Assembly: GCA_951406725.2 (NCBI GenBank)
Contig: OX597839.1
Coordinates: 33,728,001-33,792,000 of the forward strand
DNA length: 64,000 nucleotides
Reading direction: 5' to 3'
Origin: Octopus vulgaris
Lineage: Eukaryota
How positions within the stretch are numbered: position 1 is the stretch's first letter; the number at the start of each line of letters is the position of its first letter. Position numbers and translations under genes: made by a program. Positions 1 to 64,000 of the stretch are shown here, piece after piece. The notes beneath the pieces are model-generated. The model was not told where the DNA came from and searched no databases. It worked only from the letters and a program-made list of their open reading frames with translations.

Positions 1-256
1 GTTTCTAAAAGATAAAATAACTCTGATTTACGTCATCAGGAACTATCCAGAACTTTGAAGAAAATTTGATTGGTTGAAGGAAATTTAAGAAGAGCCATTG
101 AAATGTATAAGTTTGTAACCAGACTACATTACACGAAACGTTTATCTTCGTAAATCAGGAAGTTAAAAGGTGGACAGTTTGGCTTTCTTTTCTCGTGAAA
201 AAATTGCTATTCTTTACAGTTTCACATTCTTGTAATATTAAAAATTTTATATAAAC

Positions 257-1222
257 ATGAATGCTGAGAAACTATATTATATTTCTAAGAATCAATTTCA
301 AAAACTCCGAGTCGATTTTGTAAAATATTTGGACGATATAGATTCGTTTTTAGACGAAGCTTTAGACAATGGTTTGTTAACTCAGAGCAATATAGAGGGA
401 ATCATGTCTGAAAAAGATTCTAACAGCCAGAAACGACGGTTACACAATATCTTATATAAGAAACTACCAGACGGGTCCCGTGAATTTGTGTCAGCTTTAA
501 AAAAGTCAGAACATGAGGAAATAATCACTCTATTAGACGAACAGTCAGTCTACCCGATGAAATTCAAAACACATGGTCGAGTTGTATTAATAAATAATGT
601 GAAATTTGACGATGAAGAGAAGTATCCAGAAAGGCTCGGAAGCGAAAAAGATGTGGAGGGTATCACGAAACTTTTCACTGCTTTCAATTTCGATGTTCAA
701 CTTTATTCTAATAAAACGGCCGAGGAAATGGAAGATTCGATTCTAAAAGAAGCTGCAGAAAGTACAGCCAATGAGGATTGTTTCGTTATGTTCTTGATGT
801 CACACGGTGCTTTAGGGAATATTGTCGGAGTTGATGGTGAGAAATTACCTTATTCCACTATTAACAAAATTCTAAAGAAGAGCACTCCCTTGAAAAACAA
901 ACCAAAACTCATTTATGTAAATACTTGTGAAATTAATCCTACCGAGAAAGATATCAAGAAATATTTCAACGTTCCAGATCTCTATGTTACGTTTGCCACT
1001 GTTCCAGAAAGCCTAGCTTTTCCAACTGATGAAAGTGGTTCTGTTTTCATAAAATGTTTAATCAGTGTTTATGAAACGAACAAAGATAGATGTGACATCT
1101 CTTCATTATCACTTGATATAAATTCACAAGTTTCGAAGGAAGGCAATGAGATTTCCATGGATCAGGTTTCAAGTTCTTTCTCTACGTTGAAGAAAAATGT
1201 GATACTTCGAGCCAAAGACTAA
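257..1222 (+). CDS. CARD-caspase paralog, class A (copy A1), intact, 321 aa
   Basis: N-terminal ~95 aa CARD-like pattern (RVDF..LD..L..GLLT..I.S....QKRRLH..L.KK). Caspase motifs [26 protein letters not shown] (catalytic His), [11 protein letters not shown] (catalytic Cys at the QACxG position), [18 protein letters not shown]. Uninterrupted ORF. Confidence 0.9.
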
Positions 1223-1303
1223 CCAGATTCCGTCCCAATTCTCTCTTCTCCTTCTCTCATTAAAATATAAAGAAATTGAACAACAATAGTATGTACGTTA
1301 AAT

Positions 1304-1758
<455 letters not shown>

Positions 1759-2270
1759 TTATATATATATATTATATATCTAGAAATTAGTGGTTAACTC
1801 TCTAATAATTTATGTATAAATTTGTATTTTCTCCGTAGATTTCTGTGCTCAGCCACTCGGTGTTAAATTAATGATATTATTAAATTAATATTAATTTTTC
1901 ACCCTCATTTATAAATATTATATATATAGATATATTATATACATATATATACACATACATATGTACTTATATATATATATACACACTCACACGCACATAT
2001 ATATATATAGATATATTATATACATATATATACACATACATATGTACTTATATATATATACACACACTCACACGCACATATATATATATATACAGAGAGA
2101 GAGAGAGAGAGAGAGATATTACTTTTTTTTACGTGTTTCAGTCAGTTGACTGTGGCTATGCTGGAGCTCCGCCTTTAAGATATATATATATATTATATAT
2201 ATAGATATATTATATACATATATATACACAAACATATGTACACATAGACACACACACACATATATATATA

Positions 2271-2355
<85 letters not shown>

Positions 2356-2382
2356 ACACACACACACACATATATATATATA

Positions 2383-2790
2383 GTAATGTGGGGAAAACTC
2401 CGATCTTGTGAATTTTCCGAAGTCCTCTCCCCACCCTCCCGTTGCTTTGCACGCATTTTTTTTTGTTCATATTCGCATCCTTTTCATTGTTTTACACCCA
2501 TTCCAGTATTTTTTCTTTTCTTTTCGCTTTGCATTTCCTAAACATTAACCATAAGTCTGAATAAAATTTGTTATAAACCCGTTCAAAGAAGGATTTTATT
2601 CCAATATTATATTGCTCGCCGACTGACCCTTTAATCACGTCTGACCAACGTCTGTCCGACTGTCCCTTTAATCACGTCTGGCCAACGTCTGGCCAACGTC
2701 TGTCCGACTGTCCCATTAATCACGTCTGGCCAACGAGACAGACGAGTTGTTTGTTATTAGATAAGGACAATAACCATCTATAAACATTAC
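2383..2790. mobile_element. Repeated element with internal 37-bp minisatellite, possibly solo-LTR-like; other copies at 8989-9533, 15444-16048, 31301-32114, 50789-51601
   Basis: The same flanks occur in five copies. Ends gtaatgt...acattac form a 7-bp inverted terminus. The LTR assignment is tentative. Confidence 0.4.
2619..2735. repeat. 37-bp minisatellite (ccgactgwcccwttaatcacgtctggccaacgtctgt), ~3 units
   Basis: Direct tandem units without spacers. Confidence 0.9.
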
Positions 2791-2906
2791 GCCGCACTTT
2801 CGTACTTAACGCAAAATGAGATATTTATATTTTTACTTATTATTTACTATTCTAGAAAGGAATTAATGATGGCATATTATAATTCATAACGCAAACACAC
2901 GTGCGT

Positions 2907-2940
<34 letters not shown>

Positions 2941-2959
2941 TTATATACCTGTGTCACTA

Positions 2960-3343
2960 TCTCTCTCTATATAAACGGCAGTTTGTCTGTGCGTGTTTCT
3001 GTGTGTCTGTTTGCTTGTACCCTCACCCTGACCACGGCTTTCAACCGATTCTGATGAAACTTGACACACACATAGCCCAATGTCATAATTCAAAACTAAC
3101 GCAGCGAAAATTTTGAAAAGTTCCCCCAGTTCTGAAAAAATCGATAAATTCGACATGGGGTCGAGAATCAGAAACACAAACCGCAAACTGTCTAGGGGAC
3201 GCAACTCCACCTTTTTTTACTCTCAAAAAAAATTTACCATCATTTTTTTCCATTTTTTTCGCTATTTTTTGGCTATAACTCTCTAAAAATGCGTTATAGT
3301 TATTTCCCTTACAAACCTGAGCAATGCCGGGCGATACTGCTAG
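2960..3343 (+). mobile_element. Non-autonomous Helitron-type element
   Basis: 5' TC after an A, 3' CTAG before a T, subterminal GC-rich hairpin (cctgagcaatgccggg), internal TGTC/TGTG microsatellite. Absent at the paralogous sites near 16220, 32288 and 51770. Confidence 0.75.
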
Positions 3344-3372
3344 TATAAATATCATTGTCAGATTTCATCGGC

Positions 3373-3420
3373 TGACGTCACACGTAACATTTTTGCCTTC
3401 GCAAACCAGGAAGTGAAACT
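3373..3420 (+). promoter_or_regulatory. Putative class B promoter module: palindromic CRE TGACGTCA (3373-3380) and ETS-IRF composite GGAAGTGAAAC (3409-3419)
   Basis: Exact motif matches ~80-125 bp upstream of the ATG. The GGAAGTGAAA motif is conserved upstream of most paralogs. Confidence 0.45.
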
Positions 3421-3499
3421 GTTGAACTTTATTTTCCCAGTGAAAATTGATAATTTTTACAGATTTCTCTTGTTTTAACATCTATAATCTTATACAAAC

Positions 3500-4582
3500 A
3501 TGAGCAGTGAACAAGGACATCATATTTCTCAGGAACGATTTATGCAAATCCGAGTTGATTTTAAAGAACACATGGACGATATCAGATCATTTTTAGATTT
3601 TGCTGTGCCCAGTGGTTTATTGACTGATAGACAGGAACATGAAATAAAGTCCAAAACAAATTCTGACGAGCAAACCCGAAAGTTACATGATTATATATTT
3701 AAAAAACTTCCGTATGATTCAGATAAATTGATGTCAGCCTTGAACGAGTCGGAACATTTTAAGATATTTGATCTTTTAGACGAAGTGACAGTCTACCCGA
3801 TGAAAAACAAACCACACGGTCGTGTTATATTAATAAATAACTTAAAATTTGACGATGGGAGTAAATACAATAAAAGGCTCGGAAGCGAAAAGGATGTGGA
3901 AGGTATCACGGAACTTTTCAAGGCTTTCAACTTCGAAGTTCGTTCTTATCTTAATAAAACAGCGGAAGAAATGAAAGATATAACTACAAAAGAAGCTTCA
4001 GAAAGTACAGCCAGTGAAGACTGTTTCGTTATGTTCTTCATGTCCCATGGGACTGTAGGGAATATCATTGGAACTGATGGTAAGGAATTATCTTATTCCA
4101 TTATTCATACCATTCTAAAGGAGAGTTCTCAGTTGAAAGACAAACCAAAGCTCATTTATGTAAACACTTGTCAAGTTAAACCTATGGTGGATAATGTCCC
4201 GAAAGGCACCGACGCTTCTTCAACTAAAGAAAATACTTGTCGAAGTGAAACTCAAGTCAAAGTTGACGCAGAATGTAGCAGCGCTGGCGAAAGTAATTCT
4301 GAAAAGGAATACATCGGGCAATATTTCAACGTTCCAGATCTCTATGTTACTTTTGCCACCGTTCCAGAAGGCATTAATTATCGAACTAAGGAAAGTGGTA
4401 CTGTTTTCATAAAAAGTTTAATCAGTGTTTATGAAACGAACAAAGATAGATGTGACATCTCATCATTATCATCTGATATAAATTCAGAACTTTCGAAGGA
4501 ATGCAAAGAGATTAACATGGATCAGGTTTCAAGTTGTTATTCCACCTTGAAGAGAAAGGTGATTCTTCGAGCCACAGATTAA
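3500..4582 (+). CDS. CARD-caspase paralog, class B, intact, 360 aa, catalytic His/Cys retained, long inter-subunit linker
   Basis: Divergent CARD. Motifs KRLGSEKD, FFMSHG, YVNTCQ, GINYRT, with both S1-pocket Arg equivalents present. Confidence 0.9.
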   Translation: MSSEQGHHISQERFMQIRVDFKEHMDDIRSFLDFAVPSGLLTDRQEHEIKSKTNSDEQTRKLHDYIFKKLPYDSDKLMSALNESEHFKIFDLLDEVTVYPMKNKPHGRVILINNLKFDDGSKYNKRLGSEKDVEGITELFKAFNFEVRSYLNKTAEEMKDITTKEASESTASEDCFVMFFMSHGTVGNIIGTDGKELSYSIIHTILKESSQLKDKPKLIYVNTCQVKPMVDNVPKGTDASSTKENTCRSETQVKVDAECSSAGESNSEKEYIGQYFNVPDLYVTFATVPEGINYRTKESGTVFIKSLISVYETNKDRCDISSLSSDINSELSKECKEINMDQVSSCYSTLKRKVILRATD

Positions 4583-5269
4583 CCTAATCCTCTCTTCTCC
4601 TTCTTTCATTAAAATATAAAGAAATTGAACAACAATGGTATGTACGTTAAACCTTTCCAAATTCGCCTCCATCCACAACCTAATCTGTTAATCTTGGATT
4701 CCACTTCACCTGACTAATACTTATTTCTGATTTCGGTACAAAGCCAACAATTTAAAGAGGAGGACTTATCAGACACCATTCTCTGCAGAACTTTATTTTA
4801 TTTTATAAATTACAAACGATATTTCTTTTGAATTCCTTGAGAAGTTGCTGTTGTTTTATGCGATTGGAAACCAACTGGATTCCACTGCATTCCGGTCGAG
4901 TGCAAGGAGGTACGAGGTAACTGTAGCAGTCTCACGCCTCTACTGTAGAAAAGCATCTCATACAAATAATCCAAGTTGTCTATACGCTTAAATAGGCATT
5001 ACGTACATACATACATACATACATACGTACATACATACATACATACATACATAACATACATACATACATACATACATACATACATACATACATACATACA
5101 TACATACGTACATACTTACATACATACACACACACATATATATATGTGTGGAGAGGGAAAATTTAAGATCTTTCCCTTCTACAAATGTCCGAAGAACGAC
5201 ACCTCTTTCAGGAGGAATATGGAAAAATATTTCATAGCTAAGTTGTCCCCCAAATTAAACGGCTGAAAC

Positions 5270-5553
5270 TTTACTCTTCATACATTGAAGGACAAATCTT
5301 TCGATTTACAATATAATATAGTAGAACATTTAATATGTGTGTGTGTGTATATATATATATATATAGGTGTGTGTATATATATATTACCTGTTATATACAT
5401 TATATTGGTTTTGTAATTTACTTGATCTTTACTTGCCAATTGTCATTCTAATTTTAACCTTCCTATGATATGCAATTTTCAAGATGGTGTAATTTGATTG
5501 TTCATTTTGAATCGATAGAAGGTGGGGTTTTTTCTAATATTTCATGTGTAAGC

Positions 5554-5596
<43 letters not shown>

Positions 5597-5900
5597 CATT
5601 GAAGGACACATTTTTCGATTTACAATCTAATATAGAAGAACATTTAGTATATGTCTGTATATGTATATAATTGTGTGTGTGTATATATATATATACATTG
5701 CCTGTTATATGCATTATATTATTTTTATATTTTTATAATTTACTTCCATCTTCACTTTTTAATTGTCACTTTAATTTTAACTTTCCTATGATATACAATT
5801 TTCAAGATGGTGTAATTTAGTTGTTCATTTTGAACCGATAAAAGTTTTTTTTTCAAATATTTCATGTATAAGTCTGTGTATATATATGTAGTGGTATAAA
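5270..5900. repeat. Intergenic ~310-bp tandem duplication with (TA)n and (TG)n tracts, repeated in several array units
   Basis: Two diverged copies of cattgaaggaca...cgatttacaat...cctatgatat.caattttcaagatggtgtaattt. Also near 11670, 18790, 21350, 34860 and 37370. Confidence 0.7.
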
Positions 5901-6860
5901 TATCAACACAATTTTTTTCCCTTAATCCCTTATTTTTATTTCCCTTTTCTCTTTTTGTCTCTCTCCCCTTCTCCAAACACACAGACACACACACACGCAT
6001 GACATGACTTTTTCAAGGCTGACATCAACTCGTCTGAAACATTCCAAGTTCGACCGTCAAACTTAGATAAGTTCTATTGGTTTAACTCAGCATTTCGGGG
6101 TAAAATAGAGGTAAATAGAGATAAGCGAATTCATTTCCCATTCTACTCCGATCCACATTCAACAATCCAACATGTATAACTACGAATCCTCTCAGAATAT
6201 TCGGTAACAATCGTTTTCGCTTTCAGACGACGCACTCACAGTATTTTTAGCAAATCACTTCTTCCTAACATCCGCAACATCCGCAGTTATTACCAAACGT
6301 GCTCTCGTTTTGTCTTTGTTATTTTCGCCCTTAGCATTTTAAAACGGCCGACTGCCACAGCATTTTGTGTTCTGACAGTAACATCGAATTAACAGGAAAA
6401 TAAAATCTGTAAGAAACAGCTTCCTTCTTTCTCTTCATTTTTATGTTGCATGTTTCGCTGACCCACGAACATCAAATCTTCTCAGTGTAACACAATCGGT
6501 TAGAACTATGTGAAATGCGCATTTTCTAAAAGTATTCAGGTGAAACTATTTAATCGCTTGAACGACATGACTTTAAATATTTGTAGTTTCTTTGTTATTG
6601 GTTTCTAAAAGATAAAATAACTCTGATTTACGTCATCAGAGGAAAACTATCCAGAACTTTGAAGAAAATTTGATAGGTTGAAGGAAATTTAAGAAGAGCC
6701 ATTGAAATGTATAAGTTTGTAACCAGACTACATTACACGAAACGTTTATCTTCGTAAATCAGGAAGTTAAAAGGTGGACAGTTTGGCTTTCTTTTCTCGA
6801 GAAATAATTGCTATTATTTACAGTTTCACATTCTTGTAATATTAAAAATTTTATATAAAC

Positions 6861-7825
6861 ATGAATGCTGAGAAACTATATTATATTTCTAAGAATCAAT
6901 TTCAAAAACTCCGAGTCGATTTTGTAAAATATTTGGACGATATAGATTCGTTTTTAGACGAAGCTTTAGACAATGGTTTGTTAACTCAGAGCAATATAGA
7001 GGGAATCATGTCTGAAAAAGATTCTAACAGCCAGAAACGACGGTTACACAATATCTTATATAAGAAACTACCAGACGGGTCCCGTGAATTTGTGTCAGCT
7101 TTAAAAAAGTCAGAACATGAGGAAATAATCACTCTATTAGACGAACAGTCAGTCTACCCGATGAAATTCAAAACACATGGTCGAGTTGTATTAATAAATA
7201 ATGTGAAATTTGACGATGAAGAGAAGTATCCAGAAAGGCTCGGAAGCGAAAAAGATGTGGAGGGTATCACGAAACTTTTCACTGCTTTCAATTTCGATGT
7301 TCAACTTTATTCTAATAAAACGGCCGAGGAAATGGAAGATTCGATTCTAAAAGAAGCTGCAGAAAGTACAGCCAATGAGGATTGTTTCGTTATGTTCTTG
7401 ATGTCACACGGTGCTTTAGGGAATATTGTCGGAGTTGATGGTGAGAAATTACCTTATTCCACTATTAACAAAATTCTAAAGAAGAGCACTCCTTGAAAAA
7501 CAAACCAAAACTCATTTATGTAAATACTTGTGAAATTAATCCTACCGAGAAAGATATCAAGAAATATTTCAACGTTCCAGATCTCTATGTTACGTTTGCC
7601 ACTGTTCCAGAAAGCCTAGCTTTTCCAACTGATGAAAGTGGTTCTGTTTTCATAAAATGTTTAATCAGTGTTTATGAAACGAACAAAGATAGATGTGACA
7701 TCTCTTCATTATCACTTGATATAAATTCACAAGTTTCGAAGGAAGGCAATGAGATTTCCATGGATCAGGTTTCAAGTTCTTTCTCTACGTTGAAGAAAAA
7801 TGTGATACTTCGAGCCAAAGACTAA
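6861..7825 (+). pseudogene. Class A copy A2 with a 1-bp deletion near 7492; predicted 211-aa product lacking the catalytic Cys
   Basis: Essentially identical to A1 except actccttga versus actcccttga. Confidence 0.75.
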
Positions 7826-7905
7826 CCAGATTCCGTCCCAATTCTCTCTTCTCCTTCTCTCATTAAAATATAAAGAAATTGAACAACAATAGTATGTACG
7901 TTAAA

Positions 7906-8317
<412 letters not shown>

Positions 8318-8522
8318 TTATATATATATATTATATATCTAGAAATTAGTGGTTAACTCTCTAATAATTTATGTATAAATTTGTATTTTCTCCGTAGTTT
8401 TTTGTGCTAAGCCACTCGGTGTTAAAATAATGGTATTATTAAATTAATATTAATTTTTCACCCTCATTTATAAATATTATATATATAGATATATTATATA
8501 CATATATATACACATACATATG

Positions 8523-8555
<33 letters not shown>

Positions 8556-8556
8556 G

Positions 8557-8598
<42 letters not shown>

Positions 8599-8773
8599 GA
8601 GAGAGAGAGAGAGAGAGATATTACTTTTTTTTACGGGTTTCAGTCATTTGACTGTGGCTATGCTGGAGCACCGCCCTTAAGATATATATATATTATATAT
8701 ATAGATATATTACATACATATATATACACAAACATATGTACACATACACACACACACATATATATATATATAG

Positions 8774-8812
<39 letters not shown>

Positions 8813-8936
8813 CATACACACACACACACACACACACGCGCACACACATATATATATATATATACATACACAAACACACACACACATATATATATACATA
8901 CACATACACACACACACACATATATATATACATACA

Positions 8937-8982
<46 letters not shown>

Positions 8983-9224
8983 AATATAGTAATGAGGGGA
9001 AAACTCCGATCTTGTGAATTTTCCGAAGTCCTCTCCCCACCCTCCCGTTGCTTTGCACGCATTTTTTTTGTTCATATTCGCTTCCTTTTCATTGTTTTAC
9101 ACCCATTCCAGTATTTTTTCTTTTCTGTTTCACTTTTCATTTCCTAAACATTAACCATAAGTCTGAATAAAATTTGTCATAAACCCGTTCAAAGAAGGAT
9201 TTTGTTCCAATATTATATTGCTCG

Positions 9225-9478
9225 CCGACTGACCCTTTAATCACGTCTGGCAAACGTCTGTCCGACTGTCCCTTTAATCACGTCTGGCCAACGTCTGTCC
9301 GACTGACCCATTAATCACGTCTGGCCAACGTCTGTCCGACTGACCCATTAATCACGTCTGGCCAACGTCTGTCCGACTGACCCATTAATCACGTCTGGCC
9401 AACGTCTGTCCGACTGACCCTTTAATCACGTCTGTCCCACGTCTGTCCGACTGACCCATTAATCACATCTGGCCAACG
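9225..9478. repeat. 37-bp minisatellite, ~7 units
   Basis: Tandem units. Confidence 0.9.
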
Positions 9479-9623
9479 AGACAGACGAGTTGTTTGTTAT
9501 TAGATAAGGACAATAACCATCTATAAACATTACGCCGCACTTTCGTACTTAAAGCAAAATGAGATATTTATATTTTTACTTATTATTTACTATTGTAGAA
9601 AGGAATTAATGATGGCATATTAT

Positions 9624-10645
9624 CAAATTTGAGTTTATTTTAAAGACTACATGCACGATATCGGATCATTTTTACATTTTGCTGTGTCCAGTGGTTTATT
9701 GACTGAGGGACATAGAGATGTAATAATGTCCGAAAGAAATCCTGACGAGCAAACCCGAAAGTTACATGATTATATATGTAAAAAACTTCCGGATGATTCA
9801 GATAAATTGATGTCAGCCTTGGAAGAGTCGGAACATTTTATGATATTTGGACTTTTAGACCGCAGGGTCGTGTTATATTAATAAATAATTTAAAATTTGA
9901 CGATGAGAAGAAATACAATGAAAGGCTCGGAAGCGAAAAGGATGTGGAAGGTATCACGGAACTTTTCAAGGCTTTCAATTTCGATGTTCAACTTTATTCA
10001 AATAAAACGGCCGAGGAAATGGAAGGAATAATTGAGAAAGCATCGCAGGAAAGTACAGCCAGTGAAGATTGTTTCGTTATGTTCTTGATGTCCCATGGTG
10101 TTAGAGGGAGTATCATTGGAACTGATGGTAAGGAATTATCTTATTCCATTATTAACGACGCTCTTAAGAAGAGGTCTCCGCTGAAAGACAAACCAAAGCT
10201 CATTTACGTAAATACTTATCAATTTAAACATGAGAAGGATAATGTCCCGAAAGGGACCGACGCTTGTTCAACTAAAGAAAATACTTGTCGAAGTGAAACT
10301 CAATTCAAAGTTGACGCAGAATGTAGCAGCGCTGTCGAAAGTAATTCTGAAAAGGAATACATCGGGCAATATTTCAACGTTCCAGATCTCTATGTTACTT
10401 TTGCCTCCGTTCCAGAAGGCCTTGCTTACCGAACTGAGGAAAGTGGTTCTTTTTTCATAAAAAGTCTAATCAGTGTTTATGAAAGGAACAAAGATAGATG
10501 TGACATCTCATCATTATCACTTGATATAAATTCAGAAGTTTCGAAGGATTGCAAAGAGATTCACATGGATCAGGATTCCAAGGATCAGGTTTCAAGTTAT
10601 TATTCCACCTTGAAGAGAAAGGTGATTCTTCGAGCAACAGATTAA
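9624..10645 (+). pseudogene. Chimeric CARD-caspase pseudogene: B-type CARD with a Cys>Tyr caspase half
   Basis: Promoter and first codons deleted (junction ggcatattat|caaatttga), CGA>TGA stop, ~31-bp frameshifting deletion near 9860, NTYQ codon at 10217, 15-bp duplication near 10560. Confidence 0.8.
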
Positions 10646-11112
10646 CCTAATTCTCTCTTCTTCTTTCATTAAAATATAAAGAAATTGAACAACAATGGTA
10701 TGTACGTTAAACCTTTCCAAATTCGCCTCCATCCACAACCTAATCTGTTATTCTTGGATTCCACTTCACCTGACTAATAAGTATTTCTGATTTCGGTACA
10801 AAGCCAACAATTTAAAGAGGAGGACTTATCAGACACCATTCTCTGCAGAACTTTATTTTATTTTATAAATTACAAACGATATTTCTTTTGAATTCCTTGA
10901 GAAGTTGCTGTTGTTTTATGCGATTGGAAACCAACTGGATTCCACTGCATTCCGGTCGAGTGCAAGGGAGGTAACTGTAGCAGTCTCACGCCTCTACTGT
11001 AGAAAAGCCAAGTTGCTATACGCTAAATAGGCGGTTTTTGCTCCAGCATGACCTTGGTCGTGATGGCTTAAACGAAGCAAACGAGACCAGGAAGATCTCA
11101 GATCATTAAATA

Positions 11113-11118
<6 letters not shown>

Positions 11119-11148
<30 letters not shown>

Positions 11149-11545
11149 CATACATACATACATACTTACATGCATACATACATACATACGTACGTACATA
11201 CATACATACATACATACAAACATACATACATACATACATACATACATACATACATACATACATACATACATACATACATAACATACATACATACATACAT
11301 ACATACATACATACATACATACATACATACATACATACATACATACATACATACATACATACATACATACATACATACATACATACATACATACATACAT
11401 ACATACATACATACATACATAACATACATACATACATACATACATACATACATACATACATACAAACATACATACATACATACATACATACATACATACA
11501 TACATACATACATACATACGTACATACTTACATACATACATACAC
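11119..11545. repeat. (TACA)n microsatellite; similar tracts near 5000, 20945, 24575, 27817, 30923, 36988, 40591, 43805, 47211, 50401 and 63617 (reverse)
   Basis: Visible tetranucleotide repeat downstream of B, D and E class genes and the C-terminal fragments. Confidence 0.95.
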
Positions 11546-11723
11546 ACACATATATACATGTGGAGAGGGAAAATTTAAGATCTTTCCCTTCTACAAATGT
11601 CCGAGGAATATGGAAAAATATTTCATAGCTAAGTTCTCCTCCAAATTAAACGGCTGAAACTTTACTCATCATACATTGAAGGACAAATCTTTCGATTTAC
11701 AATATAATATAGTAGAACATTTA

Positions 11724-11763
<40 letters not shown>

Positions 11764-13281
11764 AGGTGTGTGTATATATATATTACCTGCTATATACATT
11801 ATATTGGTTTTGTAATTTACTTGATCTTTACTTGCCAATTGTCATTCTAATTTTAACCTTCCTATGATATGCAATTTTCAAGATGGTGTAATTTGATTGT
11901 TCATTTTGAATCGATAGAAGGTGGGTTTTTTCTAATATTTCATGTGTAATCATGTATATATATATATATTTATATATATATATATATATATATAGTGACA
12001 TTGAAGGACACATCTTTCGATTTACAATCTAATATAGAAGAACATTTAGTATATGTCTGTATATGTATATAATTGTGTGTGTGTGTATATATATATATAC
12101 ATTGCCTGTTATATGCATTATATTATTTTTATATTTTTATAATTTACTTCCATCTTCACTTTTTAATTGTCACTTTAATTTTAACTTTCCTATGATATAC
12201 AATTTTCAAGATGGTGTAATTTAGTTGTTCATTTTGAACCGATAAAAGGTTTTTTTTCAAATATTTCATGTATAAGTCTGTGTATATATATGTTGTGGTA
12301 TAAATATCAACACAATTTTTTTCCCCTTCCTCCCTTATTTTTATTTTCCCTTTTCTCTTTTTGTCTCTCTCCCCTTCTCCAAACACACAGACACACACAC
12401 ACAGACACACACACACGCATGACATGACTTTTTCAAGGCTGACATCAACTCGTCTGAAACATTCCAAGTTCGACCGTCAAACTTAGATAAGTTCTATTGG
12501 TTTAACTCAGCATTTCGGGGTAAAATAGAGGTAAATAGAGATAAGCGAATTCATTTCCCATTCTACTCCGATCCACATTCAACAATCCAACATGTATAAC
12601 TACGAATCCTCTCAGAATATTCGGTAACAATCGTTTTCGCTTTCAGACGACGCACTCACAGTATTTTTAGCAAATCACTTCTTCCTAACATCCGCAACAT
12701 CCGCAGTTATTACCAAACGTGCTCTCGTTTTGTCTTTGTTATTTTCGCCCTTAGCATTTTAAAACGGCCGACTGCCACAGCATTTTGTGTTCTGACAGTA
12801 ACATCGAATTAACAGGAAAATAAAATCTGTAAGAAACAGCTTCCTTCTTTTCTTCATTTTTATGTTGCATGTTTCGCTGACCCACGAACATCAAATCTTC
12901 TCAGTGTAACACAATCGGTTAGAACTATGTGAAATGCGCATTTTCTAAAAGTATTCAGGTGAAACTATTTAATCGCTTGAACGACATGACTTTAAATATT
13001 TGTAGTTTCTTTGTTATTGGTTTCTAAAAGAAAAAAATAACTCTGATTTACGTCATCAGAGGAAAACTATCCAGAACTTTGAAGAAAATTTGATAGGTTG
13101 AAGGAAATTTAAGAAGAGCCATTGAAATGTATAAGTTTGTAACCAGACTACATTACACGAAACGTTTATCTTCGTAAATCAGGAAGTTAAAAGGTGGACA
13201 GTTTGGCTTTCTTTTTCTCGTGAAAAAATTGTTATTATTTACAGTTTCACATTCTTGTAATATTAAAAATTTTATATAAAC

Positions 13282-14246
13282 ATGAATGCTGAGAAACTAT
13301 ATTATATTTCTAAGAATCAATTTCAAAAACTCCGAGTCGATTTTGTAAAATATTTGGACGATATAGATTCGTTTTTAGACGAAGCTTTAGACAATGGTTT
13401 GTTAACTCAGAGCAATATAGAGGGAATCATGTCTGAAAAAGATTCTAACAGCCAGAAACGACGGTTACACAATATCTTATATAAGAAACTACCAGACGGG
13501 TCCCGTGAATTTGTGTCAGCTTTAAAAAAGTCAGAACATGAGGAAATAATCACTCTATTAGACGAACAGTCAGTCTACCCGATGAAATTCAAAACACATG
13601 GTCGAGTTGTATTAATAAATAATGTGAAATTTGACGATGAAGAGAAGTATCCAGAAAGGCTCGGAAGCGAAAAAGATGTGGAGGGTATCACGAAACTTTT
13701 CACTGCTTTCAATTTCGATGTTCAACTTTATTCTAATAAAACGGCCGAGGAAATGGAAGATTCGATTCTAAAAGAAGCTGCAGAAAGTACAGCCAATGAG
13801 GATTGTTTCGTTATGTTCTTGATGTCACACGGTGCTTTAGGGAATATTGTCGGAGTTGATGGTGAGAAATTACCTTATTCCACTATTAACAAAATTCTAA
13901 AGAAGAGCACTCCTTGAAAAACAAACCAAAACTCATTTATGTAAATACTTGTGAAATTAATCCTACCGAGAAAGATATCAAGAAATATTTCAACGTTCCA
14001 GATCTCTATGTTACGTTTGCCACTGTTCCAGAAAGCCTAGCTTTTCCAACTGATGAAAGTGGTTCTGTTTTCATAAAATGTTTAATCAGTGTTTATGAAA
14101 CGATAAAAGATAGATGTGACATCTCTTCATTATCACTTGATATAAATTCACAAGTTTCGAAGGAAGGCAATGAGATTTCCATGGATCAGGTTTCAAGTTC
14201 TTTCTCTACGTTGAAGAAAAATGTGATACTTCGAGCCAAAGACTAA
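13282..14246 (+). pseudogene. Class A copy A3, same 1-bp deletion as A2
   Basis: The ORF track splits it into 211 aa and 110 aa at the same site. Confidence 0.75.
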
Positions 14247-14327
14247 CCAGATTCCGTCCCAATTCTCTCTTCTCCTTCTCTCATTAAAATATAAAGAAAT
14301 TGAACAACAATAGTATGTACGTTAAAT

Positions 14328-14939
<612 letters not shown>

Positions 14940-15141
14940 ATATATATATATATTATATATATAGAAATTAGTGGTTAACTCTCTAATAATTTATGTATAA
15001 ATTTGTATTTTCTCCGTAGGTTTTGTGCTAAGCCACTCGGTGTTAAATTAATGGTATTATTAAATTAATATTAATTTTTCACCCTCATTTATAAATATTA
15101 TGTATATAGATATATTATATACATATATATACACATACATA

Positions 15142-15186
<45 letters not shown>

Positions 15187-15374
15187 GCACATATATATAT
15201 ATATACAGAGAGAGAGAGATATTACTTTTTTTTACGTGTCTCAGTCATTTGACTGTGGCTATGCTGGAGCACCGCCTTTAAGTTATATATATATATTATA
15301 TATATAGATATATTATATACATATATATACACAAACATATGTACACATACACACACACACATATATATATATAG

Positions 15375-15411
<37 letters not shown>

Positions 15412-15679
15412 CATACACACACACACACACATATATATATATAGTAATGTGGGGAAAACTCCGATCTTGTGAATTTTCCGAAGTCCTCTCCCCACCCTCC
15501 CGTTGCTTTGCACGCATTTTTTTTGTTCATATTCGCTTCCTTTTCATTGTTTTACACCCATTCCAGTATTTTTTCTTTTCTTTTTCGCTTTGCATTTCCT
15601 AAACATTAACCATAAGTCTGAATAAAATTTGTTATAAACCCGTTCAAAGAAGGATTTTATTCCAATTTTATGCTACACG

Positions 15680-15993
15680 CCGACTGACCGATTAATCACG
15701 TCTGGCCAACGTCTGTCCGACAGACTTTTTAATCACGTCTGGCCAATCGTCTGTCCAACGTCTGTCCGACTGTCCCATTAATCACGTCTGGCCAACGTCT
15801 GTCCCACGTCTCTCCGACTGACCCATTAATCACGTCTGTCGAACGACTGACCGACAGACCCATTAATCACGTCTGGCCAACGTCTGTCCGACTGTCCCAT
15901 TAATCACGTCTGGCCAACGTCTGTCCGACTGTCCCTTTAATCACGTCTGGCCAACATCTGTCCGACTGTCCCATTAATCACGTCTGGCCAACG
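15680..15993. repeat. 37-bp minisatellite, ~8 units
   Basis: Tandem units, some partial. Confidence 0.9.
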
Positions 15994-16759
15994 AGACAGA
16001 CGAGTTGTTTGTTATTAGATAAGGACAATAACCATCTATAAACATTACGCCGCACTTTCGTACTTAACGCAAAATGAGATATTTGTATTTTTACTTATTA
16101 TTTACTATTGTAGAAAGGAATTAATGATGGCATATTATAATTCATAACGCAAACAAACGTGCGCGCACACACACACTCATACACACACACACACACACAT
16201 ACTTATATACCTGTGTCACTATACCTGTGATCATTGTCAGATTTTATCGGCTGACGTCACACGTAACATTTTTGCCTTCGCAAACCAGGAAGTGAAACTG
16301 TTGAACTTTATTTTCCCAGTGAAAATTGATAATTTTTACAGATTTCCTTGTTTTAATACGCCGCACGTTATAGAATTTTTAGCAAATCACTTCTTCCTAA
16401 CATCTGCAACAGACGCAGTTATTACGAAACGTGCTCTCGTTTTGTCTTTGTTATTTTCGCCCTTAGCATTGTAAAACGGCCGACTGCCACAGCATTTTGT
16501 GTTCTGATACTAACATCGAATTAACAGGAAAATAAAATCTGTAAGAAACAGCTTCCTTCTTTCTCTTCATTTTTATGTTGCATGTTTCGCTGACCCACGA
16601 ACATCAAATCTTCTCAGTGTAACACAATCGGTTAGAACTATGTGAAATGCGCATTTTCTAAAAGTATTCAGGTGAAACTATTTAATCGCTTGAATGACAT
16701 GACTTTATATATTTGTAGTTTCTTTGTTATTGGTTTCTAAGAGAAAAAATAACTCTGAT

Positions 16760-16940
16760 TTACGTCATCAGAAGAAAACTATCCAGAACTTTGAAGAAAA
16801 TTTGATTGGTTGAAGGAAATTTAACAAGAAACAATGAAATATATGTGTTTGTAAATAACTAGGCTCAGTTAATGAAGTCATCGAACTGAGCAGACTACAT
16901 TACCCGAAACGTTTATCTTCGTAAACCAGGAAGTGAAAGC
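16760..16940 (+). promoter_or_regulatory. Shared upstream module of class C/D/E/F genes: TTACGTCA, ATTGG, an 8-bp inverted repeat (16863-16891) and GGAAGTGAAA (16929-16938)
   Basis: The motifs recur at the same spacing before each C, D, E and F ATG and before the inverted copy at 62065. Confidence 0.45.
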
Positions 16941-17021
16941 GTGGACTGTTTTGCTTTTTCTTTTCCAGGTAAAAATTGATATTTTTAGAGATTTATATTG
17001 TTTTCATATTAAGAACTTTAT

Positions 17022-18134
17022 ATGAGCATGGATGACGACCGAGTATATTATATTTATAAGGATCAATTTCAAAAACTCCTTGTTGATTTTATAAAACTCA
17101 TGGACGATATCAAATCATTTTTAGATGAAGCTTTATCCAATGGTTTGCTGACTAATAGCAATAAAGAGAGCATAATGTCTGAAAGAGATTCTAACAATCA
17201 GAAACGACGGTTACACGAAATCCTAGGTAAGAAACTACCGGATGGGTCCCGTAAATTTGTGTCGGCTTTGGAAAAGTCAAACCATAAGGAAATTCTCAAG
17301 CTATTAGACGATCCGTCAGTCTACCCGATGAAATTCAAACTTCATGGTCGTGTTATATTAATAAATAATGTGAAATTTCCCGTTGGGAGTAAATACAATG
17401 AAAGGCTCGGAAGCGAAAAGGATGTGGAAGGTATCAGGGAACTTTTCAAGGCTTTCAATTTCGATGTTCAACTTTATTCTGATAAAACGGCCGAGGAAAT
17501 GAAAAGAATAATTGAGAAAGCATCGAAGGAAAGTACAGCCAGTGAAGATTGTTTCGTTATGTTCTTGATGTCACATGGTGTTAGAGGGAGTATCATTGGA
17601 ACTGATGGTAAGGAATTATCTTATTCCACTATTAACGACGCTCTAAAGGACACTATTAACGACGATCCAGAGAAGAGTTCTCAGCTGAAAGACAAACCAA
17701 AGCTCATTTATGTAAATACTTATCAATTTAAACATGAGAAGGATAATGTCCCGAAAGGCACCGACGCTTCTTCAACTAAAGAAAATACTTGTCGAAGTGA
17801 AACTCAAGTCAAAGTTGACGCAGAATGTAGCAGCGCTGTCGAAAGTAATTCTGAAAAGGAATACATCGGGCAATATTTCAACGTTCCAGATCTCTATGTT
17901 ACTTTTGCCTCCGTTCCAGAAGGCCTTGCTTACCGAACTGAGGAAAGTGGTACTGTTTTCATAAAAAGTTTAATCAGTGTTTATGAAAGGAACAAAGATA
18001 GATGTGACATCTCATCATTATCACTTGATATAAATTCAGAAGTTTCGAAGGAATGCAAAGAGATTTCCAAGGATCAGGTTTCAAGTTGTTATTCCACCTT
18101 GAAGAGAAAGGTGATTCTTCGAGCCACAGATTAA
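17022..18134 (+). CDS. CARD-pseudocaspase, class C (C1), intact ORF, 370 aa, catalytic Cys>Tyr
   Basis: MSHG retained. YVNTYQ with TAT at 17721-17723. 24-bp internal duplication (TINDALKD-TINDDPEK). Long linker. Confidence 0.88.
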   Translation: MSMDDDRVYYIYKDQFQKLLVDFIKLMDDIKSFLDEALSNGLLTNSNKESIMSERDSNNQKRRLHEILGKKLPDGSRKFVSALEKSNHKEILKLLDDPSVYPMKFKLHGRVILINNVKFPVGSKYNERLGSEKDVEGIRELFKAFNFDVQLYSDKTAEEMKRIIEKASKESTASEDCFVMFLMSHGVRGSIIGTDGKELSYSTINDALKDTINDDPEKSSQLKDKPKLIYVNTYQFKHEKDNVPKGTDASSTKENTCRSETQVKVDAECSSAVESNSEKEYIGQYFNVPDLYVTFASVPEGLAYRTEESGTVFIKSLISVYERNKDRCDISSLSLDINSEVSKECKEISKDQVSSCYSTLKRKVILRATD

Positions 18135-19056
18135 CCTAATCCTCTCTTCTCCTTCTTTCATTAAAATATAAAGAAATTGAACAACAATGGTATGTACGTT
18201 AAACCTTTCCAAATTCGCCTCCATCCACAACCTAATCTGTTAATCTTGGATTCCACTTCACCTGACTAATACTTATTTCTGATTTCGGTACAAAGCCAAC
18301 AATTTAAAGAGGAGGACTTATCAGACACCATTCTCTGGAGAACTTTATTTTATTTTATAAATTACAAACGATATTTCTTTTGAATTCCTTGAGAAGTTGC
18401 TGTTGTTTTATGCGATTGGAAACCAACTGGATTCCACTGCATTCCGGTCGAGTGCAAGGGAGGTAACTGTAGCAGTCTCACGCCTCTACTGTAGAAAAGC
18501 CAAGTTGCTATACGCTAAATAGGCGGTTTTTGCTCCAGCATGACCTTGGTCGTGATGGCTTAAAAGAAGCAAACGAGACCAGGAAGATCTCAGATCATTA
18601 AATACGTATTAACATACATACATTCATACATACACACACACACATATATATATGTGTGGAGAGGGAAAATTTAAGATCTTTCCCTTCTACAAATGTCCGA
18701 AGAACGACACCTCTTTCAGGAGGAATATGGAAAAATATTTCATAGCTAAGTTGTCCCCCAAATTAAACGGCTGAAACTTTACTCATCATACATTGAAGGA
18801 CAAATCTTTCGATTTACAATATAATATAGTAGAACATTTAATATGTGTGTGTGTGTATATATATATATAGGTGTGTGTATATATATATTACCTGTTATAT
18901 ACATTATATTGGTTTTGTAATTTACTTGATCTTTACTTGCCAATTGTCATTCTAATTTTAACCTTCCTATGATATGCAATTTTCAAGATGGTGTAATTTG
19001 ATTGTTCCTTTTGAATCGATAGAAGGTGGGTTTTTTCTAATATTTCATGTGTAAGC

Positions 19057-19129
<73 letters not shown>

Positions 19130-20263
19130 CATTGAAGGACACATTTTTCGATTTACAATCTAATATAGTAGAACATTTAGTATATGTCTGTATATGTATA
19201 TATATGTGTGTGTGTGTATATACATTGCCAGTTATATACATTATATTATTTTTATATTTTTATAATTTACTTCCATCTTCACTTTTTAATTGTCACTTTA
19301 ATTTTAACTTTCCTATGATATACAATTTTCAAGATGGTGTAATTTAGTTGTTCATTTTGAACCGATAAAAGGTTTTTTTTCAAATATTTCATGTATAAGT
19401 CTGTGTATATATATGTTGTGGTATAAATATCAACACAATTTTTTTCCCCTTCCTCCCTTATTTTTATTTTCCCTTTTCTCTTTTTGTCTCTCTCCCCTTC
19501 TCCAAACACACAGACACACACACACAGACACACACACACGCATGACATGACTTTTTCAAGGCTGACATCAACTCGTCTGAAACATTCCAAGTTCGACCGT
19601 CAAACTTAGATAAGTTCTATTGTTTAACTCAGCATTTCGGGGTAAAATAGAGGTAAATGGAGATAAGCGAATTCATTTCCCATTCTACTCCGATCCACAT
19701 TCAACAATCCAACATGTATAACTACGAATCCTCTCAGAATATTCGGTAACAATCGTTTTCGCTTTCAGACGACGCACTCACAGTATTTTTAGCAAATCAC
19801 TTCTTCCTAACATCCGCAACAGACGCAGTTATTACGAAACGTGCTCTCGTTTTGTCTTTGTTATTTTCGCCCTTAGCATTGTAAAACGGCCGACTGCCAC
19901 AGCATTTTGTATTCTGACACTAACATCGAATTAACAGGAAAATAAAATCTGTAAGAAACAGCTTCCTTCTTTCTCTTCATTTTTATGTTGCATGTTTCGC
20001 TGACCCACGAACATCAAATCTTCTCAGTGTAACACAATCGGTTAGAATTATGTGAAATGCGCATTTTCTAAAAGTATTCAGGTGAAACTATTTAATCGCT
20101 TGAATGACATGACTTTAAATATTTGTAGTTTCTTTGTTATTGGTTTCTAAAAGAAAAAAATAACTCTGATTTACGTCATCAGAGGAAAACTATCCAGAAC
20201 TTTGAAGAAAATTTGATTGGTTGAAGGAAATTTAACAAGAGCCATTGAAATATATGTGTTTTT

Positions 20264-20468
20264 TTACCGAAGTAGGAAGAAAGGGAGTCTTTTCATTACA
20301 TCTTTACTCAAAGTCTATGAAAATAGCAAAAGCAAGTGCAACATCTCATCATTATCAGTTGAAATAAATTCATAAGTTTCGAAGGAATGCAAAGAGATTT
20401 CCAAGGATCAGGTTTCAAGTTGTTATTCCACCTTGAAGAGAAAGGTGATTCTTCGAGCCACAGATTAA
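20264..20468 (+). pseudogene. C-terminal caspase fragment (class E-like small subunit) fused directly to the upstream module
   Basis: YRSRKKGSLFITSLLKVYENSK...KRKVILRATD*; the rest of the gene is deleted. Confidence 0.8.
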
Positions 20469-21401
20469 CCTAATTCTCTCTTCTCCTTCTTTCGTTAAAA
20501 TATAAAGAAATTGAACAACAATGGTATGTACGTTAAACCTTTCCAAATTCGCCTCCATCCACAACCTAATCTGTTATACTTGGATTCCACTTCACCTGAC
20601 TAATACTTATTTCTGATTTCGGTACAAAGCCAACAATTTAAAGAGGAGGACTTATCAGACACCATTCTCTGCAGAACTTTATTTTATTTTATAAATTACA
20701 AACGATATTTCTTTTGAATTCCTTGAGAAGTTGCTGTTGTTTTATGCGATTGGAAACCAACTGGATTCCACTGCATTCCGGTCGAGTGCAAGGGAGGTAA
20801 CTGTAGCAGTCTCACGCCTCTACTGTAGAAAAGCCAAGTTGCTATACGCTAAATAGGCGGTTTTTGCTCCAGCATGACCTTGGTCGTGATGGCTTAAACG
20901 AAGCAAACGAGACCAGGAAGATCTCAGATCATTAAATACGTATTTACATACATACATACATACATAATACATACATACATACATACATACATACATACAT
21001 ACATAAATAAATACATACATACATACATACATACATACATACATACATACATACATACATACATACATACATACATACATACATACATACATACATACAA
21101 ACATACATACATACATACATACATACATACATACATACATACATACATACATACATACATACATACATACATACATACATACATACATACATACATACAT
21201 ACATACATACATACATACACACACATATATACATGTGGAGAGGGAAAATTTAAGATCTTTCCCTTCTACAAATGTCCGAGGAATATGGAAAAATATTTCA
21301 TAGCTAAGTTCTCCCCCAAATTAAACGGCTGAAACTTTACTCATCATACATTGAAGGACAAATCTTTCGATTTACAATATAATATAGTAGAACATTTAAT
21401 A

Positions 21402-21437
<36 letters not shown>

Positions 21438-21627
21438 GGTGTGTGTATTTATATATTACCTGTTATATACATTATATTGGTTTTGTAATTTACTTGATCT
21501 TTACTTGCCAATTGTCATTCTAATTTTAACCTTCCTATGATATGCAATTTTCAAGATTGTGTAATTTGATTGTTCATTTTGAATCGATAGAAGGTGGGTT
21601 TTTTCTAATATTTCATGTGTAAGCATG

Positions 21628-21698
<71 letters not shown>

Positions 21699-23008
21699 CA
21701 TTGAAGGACACATTTTTCGATTTACAATCTAATATAGTAGAACATTTAGTATATGTCTGTATATGTATATATATGTGTGTGTGTATATATATAAATACAT
21801 TGCCTGTTATATGCATTATATTATTTTTATATTTTTATAATTTACTTCCATCTTCACTTTTTAATTGTCACTTTAATTTTAACTTTCCTATGATATACAA
21901 TTTTCAAGATGGTGTAATTTAGTTGTTCATTTTGAACCAATAAAAGGTTTTTTTTCAAATATTTCATGTATAAGTCTGTGTATATATATGTTGTGGTATA
22001 AATATCAACACAATTTTTTTTCCCTTCCTCCCTTATTTTTATTTTCCCTTTTCTCTTTTTGTCTCTCTCCCCTTCTCCAAACACACAGACACACACACAC
22101 AGACACACACACACGCATGACATGACTTTTTCAAGGCTGACATCAACTCATCTGAAACATTCCAAGTTCGACCGTCAAACTTAGATAAGTTCTATTGTTT
22201 AACTCAGCATTTCGAGGGTAAAATAGAGGTAAATGGAGATAAGCGAATTTATTTCCCATTCTACTCCGATCCACATTCAACAATCCAACATGTATAACTA
22301 CGAATCCTCTCAGAATATTCGGTAACAATCGTTTTCGCTTTCAGACGACGCACTCACAGTATTTTTAGCAAATCACTTCTTCCTAACATCCGCAACAGAC
22401 GCAGTTATTACGAAACGTGCTCTCGTTTTGTCTCTGTTATTTTCGCCCTTAGCATTGTAAAACGGCCGATTGCCACAGCATTTTGTGTTCTGATACTAAC
22501 ATCGAATTAACAGGAAAATAAAATCTGTAAGAAACAGCTTCCTTCTTTCTCTTCATTTTTATGTTGCATGTTTCGCTGACCCACGAACATCAAATCTTCT
22601 CAGTGTAACACAATCGGTTAGAACTATGTGAAATGCGCATTTTCTAAAAGTATTCAGGTGAAACTATTTAATCGCTTGAATGACATGACTTTAAATATTT
22701 GTAGTTTCTTTGTTATTGGTTTCTAAGAGAAAAAATAACTTTGATTTACGTCATCAGAGGAAAACTATCCAGAACTTTGAAGAAAATTTGATTGGTTGAA
22801 GGAAATTTAACAAGAGCCATTGAAATATATGTGTTTGTAAATAACTAGGCTCAGTTAATGAAGTCATCGAACTGAGCAGACTACATTACCCGAAACGTTT
22901 TTCTTCGTAAACCAGGAAGTGAAAGGGTGGACTGTTTTGCTTTTTTCTTTTCCAGGTAAAAATTGATATTTTTAGAGATTTATATTGTTTTCATATTAAG
23001 AACTTTAT

Positions 23009-24097
23009 ATGAGCATGAATGAAGACCGAGTATATTATATTTATAAGGATCAATTTCAAAAACTCCGAGTTGATTTTGTAAAACTCATGGACGATATCAA
23101 ATCATTTTTAGATGCAGCTTTATCCAATGGTTTGCTGACATATAGCCATAAAGAGAGCATAATATCTGAAAGAGATTCTAACGATCAGAAACGACGGTTA
23201 CACGAAATCCTAGGTAAGAAACTACCAGATGAGTCCCGTAAATTTGTGTCGGCTTTGGAAACGTCAAACCATAATAAAATTCTCGAGCTATTAGACGATC
23301 CGTCAGTCTACCCGATGAAATTCAAACTTCATGGTCGTGTTATATTAATAAATAATGTGAAATTTCCCGTTGGGAGTAACTACAATGAAAGGCTCGGAAG
23401 CGAAAAGGATGTGGAAGGTATCACGAAACTTTTCAAGGCTTTCAACTTCGATGTTCAACTTTATTCTAATAAAACGGCCGAGGAAATGGAAGGAATAATT
23501 GAGAAAGCATCGCAGGAAAGTACAGCCCGTGAAGATTGTTTCGTTATGTTCTTGATGTCCCATGGTGTTAGAGGGAGTATCATTGGAACTGATGGTAAGG
23601 AATTATCTTATTCCACTATTAACGACGCTCTAAAGAAGAGGTCTCCGCTGAAAGACAAACCAAAGCTCATTTACGTAAATACTTATCAATTTAAACATGA
23701 GAAGGATAATGTCCCGAAAGGCACCGACGTTTCTTCAACTAAAGAAAATACTTGTCGAAGTGAAACTCAAGTCAAAGTTGACGCAGAATGTAGCAGCGCT
23801 GTCGAAAGTAATTCTGAAAAGGAATACATCGGGCAATATTTCAACGTTCCAGATCTCTATGTTACTTTTGCCACCGTTCCAGAAGGCCTTGCTTACCGAA
23901 CTGAGGAAAGTGGTTCTTTTTTCATAAAAAGTTTAATCAGTGTTTATGAAAGGAACAAAGATAGATGTAACATCTCATCATTATCACTTCATATAAATTC
24001 AGAAGTTTCGAAGGAATGCAAAGAGATTTCCAAGGATCAGGTTTCAAGTTGTTATTCCACCTTGAAGAGAAAGGTGATTCTTCGAGCCACAGATTAA
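23009..24097 (+). CDS. CARD-pseudocaspase, class D (D1), intact ORF, 362 aa, catalytic Cys>Tyr
   Basis: MSHG; YVNTYQ with TAT at 23684-23686. Confidence 0.88.
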   Translation: MSMNEDRVYYIYKDQFQKLRVDFVKLMDDIKSFLDAALSNGLLTYSHKESIISERDSNDQKRRLHEILGKKLPDESRKFVSALETSNHNKILELLDDPSVYPMKFKLHGRVILINNVKFPVGSNYNERLGSEKDVEGITKLFKAFNFDVQLYSNKTAEEMEGIIEKASQESTAREDCFVMFLMSHGVRGSIIGTDGKELSYSTINDALKKRSPLKDKPKLIYVNTYQFKHEKDNVPKGTDVSSTKENTCRSETQVKVDAECSSAVESNSEKEYIGQYFNVPDLYVTFATVPEGLAYRTEESGSFFIKSLISVYERNKDRCNISSLSLHINSEVSKECKEISKDQVSSCYSTLKRKVILRATD

Positions 24098-24592
24098 CCT
24101 AATTCTCTCTTCTCCTTCTCTCATTAAAATATAAAGAAATTGAACAACAATGGTATGTACGTTAAACCTTTCCAAATTCGCCTCCATCCACAACCTAATC
24201 TGTTAATCTTGGATTCCACTTCACCTGACTAATAAGTATTTCTGATTTCGGTACAAAGCCAACAATTTAAAGAGGAGGACTTATCAGACACCATTCTCTG
24301 CAGAACTTTATTTTATTTTATAAATTACATACGATATTTCTTTTGAATTCCTTGAGAAGTTGCTGTTGTTTTATGCGATTGGAAACCAAATGGATTCCAC
24401 TGCATTCCGGTCGAGTGCAAGGGAGGTAACTGTAGCAGTCTCACGCCTCTACTGTAGAAAAGCCAAGTTGCTATACGCTAAATAGGCGGTTTTTGCTCCA
24501 GCATGACCTTGGTCGTGATGGCTTAAACGAAGCAAACGAGACCAGGAAGATCTCAGATCATTAAATACGTATTTACATACATACATACATAC

Positions 24593-24623
<31 letters not shown>

Positions 24624-24673
24624 CATACATACATACATACATACATACATACATACATACATACATACATACG

Positions 24674-24740
<67 letters not shown>

Positions 24741-25051
24741 TTATATATATATATATTCATATGTGGACGGCACCCACTTCTGTTATTTTTTTCAGAATCC
24801 CCCCATTCTGTAAAAAAAAAACCCCCAAAAAAAGCCAAGTGGAATCGGTCTGCATTCTTTAAGTCCGCTTTATATGTGTGTCTCTGTATAAATATAATTG
24901 TCGCATTTAATCAAATTTCATTACACCGATCGTTTTTGCCTTCGCAAACCAGGAAGTGAAACGGTTGACTCTTTAGCTTTTTATTCCCGATGAATATTGA
25001 TATTTTTTTTACAGATTTCTATTATTTTAATATCTATAATTTTATATAAAC

Positions 25052-25149
25052 GTGAGCAGTGAAGAAGAAGTACATCATATTTCTCAGGAACGATTTATGC
25101 AAACCCGAGTTTATTTTGTAAAACCCGTGGACGATCTCGGATCATTTTC
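25052..25149 (+). pseudogene. B-type CARD N-terminal fragment with a GTG start
   Basis: SSEEEVHHISQERFMQTRVYFVKPVDDLGSF matches the class B N-terminus, then fuses to the intergenic module. Confidence 0.75.
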
Positions 25150-26251
25150 CTATGATATACAATTTTCAAGATGGTGTAATTTAGTTGTTCATTTTGAACC
25201 GATAAAAGTTTTTTTTTCAAATATTTCATGTATAAGTCTGTGTATATATATGTTGTGGTATAAATATCAACACAATTTTTTTCCCTTCCTCCCTTATTTT
25301 TAGTTTCCTTTTCTCTTTTTGTCTCTCTCCCCTTCTCCAAACACACAGACACAGACACACGCATGACATGACTTTTTCAAGGCTGACATCAACTCGTCTG
25401 AAACATTCCAAGTTCGACCGTCAAACTTAGATAAGTTCTATTGTTTAACTCAGCATTTCGGGGTAAAATAGAGGTAAATGGAGATAAGCGAATTCATTTC
25501 CCATTCTACTCCGATCCACATTCAACAATCCAACATGTATAACTACAAATCCTCTCAGAATATTCGGTAACAATCGTTTTCGCTTTCAGACGACGCACTC
25601 ACAGTATTTTTAGCAAATCACTTCTTCCTAACATCCGCAACAGACGCAGTTATTACGAAACGTGCTCTCGTTTTGTCTCTGTTATTTTCGCCCTTAGCAT
25701 TGTAAAACGGCCGATTGCCACAGCATTTTGTGTTCTGATACTAACATCGAATTAACAGGAAAATAAAATCTGTAAGAAACAGCTTCCTTCTTTCTCTTCA
25801 TTTTTATGTTGCATGTTTCGCTGACCCACGAACATCAAATCTTCTCAGTGTAACACAATCGGTTAGAACTATGTGAAATGCGCATTTTCTAAAAGTATTC
25901 AGGTGAAACTATTTAATCGCTTGAACGACATGACTTTAAATATTTGTAGTTTCTTTGTTATTGGGTTCTAAGAGAAAAAATAACTTTGATTTACGTCATC
26001 AGAGGAAAACTATCCAGAACTTTGAAGAAAATTTGATTGGTTGAAGGAAATTTAACAAGAGCCATTGAAATATGTGTTTGTAAATAACTAGGCTCAGTTA
26101 ATGAAGTCATCGAACTGAGCAGACTACATTACCCGAAACGTTTTTCTTCGTAAACCAGGAAGTGAAAGGGTGGACTGTTTTGCTTTTTTCTTCTCCAGGT
26201 AAAAATTGATATTTTTAGAGATTTATATTGTTTTCATATTAAGAACTTTAT

Positions 26252-27340
26252 ATGAGCATGAATGAAGACCGAGTATATTATATTTATAAGGATCAATTTC
26301 AAAAACTCCGAGTTGATTTTGTAAAACTCATGGACGATATCAAATCATTTTTAGATGCAGCTTTATCCAATGGTTTGCTGACATATAGCCATAAAGAGAG
26401 CATAATGTCTGAAAGAGATTCTAACGATCAGAAACGACGGTTACACGAAATCCTAGGTAAGAAACTACCAGATGAGTCCCGTAAATTTGTGTCGGCTTTG
26501 GAAACGTCAAACCATAATAAAATTCTCGAGCTATTAGACGATCCGTCAGTCTACCCGATGAAATTCAAACTTCATGGTCGTGTTATATTAATAAATAATG
26601 TGAAATTTCCCGTTGGGAGTAAATACAATGAAAGGCTCGGAAGCGAAAAGGATGTGGAAGGTATCACGAAACTTTTCAAGGCTTTCAACTTCGATGTTGA
26701 ACTTTATTCTAATTAAACGGCCGAGGAAATGGAAGGAATAATTGAGAAAGCATCGCAGGAAAGTACAGCCCGTGAAGATTGTTTCGTTATGTTCTTGATG
26801 TCCCATGGTGTTAGAGGGAGTATCATTGGAACTGATGGTAAGGAATTATCTTATTCCACTATTAACGACGCTCTAAAGAAGAGGTCTCCGCTGAAAGACA
26901 AACCAAAGCTCATTTACGTAAATACTTATCAATTTAAACATGAGAAGGATAATGTCCCGAAAGGCACCGACGTTTCTTCAACTAAAGAAAATACTTGTCG
27001 AAGTGAAACTCAAGTCAAAGTTGACGCAGAATGTAGCAGCGCTGTCGAAAGTAATTCTGAAAAGGAATACATCGGGCAATATTTCAACGTTCCAGATCTC
27101 TATGTTACTTTTGCCACCGTTCCAGAAGGCCTTGCTTACCGAACTGAGGAAAGTGGTTCTTTTTTCATAAAAAGTTTAATCAGTGTTTATGAAAGGAACA
27201 AAGATAGATGTAACATCTCATCATTATCACTTCATATAAATTCAGAAGTTTCGAAGGAATGCAAAGAGATTTCCAAGGATCAGGTTTCAAGTTGTTATTC
27301 CACCTTGAAGAGAAAGGTGATTCTTCGAGCCACAGATTAA
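26252..27340 (+). pseudogene. Class D copy with an in-frame AAA>TAA stop at 26714-26716 (154-aa CARD-plus product) and Cys>Tyr
   Basis: The two ORF-track segments are in the same frame; tct aat TAA acg versus tct aat aaa acg. Confidence 0.8.
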
Positions 27341-27900
27341 CCTAATTCTCTCTTCTCCTTCTCTCATTAAAATATAAAGAAATTGAACAACAATGGTATG
27401 TACGTTAAACCTTTCCAAATTCGCCTCCATCCACAACCTAATCTGTTAATCTTGGATTCCACTTCACCTGACTAATAAGTATTTCTGATTTCGGTACAAA
27501 GCCAACAATTTAAAGAGGAGGACTTATCAGACACCATTCTCTGCAGAACTTTATTTTATTTTATAAATTACATACGATATTTCTTTTGAATTCCTTGAGA
27601 AGTTGCTGTTGTTTTATGCGATTGGAAACCAACTGGATTCCACTGCATTCCGGTCGAGTGCAAGGGAGGTAACTGTAGCAGTATCACGCCTCTACTGTAG
27701 AAAAGCCAAGTTGCTATACGCTAAATAGGCGGTTTTTGCTCCAGCATGACCTTGGTCGTGATGGCTTAAACGAAGCAAACGAGACCAGGAAGATCTCAGA
27801 TCATTAAATACGTATTTACATACATACATACATACTTACATACATACATACATACATACATACGTATGTACGTACATACATACATACATACATACATACG

Positions 27901-27932
<32 letters not shown>

Positions 27933-27933
27933 G

Positions 27934-27990
<57 letters not shown>

Positions 27991-28278
27991 TATGTGGACG
28001 GCACCCACTTCTGTTATTTTTTTCAGAATCCCCCATTCTGTAAAAAAAAACAAAAAAAAAAGCCAAGTGGAATCGGTCTGCATTCTTTAAGTCCGCTTTA
28101 TATGTGTGTCTCTGTATAAATATAATTGTCGCATTTAATCAAATTTCATTACACCGATCGTTTTTGCCTTCGCAAACCAGGAAGTGAAACGGTTGACTCT
28201 TTAGCTTTTTATTCCCGATGAATATTGATATTTTTTTACAGATTTCTATTATTTTAATATCTATAATTTTATATAAAC

Positions 28279-28376
28279 GTGAGCAGTGAACAAGAAGTAC
28301 ATCATATTTCTCAGGAACGATTTATGCAAATCCGAGTTTATTTTGTAAAACCCGTGGACGATCTCGGATCATTTTC
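28279..28376 (+). pseudogene. B-type CARD N-terminal fragment (GTG start)
   Basis: As at 25052. Confidence 0.75.
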
Positions 28377-29483
28377 CTATGATATACAATTTTCAAGATG
28401 GTGTAATTTAGTTGTTCATTTTGAACCGATAAAAGTTTTTTTTTTCAAATATTTCATGTATAAGTCTGTGTATATATATGTTGTGGTATAAATATCAACA
28501 CAATTTTTTTCCCCTTCCTCCCTTATTTTTAGTTTCCCTTTTCTCTTTTTGTCTCTCTCCCCTTCTCCAAACACACAGACACAGACACACGCATGACATG
28601 ACTTTTTCAAGGCTGACATCAACTCGTCTGAAACATTCCAAGTTCGACCGTCAAACTTAGATAAGTTCTATTGTTTAACTCAGCATTTCGGGGTAAAATA
28701 GAGGTAAATGGAGATAAGCGAATTCATTTCCCATTCTACTCCGATCCACATTCAACAATCCAACATGTCTAACTTCGAATCCTCTCAGAATATTCGGTAA
28801 CAATCGTTTTCGCTTTCAGACGACGCACTCACAGTATTTTTAGCAAATCACTTCTTCCTAACATCCGCAACAGACGCAGTTATTACGAAACGTGCTCTCG
28901 TTTTGTCTTTGTTATTTTCGCCCTTAGCATTGTAAAACGGCCGACTGCCACAGCATTTTGTGTTCTGATACTAACATCGAATTAACAGGAAAATAAAATC
29001 TGTAAGAAACAGCTTCCTTCTTTCTCTTCATTTTTATGTTGCATGTTTCGCTGACCCACGAACATCAAATCTTCTCAGTGTAACACAATCGGTTAGAACT
29101 ATGTGAAATGCGCATTTTCTAAAAGTATTCAGGTGAAACTATTTAATCGCTTGAACGACATGACTTTAAATATTTGTAGTTTCTTTGTTATTGGTTTCTA
29201 AAAGAAAAAATAACTCTGATTTACGTCATCAGAGGAAAACTATCCAGAACTTTGAAGAAAATTTGATTGGTTGAAGGAAATTTAACAAGAGCCATTGAAA
29301 TATATGTGTTTGTAAATAACTAGGCTCAGTTAATGAAGTCATCGAACTGAGCAGACTACATTACCCGAAACGTTTCTCTTCGTAAACCAGGAAGTGAAAG
29401 GGTGGACTGTTTTGCTTTTTTCTTTTCCAGGTAAAAATTGATATTTTTAGAGATTTATATTGTTTTCATATTAAGAACTTTAT

Positions 29484-30476
29484 ATGAGCATGAATGACGA
29501 CCAAGTATATTATATTTATAAGGATCAATTTCAAAAACTCCTTGTTGATTTTGTAAAACTCATGGACGATATCAAATCATTTTTAGATGAAGCCTTATCC
29601 AATGGTTTGCTGACTGATAGCAATAAAGAGAGCATAATGTCTGAAAGAGATTCTAACGATCAGAAACGACGGTTACACGAAATCCTAGGTAAGAAACTAC
29701 CGGATGGGTCCCGTAAATTTGTGTCGGATTTGGAAAAGTCAAACCATAAGGAAATTCTCGAGCTATTAGACGATCCGTCAGTCTACCCGATGAAATTCAA
29801 ACCTCATGGTCGTGTTATATTAATAAATAATGTGAAATTTCCCGTTGGGAGTAAATACAATGAAAAGCTCGGAAGCGAAAAGGATGTGGAAGGTATCAGG
29901 GAACTTTTCAAGGCTTTCAATTTCGATGTTCAACTTTATTCTAATAAAACGGCCGAGGAAATGAAAAGAATAATTGAGAAAGCATCGCAGGAAAGTACAG
30001 CCCGTGAAGATTGTTTTGTTATGTTCTTGATGTCACATGGTGTTAGAGGGAGTATCATTGGAACTGATGGTAAGGAATTATCTTATTCCACTATTAATAC
30101 CATTCTAAAGGAGAGTTATGAGCTGAAAGACAAACCAAAACTCATTTACGTAAACACTTGCCAAGCTTATTTTGAAAAAGAAGATGTCGCGCAATATTTC
30201 AACGTGGCAGACCTACATGTTACTTTTGCCACGGTTCCAGAAAGCTTTGCTTACCGAAGTAGGAAGAAAGGCAGTCTTTTCATTATATCTTTACTCAAAG
30301 TCTATGAAAATAATAAAAGCAAGTGCGACATCTCATCATTATCAGTTAAAATAAATTCACAAGTTTCGAAGGAATGCAAAGAGATTAACATGGATCAGAT
30401 TTCAAGTTGTTATTCCACCTTCAAGAGAAAGGTGATTCTTCGAGCCACAGATTCTCTCTTCTCCTTCTCTCATTAA
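29484..30476 (+). CDS. CARD-caspase, class E (E1), intact, 330 aa, Cys retained, S1 Arg>Lys, short linker
   Basis: EKLGSEKD, MSHG, YVNTCQAY, SFAYRSRKKG. A small deletion removed the usual stop, extending the C-terminus by SLFSFSH. Confidence 0.9.
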   Translation: MSMNDDQVYYIYKDQFQKLLVDFVKLMDDIKSFLDEALSNGLLTDSNKESIMSERDSNDQKRRLHEILGKKLPDGSRKFVSDLEKSNHKEILELLDDPSVYPMKFKPHGRVILINNVKFPVGSKYNEKLGSEKDVEGIRELFKAFNFDVQLYSNKTAEEMKRIIEKASQESTAREDCFVMFLMSHGVRGSIIGTDGKELSYSTINTILKESYELKDKPKLIYVNTCQAYFEKEDVAQYFNVADLHVTFATVPESFAYRSRKKGSLFIISLLKVYENNKSKCDISSLSVKINSQVSKECKEINMDQISSCYSTFKRKVILRATDSLFSFSH

Positions 30477-30916
30477 AATATAAAGAAATTGAACAACAAT
30501 GGTATGTACGTTAAACCTTTCCAAATTCGCCTCCATCCACAACCTAATCTCTTATACTTGGATTCCACTTCACCTGACTAATAATTATTTCTGATTTCGG
30601 TACAAAGCCAACAATTTAAAGAGGAGGACTTATCAGACACCATTCTCTGCAGAACTTTATTTTATTTTATAAATTACATACGATATTTCTTTTGAATTCC
30701 TTGAGAAGTTGCTGTTATTTTATGCGATTGGAAACCAACTGGATTCCACTGCATTCCGGTCGAGTGCAAGGGAGGTAACTGTAGCAGTCTCACGCCTCTA
30801 CTGTAGAAAAGCCAAGTTGCTATACGCTAAATAGGCGGTTTTTGCTCCAGCATGACCTTGGTCGTGATGGCTTAAACGAAGCAAACGAGACCAGGAAGAT
30901 CTCAGATCATTAAATA

Positions 30917-30952
<36 letters not shown>

Positions 30953-31196
30953 CATACATACATACATACAGACGTATATATGTATATATATACACACACA
31001 CACACACACGCACATGTATATATATATATATATACAGAGAGAGAGAGAGAGACAGAGAGAGAGATTACTTTTTTTTACGTGTTTCAGTCATTTGACTGTG
31101 GCTATGCTGGAGCACCGCCTTTAAGATATATATATATTATATATATAGATATATTATATACATATATATACACAAACATATGTACACATACATACG

Positions 31197-31300
<104 letters not shown>

Positions 31301-31535
31301 GTTATGAGGGGAAAACTCCGATCTTGTGAATTTTCCGAATTCCTCTCCCCACCCTCCCGTTGCTTTGCACGCATTTTTTTGTTCATATTCGCTTCCTTTT
31401 CATTGTTTTACACCCATTCCAGTATTTTTTCTTTTCTTTTTCGCTTTTCATTTCCTAAACATTAACCATAAGTCTGAATAAAATTTGTCATAAACCCGTT
31501 CAAAGAAGGATTTTATTCCAATATTATGCTACTCG

Positions 31536-32059
31536 CCGACTGACCCTTTAATCACGTCTGGCCAACGTCTGTCCGACTGTCCCTTTAATCACGTCTGGCC
31601 AACGTCTGTCCAACTGACCCTTTAATCACGTCTGGCCAACGTCTGTCCGACTGACCCTTTAATCACGTCTGGCCAACGTCTGTCCGACAGACCCTTTAAT
31701 CACGTCTGGCCAACGTCTGTCCGACTGACCCTTTAATCACGTCTGGCCAACGTCTGTCCGACTGACCCATTAATCACGTCTGGCCAACGTCTGGCCGACA
31801 GACCCTTTAATCACGTCTGGCCAACGTCTGGCCAACGTCTGTCCGACTGTCCCTTTAATCACGTCTGGCCAACGTCTGTCCGACTGTCCCTTTAATCACG
31901 TCTGGCCAACGTCTGTCCGACTGTCCCTTTAATCACGTCTGGCCAACGTCTGTCCGACAGACCCTTTAGTCACGTCTGGCCAACGTCTGTCCGACTGACC
32001 CTTTAATCACGTCTGGCCAACGTCTGTCCGACTGTCCCATTAATCACGTCTGGCCAACG
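31536..32059. repeat. 37-bp minisatellite, ~14 units
   Basis: Tandem units. Confidence 0.9.
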
Positions 32060-33089
32060 AGACAGACGAGTTGTTTGTTATTAGATAAGGACAATAACCA
32101 TCTATAAACATTACGCCGCACTTTCGTACTTAACGCAAAATGAGATATTTGTATTTTTACTTATTATTTACTATTGTAGAAAGGAATTAATGATGGCATA
32201 TTATAATTCATAACGCAAACAAACGTGCGTGCGCACACACACACTCATACACACACACACACACATACTTATATACCTGTGTCACTATACCTGTGATCAT
32301 TGTCAGATTTTATCGGCTGACGTCACACGTAACATTTTTGCCTTCGCAAACCAGGAAGTGAAACTGTTGAACTTTATTTTCCCAGTGAAAATTGATAATT
32401 TTTACAGATTTCCCTTGTTTTAATACGCCGCACGTTATAGAATTTTTAGCAAATCACTTCTTCCTAACATCTGCAACAGACGCAGTTATTACGAAACGTG
32501 CTCTCGTTTTGTCTTTGTTATTTTCGCCCTTAGCATTGTAAAACGGCCGACTGCCACAGCATTTTGTGTTCTGATACTAACATCGAATTAACAGGAAAAT
32601 AAAATCTGTAAGAAACAGCTTCCTTCTTTCTCTTCATTTTTATGTTGCATGTTTCGCTGACCCACGAACATCAAATCTTCTCAGTGTAACACAATCGGTT
32701 AGAACTATGTGAAATGCGCATTTTCTAAAAGTATTCAGGTGAAACTATTTAATCGCTTGAACGACATGACTTTAAATATTTGTAGTTTCTTTGTTATTGG
32801 TTTCTAAGAGAAAAAATAACTCTGATTTACGTCATCAGAAGAAAACTATCCAGAACTTTGAAGAAAATTTGATTGGTTGAAGGAAATTTAACAAGAAACA
32901 ATGAAATATATGTGTTTGTAAATAACTAGGCTCAGTTAATGAAGTCATCGAACTGAGCAGACTACATTACCCGAAACGTTTATCTTCGTAAACCAGGAAG
33001 TGAAAGCGTGGACTGTTTTGCTTTTTTCTTTTCCAGGTAAAAATTGATATTTTTAGAGATTTATATTGTTTTCATATTAAGAACTTTAT

Positions 33090-34202
33090 ATGAGCATGGA
33101 TGACGACCGAGTATATTATATTTATAAGGATCAATTTCAAAAACTCCTTGTTGATTTTATAAAACTCATGGACGATATCAAATCATTTTTAGATGAAGCT
33201 TTATCCAATGGTTTGCTGACTAATAGCAATAAAGAGAGCATAATGTCTGAAAGAGATTCTAACAATCAGAAACGACGGTTACACGAAATCCTAGGTAAGA
33301 AACTACCGGATGGGTCCCGTAAATTTGTGTCGGCTTTGGAAAAGTCAAACCATAAGGAAATTCTCAAGCTATTAGACGATCCGTCAGTCTACCCGATGAA
33401 ATTCAAACTTCATGGTCGTGTTATATTAATAAATAATGTGAAATTTCCCGTTGGGAGTAAATACAATGAAAGGCTCGGAAGCGAAAAGGATGTGGAAGGT
33501 ATCAGGGAACTTTTCAAGGCTTTCAATTTCGATGTTCAACTTTATTCTGATAAAACGGCCGAGGAAATGAAAAGAATAATTGAGAAAGCATCGAAGGAAA
33601 GTACAGCCAGTGAAGATTGTTTCGTTATGTTCTTGATGTCACATGGTGTTAGAGGGAGTATCATTGGAACTGATGGTAAGGAATTATCTTATTCCACTAT
33701 TAACGACGCTCTAAAGGACACTATTAACGACGATCCAGAGAAGAGTTCTCAGCTGAAAGACAAACCAAAGCTCATTTATGTAAATACTTATCAATTTAAA
33801 CATGAGAAGGATAATGTCCCGAAAGGCACCGACGCTTCTTCAACTAAAGAAAATACTTGTCGAAGTGAAACTCAAGTCAAAGTTGACGCAGAATGTAGCA
33901 GCGCTGTCGAAAGTAATTCTGAAAAGGAATACATCGGGCAATATTTCAACGTTCCAGATCTCTATGTTACTTTTGCCTCCGTTCCAGAAGGCCTTGCTTA
34001 CCGAACTGAGGAAAGTGGTACTGTTTTCATAAAAAGTTTAATCAGTGTTTATGAAAGGAACAAAGATAGATGTGACATCTCATCATTATCACTTGATATA
34101 AATTCAGAAGTTTCGAAGGAATTCAAAGAGATTAACATGGATCAGGTTTCAAGTTGTTATTCCACCTTGAAGAGAAAGGTGATTCTTCGAGCCACAGATT
34201 AA
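33090..34202 (+). CDS. CARD-pseudocaspase, class C (C2), intact ORF, 370 aa, Cys>Tyr
   Basis: Same protein as C1 except a C-terminal patch (EFKEINMDQ versus ECKEISKDQ). Confidence 0.88.
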   Translation: MSMDDDRVYYIYKDQFQKLLVDFIKLMDDIKSFLDEALSNGLLTNSNKESIMSERDSNNQKRRLHEILGKKLPDGSRKFVSALEKSNHKEILKLLDDPSVYPMKFKLHGRVILINNVKFPVGSKYNERLGSEKDVEGIRELFKAFNFDVQLYSDKTAEEMKRIIEKASKESTASEDCFVMFLMSHGVRGSIIGTDGKELSYSTINDALKDTINDDPEKSSQLKDKPKLIYVNTYQFKHEKDNVPKGTDASSTKENTCRSETQVKVDAECSSAVESNSEKEYIGQYFNVPDLYVTFASVPEGLAYRTEESGTVFIKSLISVYERNKDRCDISSLSLDINSEVSKEFKEINMDQVSSCYSTLKRKVILRATD

Positions 34203-35124
34203 CCTAATTCTCTCTTCTCCTTCTCTCATTAAAATATAAAGAAATTGAACAACAATGGTATGTACGTTAAACCTTTCCAAATTCGCCTCCATCCACAACC
34301 TAATCTGTTAATCTTGGATTCCACTTCACCTGACTAATACTTATTTCTGATTTCGGTACAAAGCCAACAATTTAAAGAGGAGGACTTATCAGACACCATT
34401 CTCTGGAGAACTTTATTTTATTTTATAAATTACAAACGATATTTCTTTTGAATTCCTTGAGAAGTTGCTGTTGTTTTATGCGATTGGAAACCAACTGGAT
34501 TCCACTGCATTCCGGTCGAGTGCAAGGGAGGTAACTGTAGCAGTCTCACGCCTCTACTGTAGAAAAGCCAAGTTGCTATACGCTAAATAGGCGGTTTTTG
34601 CTCCAGCATGACCTTGGTCGTGATGGCTTAAAAGAAGCAAACGAGACCAGGAAGATCTCAGATCATTAAATACGTATTAACATACATACATTCATACATA
34701 CACACACACACATATATATATGTGCGGAGAGGGAAAATTTAAGATCTTTCCCTTCTACAAATGTCCGAAGAACGACACCTCTTTCAGGAGGAATATGGAA
34801 AAATATTTCATAGCTAAGTTGTCCCCCAAATTAAACGGCTGAAACTTTACTCATCATACATTGAAGGACAAATCTTTCGATTTACAATATAATATAGTAG
34901 AACATTTAATATGTGTGTGTGTGTATATATATATATAGGTGTGTGTATATATATATTACCTGTTATATACATTATATTGGTTTTGTAATTTACTTGATCT
35001 TTACTTGCCAATTGTCATTCTAATTTTAACCTTCCTATGATATGCAATTTTCAAGATGGTGTAATTTGATTGTTCCTTTTGAATCGATAGAAGGTGGGTT
35101 TTTTCTAATATTTCATGTGTAAGC

Positions 35125-35173
<49 letters not shown>

Positions 35174-36308
35174 CATTGAAGGACACATTTTTCGATTTAC
35201 AATCTAATATAGTAGAACATTTAGTATATGTCTGTATATGTATATATATGTGTGTGTGTGTATATACATTGCCAGTTATATACATTATATTATTTTTATA
35301 TTTTTATAATTTACTTCCATCTTCACTTTTTAATTGTCACTTTAATTTTAACTTTCCTATGATATACAATTTTCAAGATGGTATAATTTAGTTGTTCATT
35401 TTGAACCGATAAAAGGTTTTTTTTTCAAATATTTCATGTATAAGTCTGTGTATATATATGTTGTGGTATAAATATCAACACAATTTTTTTCCCCTTCCTC
35501 CCTTATTTTTATTTTCCCTTTTCTCTTTTTGTCTCTCTCCCCTTCTCCAAACACACAGACACACACACACAGACACACACACACGCATGACATGACTTTT
35601 TCAAGGCTGACATCAACTCGTCTGAAACATTCCAAGTTCGACCGTCAAACTTAGATAAGTTCTATTGTTTAACTCAGCATTTCGGGGTAAAATAGAGGTA
35701 AATGGAGATAAGCGAATTCATTTCCCATTCTACTCCGATCCACATTCAACAATCCAACATGTATAACTACGAATCCTCTCAGAATATTCGGTAACAATCG
35801 TTTTCGCTTTCAGACGACGCACTCACAGTATTTTTAGCAAATCACTTCTTCCTAACATCCGCAACAGACGCAGTTATTACGAAACGTGCTCTCGTTTTGT
35901 CTTTGTTATTTTCGCCCTTAGCATTGTAAAACGGCCGACTGCCACAGCATTTTGTATTCTGACACTAACATCGAATTAACAGGAAAATAAAATCTGTAAG
36001 AAACAGCTTCCTTCTTTCTCTTCATTTTTATGTTGCATGTTTCGCTGACCCACGAACATCAAATCTTCTCAGTGTAACACAATCGGTTAGAATTATGTGA
36101 AATGCGCATTTTCTAAAAGTATTCAGGTGAAACTATTTAATCGCTTGAATGACATGACTTTAAATATTTGTAGTTTCTTTGTTATTGGTTTCTAAAAGAA
36201 AAAAATAACTCTGATTTACGTCATCAGAGGAAAACTATCCAGAACTTTGAAGAAAATTTGATTGGTTGAAGGAAATTTAACAAGAGCCATTGAAATATAT
36301 GTGTTTTT

Positions 36309-36511
36309 TTACCGAAGTAGGAAGAAAGGAGTCTTTTCATTACATCTTTACTCAAAGTCTATGAAAATAGCAAAGCAAGTGCAACATCTCATCATTATCA
36401 GTTGAAATAAATTCATAAGTTTCGAAGGAATGCAAAGAGATTTCCAAGGATCAGGTTTCAAGTTGTTATTCCACCTTGAAGAGAAAGGTGATTCTTCGAG
36501 CCACAGATTAA
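36309..36511 (+). pseudogene. C-terminal caspase fragment, duplicate of 20264-20468
   Basis: Same junction and sequence. Confidence 0.8.
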
Positions 36512-37423
36512 CCTAATTCTCTCTTCTCCTTCTTTCGTTAAAATATAAAGAAATTGAACAACAATGGTATGTACGTTAAACCTTTCCAAATTCGCCTCCA
36601 TCCACAACCTAATCTGTTATACTTGGATTCCACTTCACCTGACTAATACTTATTTCTGATTTCGGTACAAAGCCAACAATTTAAAGAGGAGGACTTATCA
36701 GACACCATTCTCTGCAGAACTTTATTTTATTTTATAAATTACAAACGATATTTCTTTTGAATTCCTTGAGAAGTTGCTGTTGTTTTATGCGATTGGAAAC
36801 CAACTGGATTCCACTGCATTCCGGTCGAGTGCAAGGGAGGTAACTGTAGCAGTCTCACGCCTCTACTGTAGAAAAGCCAAGTTGCTATACGCTAAATAGG
36901 CGGTTTTTGCTCCAGCATGACCTTGGTCGTGATGGCTTAAACGAAGCAAACGAGACCAGGAAGATCTCAGATCATTAAATACGTATTTACATACATACAT
37001 ACATACATAATACATACATACATACATACATACATACATACATACATACATACATACATACATACATACATACATACATACATACATACATACATACATA
37101 CATACATACATACATACATACAAACATACATACATACATACATACATACATACATACATACATACATACATACATACATACATACATACATACATACGTA
37201 CATACATACATACATACATACATACATACATACATACATACACACACATATATACATGTGGAGAGGGAAAATTTAAGATCTTTCCCTTCTACAAATGTCC
37301 GAGGAATATGGAAAAATATTTCATAGCTAAGTTCTCCCCAAATTAAACGGCTGAAACTTTACTCATCATACATTGAAGGACAAATCTTTCGATTTACAAT
37401 ATAATATAGTAGAACATTTAATA

Positions 37424-37459
<36 letters not shown>

Positions 37460-37646
37460 GGTGTGTGTATTTATATATTACCTGTTATATACATTATATT
37501 GGTTTTGTAATTTACTTGATCTTTACTTGCCAATTGTCATTCTAATTTTAACCTTCCTATGATATGCAATTTTCAAGATTGTGTAATTTGATTGTTCATT
37601 TTGAATCGATAGAAGGTGGGTTTTTTCTAATATTTCATGTGTAAGC

Positions 37647-37717
<71 letters not shown>

Positions 37718-39025
37718 CATTGAAGGACACATTTTTCGATTTACAATCTAATATAGTAGAACATTTAGTATATGTCTGTATATGTATATATATGTGTGTG
37801 TGTATATATATAAATACATTGCCTGTTATATGCATTATATTATTTTTATATTTTTATAATTTACTTCCATCTTCACTTTTTAATTGTCACTTTAATTTTA
37901 ACTTTCCTATGATATACAATTTTCAAGATGGTGTAATTTAGTTGTTCATTTTGAACCAATAAAAGGTTTTTTTTCAAATATTTCATGTATAAGTCTGTGT
38001 ATATATATGTTGTGGTATAAATATCAACACAATTTTTTTTCCCTTCCTCCCTTATTTTTATTTTCCCTTTTCTCTTTTTGTCTCTCTCCCCTTCTCCAAA
38101 CACACAGACACACACACACAGACACACACACACGCATGACATGACTTTTCAAGGCTGACATCAACTCATCTGAAACATTCCAAGTTCGACCGTCAAACTT
38201 AGATAAGTTCTATTGTTTAACTCAGCATTTCGGGGTAAAATAGAGGTAAATGGAGATAAGCGAATTTATTTCCCATTCTACTCCGATCCACATTCAACAA
38301 TCCAACATGTATAACTACGAATCCTCTCAGAATATTCGGTAACAATCGTTTTCGCTTTCAGACGACGCACTCACAGTATTTTTAGCAAATCACTTCTTCC
38401 TAACATCCGCAACAGACGCAGTTATTACGAAACGTGCTCTCGTTTTGTCTCTGTTATTTTCGCCCTTAGCATTGTAAAACGGCCGATTGCCACAGCATTT
38501 TGTGTTCTGATACTAACATCGAATTAACAGGAAAATAAAATCTGTAAGAAACAGCTTCCTTCTTTCTCTTCATTTTTATGTTGCATGTTTCGCTGACCCA
38601 CGAACATCAAATCTTCTCAGTGTAACACAATCGGTTAGAACTATGTGAAATGCGCATTTTCTAAAAGTATTCAGGTGAAACTATTTAATCGCTTGAATGA
38701 CATGACTTTAAATATTTGTAGTTTCTTTGTTATTGGTTTCTAAGAGAAAAAATAACTTTGATTTACGTCATCAGAGGAAAACTATCCAGAACTTTGAAGA
38801 AAATTTGATTGGTTGAAGGAAATTTAACAAGAGCCATTGAAATATATGTGTTTGTAAATAACTAGGCTCAGTTAATGAAGTCATCGAACTGAGCAGACTA
38901 CATTACCCGAAACGTTTTTCTTCGTAAACCAGGAAGTGAAAGGGTGGACTGTTTTGCTTTTTTCTTTTCCAGGTAAAAATTGATATTTTTAGAGATTTAT
39001 ATTGTTTTCATATTAAGAACTTTAT

Positions 39026-40115
39026 ATGAGCATGAATGAAGACCGAGTATATTATATTTATAAGGATCAATTTCAAAAACTCCGAGTTGATTTTGTAAAA
39101 CTCATGGACGATATCAAATCATTTTTAGATGCAGCTTTATCCAATGGTTTGCTGACATATAGCCATAAAGAGAGCATAATATCTGAAAGAGATTCTAACG
39201 ATCAGAAACGACGGTTACACGAAATCCTAGGTAAGAAACTACCAGATGAGTCCCGTAAATTTGTGTCGGCTTTGGAAACGTCAAACCATAATAAAATTCT
39301 CGAGCTATTAGACGATCCGTCAGTCTACCCGATGAAATTCAAACTTCATGGTCGTGTTATATTAATAAATAATGTGAAATTTCCCGTTGGGAGTAACTAC
39401 AATGAAAGGCTCGGAAGCGAAAAGGATGTGGAAGGTATCACGAAACTTTTCAAGGCTTTCAACTTCGATGTTCAACTTTATTCTAATAAAACGGCCGAGG
39501 AAATGGAAGGAATAATTGAGAAAGCATCGCAGGAAAGTACAGCCCGTGAAGATTGTTTCGTTATGTTCTTGATGTCCCATGGTGTTAGAGGGAGTATCAT
39601 TGGAACTGATGGTAAGGAATTATCTTATTCCACTATTAACGACGCTCTAAAGAAGAGGTCTCCGCTGAAAGACAAACCAAAGCTCATTTACGTAAATACT
39701 TATCAATTTAAACATGAGAAGGATAATGTCCCGAAAGGCACCGACGTTTCTTCAACTAAAGAAAATACTTGTCGAAGTGAAACTCAAGTCAAAGTTGACG
39801 CAGAATGTAGCAGCGCTGTCGAAAGTAATTCTGAAAAGGAATACATCGGGCAATATTTCAACGTTCCAGATCTCTATGTTACTTTTGCCACCGTTCCAGA
39901 AGGCCTTGCTTTACCGAACTGAGGAAAGTGGTTCTTTTTTCATAAAAAGTTTAATCAGTGTTTATGAAAGGAACAAAGATAGATGTAACATCTCATCATT
40001 ATCACTTCATATAAATTCAGAAGTTTCGAAGGAATGCAAAGAGATTTCCAAGGATCAGGTTTCAAGTTGTTATTCCACCTTGAAGAGAAAGGTGATTCTT
40101 CGAGCCACAGATTAA
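39026..40115 (+). pseudogene. Class D copy with a 1-bp insertion near 39911 (possibly a sequencing error); Cys>Tyr
   Basis: gcttttaccg-type T insertion relative to D1; otherwise the same protein as D1. Confidence 0.65.
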
Positions 40116-40609
40116 CCTAATTCTCTCTTCTCCTTCTCTCATTAAAATATAAAGAAATTGAACAACAATGGTATGTACGTTAAACCTTTCCAAATTCGCC
40201 TCCATCCACAACCTAATCTGTTAATCTTGGATTCCACTTCACCTGACTAATAAGTATTTCTGATTTCGGTACAAAGCCAACAATTTAAAGAGGAGGACTT
40301 ATCAGACACCATTCTCTGCAGAACTTTATTTTATTTTATAAATTACATACGATATTTCTTTTGAATTCCTTGAGAAGTTGCTGTTGTTTTATGCGATTGG
40401 AAACCAAATGGATTCCACTGCATTCCGGTCGAGTGCAAGGGAGGTAACTGTAGCATCTCACGCCTCTACTGTAGAAAAGCCAAGTTGCTATACGCTAAAT
40501 AGGCGGTTTTTGCTCCAGCATGACCTTGGTCGTGATGGCTTAAACGAAGCAAACGAGACCAGGAAGATCTCAGATCATTAAATACGTATTTACATACATA
40601 CATACATAC

Positions 40610-40640
<31 letters not shown>

Positions 40641-40694
40641 CGTATGTACGTACATACATACATACATACATACATACATACATACATACATACG

Positions 40695-40726
<32 letters not shown>

Positions 40727-40727
40727 G

Positions 40728-40765
<38 letters not shown>

Positions 40766-41077
40766 TTATATATATATATATTCATATGTGGACGGCACCC
40801 ACTTCTGTTATTTTTTTTCAGAATCCCCCATTCTGTAAAAAAAAAACCCCCCAAAAAAAAGCCAAGTGGAATCGGTCTGCATTCTTTAAGTCCGCTTTAT
40901 ATGTGTGTCTCTGTATAAATATAATTGTCGCATTTAATCAAATTTCATTACACCGATCGTTTTGCCTTCGCAAACCAGGAAGTGAAACGGTTGACTCTTT
41001 AGCTTTTTATTCCCGATGAATATTGATATTTTTTTTACAGATTTCTATTATTTTAATATCTATAATTTTATATAAAC

Positions 41078-41174
41078 GTGAGCAGTGAAGAAGAAGTACA
41101 TCATATTTCTCAGGAACGATTTATGCAAACCCGAGTTTATTTTGTAAAACCCGTGGACGATCTCGGATCATTTT
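41078..41174 (+). pseudogene. B-type CARD N-terminal fragment (GTG start)
   Basis: As at 25052. Confidence 0.75.
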
Positions 41175-42279
41175 CCTATGATATACAATTTTCAAGATGG
41201 TGTAATTTAGTTGTTCATTTTGAACCGATAAAAGTTTTTTTTTTCAAATATTTCATGTATAAGTCTGTGTATATATATGTTGTGGTATAAATATCAACAC
41301 AATTTTTTCCCCTTCCTCCCTTATTTTTAGTTTCCCTTTTCTCTTTTTGTCTCTCTCCCCTTCTCCAAACACACACACACAGACACACGCATGACATGAC
41401 TTTTTCAAGGCTGACATCAACTCGTCTGAAACATTCCAAGTTCGACCGTCAAACTTAGATAAGTTCTATTGTTTAACTCAGCATTTCGGGGTAAAATAGA
41501 GGTAAATGGAGATAAGCGAATTCATTTCCCATTCTACTCCGATCCACATTCAACAATCCAACATGTATAACTACAAATCCTCTCAGAATATTCGGTAACA
41601 ATCGTTTTCGCTTTCAGACGACGCACTCACAGTATTTTTAGCAAATCACTTCTTCCTAACATCCGCAACAGACGCAGTTATTACGAAACGTGCTCTCGTT
41701 TTGTCTCTGTTATTTTCGCCCTTAGCATTGTAAAACGGCCGATTGCCACAGCATTTTGTGTTCTGATACTAACATCGAATTAACAGGAAAATAAAATCTG
41801 TAAGAAACAGCTTCCTTCTTTCTCTTCATTTTTATGTTGCATGTTTCGCTGACCCACGAACATCAAATCTTCTCAGTGTAACACAATCGGTTAGAACTAT
41901 GTGAAATGCGCATTTTCTAAAAGTATTCAGGTGAAACTATTTAATCGCTTGAACGACATGACTTTAAATATTTGTAGTTTCTTTGTTATTGGGTTCTAAG
42001 AGAAAAAATAACTTTGATTTACGTCATCAGAGGAAAACTATCCAGAACTTTGAAGAAAATTTGATTGGTTGAAGGAAATTTAACAAGAGCCATTGAAATA
42101 TGTGTTTGTAAATAACTAGGCTCAGTTAATGAAGTCATCGAACTGAGCAGACTACATTACCCGAAACGTTTTTCTTCGTAAACCAGGAAGTGAAAGGGTG
42201 GACTGTTTTGCTTTTTTCTTCTCCAGGTAAAAATTGATATTTTTAGAGATTTATATTGTTTTCATATTAAGAACTTTAT

Positions 42280-43368
42280 ATGAGCATGAATGAAGACCGA
42301 GTATATTATATTTATAAGGATCAATTTCAAAAACTCCGAGTTGATTTTGTAAAACTCATGGACGATATCAAATCATTTTTAGATGCAGCTTTATCCAATG
42401 GTTTGCTGACATATAGCCATAAAGAGAGCATAATGTCTGAAAGAGATTCTAACGATCAGAAACGACGGTTACACGAAATCCTAGGTAAGAAACTACCAGA
42501 TGAGTCACGTAAATTTGTGTCGGCTTTGGAAACGTCAAACCATAATAAAATTCTCGAGCTATTAGACGATCCGTCAGTCTACCCGATGAAATTCAAACTT
42601 CATGGTCGTGTTATATTAATAAATAATGTGAAATTTCCCGTTGGGAGTAAATACAATGAAAGGCTCGGAAGCGAAAAGGATGTGGAAGGTATCACGGAAA
42701 CTTTTCAAGGCTTTCAACTTCGATGTTGAACTTTATTCTAATTAAACGGCCGAGGAAATGGAAGGAATAATTGAGAAAGCATCGCAGGAAAGTACAGCCC
42801 GTGAAGATTGTTTCGTTATGTTCTTGATGTCCCATGGTGTTAGAGGGAGTATCATTGGAACTGATGGTAAGGAATTATCTTATTCCACTATTAACGACGC
42901 TCTAAAGAAGAGGTCTCCGCTGAAAGACAAACCAAAGCTCATTTACGTAAATACTTATCAATTTAAACATGAGAAGGATAATGTCCCGAAAGGCACCGAC
43001 GTTTCTTCAACTAAAGAAAATACTTGTCGAAGTGAAACTCAAGTCAAAGTTGACGCAGAATGTAGCAGCGCTGACGAAAGTAATTCTGAAAAGGAATACA
43101 TCGGGCAATATTTCAACGTTCCAGATCTCTATGTTACTTTTGCCACCGTTCCAGAAGGCCTTGCTTACCGAACTGAGGAAAGTGGTTCTTTTTCATAAAA
43201 AGTTTAATCAGTGTTTATGAAAGGAACAAAGATAGATGTAACATCTCATCATTATCACTTCATATAAATTCAGAAGTTTCGAAGGAATGCAAAGAGATTT
43301 CCAAGGATCAGGTTTCAAGTTGTTATTCCACCTTGAAGAGAAAGGTGATTCTTCGAGCCACAGATTAA
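42280..43368 (+). pseudogene. Class D copy with the shared TAA (42743-42745) plus 1-bp indels near 42697 and 43190
   Basis: Alignment to D1 and the 26252 copy by eye. Confidence 0.8.
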
Positions 43369-43798
43369 CCTAATTCTCTCTTCTCCTTCTCTCATTAAAA
43401 TATAAAGAAATTGAACAACAATGGTATGTACGTTAAACCTTTCCAAATTCGCCTCCATCCACAACCTAATCTGTTAATCTTGGATTCCACTTCACCTGAC
43501 TAATAAGTATTTCTGATTTCGGTACAAAGCCAACAATTTAAAGAGGAGGACTTATCAGACACCATTCTCTGCAGAACTTTATTTTATTTTATAAATTACA
43601 TTCGATATTTCTTTTGAATTCCTTGAGAAGTTGCTGTTGTTTTATGCGATTGGAAACCAACTGGATTCCACTGCATTCCGGTCGAGTGCAAGGGAGGTAA
43701 CTGTAGCAGTATCACGCCTCTACTGTAGAAAAGCCAAGTTGCTATACGCTAAATAGGCGGTTTTTTGCTCCAGCATGACCTTGGTCGATCATTAAATA

Positions 43799-43856
<58 letters not shown>

Positions 43857-44001
43857 CATGAAGCAAACGATACATACATACACACAAACATACATACATA
43901 CATACATACATACATACGTACATACATACATACATACATACATACATACATACATACATACATACATACATACATACATACATACATACATACATACATA
44001 C

Positions 44002-44032
<31 letters not shown>

Positions 44033-44066
44033 CATACGTACATACATACATACATACATACATACG

Positions 44067-44137
<71 letters not shown>

Positions 44138-44443
44138 TTATATATATATATATTCATATGTGGACGGCACCCACTTCTGTTATTTTTTTCAGAATCCCCC
44201 ATTCTGTAAAAAACTCAAAAAAATTGCCAAGTGGAATCGGTCTGCATTCTTTAAGTCCGCTTTATATGTGTGTCTCTGTATAAATATAATTGTCGCATTT
44301 AATCAAATTTCATTACACCGATCGTTTTTGCCTTCGCAAACCAGGAAGTGAAACGGTTGACTCTTTAGCTTTTTATTCCCGATGAATATTGATATTTTTT
44401 TACAGATTTCTATTATTTATAATATCTATAATTTTATATAAAC

Positions 44444-44541
44444 GTGAGCAGTGAACAAGAAGTACATCATATTTCTCAGGAACGATTTATGCAAATCCGA
44501 GTTTATTTTGTAAAACCCGTGGACGATCTCGGATCATTTTC
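44444..44541 (+). pseudogene. B-type CARD N-terminal fragment (GTG start)
   Basis: As at 25052. Confidence 0.75.
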
Positions 44542-45644
44542 CTATGATATACAATTTTCAAGATGGTGTAATTTAGTTGTTCATTTTGAACCGATAAAAG
44601 TTTTTTTTTCAAATATTTCATGTATAAGTCTGTGTATATATATGTTGTGGTATAAATATCAACACAATTTTTTTCCCTTCCTCCCTTATTTTTAGTTTTC
44701 CTTTTCTCTTTTTGTCTCTCTCCCCTTCTCCAAACACACAGACACAGACACACGCATGACATGACTTTTTCAAGGCTGACATCAACTCGTCTGAAACATT
44801 CCAAGTTCGACCGTCAAACTTAGATAAGTTCTATTGTTTAACTCAGCATTTCGGGGTAAAATAGAGGTAAATGGAGATAAGCGAATTCATTTCCCATTCT
44901 ACTCCGATCCACATTCAACAATCCAACATGTATAACTACAAATCCTCTCAGAATATTCGGTAACAATCGTTTTCGCTTTCAGACGACGCACTCACAGTAT
45001 TTTTAGCAAATCACTTCTTCCTAACATCCGCAACAGACGCAGTTATTACGAAACGTGCTCTCGTTTTGTCTCTGTTATTTTCGCCCTTAGCATTGTAAAA
45101 CGGCCGATTGCCACAGCATTTTGTGTTCTGATACTAACATCGAATTAACAGGAAAATAAAATCTGTAAGAAACAGCTTCCTTCTTTCTCTTCATTTTTAT
45201 GTTGCATGTTTCGCTGACCCACGAACATCAAATCTTCTCAGTGTAACACAATCGGTTAGAACTATGTGAAATGCGCATTTTCTAAAAGTATTCAGGTGAA
45301 ACTATTTAATCGCTTGAACGACATGACTTTAAATATTTGTAGTTTCTTTGTTATTGGGTTCTAAGAGAAAAAATAACTTTGATTTACGTCATCAGAGGAA
45401 AACTATCCAGAACTTTGAAGAAAATTTGATTGGTTGAAGGAAATTTAACAAGAGCCATTGAAATATGTGTTTGTAAATAACTAGGCTCAGTTAATGAAGT
45501 CATCGAACTGAGCAGACTACATTACCCGAAACGTTTTTCTTCGTAAACCAGGAAGTGAAAGGGTGGACTGTTTTGCTTTTTTCTTCTCCAGGTAAAAATT
45601 GATATTTTTAGAGATTTATATTGTTTTCATATTAAGAACTTTAT

Positions 45645-46734
45645 ATGAGCATGAATGAAGACCGAGTATATTATATTTATAAGGATCAATTTCAAAAACT
45701 CCGAGTTGATTTTGTAAAACTCATGGACGATATCAAATCATTTTTAGATGCAGCTTTATCCAATGGTTTGCTGACATATAGCCATAAAGACAGCATAATG
45801 TCTGAAAGAGATTCTAACGATCAGAAACGACGGTTACACGAAATCCTAGGTAAGAAACTACCAGATGAGTCCCGTAAATTTGTGTCGGCTTTGGAAACGT
45901 CAAACCATAATAAAATTCTCGAGCTATTAGACGATCCGTCAGTCTACCCGATGAAATTCAAACTTCATGGTCGTGTTATATTAATAAATAATGTGAAATT
46001 TCCCGTTGGGAGTAAATACAATGAAAGGCTCGGAAGCGAAAAGGATGTGGAAGGTATCACGAAACTTTTCAAGGCTTTCAACTTCGATGTTGAACTTTAT
46101 TCTAATTAAACGGCCGAGGAAATGGAAGGAATAATTGAGAAAGCATCGCAGGAAAGTACAGCCCGTGAAGATTGTTTCGTTATGTTCTTGATGTCCCATG
46201 GTGTTAGAGGGAGTATCATTGGAACTGATGGTAAGGAATTATCTTATTCCACTATTAACGACGCTCTAAAGAAGAGGTCTCCGCTGAAAGACAAACCAAA
46301 GCTCATTTACGTAAATACTTATCAATTTAAACATGAGAAGGATAATGTCCCGAAAGGCACCGACGTTTCTTCAACTAAAGAAAATACTTGTCGAAGTGAA
46401 ACTCAAGTCAAAGTTGACGCAGAATGTAGCAGCGCTGTCGAAAGTAATTCTGAAAAGGAATACATCGGGCAATATTTCAACGTTCCAGATCTCTATGTTA
46501 CTTTTGCCACCGTTCCAGAAGGCCTTGCTTACCGAACTGAGGAAAGTGGTTCTTTTTTCATAAAAAGTTTAATCAGTGTTTATGAAAGGAACAAAGATAG
46601 ATGTAACATCTCATCATTATCACTTCATATAAATTCAGAAGTTTCGAAGGAATGCAAAGAGATTTAACATGGATCAGGTTTCAAGTTGTTATTCCACCTT
46701 GAAGAGAAAGGTGATTCTTCGAGCCACAGATTAA
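45645..46734 (+). pseudogene. Class D copy with the shared TAA (46107-46109) and a 1-bp insertion near 46664
   Basis: 154-aa first ORF followed by an in-frame continuation. Confidence 0.8.
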
Positions 46735-47204
46735 CCTAATTCTCTCTTCTCCTTCTCTCATTAAAATATAAAGAAATTGAACAACAATGGTATGTACGTT
46801 AAACCTTTCCAAATTCGCCTCCATCCACAACCTAATCTGTTAATCTTGGATTCCACTTCACCTGACTAATAAGTATTTCTGATTTCGGTACAAAGCCAAC
46901 AATTTAAAGAGGAGGACTTATCAGACACCATTCTCTGCAGAACTTTATTTTATTTTATAAATTACATACGATATTTCTTTTGAATTCCTTGAGAAGTTGC
47001 TGTTGTTTTATGCGATTGGAAACCAACTGGATTCCACTGCATTCCGGTCGAGTGCAAGGGAGGTAACTGTAGCAGTATCACGCCTCTACTGTAGAAAAGC
47101 CAAGTTGCTATACGCTAAATAGGCGGTTTTTGCTCCAGCATGACCTTGGTCGTGATGGCTTAAACGAAGCAAACGAGACCAGGAAGATCTCAGATCATTA
47201 AATA

Positions 47205-47240
<36 letters not shown>

Positions 47241-47378
47241 CATACATACATACATACATACATACATACATACATACATACATACATACATACATACATA
47301 CATACATACATACATACATACATACATACATACATACATACATACATACATACATACATACATACATACATACATACG

Positions 47379-47451
<73 letters not shown>

Positions 47452-47755
47452 TTATATATATATATATTCATATGTGGACGGCACCCACTTCTGTTATTTT
47501 TTTCAGAATCCCCCATTCTGTAAAAAAAAAAAAAAAAAGCCAAGTGGAATCGGTCTGCATTCTTTAAGTCCGCTTTATATGTGTGTCTCTGTATAAATAT
47601 AATTGTCGCATTTAATCAAATTTCATTACACCGATCGTTTTTGCCTTCGCAAACCAGGAAGTGAAACGGTTGACTCTTTAGCTTTTTATTCCCGATGAAT
47701 ATTGATATTTTTTTACAGATTTCTATTATTTTAATATCTATAATTTTATATAAAC

Positions 47756-47853
47756 GTGAGCAGTGAACAAGAAGTACATCATATTTCTCAGGAACGATTT
47801 ATGCAAATCCGAGTTTATTTTGTAAAACCCGTGGACGATCTCGGATCATTTTC
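47756..47853 (+). pseudogene. B-type CARD N-terminal fragment (GTG start)
   Basis: As at 25052. Confidence 0.75.
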
Positions 47854-48961
47854 CTATGATATACAATTTTCAAGATGGTGTAATTTAGTTGTTCATTTTG
47901 AACCGATAAAAGTTTTTTTTTTCAAATATTTCATGTATAAGTCTGTGTATATATATGTTGTGGTATAAATATCAACACAATTTTTTTCCCCTTCCTCCCT
48001 TATTTTTAGTTTCCCTTTTCTCTTTTTGTCTCTCTCCCCTTCTCCAAACACACAGACACAGACACACGCATGACATGACTTTTTCAAGGCTGACATCAAC
48101 TCGTCTGAAACATTCCAAGTTCGACCGTCAAACTTAGATAAGTTCTATTGTTTAACTCAGCATTTCGGGGTAAAATAGAGGTAAATGGAGATAAGCGAAT
48201 TCATTTCCCATTCTACTCCGATCCACATTCAACAATCCAACATGTCTAACTTCGAATCCTCTCAGAATATTCGGTAACAATCGTTTTCGCTTTCAGACGA
48301 CGCACTCACAGTATTTTTAGCAAATCACTTCTTCCTAACATCCGCAACAGACGCAGTTATTACGAAACGTGCTCTCGTTTTGTCTTTGTTATTTTCGCCC
48401 TTAGCATTGTAAAACGGCCGACTGCCACAGCATTTTGTGTTCTGATACTAACATCGAATTAACAGGAAAATAAAATCTGTAAGAAACAGCTTCCTTCTTT
48501 CTCTTCATTTTTATGTTGCATGTTTCGCTGACCCACGAACATCAAATCTTCTCAGTGTAACACAATCGGTTAGAACTATGTGAAATGCGCATTTTCTAAA
48601 AGTATTCAGGTGAAACTATTTAATCGCTTGAACGACATGACTTTAAATATTTGTAGTTTCTTTGTTATTGGTTTCTAAAAGAAAAAAATAACTCTGATTT
48701 ACGTCATCAGAGGAAAACTATCCAGAACTTTGAAGAAAATTTGATTGGTTGAAGGAAATTTAACAAGAGCCATTGAAATATATGTGTTTGTAAATAACTA
48801 GGCTCAGTTAATGAAGTCATCGAACTGAGCAGACTACATTACCCGAAACGTTTCTCTTCGTAAACCAGGAAGTGAAAGGGTGGACTGTTTTGCTTTTTTC
48901 TTTTCCAGGTAAAAATTGATATTTTTAGAGATTTATATTGTTTTCATATTAAGAACTTTAT

Positions 48962-49954
48962 ATGAGCATGAATGACGACCAAGTATATTATATTTATAAG
49001 GATCAATTTCAAAAACTCCTTGTTGATTTTGTAAAACTCATGGACGATATCAAATCATTTTTAGATGAAGCCTTATCCAATGGTTTGCTGACTGATAGCA
49101 ATAAAGAGAGCATAATGTCTGAAAGAGATTCTAACGATCAGAAACGACGGTTACACGAAATCCTAGGTAAGAAACTACCGGATGGGTCCCGTAAATTTGT
49201 GTCGGATTTGGAAAAGTCAAACCATAAGGAAATTCTCGAGCTATTAGACGATCCGTCAGTCTACCCGATGAAATTCAAACCTCATGGTCGTGTTATATTA
49301 ATAAATAATGTGAAATTTCCCGTTGGGAGTAAATACAATGAAAAGCTCGGAAGCGAAAAGGATGTGGAAGGTATCAGGGAACTTTTCAAGGCTTTCAATT
49401 TCGATGTTCAACTTTATTCTAATAAAACGGCCGAGGAAATGAAAAGAATAATTGAGAAAGCATCGCAGGAAAGTACAGCCCGTGAAGATTGTTTTGTTAT
49501 GTTCTTGATGTCACATGGTGTTAGAGGGAGTATCATTGGAACTGATGGTAAGGAATTATCTTATTCCACTATTAATACCATTCTAAAGGAGAGTTATGAG
49601 CTGAAAGACAAACCAAAACTCATTTACGTAAACACTTGCCAAGCTTATTTTGAAAAAGAAGATGTCGCGCAATATTTCAACGTGGCAGACCTACATGTTA
49701 CTTTTGCCACGGTTCCAGAAAGCTTTGCTTACCGAAGTAGGAAGAAAGGCAGTCTTTTCATTATATCTTTACTCAAAGTCTATGAAAATAATAAAAGCAA
49801 GTGCGACATCTCATCATTATCAGTTAAAATAAATTCACAAGTTTCGAAGGAATGCAAAGAGATTAACATGGATCAGATTTCAAGTTGTTATTCCACCTTC
49901 AAGAGAAAGGTGATTCTTCGAGCCACAGATTCTCTCTTCTCCTTCTCTCATTAA
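48962..49954 (+). CDS. CARD-caspase, class E (E2), intact, 330 aa
   Basis: Same protein as E1 in the ORF track. Confidence 0.9.
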   Translation: MSMNDDQVYYIYKDQFQKLLVDFVKLMDDIKSFLDEALSNGLLTDSNKESIMSERDSNDQKRRLHEILGKKLPDGSRKFVSDLEKSNHKEILELLDDPSVYPMKFKPHGRVILINNVKFPVGSKYNEKLGSEKDVEGIRELFKAFNFDVQLYSNKTAEEMKRIIEKASQESTAREDCFVMFLMSHGVRGSIIGTDGKELSYSTINTILKESYELKDKPKLIYVNTCQAYFEKEDVAQYFNVADLHVTFATVPESFAYRSRKKGSLFIISLLKVYENNKSKCDISSLSVKINSQVSKECKEINMDQISSCYSTFKRKVILRATDSLFSFSH

Positions 49955-50394
49955 AATATAAAGAAATTGAACAACAATGGTATGTACGTTAAACCTTTCC
50001 AAATTCGCCTCCATCCACAACCTAATCTCTTATACTTGGATTCCACTTCACCTGACTAATAATTATTTCTGATTTCGGTACAAAGCCAACAATTTAAAGA
50101 GGAGGACTTATCAGACACCATTCTCTGCAGAACTTTATTTTATTTTATAAATTACATACGATATTTCTTTTGAATTCCTTGAGAAGTTGCTGTTATTTTA
50201 TGCGATTGGAAACCAACTGGATTCCACTGCATTCCGGTCGAGTGCAAGGGAGGTAACTGTAGCAGTCTCACGCCTCTACTGTAGAAAAGCCAAGTTGCTA
50301 TACGCTAAATAGGCGGTTTTTGCTCCAGCATGACCTTGGTCGTGATGGCTTAAACGAAGCAAACGAGACCAGGAAGATCTCAGATCATTAAATA

Positions 50395-50430
<36 letters not shown>

Positions 50431-50684
50431 CATACATACATACATACATACATACAGACGTATATATGTATATATATATACACACACACACACACACGCA
50501 CATGTATATATATATATATATACAGAGAGAGAGAGAGAGACAGAGAGAGAGATTACTTTTTTTTACGTGTTTCAGTCATTTGACTGTGGCTATGCTGGAG
50601 CACCGCCTTTAAGATATATATATATTATATATATAGATATATTATATACATATATATACACAAACATATGTACACATACATACG

Positions 50685-50788
<104 letters not shown>

Positions 50789-51023
50789 GTTATGAGGGGA
50801 AAACTCCGATCTTGTGAATTTTCCGAATTCCTCTCCCCACCCTCCCGTTGCTTTGCACGCATTTTTTTGTTCATATTCGCTTCCTTTTCATTGTTTTACA
50901 CCCATTCCAGTATTTTTTCTTTTCTTTTTCGCTTTTCATTTCCTAAACATTAACCATAAGTCTGAATAAAATTTGTCATAAACCCGTTCAAAGAAGGATT
51001 TTATTCCAATATTATGCTACTCG

Positions 51024-51546
51024 CCGACTGACCCTTTAATCACGTCTGGCCAACGTCTGTCCGACTGTCCCTTTAATCACGTCTGGCCAACGTCTGTCCA
51101 ACTGACCCTTTAATCACGTCTGGCCAACGTCTGTCCGACTGACCCTTTAATCACGTCTGGCCAACGTCTGTCCGACAGACCCTTTAATCACGTCTGGCCA
51201 ACGTCTGTCCGACTGACCCTTTAATCACGTCTGGCCAACGTCTGTCCGACTGACCCATTAATCACGTCTGGCCAACGTCTGGCCGACAGACCCTTTAATC
51301 ACGTCTGGCCAACGTCTGTCCAACGTCTGTCCGACTGTCCCTTTAATCACGTCTGGCCAACGTCTGTCCGACTGTCCCTTTAATCACGTCTGGCCAACGT
51401 CTGTCCGACTGTCCCTTTAATCACGTCTGGCCAACGTCTGTCGACAGACCCTTTAGTCACGTCTGGCCAACGTCTGTCCGACTGACCCTTTAATCACGTC
51501 TGGCCAACGTCTGTCCGACTGTCCCATTAATCACGTCTGGCCAACG
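51024..51546. repeat. 37-bp minisatellite, ~14 units
   Basis: Same variant order as 31536-32059. Confidence 0.9.
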
Positions 51547-52574
51547 AGACAGACGAGTTGTTTGTTATTAGATAAGGACAATAACCATCTATAAACATTA
51601 CGCCGCACTTTCGTACTTAACGCAAAATGAGATATTTATATTTTTACTTATTATTTACTATTGTAGAGAGGAATTAATGATGGCATATTATAATTCATAA
51701 CGCAAACAAACGTGCGTGCGCACACACACACTCATACACACACACACACATACTTATATACCTGTGTCACTATACCTGTGATCATTGTCAGATTTTATCG
51801 GCTGACGTCACACGTAACATTTTTGCCTTCGCAAACCAGGAAGTGAAACTGTTGAACTTTATTTTCCCAGTGAAAATTGATAATTTTTACAGATTTCCCT
51901 TGTTTTAATACGCCGCACGTTATAGAATTTTTAGCAAATCACTTCTTCCTAACATCCGCAACAGACGCAGTTATTACCAAACGTGCTCTCGTTTCGTCTT
52001 TGTTATTTTCGCCCTTAGCATTGTAAAACGGCCGACTGCCACAGCATTTTGTGTTCTGATACTAACATCGAATTAACAGGAAAATAAAATCTGTAAGAAA
52101 CAGCTTCCTTCTTTCTCTTCATTTTTATGTTGCATGTTTCGCTGACCCACGAACATCAAATCTTCTCAGTGTAACACAATCGGTTAGAACTATGTGAAAT
52201 GCGCATTTTCTAAAAGTATTCAGGTGAAACTATTTAATCGCTTGAACGACATGACTTTAAATATTTGTAGTTTCTTTGTTATTGGTTTCTAAGAGAAAAA
52301 ATAACTCTGATTTACGTCATCAGAAGAAAACTATCCAGAACTTTGAAGAAAATTTGATTGGTTGAAGGAAATTTAACAAGAGCCAATGAAATATATGTGT
52401 TTGTAAATAACTAGGCTCAGTTAATGAAGTCATCGAACTGAGCAGACTACATTACCCGAAACGTTTATCTTCGTAAACCAGGAAGTGAAAGCGTGGACTG
52501 TTTTGCTTTTTTCTTTTCCAGGTAAAAATTGATATTTTTAGAGATTTATATTGTTTTCATATTAAGAACTTTAT

Positions 52575-53525
52575 ATGAGCATGGATGACGACCTAGTATT
52601 TTATATTTCTAAGGATCAATTTCAAAAACTCCTTGTTGATTTTATAAAACTCATGGACGATATCAAATCATTTTTAGATGTAGCTTTATCCAATGGTTTG
52701 CTGACTAATAGCAATAAAGAGAGCATAATGTCTGAAAGAGATTCTAACAATCAGAAACGACGGTTACACGAAATCTTAGGTAAGAAACTACCGGATGGGT
52801 CCCGTAAATTTGTGTCGGCTTTGAAAAAGTCAAACCATAAGGAAATTCTCGAGCTATTAGACGATCCGTCAGTCTACCCGATGAAATTCAAACTTCATGG
52901 TCGTGTTATATTAATAAATAATGTGAAATTTCCCGTTGGGAGTAAATACAATGAAAGGCTCGGAAGCGAAAAGGATGTGGAAGGTATCACGGAACTTTTC
53001 AAGGCTTTCAATTTCGAAGTTCAACTTTATTCTGATAAAACGGCCGAGGAAATGAAAAGAATAATTGAGAAAGCATCGAAGGAAAGTACAGACCGTGAAG
53101 ATTGTTTCGTTATGTTCTTGATGTCACATGGTGTTAGAGGGAGTATCATTGGAACTGATGGTAAGGAATTATCTTATTCCACTATTAACGACGCTCTAAA
53201 GAAGAGTTCTCAGCTGAAAGACAAACCAAAACTCATTTATATAAACACTTGTCAAGTTAGTTCTGATAAGAAAAATGAATATTTCAACGTTGCAGATCTG
53301 TATGTTGCTTTTGCCACTGTTCCCGAACACTTGGCTTTCCGAACTGAGGAAAATGGTTCTGTTTTCATCGAAAGTTTAATCAGTGTTTATGAAAAGAACA
53401 AAGAAAAGTGTGACGTCAACTCACTATCCCCTAAAATACATGCCCAAATTCCCAAGGAATCTGGTCAGATTTCAAGTAGTTATAACACTTTGAAGAAAAA
53501 GGTGATACTTCGAGCCACAATTTAA
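52575..53525 (+). CDS. CARD-caspase, class F, intact, 316 aa, Cys retained; last gene of the plus-strand array
   Basis: C-type CARD and large subunit, YINTCQVS, distinct small subunit (HLAFRTEENG) and distinct 3' flank. Confidence 0.9.
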   Translation: MSMDDDLVFYISKDQFQKLLVDFIKLMDDIKSFLDVALSNGLLTNSNKESIMSERDSNNQKRRLHEILGKKLPDGSRKFVSALKKSNHKEILELLDDPSVYPMKFKLHGRVILINNVKFPVGSKYNERLGSEKDVEGITELFKAFNFEVQLYSDKTAEEMKRIIEKASKESTDREDCFVMFLMSHGVRGSIIGTDGKELSYSTINDALKKSSQLKDKPKLIYINTCQVSSDKKNEYFNVADLYVAFATVPEHLAFRTEENGSVFIESLISVYEKNKEKCDVNSLSPKIHAQIPKESGQISSSYNTLKKKVILRATI

Positions 53526-53799
53526 CCAAATCCTATCCTTATTTTCTCTTCTTGCTCCCTACAAACACGAAGAACTTAAACAACAATGGTATGTACGTTA
53601 TATGTTTCCAAACCTGCCCCCGTCCACTATATTCTATGCTGATTTGGGATTTCACAAACTAAATTCTTACCCTGCGTCTTCAAACAAAGTATTTCTCACT
53701 TCGACACAAAGCCAGCAATTTTAAGAGAGGTGCTTGTTAGACCCTGTTCTCTGCAGAACTTTATTTTATTTTATTGAGCTGATATGCATGACTCGAACC

Positions 53800-54141
53800 A
53801 AGTTCACTCAATTTTCCACCTGTTTTTAACCCATAAAGCGCTGGAATTTGCATGTCCATAACATCGAGCGTCGGCTGCGGGGTCACTCCGAAAAGCTCTA
53901 TCTGCGACGATTTCATCTCAATCGAAGGAGAGGAGCTTTCTCCGTCCGGGTTGCTGATCCGTGGAACAAGCTGCCAGACAAGATGGTGAAAATGCCGACA
54001 ACCGCTTTGTTCAAAGTCTCCCTTGACCTCAAATGGCCTGAAATCTTTACATGAACACCACCCTGTACTTAACTCCATGTCCCCCTACATGGCCTTGCTT
54101 TTTGCTTTTGAGCCAAAAAATTAACTAACTAACTAACTAAC
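53800..54141 (+). mobile_element. CR1/L2-clade LINE 3' fragment
   Basis: RLRGHSEKL...FSVRVADPWNKLP matches the CR1 ORF2 C-terminal pattern; (TAAC)n tail. Confidence 0.75.
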
Positions 54142-54169
54142 ATAGACTGCTGAGCACATTTTATGAAAA

Positions 54170-54970
54170 CGAGACGGAAAGACTTCCGCCACAGACTCTT
54201 TATGGATCTCTTATAGACTCCACATTGTCTGACAGAACCAAAATCATCTTTGGGGTGCAAACACGATGAGGGAAGTCCAACAAGATTAAGTTTGACTCCC
54301 TATTTAATCCTGTTCCTTCTGAATTTGGTCCATAACTGAATACGGCACAGGATGATCTTGTGGTGATGTCATGTCAACAGATAACTTTGTCTTAAAATCC
54401 TTTAAACAACTCAACTTATCACTAAACGCTGACCGAAACTCAGCGAGAAGCTCCTTCAATTACAACAGAATTCCTTTCCCCAATCAAAGGAAATATGGTT
54501 CTCCAATTTAAATTGATTTTCTTCATCCGTTTTCTCTCCGACAACACCTGAACATTGCTTTCACCACCAATAATGGCAACTGGATCTCGCTTCCTTTGTC
54601 GTTGGACTCATGGCTTCACCAATTCTCTGCTATATGTATTCAGGCGGCGAGCTGGCAGAACCGTTAGCGCACTGGGCGAAATGCTTAGCCGTATTTCGTT
54701 TGGCTTTACGTTCTGAGTTCAAATTCCGCCGAGGTCGACTTTGCCTTTCATCCTTTCGGGGTCGATAAATTAAGTACCAGTTACGCACTGGGGTCGATGT
54801 GATCGACTTAATCCCTTTGTCTGTCCTTGTTTGTCCCCTCTGTGTTTAGCCCCTTGTGGGTAGCAGAGAGATAATATGTATTCAGTCTTACCAATATCTC
54901 TTGTAAATCACCCCCCCATTCTTCCAGGTTCTTAAAATTCTTCACTGAGTCTGAAGCCCCTCCATCATCC
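54170..54970 (-). mobile_element. Degenerate Ty3/Gypsy pol (protease to start of RT)
   Basis: Minus-strand fragments in the expected order: DGGASDSV, LPLLVV, KINLNW, FSDKLSCLKDFK..PVPYSVMDQIQKE, SCWTSLIVFAP, GSVRQCGVYK. Confidence 0.65.
54643..54873 (+). mobile_element. tRNA-derived SINE with a Meta-domain-like core
   Basis: A and B boxes (tggcagaaccgttag, gagttcaaattcc), core gcctttcatcctttcggggtcgataaattaagtacc, ~11-bp TSD atatgtattca. Confidence 0.8.
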
Positions 54971-55602
54971 CATCCCAATCCTTCCCCAATATTTCCACCT
55001 CCCCTGCCAGTAAATGTGACCCACCCTTTGCATACAGTTCCAGCATCACCATTGCTCTATCTCTTCTTCTCTTCACCCAACAACTATTCACCTTATTTTC
55101 TATCTTATTCAATGCAATTTGTCTCTCATACTTTCCTTTCTTGTCAAATTACCAACATTTTCAATGAGTTTATCCAATATTCTTGCACACCCACACACAG
55201 GCATATCCAATATTCTTGCAAACAAAACATTCCTTTAGTCTCGAAGGAAATACACTTAAGCAAGATGGTTGCAATTCCCAGAATGGTGACATTCCTGTTT
55301 CTCTGTCAGTTTATGAAAGGAGTTTCCAGATTCCCCTCCAGGTAAGCATTGCATGTCCTGAATGTCCCCTGGAAAAGACTGATCTCAATTCAACTGCAAC
55401 CAATATTTTAAGGGCACGGTCTGACGTCAGTGTCCTTTCACTGGAAGATGTGAATTTAGATCACTTTAACCCTTTTGTTACCATATTTATGTTGAAATAA
55501 ACTGATTTTGTTTAAATTAACTCTGAAAATAGTCAAGAATTAAGTAAAACAGCTGTTCTCAGGAACCCAAATGAACATGAAACATTAATGGAAAGTTTTA
55601 AC

Positions 55603-55965
55603 TGACCAACCACATGGTTCCGGGTTCAGTCCCACTGCGTGGCATCTTGAGCAAGTGTCTTCTGCTATGGCCCCGGGCCGACCAATGCCTTGTAAGTGGA
55701 TTTGGTAGACGGAAACTGAAAAAGCCTGTCGTATATATGTATATATATATATATGTATATGTGTGTGTTTGTGTGTCTGTGTTTGTCCCCTAGCATTGCT
55801 TGACAACCGATGCTGTTGTGTTTATGTCCCCGTCACTTAGCGGTTCGGCAAAATGAGACCGATAGAATAAGTACTGGGCTTACAAAGGATAAGTCCTGGG
55901 GTCAATTTGCTCGACTAAAAGGCGGTGCTCCAGAATGGCCGCAGTCAAATGACTGAAACAAGTCA
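55603..55965 (+). mobile_element. 5'-truncated CORE-type (OR-like) SINE
   Basis: Homologous to 58632-59037. Confidence 0.8.
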
Positions 55966-56159
55966 ATGATAAATGATAGTGAGATCTTTAGAAAATGGAA
56001 TCTTTATGACGGAACCAGGGTTGAACTCAGCCAAGCATCCTCGCCACAGTCCCCTAATTTTCGACAAAATTACTTGTGGGGGCAGGATATCCCTCTTAAT
56101 CCTTGCCTTCCTTTTCCTGAAGAGGAAAGTGTATGTTTTCAGTCATGTCACTCCTCTCC

Positions 56160-56199
<40 letters not shown>

Positions 56200-56919
56200 G
56201 ATTGAGAGAGCAGTGCATGCCATCAATGGGTGGTTCGTTCAACATCCTTAAACAACCCTTATTCAGGGATCTTTTGAGCGAGATGGGTTACTCAACCAGA
56301 AGAAAATTCTAACTGGGCCCCACCTGCAAGGTCATGTGCTGTTTATCGTGATATGAGATCACCATGTCGCGCACATGTGGTTGTGATGCATGTGCCTGGT
56401 GTACCCTTATCATGATGGGTATACTGGGCTTCGTATATTTGTGCTTATAATCAAAAACACTGCTAAATTACTGAAGACGATTGTATAATTTTAATTATTT
56501 TCTTCTCAATATAAAAAGACGAAATACACTGCCAACTTTGAGTGAGACTATCTCATACAACTAATAATGTTGAGCTTTCTAAATAAGTACATAAAATGGC
56601 CGACAAATGCTCAAACAGGTTGCTGATCTCTCATATAATTTATGACATATCTTTGATTTACTTCCGGTGGAATCGGTTCCTTTCAGCTTCAAGATTTTCA
56701 CATAAAAATATAATAAAGTTTTGCAATAATATTTCATTGTGTTCCTTTATTTTAATTGAAAGATTTTACAAATTTTGGTAGGGTACCTCTGTGTTGAAAG
56801 TGGTTTATCGGGGTAAAATGAGTGATTTTGTAAAGAACCAATTGAGAATATTCTATGTTGCTTTTAAATTTAGTGAGGTTTTGTTAATGTCATACCACGA
56901 GCCACTTTCCTAGTAGTGG

Positions 56920-58460
56920 GTGTTTTTTATGTGCCACCGGTATGAAGGCCAGTCAGGCGGTACTGGCATTGACCACATTTGAATGGTGCCTTTTAAATGC
57001 CACTGGCATAGGAGCCAGTCAAGCGGCACTGGCACCGATCATGATCGAATGGGGCTTTTTATGTACCATCAGCACGGGAGCCAGTCAGGTGGCACTGGCA
57101 ATGATCACACTCGACTGATGCTTTTTATGTGCCACTGGCATAGGATCAGTCAGCCGGAACTGGCATTGACCATGCTCGAATAGTGCATTTTACATGCCAC
57201 CAGCACTGGTGCCAATCAGGCAGTACTGTCATTGGCCACAACAATGACTTCACTTGACTCAACAGGTCTTCGCAAGCACAGTTTATTGTCCAATGGTTGA
57301 AGGGTACTCTTAAATGGACCAGTTATACTGCACTGGCATAGGCCACGGTTACGGTCTCACTTGGCTTGCCGGGTCTTCTCAAGCATAGCATGTCTCCAAA
57401 GGTCTCGGTCACTAATCATTGCATCGGTAAGGTGCAACGTTCGAAGGTCGTGCTTTCACTACCTCATCCCATCATCATCATCATTGTTCGACCGTGGTCG
57501 AGACAATGGAATTTACCATGCTACGCCAGACTTCATGGTCCATCATGGCATTATGGAGGTCCTGTTGCTGGATGCCTGTATCCCTGGAGATTACATCAGG
57601 GTAGGAGAGTGTGCGCCCTCTGGTATTGCGAGTAGAAGGCTTCCAGAGGAGAAGAGTAGAAATTACCTCTTTTTCAGCTCTACAACAATGTCCAGCAAAC
57701 TGGACTCTCTTACCTCATCCCTGGTCTTCCTCTTCCACAGGTTCTCTCAACTGCTAGGGTGTGACACTTTTTCGCACAGCTGTCCTCATTTGTACGCAAC
57801 ACATGACCATACCAGTGCAGTCGTCTCTCTTGCACACCACATCTGATGCTTCTTAAATCCAACTTTTCTCTTAGGGTGTTTACACTCTCTTATGTATGCA
57901 CACTGACATTGCACATCCAGCGGACATACTAGCTTCATTCCTTGCAAGCTTACGTATGTCCTCAGCAGTTACATCCCATGTTTCACTGCCATGTAGCACG
58001 GCTATTCGCATACATGCGTCATACAGTCTACCTTTTACTCTGGGCAAGAGGCCCTTTGTCACCAGCAGAGGTAGGAACTCTCAGAACTTTGTCCACGATA
58101 TTCTTATTCTAGCAGCTACACTCTCACAACATCCACCCCCGCTACTGACTTGGTCACCTAGGTAACGGAAACTATCGACTACTTCAAGTTTTTCCCCCTG
58201 GCATGTGATGGAAGCTGCTTTCTACACATTTTCAGCGTTTATTGCCCCTGAGCATTTGCCACACACCAAAACTATCTTTCCAGTTAACTTTCCTTTGATA
58301 TTGCTGCACCTCTTATGTGTTCATAGCTTACACCTGGTACATCTTCTGGAGTTTCTACCTACGCCTTTTCTACAAATCAAGCATGGCCTTCTACCTGAAG
58401 GGATTTGTTATTTTTCTGTCTTCCTACTTATTACGACTTTGGTTTTTGCTAGATTGACTC
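56920..58460 (-). mobile_element. RTE-clade LINE 3' fragment(s) with a tandemly repeated 3' UTR
   Basis: Minus strand KLEVVDSFRYLGD and KGRLYDACMRIAVLHGSETW. A probable second nested fragment with a (CAT)n tail lies near 57470-57740. Confidence 0.7.
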
Positions 58461-58631
58461 TAATCGACTTTGATAAAACTTTTCCCAGCTGGTTTGCACA
58501 CTATGGCAACACCATTGTTATGTTTTCATTATTCTCTGTAACATCCTTTCTTTTCTATTTCAAATTCTTTGGTTTTGGGGTGGAACACACTAATTGCTTT
58601 TGAAAGAAAATAACCTGTTTCAGAAAATGAA

Positions 58632-59037
58632 GGCGCAGGAGTGGCTGTGTGGTATGTAGCTTGCTAACCAACCACATGGTTGCGGGTTCAGTCCCACTGC
58701 ATGGCATCTTGGGCAAGTGTCTTCTGCTATAGCCCCGGGCCAACCAATGCCTTGTGAGTGGATTTGGTAGACGGAAACTGAAAGAAGCCTGTCATATATA
58801 TGTATATATATATATATGTATGTTTGTGTGTCTGTGTTTGTCTCCCTAGCATTGCTTGACAACCGATGCTGGTGTGTTTATGTCCCCGTCACTTAGCGGT
58901 TCGGCAAAAGATACCGATAGAATAAGTACTGGGCTTACAAAGAATAAGTCCCGGGGTTGATTTGCTCAGCTAAAAGGCGGTGCTCCAGCATGGCCGCAGT
59001 CAAATGACTGAAACAAGTAAAAGAGTAAAAGAGAGTA
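58632..59037 (+). mobile_element. Full-length tRNA-derived CORE-type (OR-like) SINE
   Basis: A box tggctgtgtggt, B box ggttcagtccc, CORE-like cttgggcaagtgtcttct, tail ...aaacaagtaaaagagtaaaa. Confidence 0.85.
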
Positions 59038-59099
59038 ATGATACATATTAAACATACATTGAGGATATATTTAACAGAAAACCATAATATTATTATAAC

Positions 59100-60220
59100 A
59101 TTTATTGACATAATGAATTATTTATCCACATGAGTGCCATTCCGATGGATAACTTCAAAACCCCTACTGGTCATGGAATCTGTCAATTTCTTAATAGTAG
59201 CAGGTTGGACTGTGCTGTGGCTTTCATGGTTGTCCATAAGACATCTTTTGATATAAGTTAGCATCCATTGGCATAAACATCTTGTTTAATGATGGACCAA
59301 ATATTTTCGATACAGTTGAGATCCTGTTGCCACACCATCGACCTTTTACCTATTTCTTTACTACCCACAAGGGGCTAAACACAGAGAGGACAGACAAAAG
59401 GAATAAGTCGATTATATCGACCCCCAGTACGTAACTGGTACTTATTTAATTGACTCCGAAAGGATGAAAGGCAAAGTCGACCTCGGTGGAATTCGAACTC
59501 AGAACGTAGCGGCAGACGAAATACCTATTTCTTTACTACCCACAAGGAGCTAAACACAGATGACACAAACAAGGATAGACAAAAGGATTAAGTCGATTAT
59601 ATCGACCCCCAGTACGTAACTGGTACTTATTTAATTGACCCCGAAAGGATGAAAGGCAAAGTCGACCTCGGTGGAATTCGAACTCAGAACGTAGCGCAGA
59701 CGAAATACCACTAAGCATTTCGCCTGGCATGCTAATGTTTCTGCCAGCTTGCCACCTTCCATCGACTTTTTACCTTGTATGCCATAAGACCCTAGGAATA
59801 TTTGGGTGGTCCTATCTGAGTGGGAGGGAGCATGGTCATGCATGAATACAAGATTCCTTAGAAGTGACAGTGGTATGTCAATTAGCCAGGAATCCAAGAC
59901 CTCCTTCAGCAGATTGCAGTAGGCACTTTAACCCTTCAGACACCCTGACTGTGCCAAGAGGTTTGTCCCCATTGATACCAGCCCACAACATGACTCCTCC
60001 ACCCTGTTGTTGATGTTGTAAACGTTGGTGATGCTATTCTACAAAACAGGCCCAACCATTTGCCCAACTTTCCAGTTCGTCACGGGTCGCCCTGGTTTCG
60101 TTAGTGAACAGAACACAACTCATGCCTAACATCATGTACTTTTGGGGCTATTGAAGCTTGAAATTCCTGTGACGGGGCATGAAAGGAGGCAGTTTAAGGG
60201 GTTTTCACACAGAAGCCTCT
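59100..60220 (-). mobile_element. Tc1-like transposase remnant interrupted by a SINE
   Basis: Minus strand VLFTNETR, GGGVMLWAGI, VFMHDHAPSHS, DLNCIENIWSIIKQ. Confidence 0.75.
59352..59756 (-). mobile_element. Meta-domain-like SINE with a tandemly duplicated body
   Basis: Two bodies (59352-59525 and 59526-59756) under one head; ~17-bp TSD ccatcgacyttttacct. Confidence 0.8.
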
Positions 60221-60226
60221 TAAACT

Positions 60227-60262
<36 letters not shown>

Positions 60263-60350
60263 GGCTGAATGTATGGAATATACGTGGATTGACTTATATT
60301 GATAGGTATGAAGAATGAATGCTTAGATGGGTTTGTCACTAAAAGCTCTG

Positions 60351-60775
60351 GGATCTTTTCGGTTTGAACGGCAGTTTTTTCTAGCGGTGTCATATGAAAT
60401 TGTCACCCGTAATTATGACCCTAGTATCGATCTATTGCATTTTAATCTGTTTTAGGGTTAGGGTTAGGGTGGGAGGAAGGGTATATTTTTTTTCTTCACA
60501 AATGTAAATAAACCCAATCTGTTTCTTAAACGAGGGACATATTCATACGGCACAGAATTTTTTTTTTTTTACCTCAATGGACGTCATTGATTGGTTGAAA
60601 TTGCAGAAATTGAAGAAAAAACAACAACAAATATCTTACAAACTATAGAATTTTCTCAATAAAGCCAAGAGAAAAAGATGTTTTATAAACACATTCTACC
60701 AGTATACGAAGTTTAAAAGTGTTTAGCTACGTGGAAATTACTTTTAAAAAACTGCCGGTCAAACAGAACAGATCC
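60351..60775. mobile_element. MITE / non-autonomous DNA transposon with 30-bp TIRs and internal (TTAGGG)3
   Basis: ggatcttttcggtttgaacggcagtttttt versus the reverse complement of the right end, ggatctgttctgtttgaccggcagtttttt. Confidence 0.8.
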
Positions 60776-60844
60776 AAACTCTAGTTTAAAGTGCAAATAG
60801 GAATGAGGTGTTGAGTTTTGCGAATCCCAGGTGACAAGAATGGA

Positions 60845-61600
60845 AGCACTCCGTCGGTTACGACGACGAGGGTTCCGGTTGATCCGAATCAATGGAACAG
60901 CCTGCTCGTGAAATTAACGTGCAAGTGGCTGAGCACTCCACAGACACGTGTACCCTTAACGTAGTTCTCGGGGATATTCAGCGTGACATAGAGAGTGACC
61001 TTTGAAATACAGGTACAACAGAAACAGGAAGTAAGAGTGAGAGAAAGTTGTGGTGAAAGAGTACAGCAGGGATCACCACCATCCCTGCCGGAGCCTCGTG
61101 GAGCTTTTAGGTGTTTTCTATCAATAAACACTATCAATAAAGGCGCAGGAGTGGCTGTGTGGTAAGTAGCTTGCTAACCAACCACATGGTTCCGGGTTCA
61201 GTCCCACTGCGTGGCATCTTGGGCAAGTGTCTTCTGCTATAGCCCCGGGCCGACCAATGCCTTGTGAGTGGATTTGGTAGACGGAAACTGAAAGAAGCCT
61301 GTCGTATATATGTATATATATATGTGTGTGTTTGTATGTGTTTGTGTTTGTCCCCCTAGCATTGCCTGACAACCGATGCTGGTGTGTTTACGTCCCCGTT
61401 ACTTAGCGGTTCGGCAAAAGAGACCGATAGAATAAGTACTGGGCTTACAAAGAATAAGTCCCGGGATCGATTTGCTCGACTAAAGGCGGTGCTCCAGCAT
61501 GGCCGCAGTCAAATGACTGAAACAAGTAAAAGAGTAAACACTCACAACGCCCGGTCTGGGAATCGAACCCTCGTCGTCGTAACCGACGGAGTACTAACAT
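60845..61600 (-). mobile_element. Third SINE family (Nin/Deu-like core) with a rearranged 5' end, hosting a nested OR-like SINE
   Basis: Minus-strand B box ggttcgattccc and core ...gccacttgcacgttaa; 28-bp perfect inverted ends. Confidence 0.6.
61142..61534 (+). mobile_element. Full-length CORE-type (OR-like) SINE, nested
   Basis: Near-identical to the 58632 copy; TSD taaacact at 61125 and 61535. Confidence 0.85.
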
Positions 61601-61603
61601 TCC

Positions 61604-62065
61604 ATTAGAATAAAGTTGAACATCGAAATTGAAAGCCTTGAAAAGTTCCCTGATACCTTCCACATCCTTTTCGCTTCCGAGCCTTTCATTGTATTTACTC
61701 CCAACGGGAAATTTCACATTATTTATTAATATAACACGACCATGAAGTTTGAATTTCATCGGGTAGACTGACGGATCGTCTAATAGCTCGAGAATTTTAT
61801 TATGGTTTGACTTTTTCAAAGCCGACACAAATTTACGGGACTCATCTGGTAGTTTCTTACCTAGGATTTCGTGTAACCGTCGTTTCTGATCGTTAGAATC
61901 TCTTTCAGACATTATGCTCTCTTTATGGCTATATGTCAGCAAACCATTGGATAAAGCTGCATCTAAAAATGATTTGATATCGTCCATGAGTTTTACAAAA
62001 TCAACTCGGAGTTTTTGAAATTGATCCTTAGAAATATAATATACTTGGTCGTCATTCATGCTCAT
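61604..62065 (-). pseudogene. Inverted class D-like CARD-caspase truncated after codon 154; the ORF reads on into SINE sequence to 61445
   Basis: MSMNDDQVYY...[10 protein letters not shown] followed by non-caspase sequence. The upstream module is intact at ~62066-62900. Confidence 0.8.
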
Positions 62066-62906
62066 ATAAAGTTCTTAATATGAAAACAATATAAATCTCT
62101 AAAAATATAAATTTTTACCTGGAAAAGAAAAATGCAAAACAGTCCACCCTTTCACTTCCTGGTTTACGAAGAAAAACGTTTCGGGTATTGTAGTCTGCTC
62201 AGTTCGATGACTTCATTAACTGAGCCTAGTTATTTACAAACATATATATTTCAATGGCTCTTGTTAAATTTCCTTCAACCAATCAAATTTTCTTCAAAGT
62301 TCTGGATAGTTTTCCTCTGATGACGTAAATCAGAGTTATTTTTTTCTTTTAGAAACCAATAACAAAGAAACTACAAATATTTAAAGTCATGTCATTCAAG
62401 CGATTAAATAGTTTCACCTGAATACTTTTAGAAAATGCGCATTTCACATAGTTCTAACCGATTGTGTTACACTGAGAAGATTTGATGTTCGTGGGTCAGC
62501 GAAACATGCAACATAAAAATGAAGAGAAAGAAGGAAGCTGTTTCTTACAGATTTTATTTTCCTGTTAATTCGATGTTAGTATCAGAACACAAAATGCTGT
62601 GGCAGTCGGCCGTTTTACAATGCTAAGGGCGAAAATAACAAAGACAAAACGAGAGCACGTTTGGTAATAACTGCGTCTGTTGCGGATGTTAGGAAGAAGT
62701 GATTTGCTAAAAATACTGTGAGTGCGTCGTCTGAAAGCGAAAACGATTGTTACCGAATATTCTGAGAGGATTCGTAGTTAGACATGTTGGATTGTTGAAT
62801 GTGGATCGGAGTAGAATGGGAAATGAATTCGCTTATCTCCATTTACCTCTATTTTACCCCGAAATGCTGAGTTAAACCAATAGAACTTATCTAAGTTTGA
62901 CGGTCG

Positions 62907-63052
62907 AACTTGGAATGTTTCAGATGAGTTGATGTCAGCCTTGAAAAAGTCATGTCATGTTGAGATATTTATTTGATCTAAAAGATCAAATATCTTAAAA
63001 TGTTTCGATTTTTTCAAGGCTGACATCAATTAATCTGAAACATTCGGAAGTT
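62907..63052. other. Fold-back hairpin (~70-bp arms, 3-nt loop at 62980-62982) derived from CARD coding sequence
   Basis: Left arm aacttggaatgtttcagatgagttgatgtcagccttgaaaaagtc...atttgatct pairs with agatcaaat...gattttttcaaggctgacatcaattaatctgaaacattcggaagtt. Confidence 0.8.
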
Positions 63053-63260
63053 TCTTGAATATATAATCATGTAACTTTCGTATTTGGTGGTCAGTTTTTC
63101 TTTCGGACATTATTCCATTTTTATATCCCTCAGTCAATAAACCATTGGATAAAGCATGATCTAAAAATGATCCGATATCGTCCACGGGTTTTACAAAATA
63201 AACTCGGGTTTGCATAAATCGTTCCATAGAAATATGATCTACTTCTTGTTCACTGCTCAC
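62955..63260 (-). pseudogene. B-type CARD-only sequence (GTG start, AAA>TAA at 63030-63032) ending in the fold-back
   Basis: SSEQEVDHISMERF...KKLPNVSD*LMSALKKSKHFKIFDLLDQINIST*. Confidence 0.75.
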
Positions 63261-63556
63261 GTTTATATAAAATTATAGATATTAAAATAATAGAAATCTG
63301 TAAAAAAATATCAATATTCATCGGGAATAAAAAGCTAAAGAGTCAACCGTTTCACTTCCTGGTTTGCGAAGGCAAAAACGATCGGTGTAATGAAATTTGA
63401 TTAAATGCGACAATTATATTTATACAGAGACACACATATAAAGCGGACTTAAAGAATGCAGACCGATTCCACTTGGCTTTTTTTTGGGGGGGTTTTTTTT
63501 TACAGAATGGGGGATTCTGAAAAAAAATAACAGAAGTGGGTGCCGTCCACATATGA

Positions 63557-63596
<40 letters not shown>

Positions 63597-63597
63597 C

Positions 63598-63629
<32 letters not shown>

Positions 63630-64000
63630 CGTATGTATGTATGTATGTATGTATGTATGTATGTATGTATGTATGTATGTACGTATGTATGTATGTACGT
63701 ACATACGTATGTATGTATGTATGTATCTATGTATGTATGTATGTATGTATGTATGCATGTAAGTATGTATGTATGTATGTATGTGTGTATGTATGTATGT
63801 ATGTATGTATGTATGTATGTATGTATATATGTATGTTAATACGTATTTAATGATCTGAGATCTTCCTGGTCTCGTTTGCTTCGTTTAAGCCATCACGACC
63901 AAGGTCATGCTGGAGCAAAAACCGCCTATTTAGCGTATAGCAACTTGGCTTTTCTACAGTAGAGGCGTGAGACTGCTACAGTTACCTCCCTTGCACTCGA

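Follow-up and report, generated by a model that had tools for sequence, protein, structure and literature searches.

A fold-back hairpin in a CARD-caspase array of Octopus vulgaris is probably a template-switch scar

The long hairpin that lies near the end of a CARD-caspase array in Octopus vulgaris is probably a template-switch inverted duplication that persists as a scar in a CARD-caspase paralog turned pseudogene, without a present small-RNA function. It was found in a stretch of 64,000 nucleotides (hereafter the window) made up of a tandem array of ORFs with CARD and caspase domains, whose nearest named relatives are Octopus proteins; no paper on this array was among the literature matches listed. 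The window holds 16 CARD loci, of which 14 are ATG-initiated on the + strand, one is a broken B-like copy (hereafter B′) and one is a truncated C-type gene on the − strand. From 61604 to its end the window is occupied by a repeat unit in inverted copy, which contains the hairpin (Table 1). Since the window stops at 64000 within this inverted block, further intact copies of the hairpin may exist outside it. A 400-nt repeat is present in three copies (55602-55973, 58626-59029 and 61136-61538; 91-94% identity), the last of which adjoins the point (61604) at which the inverted C-type gene is cut off.

The hairpin has the form that the initial annotation had described, with arms of 73 and 70 nt and a loop of 3 nt. 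Aligned to each other, the arms are identical at 59 of 69 positions, with 10 mismatches and gaps of 1 nt and 4 nt. Folding of both strands, the check proposed at the time, gave minimum free energies of −75.3 (+) and −63.0 (−) kcal/mol with z-scores of −13.3 and −12.2, and none of 200 shuffles per strand was as stable on either. The original arm and two loop bases (72 nt) differ from gene B by seven mismatches.

Table 1. Positions of the hairpin, its parts and related features in the window
Feature	Positions	Strand	Remarks
Tandem CARD-caspase array	257-53525 (+), 61604-62065 (−)		Related expansion in O. sinensis and O. bimaculoides
Gene B, stretch homologous to the arms	3705..3780	+	No other intact gene in the window is a potential near-complementary target
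Broken B-like CARD copy (pseudogene B′)	near 9560-10645		
B′ (broken), stretch homologous to the arms	9784..9859	+	
Downstream C-type CARD-caspase gene	61604..62065	−	Truncated at 61604
Whole imperfect hairpin	62907..63052		62 pairs (+), 59 pairs (−); longest helix 25 bp (+), 20 bp (−)
Original arm, 70 nt	62983..63052	−	3′ end of CARD coding sequence, sense on −
Loop, 3 nt	62980..62982		TTT (−) / AAA (+); between TCT 62985-62983 and AGA 62979-62977, both matching parental sequence
Copied (fold-back) arm, 73 nt	62907..62979	−	Antisense to CARD on −
AATAAA in copied arm	62968..62973	−	Overlaps the arm's 4-nt insertion
CGACCGTCA, putative switch-back point	62898..62906	−	Resumed parental continuation CGA(T)CCGTCA (D-D-P-S)
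Second small snap-back, outer junction	62890..62914		11-bp stem including 2 G-T pairs, 3-nt loop
CARD-only pseudo-ORF, 101 codons	62955..63260	−	GTG for ATG at 63260; tail DLLD-QINIST-stop inside copied arm
In-frame TAA, codon 77	63030..63032	−	K in gene B and O. sinensis P0010
T-rich ACAG, splice-acceptor-like (putative)	63298..63309	−	Also 5′ of A and B genes
GGAAGTGAAA module, putative promoter	63350..63359	−	Common to paralogs
Arm remnant 1 of 11	5998..6050	+	
Arm remnant 2 of 11	12418..12470	+	
Arm remnant 3 of 11	19541..19593	+	
Arm remnant 4 of 11	22116..22168	+	
Arm remnant 5 of 11	25362..25414	+	Module and 5′ pseudo-CARD kept, 24891-25148
Arm remnant 6 of 11	28592..28644	+	5′ pseudo-CARD part 28119-28375
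Arm remnant 7 of 11	35586..35638	+	
Arm remnant 8 of 11	38135..38186	+	
Arm remnant 9 of 11	41390..41442	+	5′ pseudo-CARD part 40918-41174
Arm remnant 10 of 11	44755..44807	+	5′ pseudo-CARD part 44283-44540
Arm remnant 11 of 11	48069..48121	+	5′ pseudo-CARD part 47596-47852

On the − strand the CARD runs into GATCT-TTT-AGA, then into a backward copy of about 70 nt and from there into CGACCGTCA. The TCT-TTT-AGA at the turn, previously put forward as a micro-hairpin able to prime its own fold-back, is indeed present in gene B (3772-3780). Stems of such a kind (at least 3 bp, 3-nt loop) occur at 21 of 1063 gene B positions, and at 145 of 1063 when loops of 0-6 nt are admitted, a microhomology score for the first switch that was taken on a cousin of the parent and not on the true parent. 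After the same AGA the C-type genes continue with CGATCCGTCA (D-D-P-S), with which the hairpin junction agrees at 9 of 10 bases. This match was spotted by eye before it was tested post hoc against four paralog continuations with one deletion allowed (31 9-mers); its chance at a fixed position is ~5e-5 and none of 14982 background positions carried it. The snap-back pattern at the outer junction is found at 0.1-0.3% of background positions. The micro-hairpin at the turn and the parental continuation beyond the copied arm give further backing to self-primed fold-back, and with the second snap-back they argue for a template-switch origin of this stable structure. Overall, the junction anatomy suggests that copying switched template and came back, and that the caspase domain was lost afterwards.

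Three of four features tested for the template-switch class were found, namely an adjacent inverted copy, microhomology at the first switch and a return to the template. A candidate for the pre-event allele in an outgroup is O. sinensis P0010, a predicted and possibly chimeric model seen as protein only, whose CARD runs into DDPSVY. Template switching is described as a single step that makes an inverted copy and returns, creating hairpins from unstructured sequence (PMC10710096). Fold-back inverted insertions are reported at DNA breaks in yeast (PMC11724301), and two base pairs are reported to suffice for Pol theta to extend a stem-loop (PMC11292364).

If the fold-back arose in a CARD-caspase gene, which one was the parent? 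A B-type CARD following gene B had been proposed, and although gene B does carry the TCT-TTT-AGA, the pseudo-CARD read through its stop is nearest to O. sinensis P0010 (88% identity), with O. bimaculoides P0014 at 73% and gene B at only 61%. Judged by sequence, gene B is closely related to the parent but is not the parent itself. The pseudo-CARD and P0010 have N-V-S-D-K-L-M-S-A-L-K-K in common, after which P0010 continues with D-D-P-S-V-Y, as the junction remnant predicts. Several sister database models look chimeric (P0008 has three CARD starts; P0002, P0004 and P0009 mix CARD and caspase types), and P0010 may therefore be no intact parent but a spliced model. As a separate observation, the pseudo-CARD (62977-63260, −) and the gene B CARD (3500-3780, +) differ by 38 non-synonymous and 5 synonymous changes, a dN/dS of ~2.0 in a rough NG86 count compared with 0.42-0.68 in five other pairs; diversifying selection on the B-clade CARDs, or else conversion, is possible.

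The fate of the hairpin is recorded in its sister units. Among the 12 units in this window that bear the junction, one has the hairpin intact, while the other 11 have lost all of it but the outer 53 nt of the copied arm and share its downstream junction. In every one of the 11 the break lies at the same point and leads into a segment with a CA repeat at its end, which indicates one loss followed by amplification and not 11 independent losses. The upstream module and the first 97 nt of the pseudo-CARD are retained in 5 of these 11, the 97-nt pieces meeting the final ~213 nt of the CA-repeat-ended segment in a shared TTT. Near 16352, 32419 and 51904 the upstream module is joined straight to spacer (the unit at 16352, which was inspected, is B-type). 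The arm remnants differ from the intact copy at 0-1 of 53 positions and the spacer at 3-9 of 567, and by this measure the arm is no better conserved than the spacer. A segment of 860 nt with an internal 300-nt direct repeat (~80% identical) was also observed, at 5140-5997 with copies at 11552, 18648, 21227, 34716 and 37250; it replaces the pseudo-CARD and one arm in six units and, within the window, occurs only in broken units.

The two arms have diverged unequally. Both share four states unlike gene B, and of the eight substitutions that could be assigned, seven lie in the copied arm (p=0.07; two more are ambiguous), as do both indels; the branch of the copied arm is 0.27 long against 0.04 for the other. 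This 7:1 asymmetry and the long branch mean that a template-switch scar needs an extra assumption, either that synthesis was error-prone, that the sense arm underwent conversion or that coding constraint acted in the past. It also counts against a scar that the intact copy survives with a nearly perfect outer stem of 45 bp. The longest perfect run between the arms is 20 nt, which is at chance level (P 0.19-0.68 for 12 to 7 events). Changes compatible with G-U pairing number four on the + strand and one on the − strand (p=0.375, not significant), and with fewer of them the − strand, the one proposed earlier, folds worse. Descent of the A-to-G changes in the copied arm from an A-to-I edited retrocopy was considered and dropped, the changes being few and transcription of the + strand being needed.

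From the anatomy, the junction sequences, the copy counts and the divergence we infer an order of events, an enzymology and the absence of a function. A nascent or broken strand with TCT-TTT-AGA at its end, in a paralog belonging to the P0010 lineage, would have folded back through its 3-bp stem and served as primer for ~70 nt of copying in reverse, after which polymerisation would have returned to the original template for ~9 nt. A further brief snap-back and fusion to spacer DNA from a distant site would then have removed the caspase domain. Substitutions and indels would have built up in the copied arm, with the CARD losing its ATG and gaining a stop. Finally, a single later event may have broken the hairpin in one copy, the broken form being amplified to 11 units and the intact form remaining single in the window.

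Two other readings are compatible with such a scar. The first, possible but on balance unlikely, is that the hairpin acts as an incidental ADAR or dsRNA substrate within read-through or intronic RNA, without a dedicated role. An uninterrupted helix of 20-25 bp would suit this, the database gene model P0008 spans neighbouring paralogs, and octopus editing is reported to lie mostly in introns and in 3′UTRs with hairpins (PMC9699675). However, A-type genes are followed directly on their 3′ side by longer inverted pairs, whose arms measure 105-223 nt and are 91-92% complementary, and the hairpin is therefore not special as dsRNA. These pairs flank TA microsatellites 3′ of three A-type genes (1299-1763, 7889-8334 and 14323-14944) and, by their sequence, would be better candidates for dsRNA or ADAR substrates than the hairpin. 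With regard to P0008, strong donor-like sites (CTAG/GTAAGA) were observed within C-type CARDs, e.g., at 23009-23300, together with an acceptor-like site just 5′ of the start of the next gene, and the model links its three CARD starts via such sites. Joining of this type could be either true multi-CARD splicing over paralogs or an annotation artefact.

The second compatible reading, which we consider doubtful, is that the fold-back cut the gene right after the CARD and that the unit encoded a CARD-only decoy, a dominant-negative protein, before it died. Today the CARD lacks the intact ORF that a gene for a CARD-only protein should have, showing instead a GTG start and a TAA at codon 77, and the open 65-aa piece matches the Pfam CARD model with E=0.006, below the cut-off. 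In favor of a former decoy, the break falls where the CARD ends, and a tail of seven residues, a stop codon and an AATAAA at 62973 come next. The original arm is also little changed: its single assignable change is synonymous and it equals P0010 residue for residue except for the stop. CARD-only proteins are known, moreover, from the mammalian caspase-1 cluster. Against this, the GTG is common to five partial pseudo-CARD copies and the first Met of P0010 lies further on, which suggests that the start may have disappeared early. A search among proteins of 55-177 aa gave no CARD-only relative, AATAAA is a frequent hexamer here (four in 1.8 kb, the next on the − strand at 62558), and conversion from paralogs accounts equally well for the arm asymmetry.

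Elsewhere in the array, three of eight full-length ORFs checked (17022, 23009 and 33090) read VNTYQ instead of VNTCQ, so that Tyr replaces the presumed catalytic Cys while SHG is kept, and on this basis are candidate pseudo-caspase decoys. Compared with intact copies that are nearly identical to them, paralogs at 6861-7496, 13282-13917, 26252, 39026, 42280 and 45645 carry truncations or frameshifts and are either real pseudogenes or leftover assembly indels.

A regulatory role for the hairpin depends on transcription, and on this point the initial annotation had noted a B-type upstream module near 63350-63360. The GGAAGTGAAA module is present but is not specific to B, standing upstream of all B- and C-type genes aligned and, as the one-base variant GGAAGTTAAA, of the three A-type genes. 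We also observed CAGGAAGTGAAA, which resembles an ETS-IRF composite element, before each gene (e.g., 3410-3419), and TGACGTCA, which is CRE-like, just upstream in gene B and in the unit at 16230; the hairpin unit is without TGACGTCA. No GGAAGTG module was found on the + strand between 62000 and 64000. Should transcription of the − strand start from the inherited module, the copied arm would serve as antisense guide, and if the AATAAA at 62973 is used, a − strand transcript would end before the outer stem can form.

The proposal that small RNAs from the hairpin act against the whole family did not hold: 22-mers within two mismatches of either arm exist in only 2 of the 16 CARD loci, gene B and the pseudogene B′. 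None of the 52 22-mers of the copied arm has fewer than two mismatches to any of the 16 loci; at two mismatches eight reach gene B and six reach B′, and the other 14 loci are at least four mismatches away. Were the + strand transcribed, the original arm would provide 19 of 49 22-mers within two mismatches of gene B, one of them perfect. The case for a regulatory hairpin is weak.

Within it, the better of two routes, though itself improbable, is a target-derived proto-miRNA transcribed on the − strand from the GGAAGTGAAA module, with an outer stem cut by Drosha and Dicer-1 and a 3′ arm product antisense to the B-type CARD. The stem is stable on both strands, and the coding region of gene B contains a 7-mer seed site for the modelled 3p product; seed sites were nevertheless found in none of the six downstream 400-nt regions for each of four modelled products. 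Of the processing motifs looked at (basal UG, loop UGU/G and 3′ CNNC; PMC6943042), CNNC is present at +12 and +16 on the − strand, the latter 16 nt beyond the modelled Drosha cut, and is absent from the + strand, while UG is absent at the one basal position checked. The geometry fits poorly: a stem of ~60 bp (59-62 pairs) with a 3-nt loop compares with a reported preference for 35 bp and a loop of at least 10 nt (PMC10710096), and the modelled precursor is 122 nt long with its duplex strands 78 nt apart. The antisense arm is, moreover, the decayed one. At least 18 human miRNA genes are reported to have been made by template switches, but from more than 6000 template-switch hairpins (PMC10710096).

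None of the 27 Rfam matches between 61000 and 64000 reaches its gathering score; the matches that cover the hairpin come from generic plant MIR models, the best of them MIR868 with 42.7 of 200 bits. The octopus miRNA set is reported to be expanded in a survey that, as described there, required presence in two species and omits species-specific genes, so that a young locus would be left out (PMC9699675). O. vulgaris small-RNA libraries covering 18 tissues as well as embryos exist (PMC9699675). Motifs from the arms had no match in any full-text paper or in the supplements of PMC9699675 and PMC11701709, which are not miRNA sequence lists and whose silence does not show absence. Should the intact copy, against expectation, be transcribed and its 45-bp outer stem be cut by Drosha and a single Dicer to a small RNA antisense to the B-type CARD-caspase, it would represent a plant-style, target-derived microRNA born by one template switch in an animal lineage without the siRNA pathway. 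Its birth junctions would still be legible and its loss recorded in 11 sister units, and an expanding cell-death or immune gene family could be said to generate its own repressor without Dicer-2.

It is likewise improbable that the copied arm came from another, inverted paralog rather than from self fold-back. The long branch of the copied arm would fit such a source, as would a tree of the arms (70 columns) in which they are not resolved as sisters and the B clade is unresolved. Yet the homologous base at which the arms stop is one and the same, with AGA as their overlap, they share the four states that set them apart from gene B, and the parental continuation resumes after the arm.

A Drosophila-type hpRNA, giving endo-siRNAs that slice caspase mRNAs, is very improbable. 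The hairpin is an inverted duplication of a would-be target with a long imperfect stem, and on a + strand transcript the original arm would reach gene B as described above. However, hpRNAs are defined by Dcr-2-dependent siRNAs (PMC10317233), and the hpRNA/siRNA role suggested initially meets a lineage in which DICER2 and siAGO are reported lost (Mollusca; PMC11114477) and in which a survey of 32 molluscs, including O. bimaculoides, reports no evidence of endo-siRNAs (PMC12479628). Mammals are reported to make endo-siRNAs with their miRNA enzymes (PMC11114477), so the siRNA route is not closed. At 14 of 16 loci every 22-mer has at least four mismatches, and the + strand has no module of its own in the stretch searched. 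What the hairpin shares with hpRNAs is a long imperfect fold-back homologous to targets, here the B-type loci only (2 of 16); on the − strand the guide arm has not kept its complementarity. The hairpin should be classed neither as an hpRNA nor as a miRNA.

Long reads can contain fold-back chimeras and the copy sits in an inverted block at the window edge, but a sequencing or assembly artefact can be dismissed, given that the same arm end and junction recur in 11 other units and that arms differing by 10 substitutions and two indels are not those of a folded-back read.

Read as a template-switch scar, the locus is a worked example in which priming stem, copied arm, switch-back and second snap-back can all be made out, and the scar is a marker for the history of the Octopus caspase array. 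Plant MIRNA genes are born by inverted duplication of their target genes, with more drift near the loop; their long stems are diced and near-perfect targets are sliced. The octopus hairpin is like them in its origin in target coding sequence and in its greater drift near the loop, whereas it lacks the geometry for animal Drosha and its perfect core is no longer than chance. CARD16, CARD17 and CARD18 are CARD-only proteins of the caspase-1 cluster and so, like the hairpin unit, CARD-only derivatives in a tandem caspase cluster, but the octopus unit has lost its start, has an in-frame stop and was truncated by a fold-back. Drosophila hpRNAs are also imperfect inverted repeats homologous to a gene family, yet they need Dcr-2 (PMC10317233), and here the would-be guide arm has decayed and two of 16 loci are reached. 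The fold-backs of yeast (PMC11724301) and Pol theta (PMC11292364) resemble the octopus event in being self-primed from a few bp with the other end joined with little homology. The yeast inverted insertions measure from 10 to >150 bp and use an imperfect 10-bp repeat with a 41-nt loop (PMC11724301), whereas the octopus event is fixed in the germ line. Template-switch hairpins (PMC10710096) likewise combine a one-step inverted copy with a return to the template, and cases of several switches are mentioned among them. Known from its sequence alone, the octopus hairpin differs in that its template was a CARD coding exon of a tandem family, copied over ~70 nt, and in that the caspase domain was lost.
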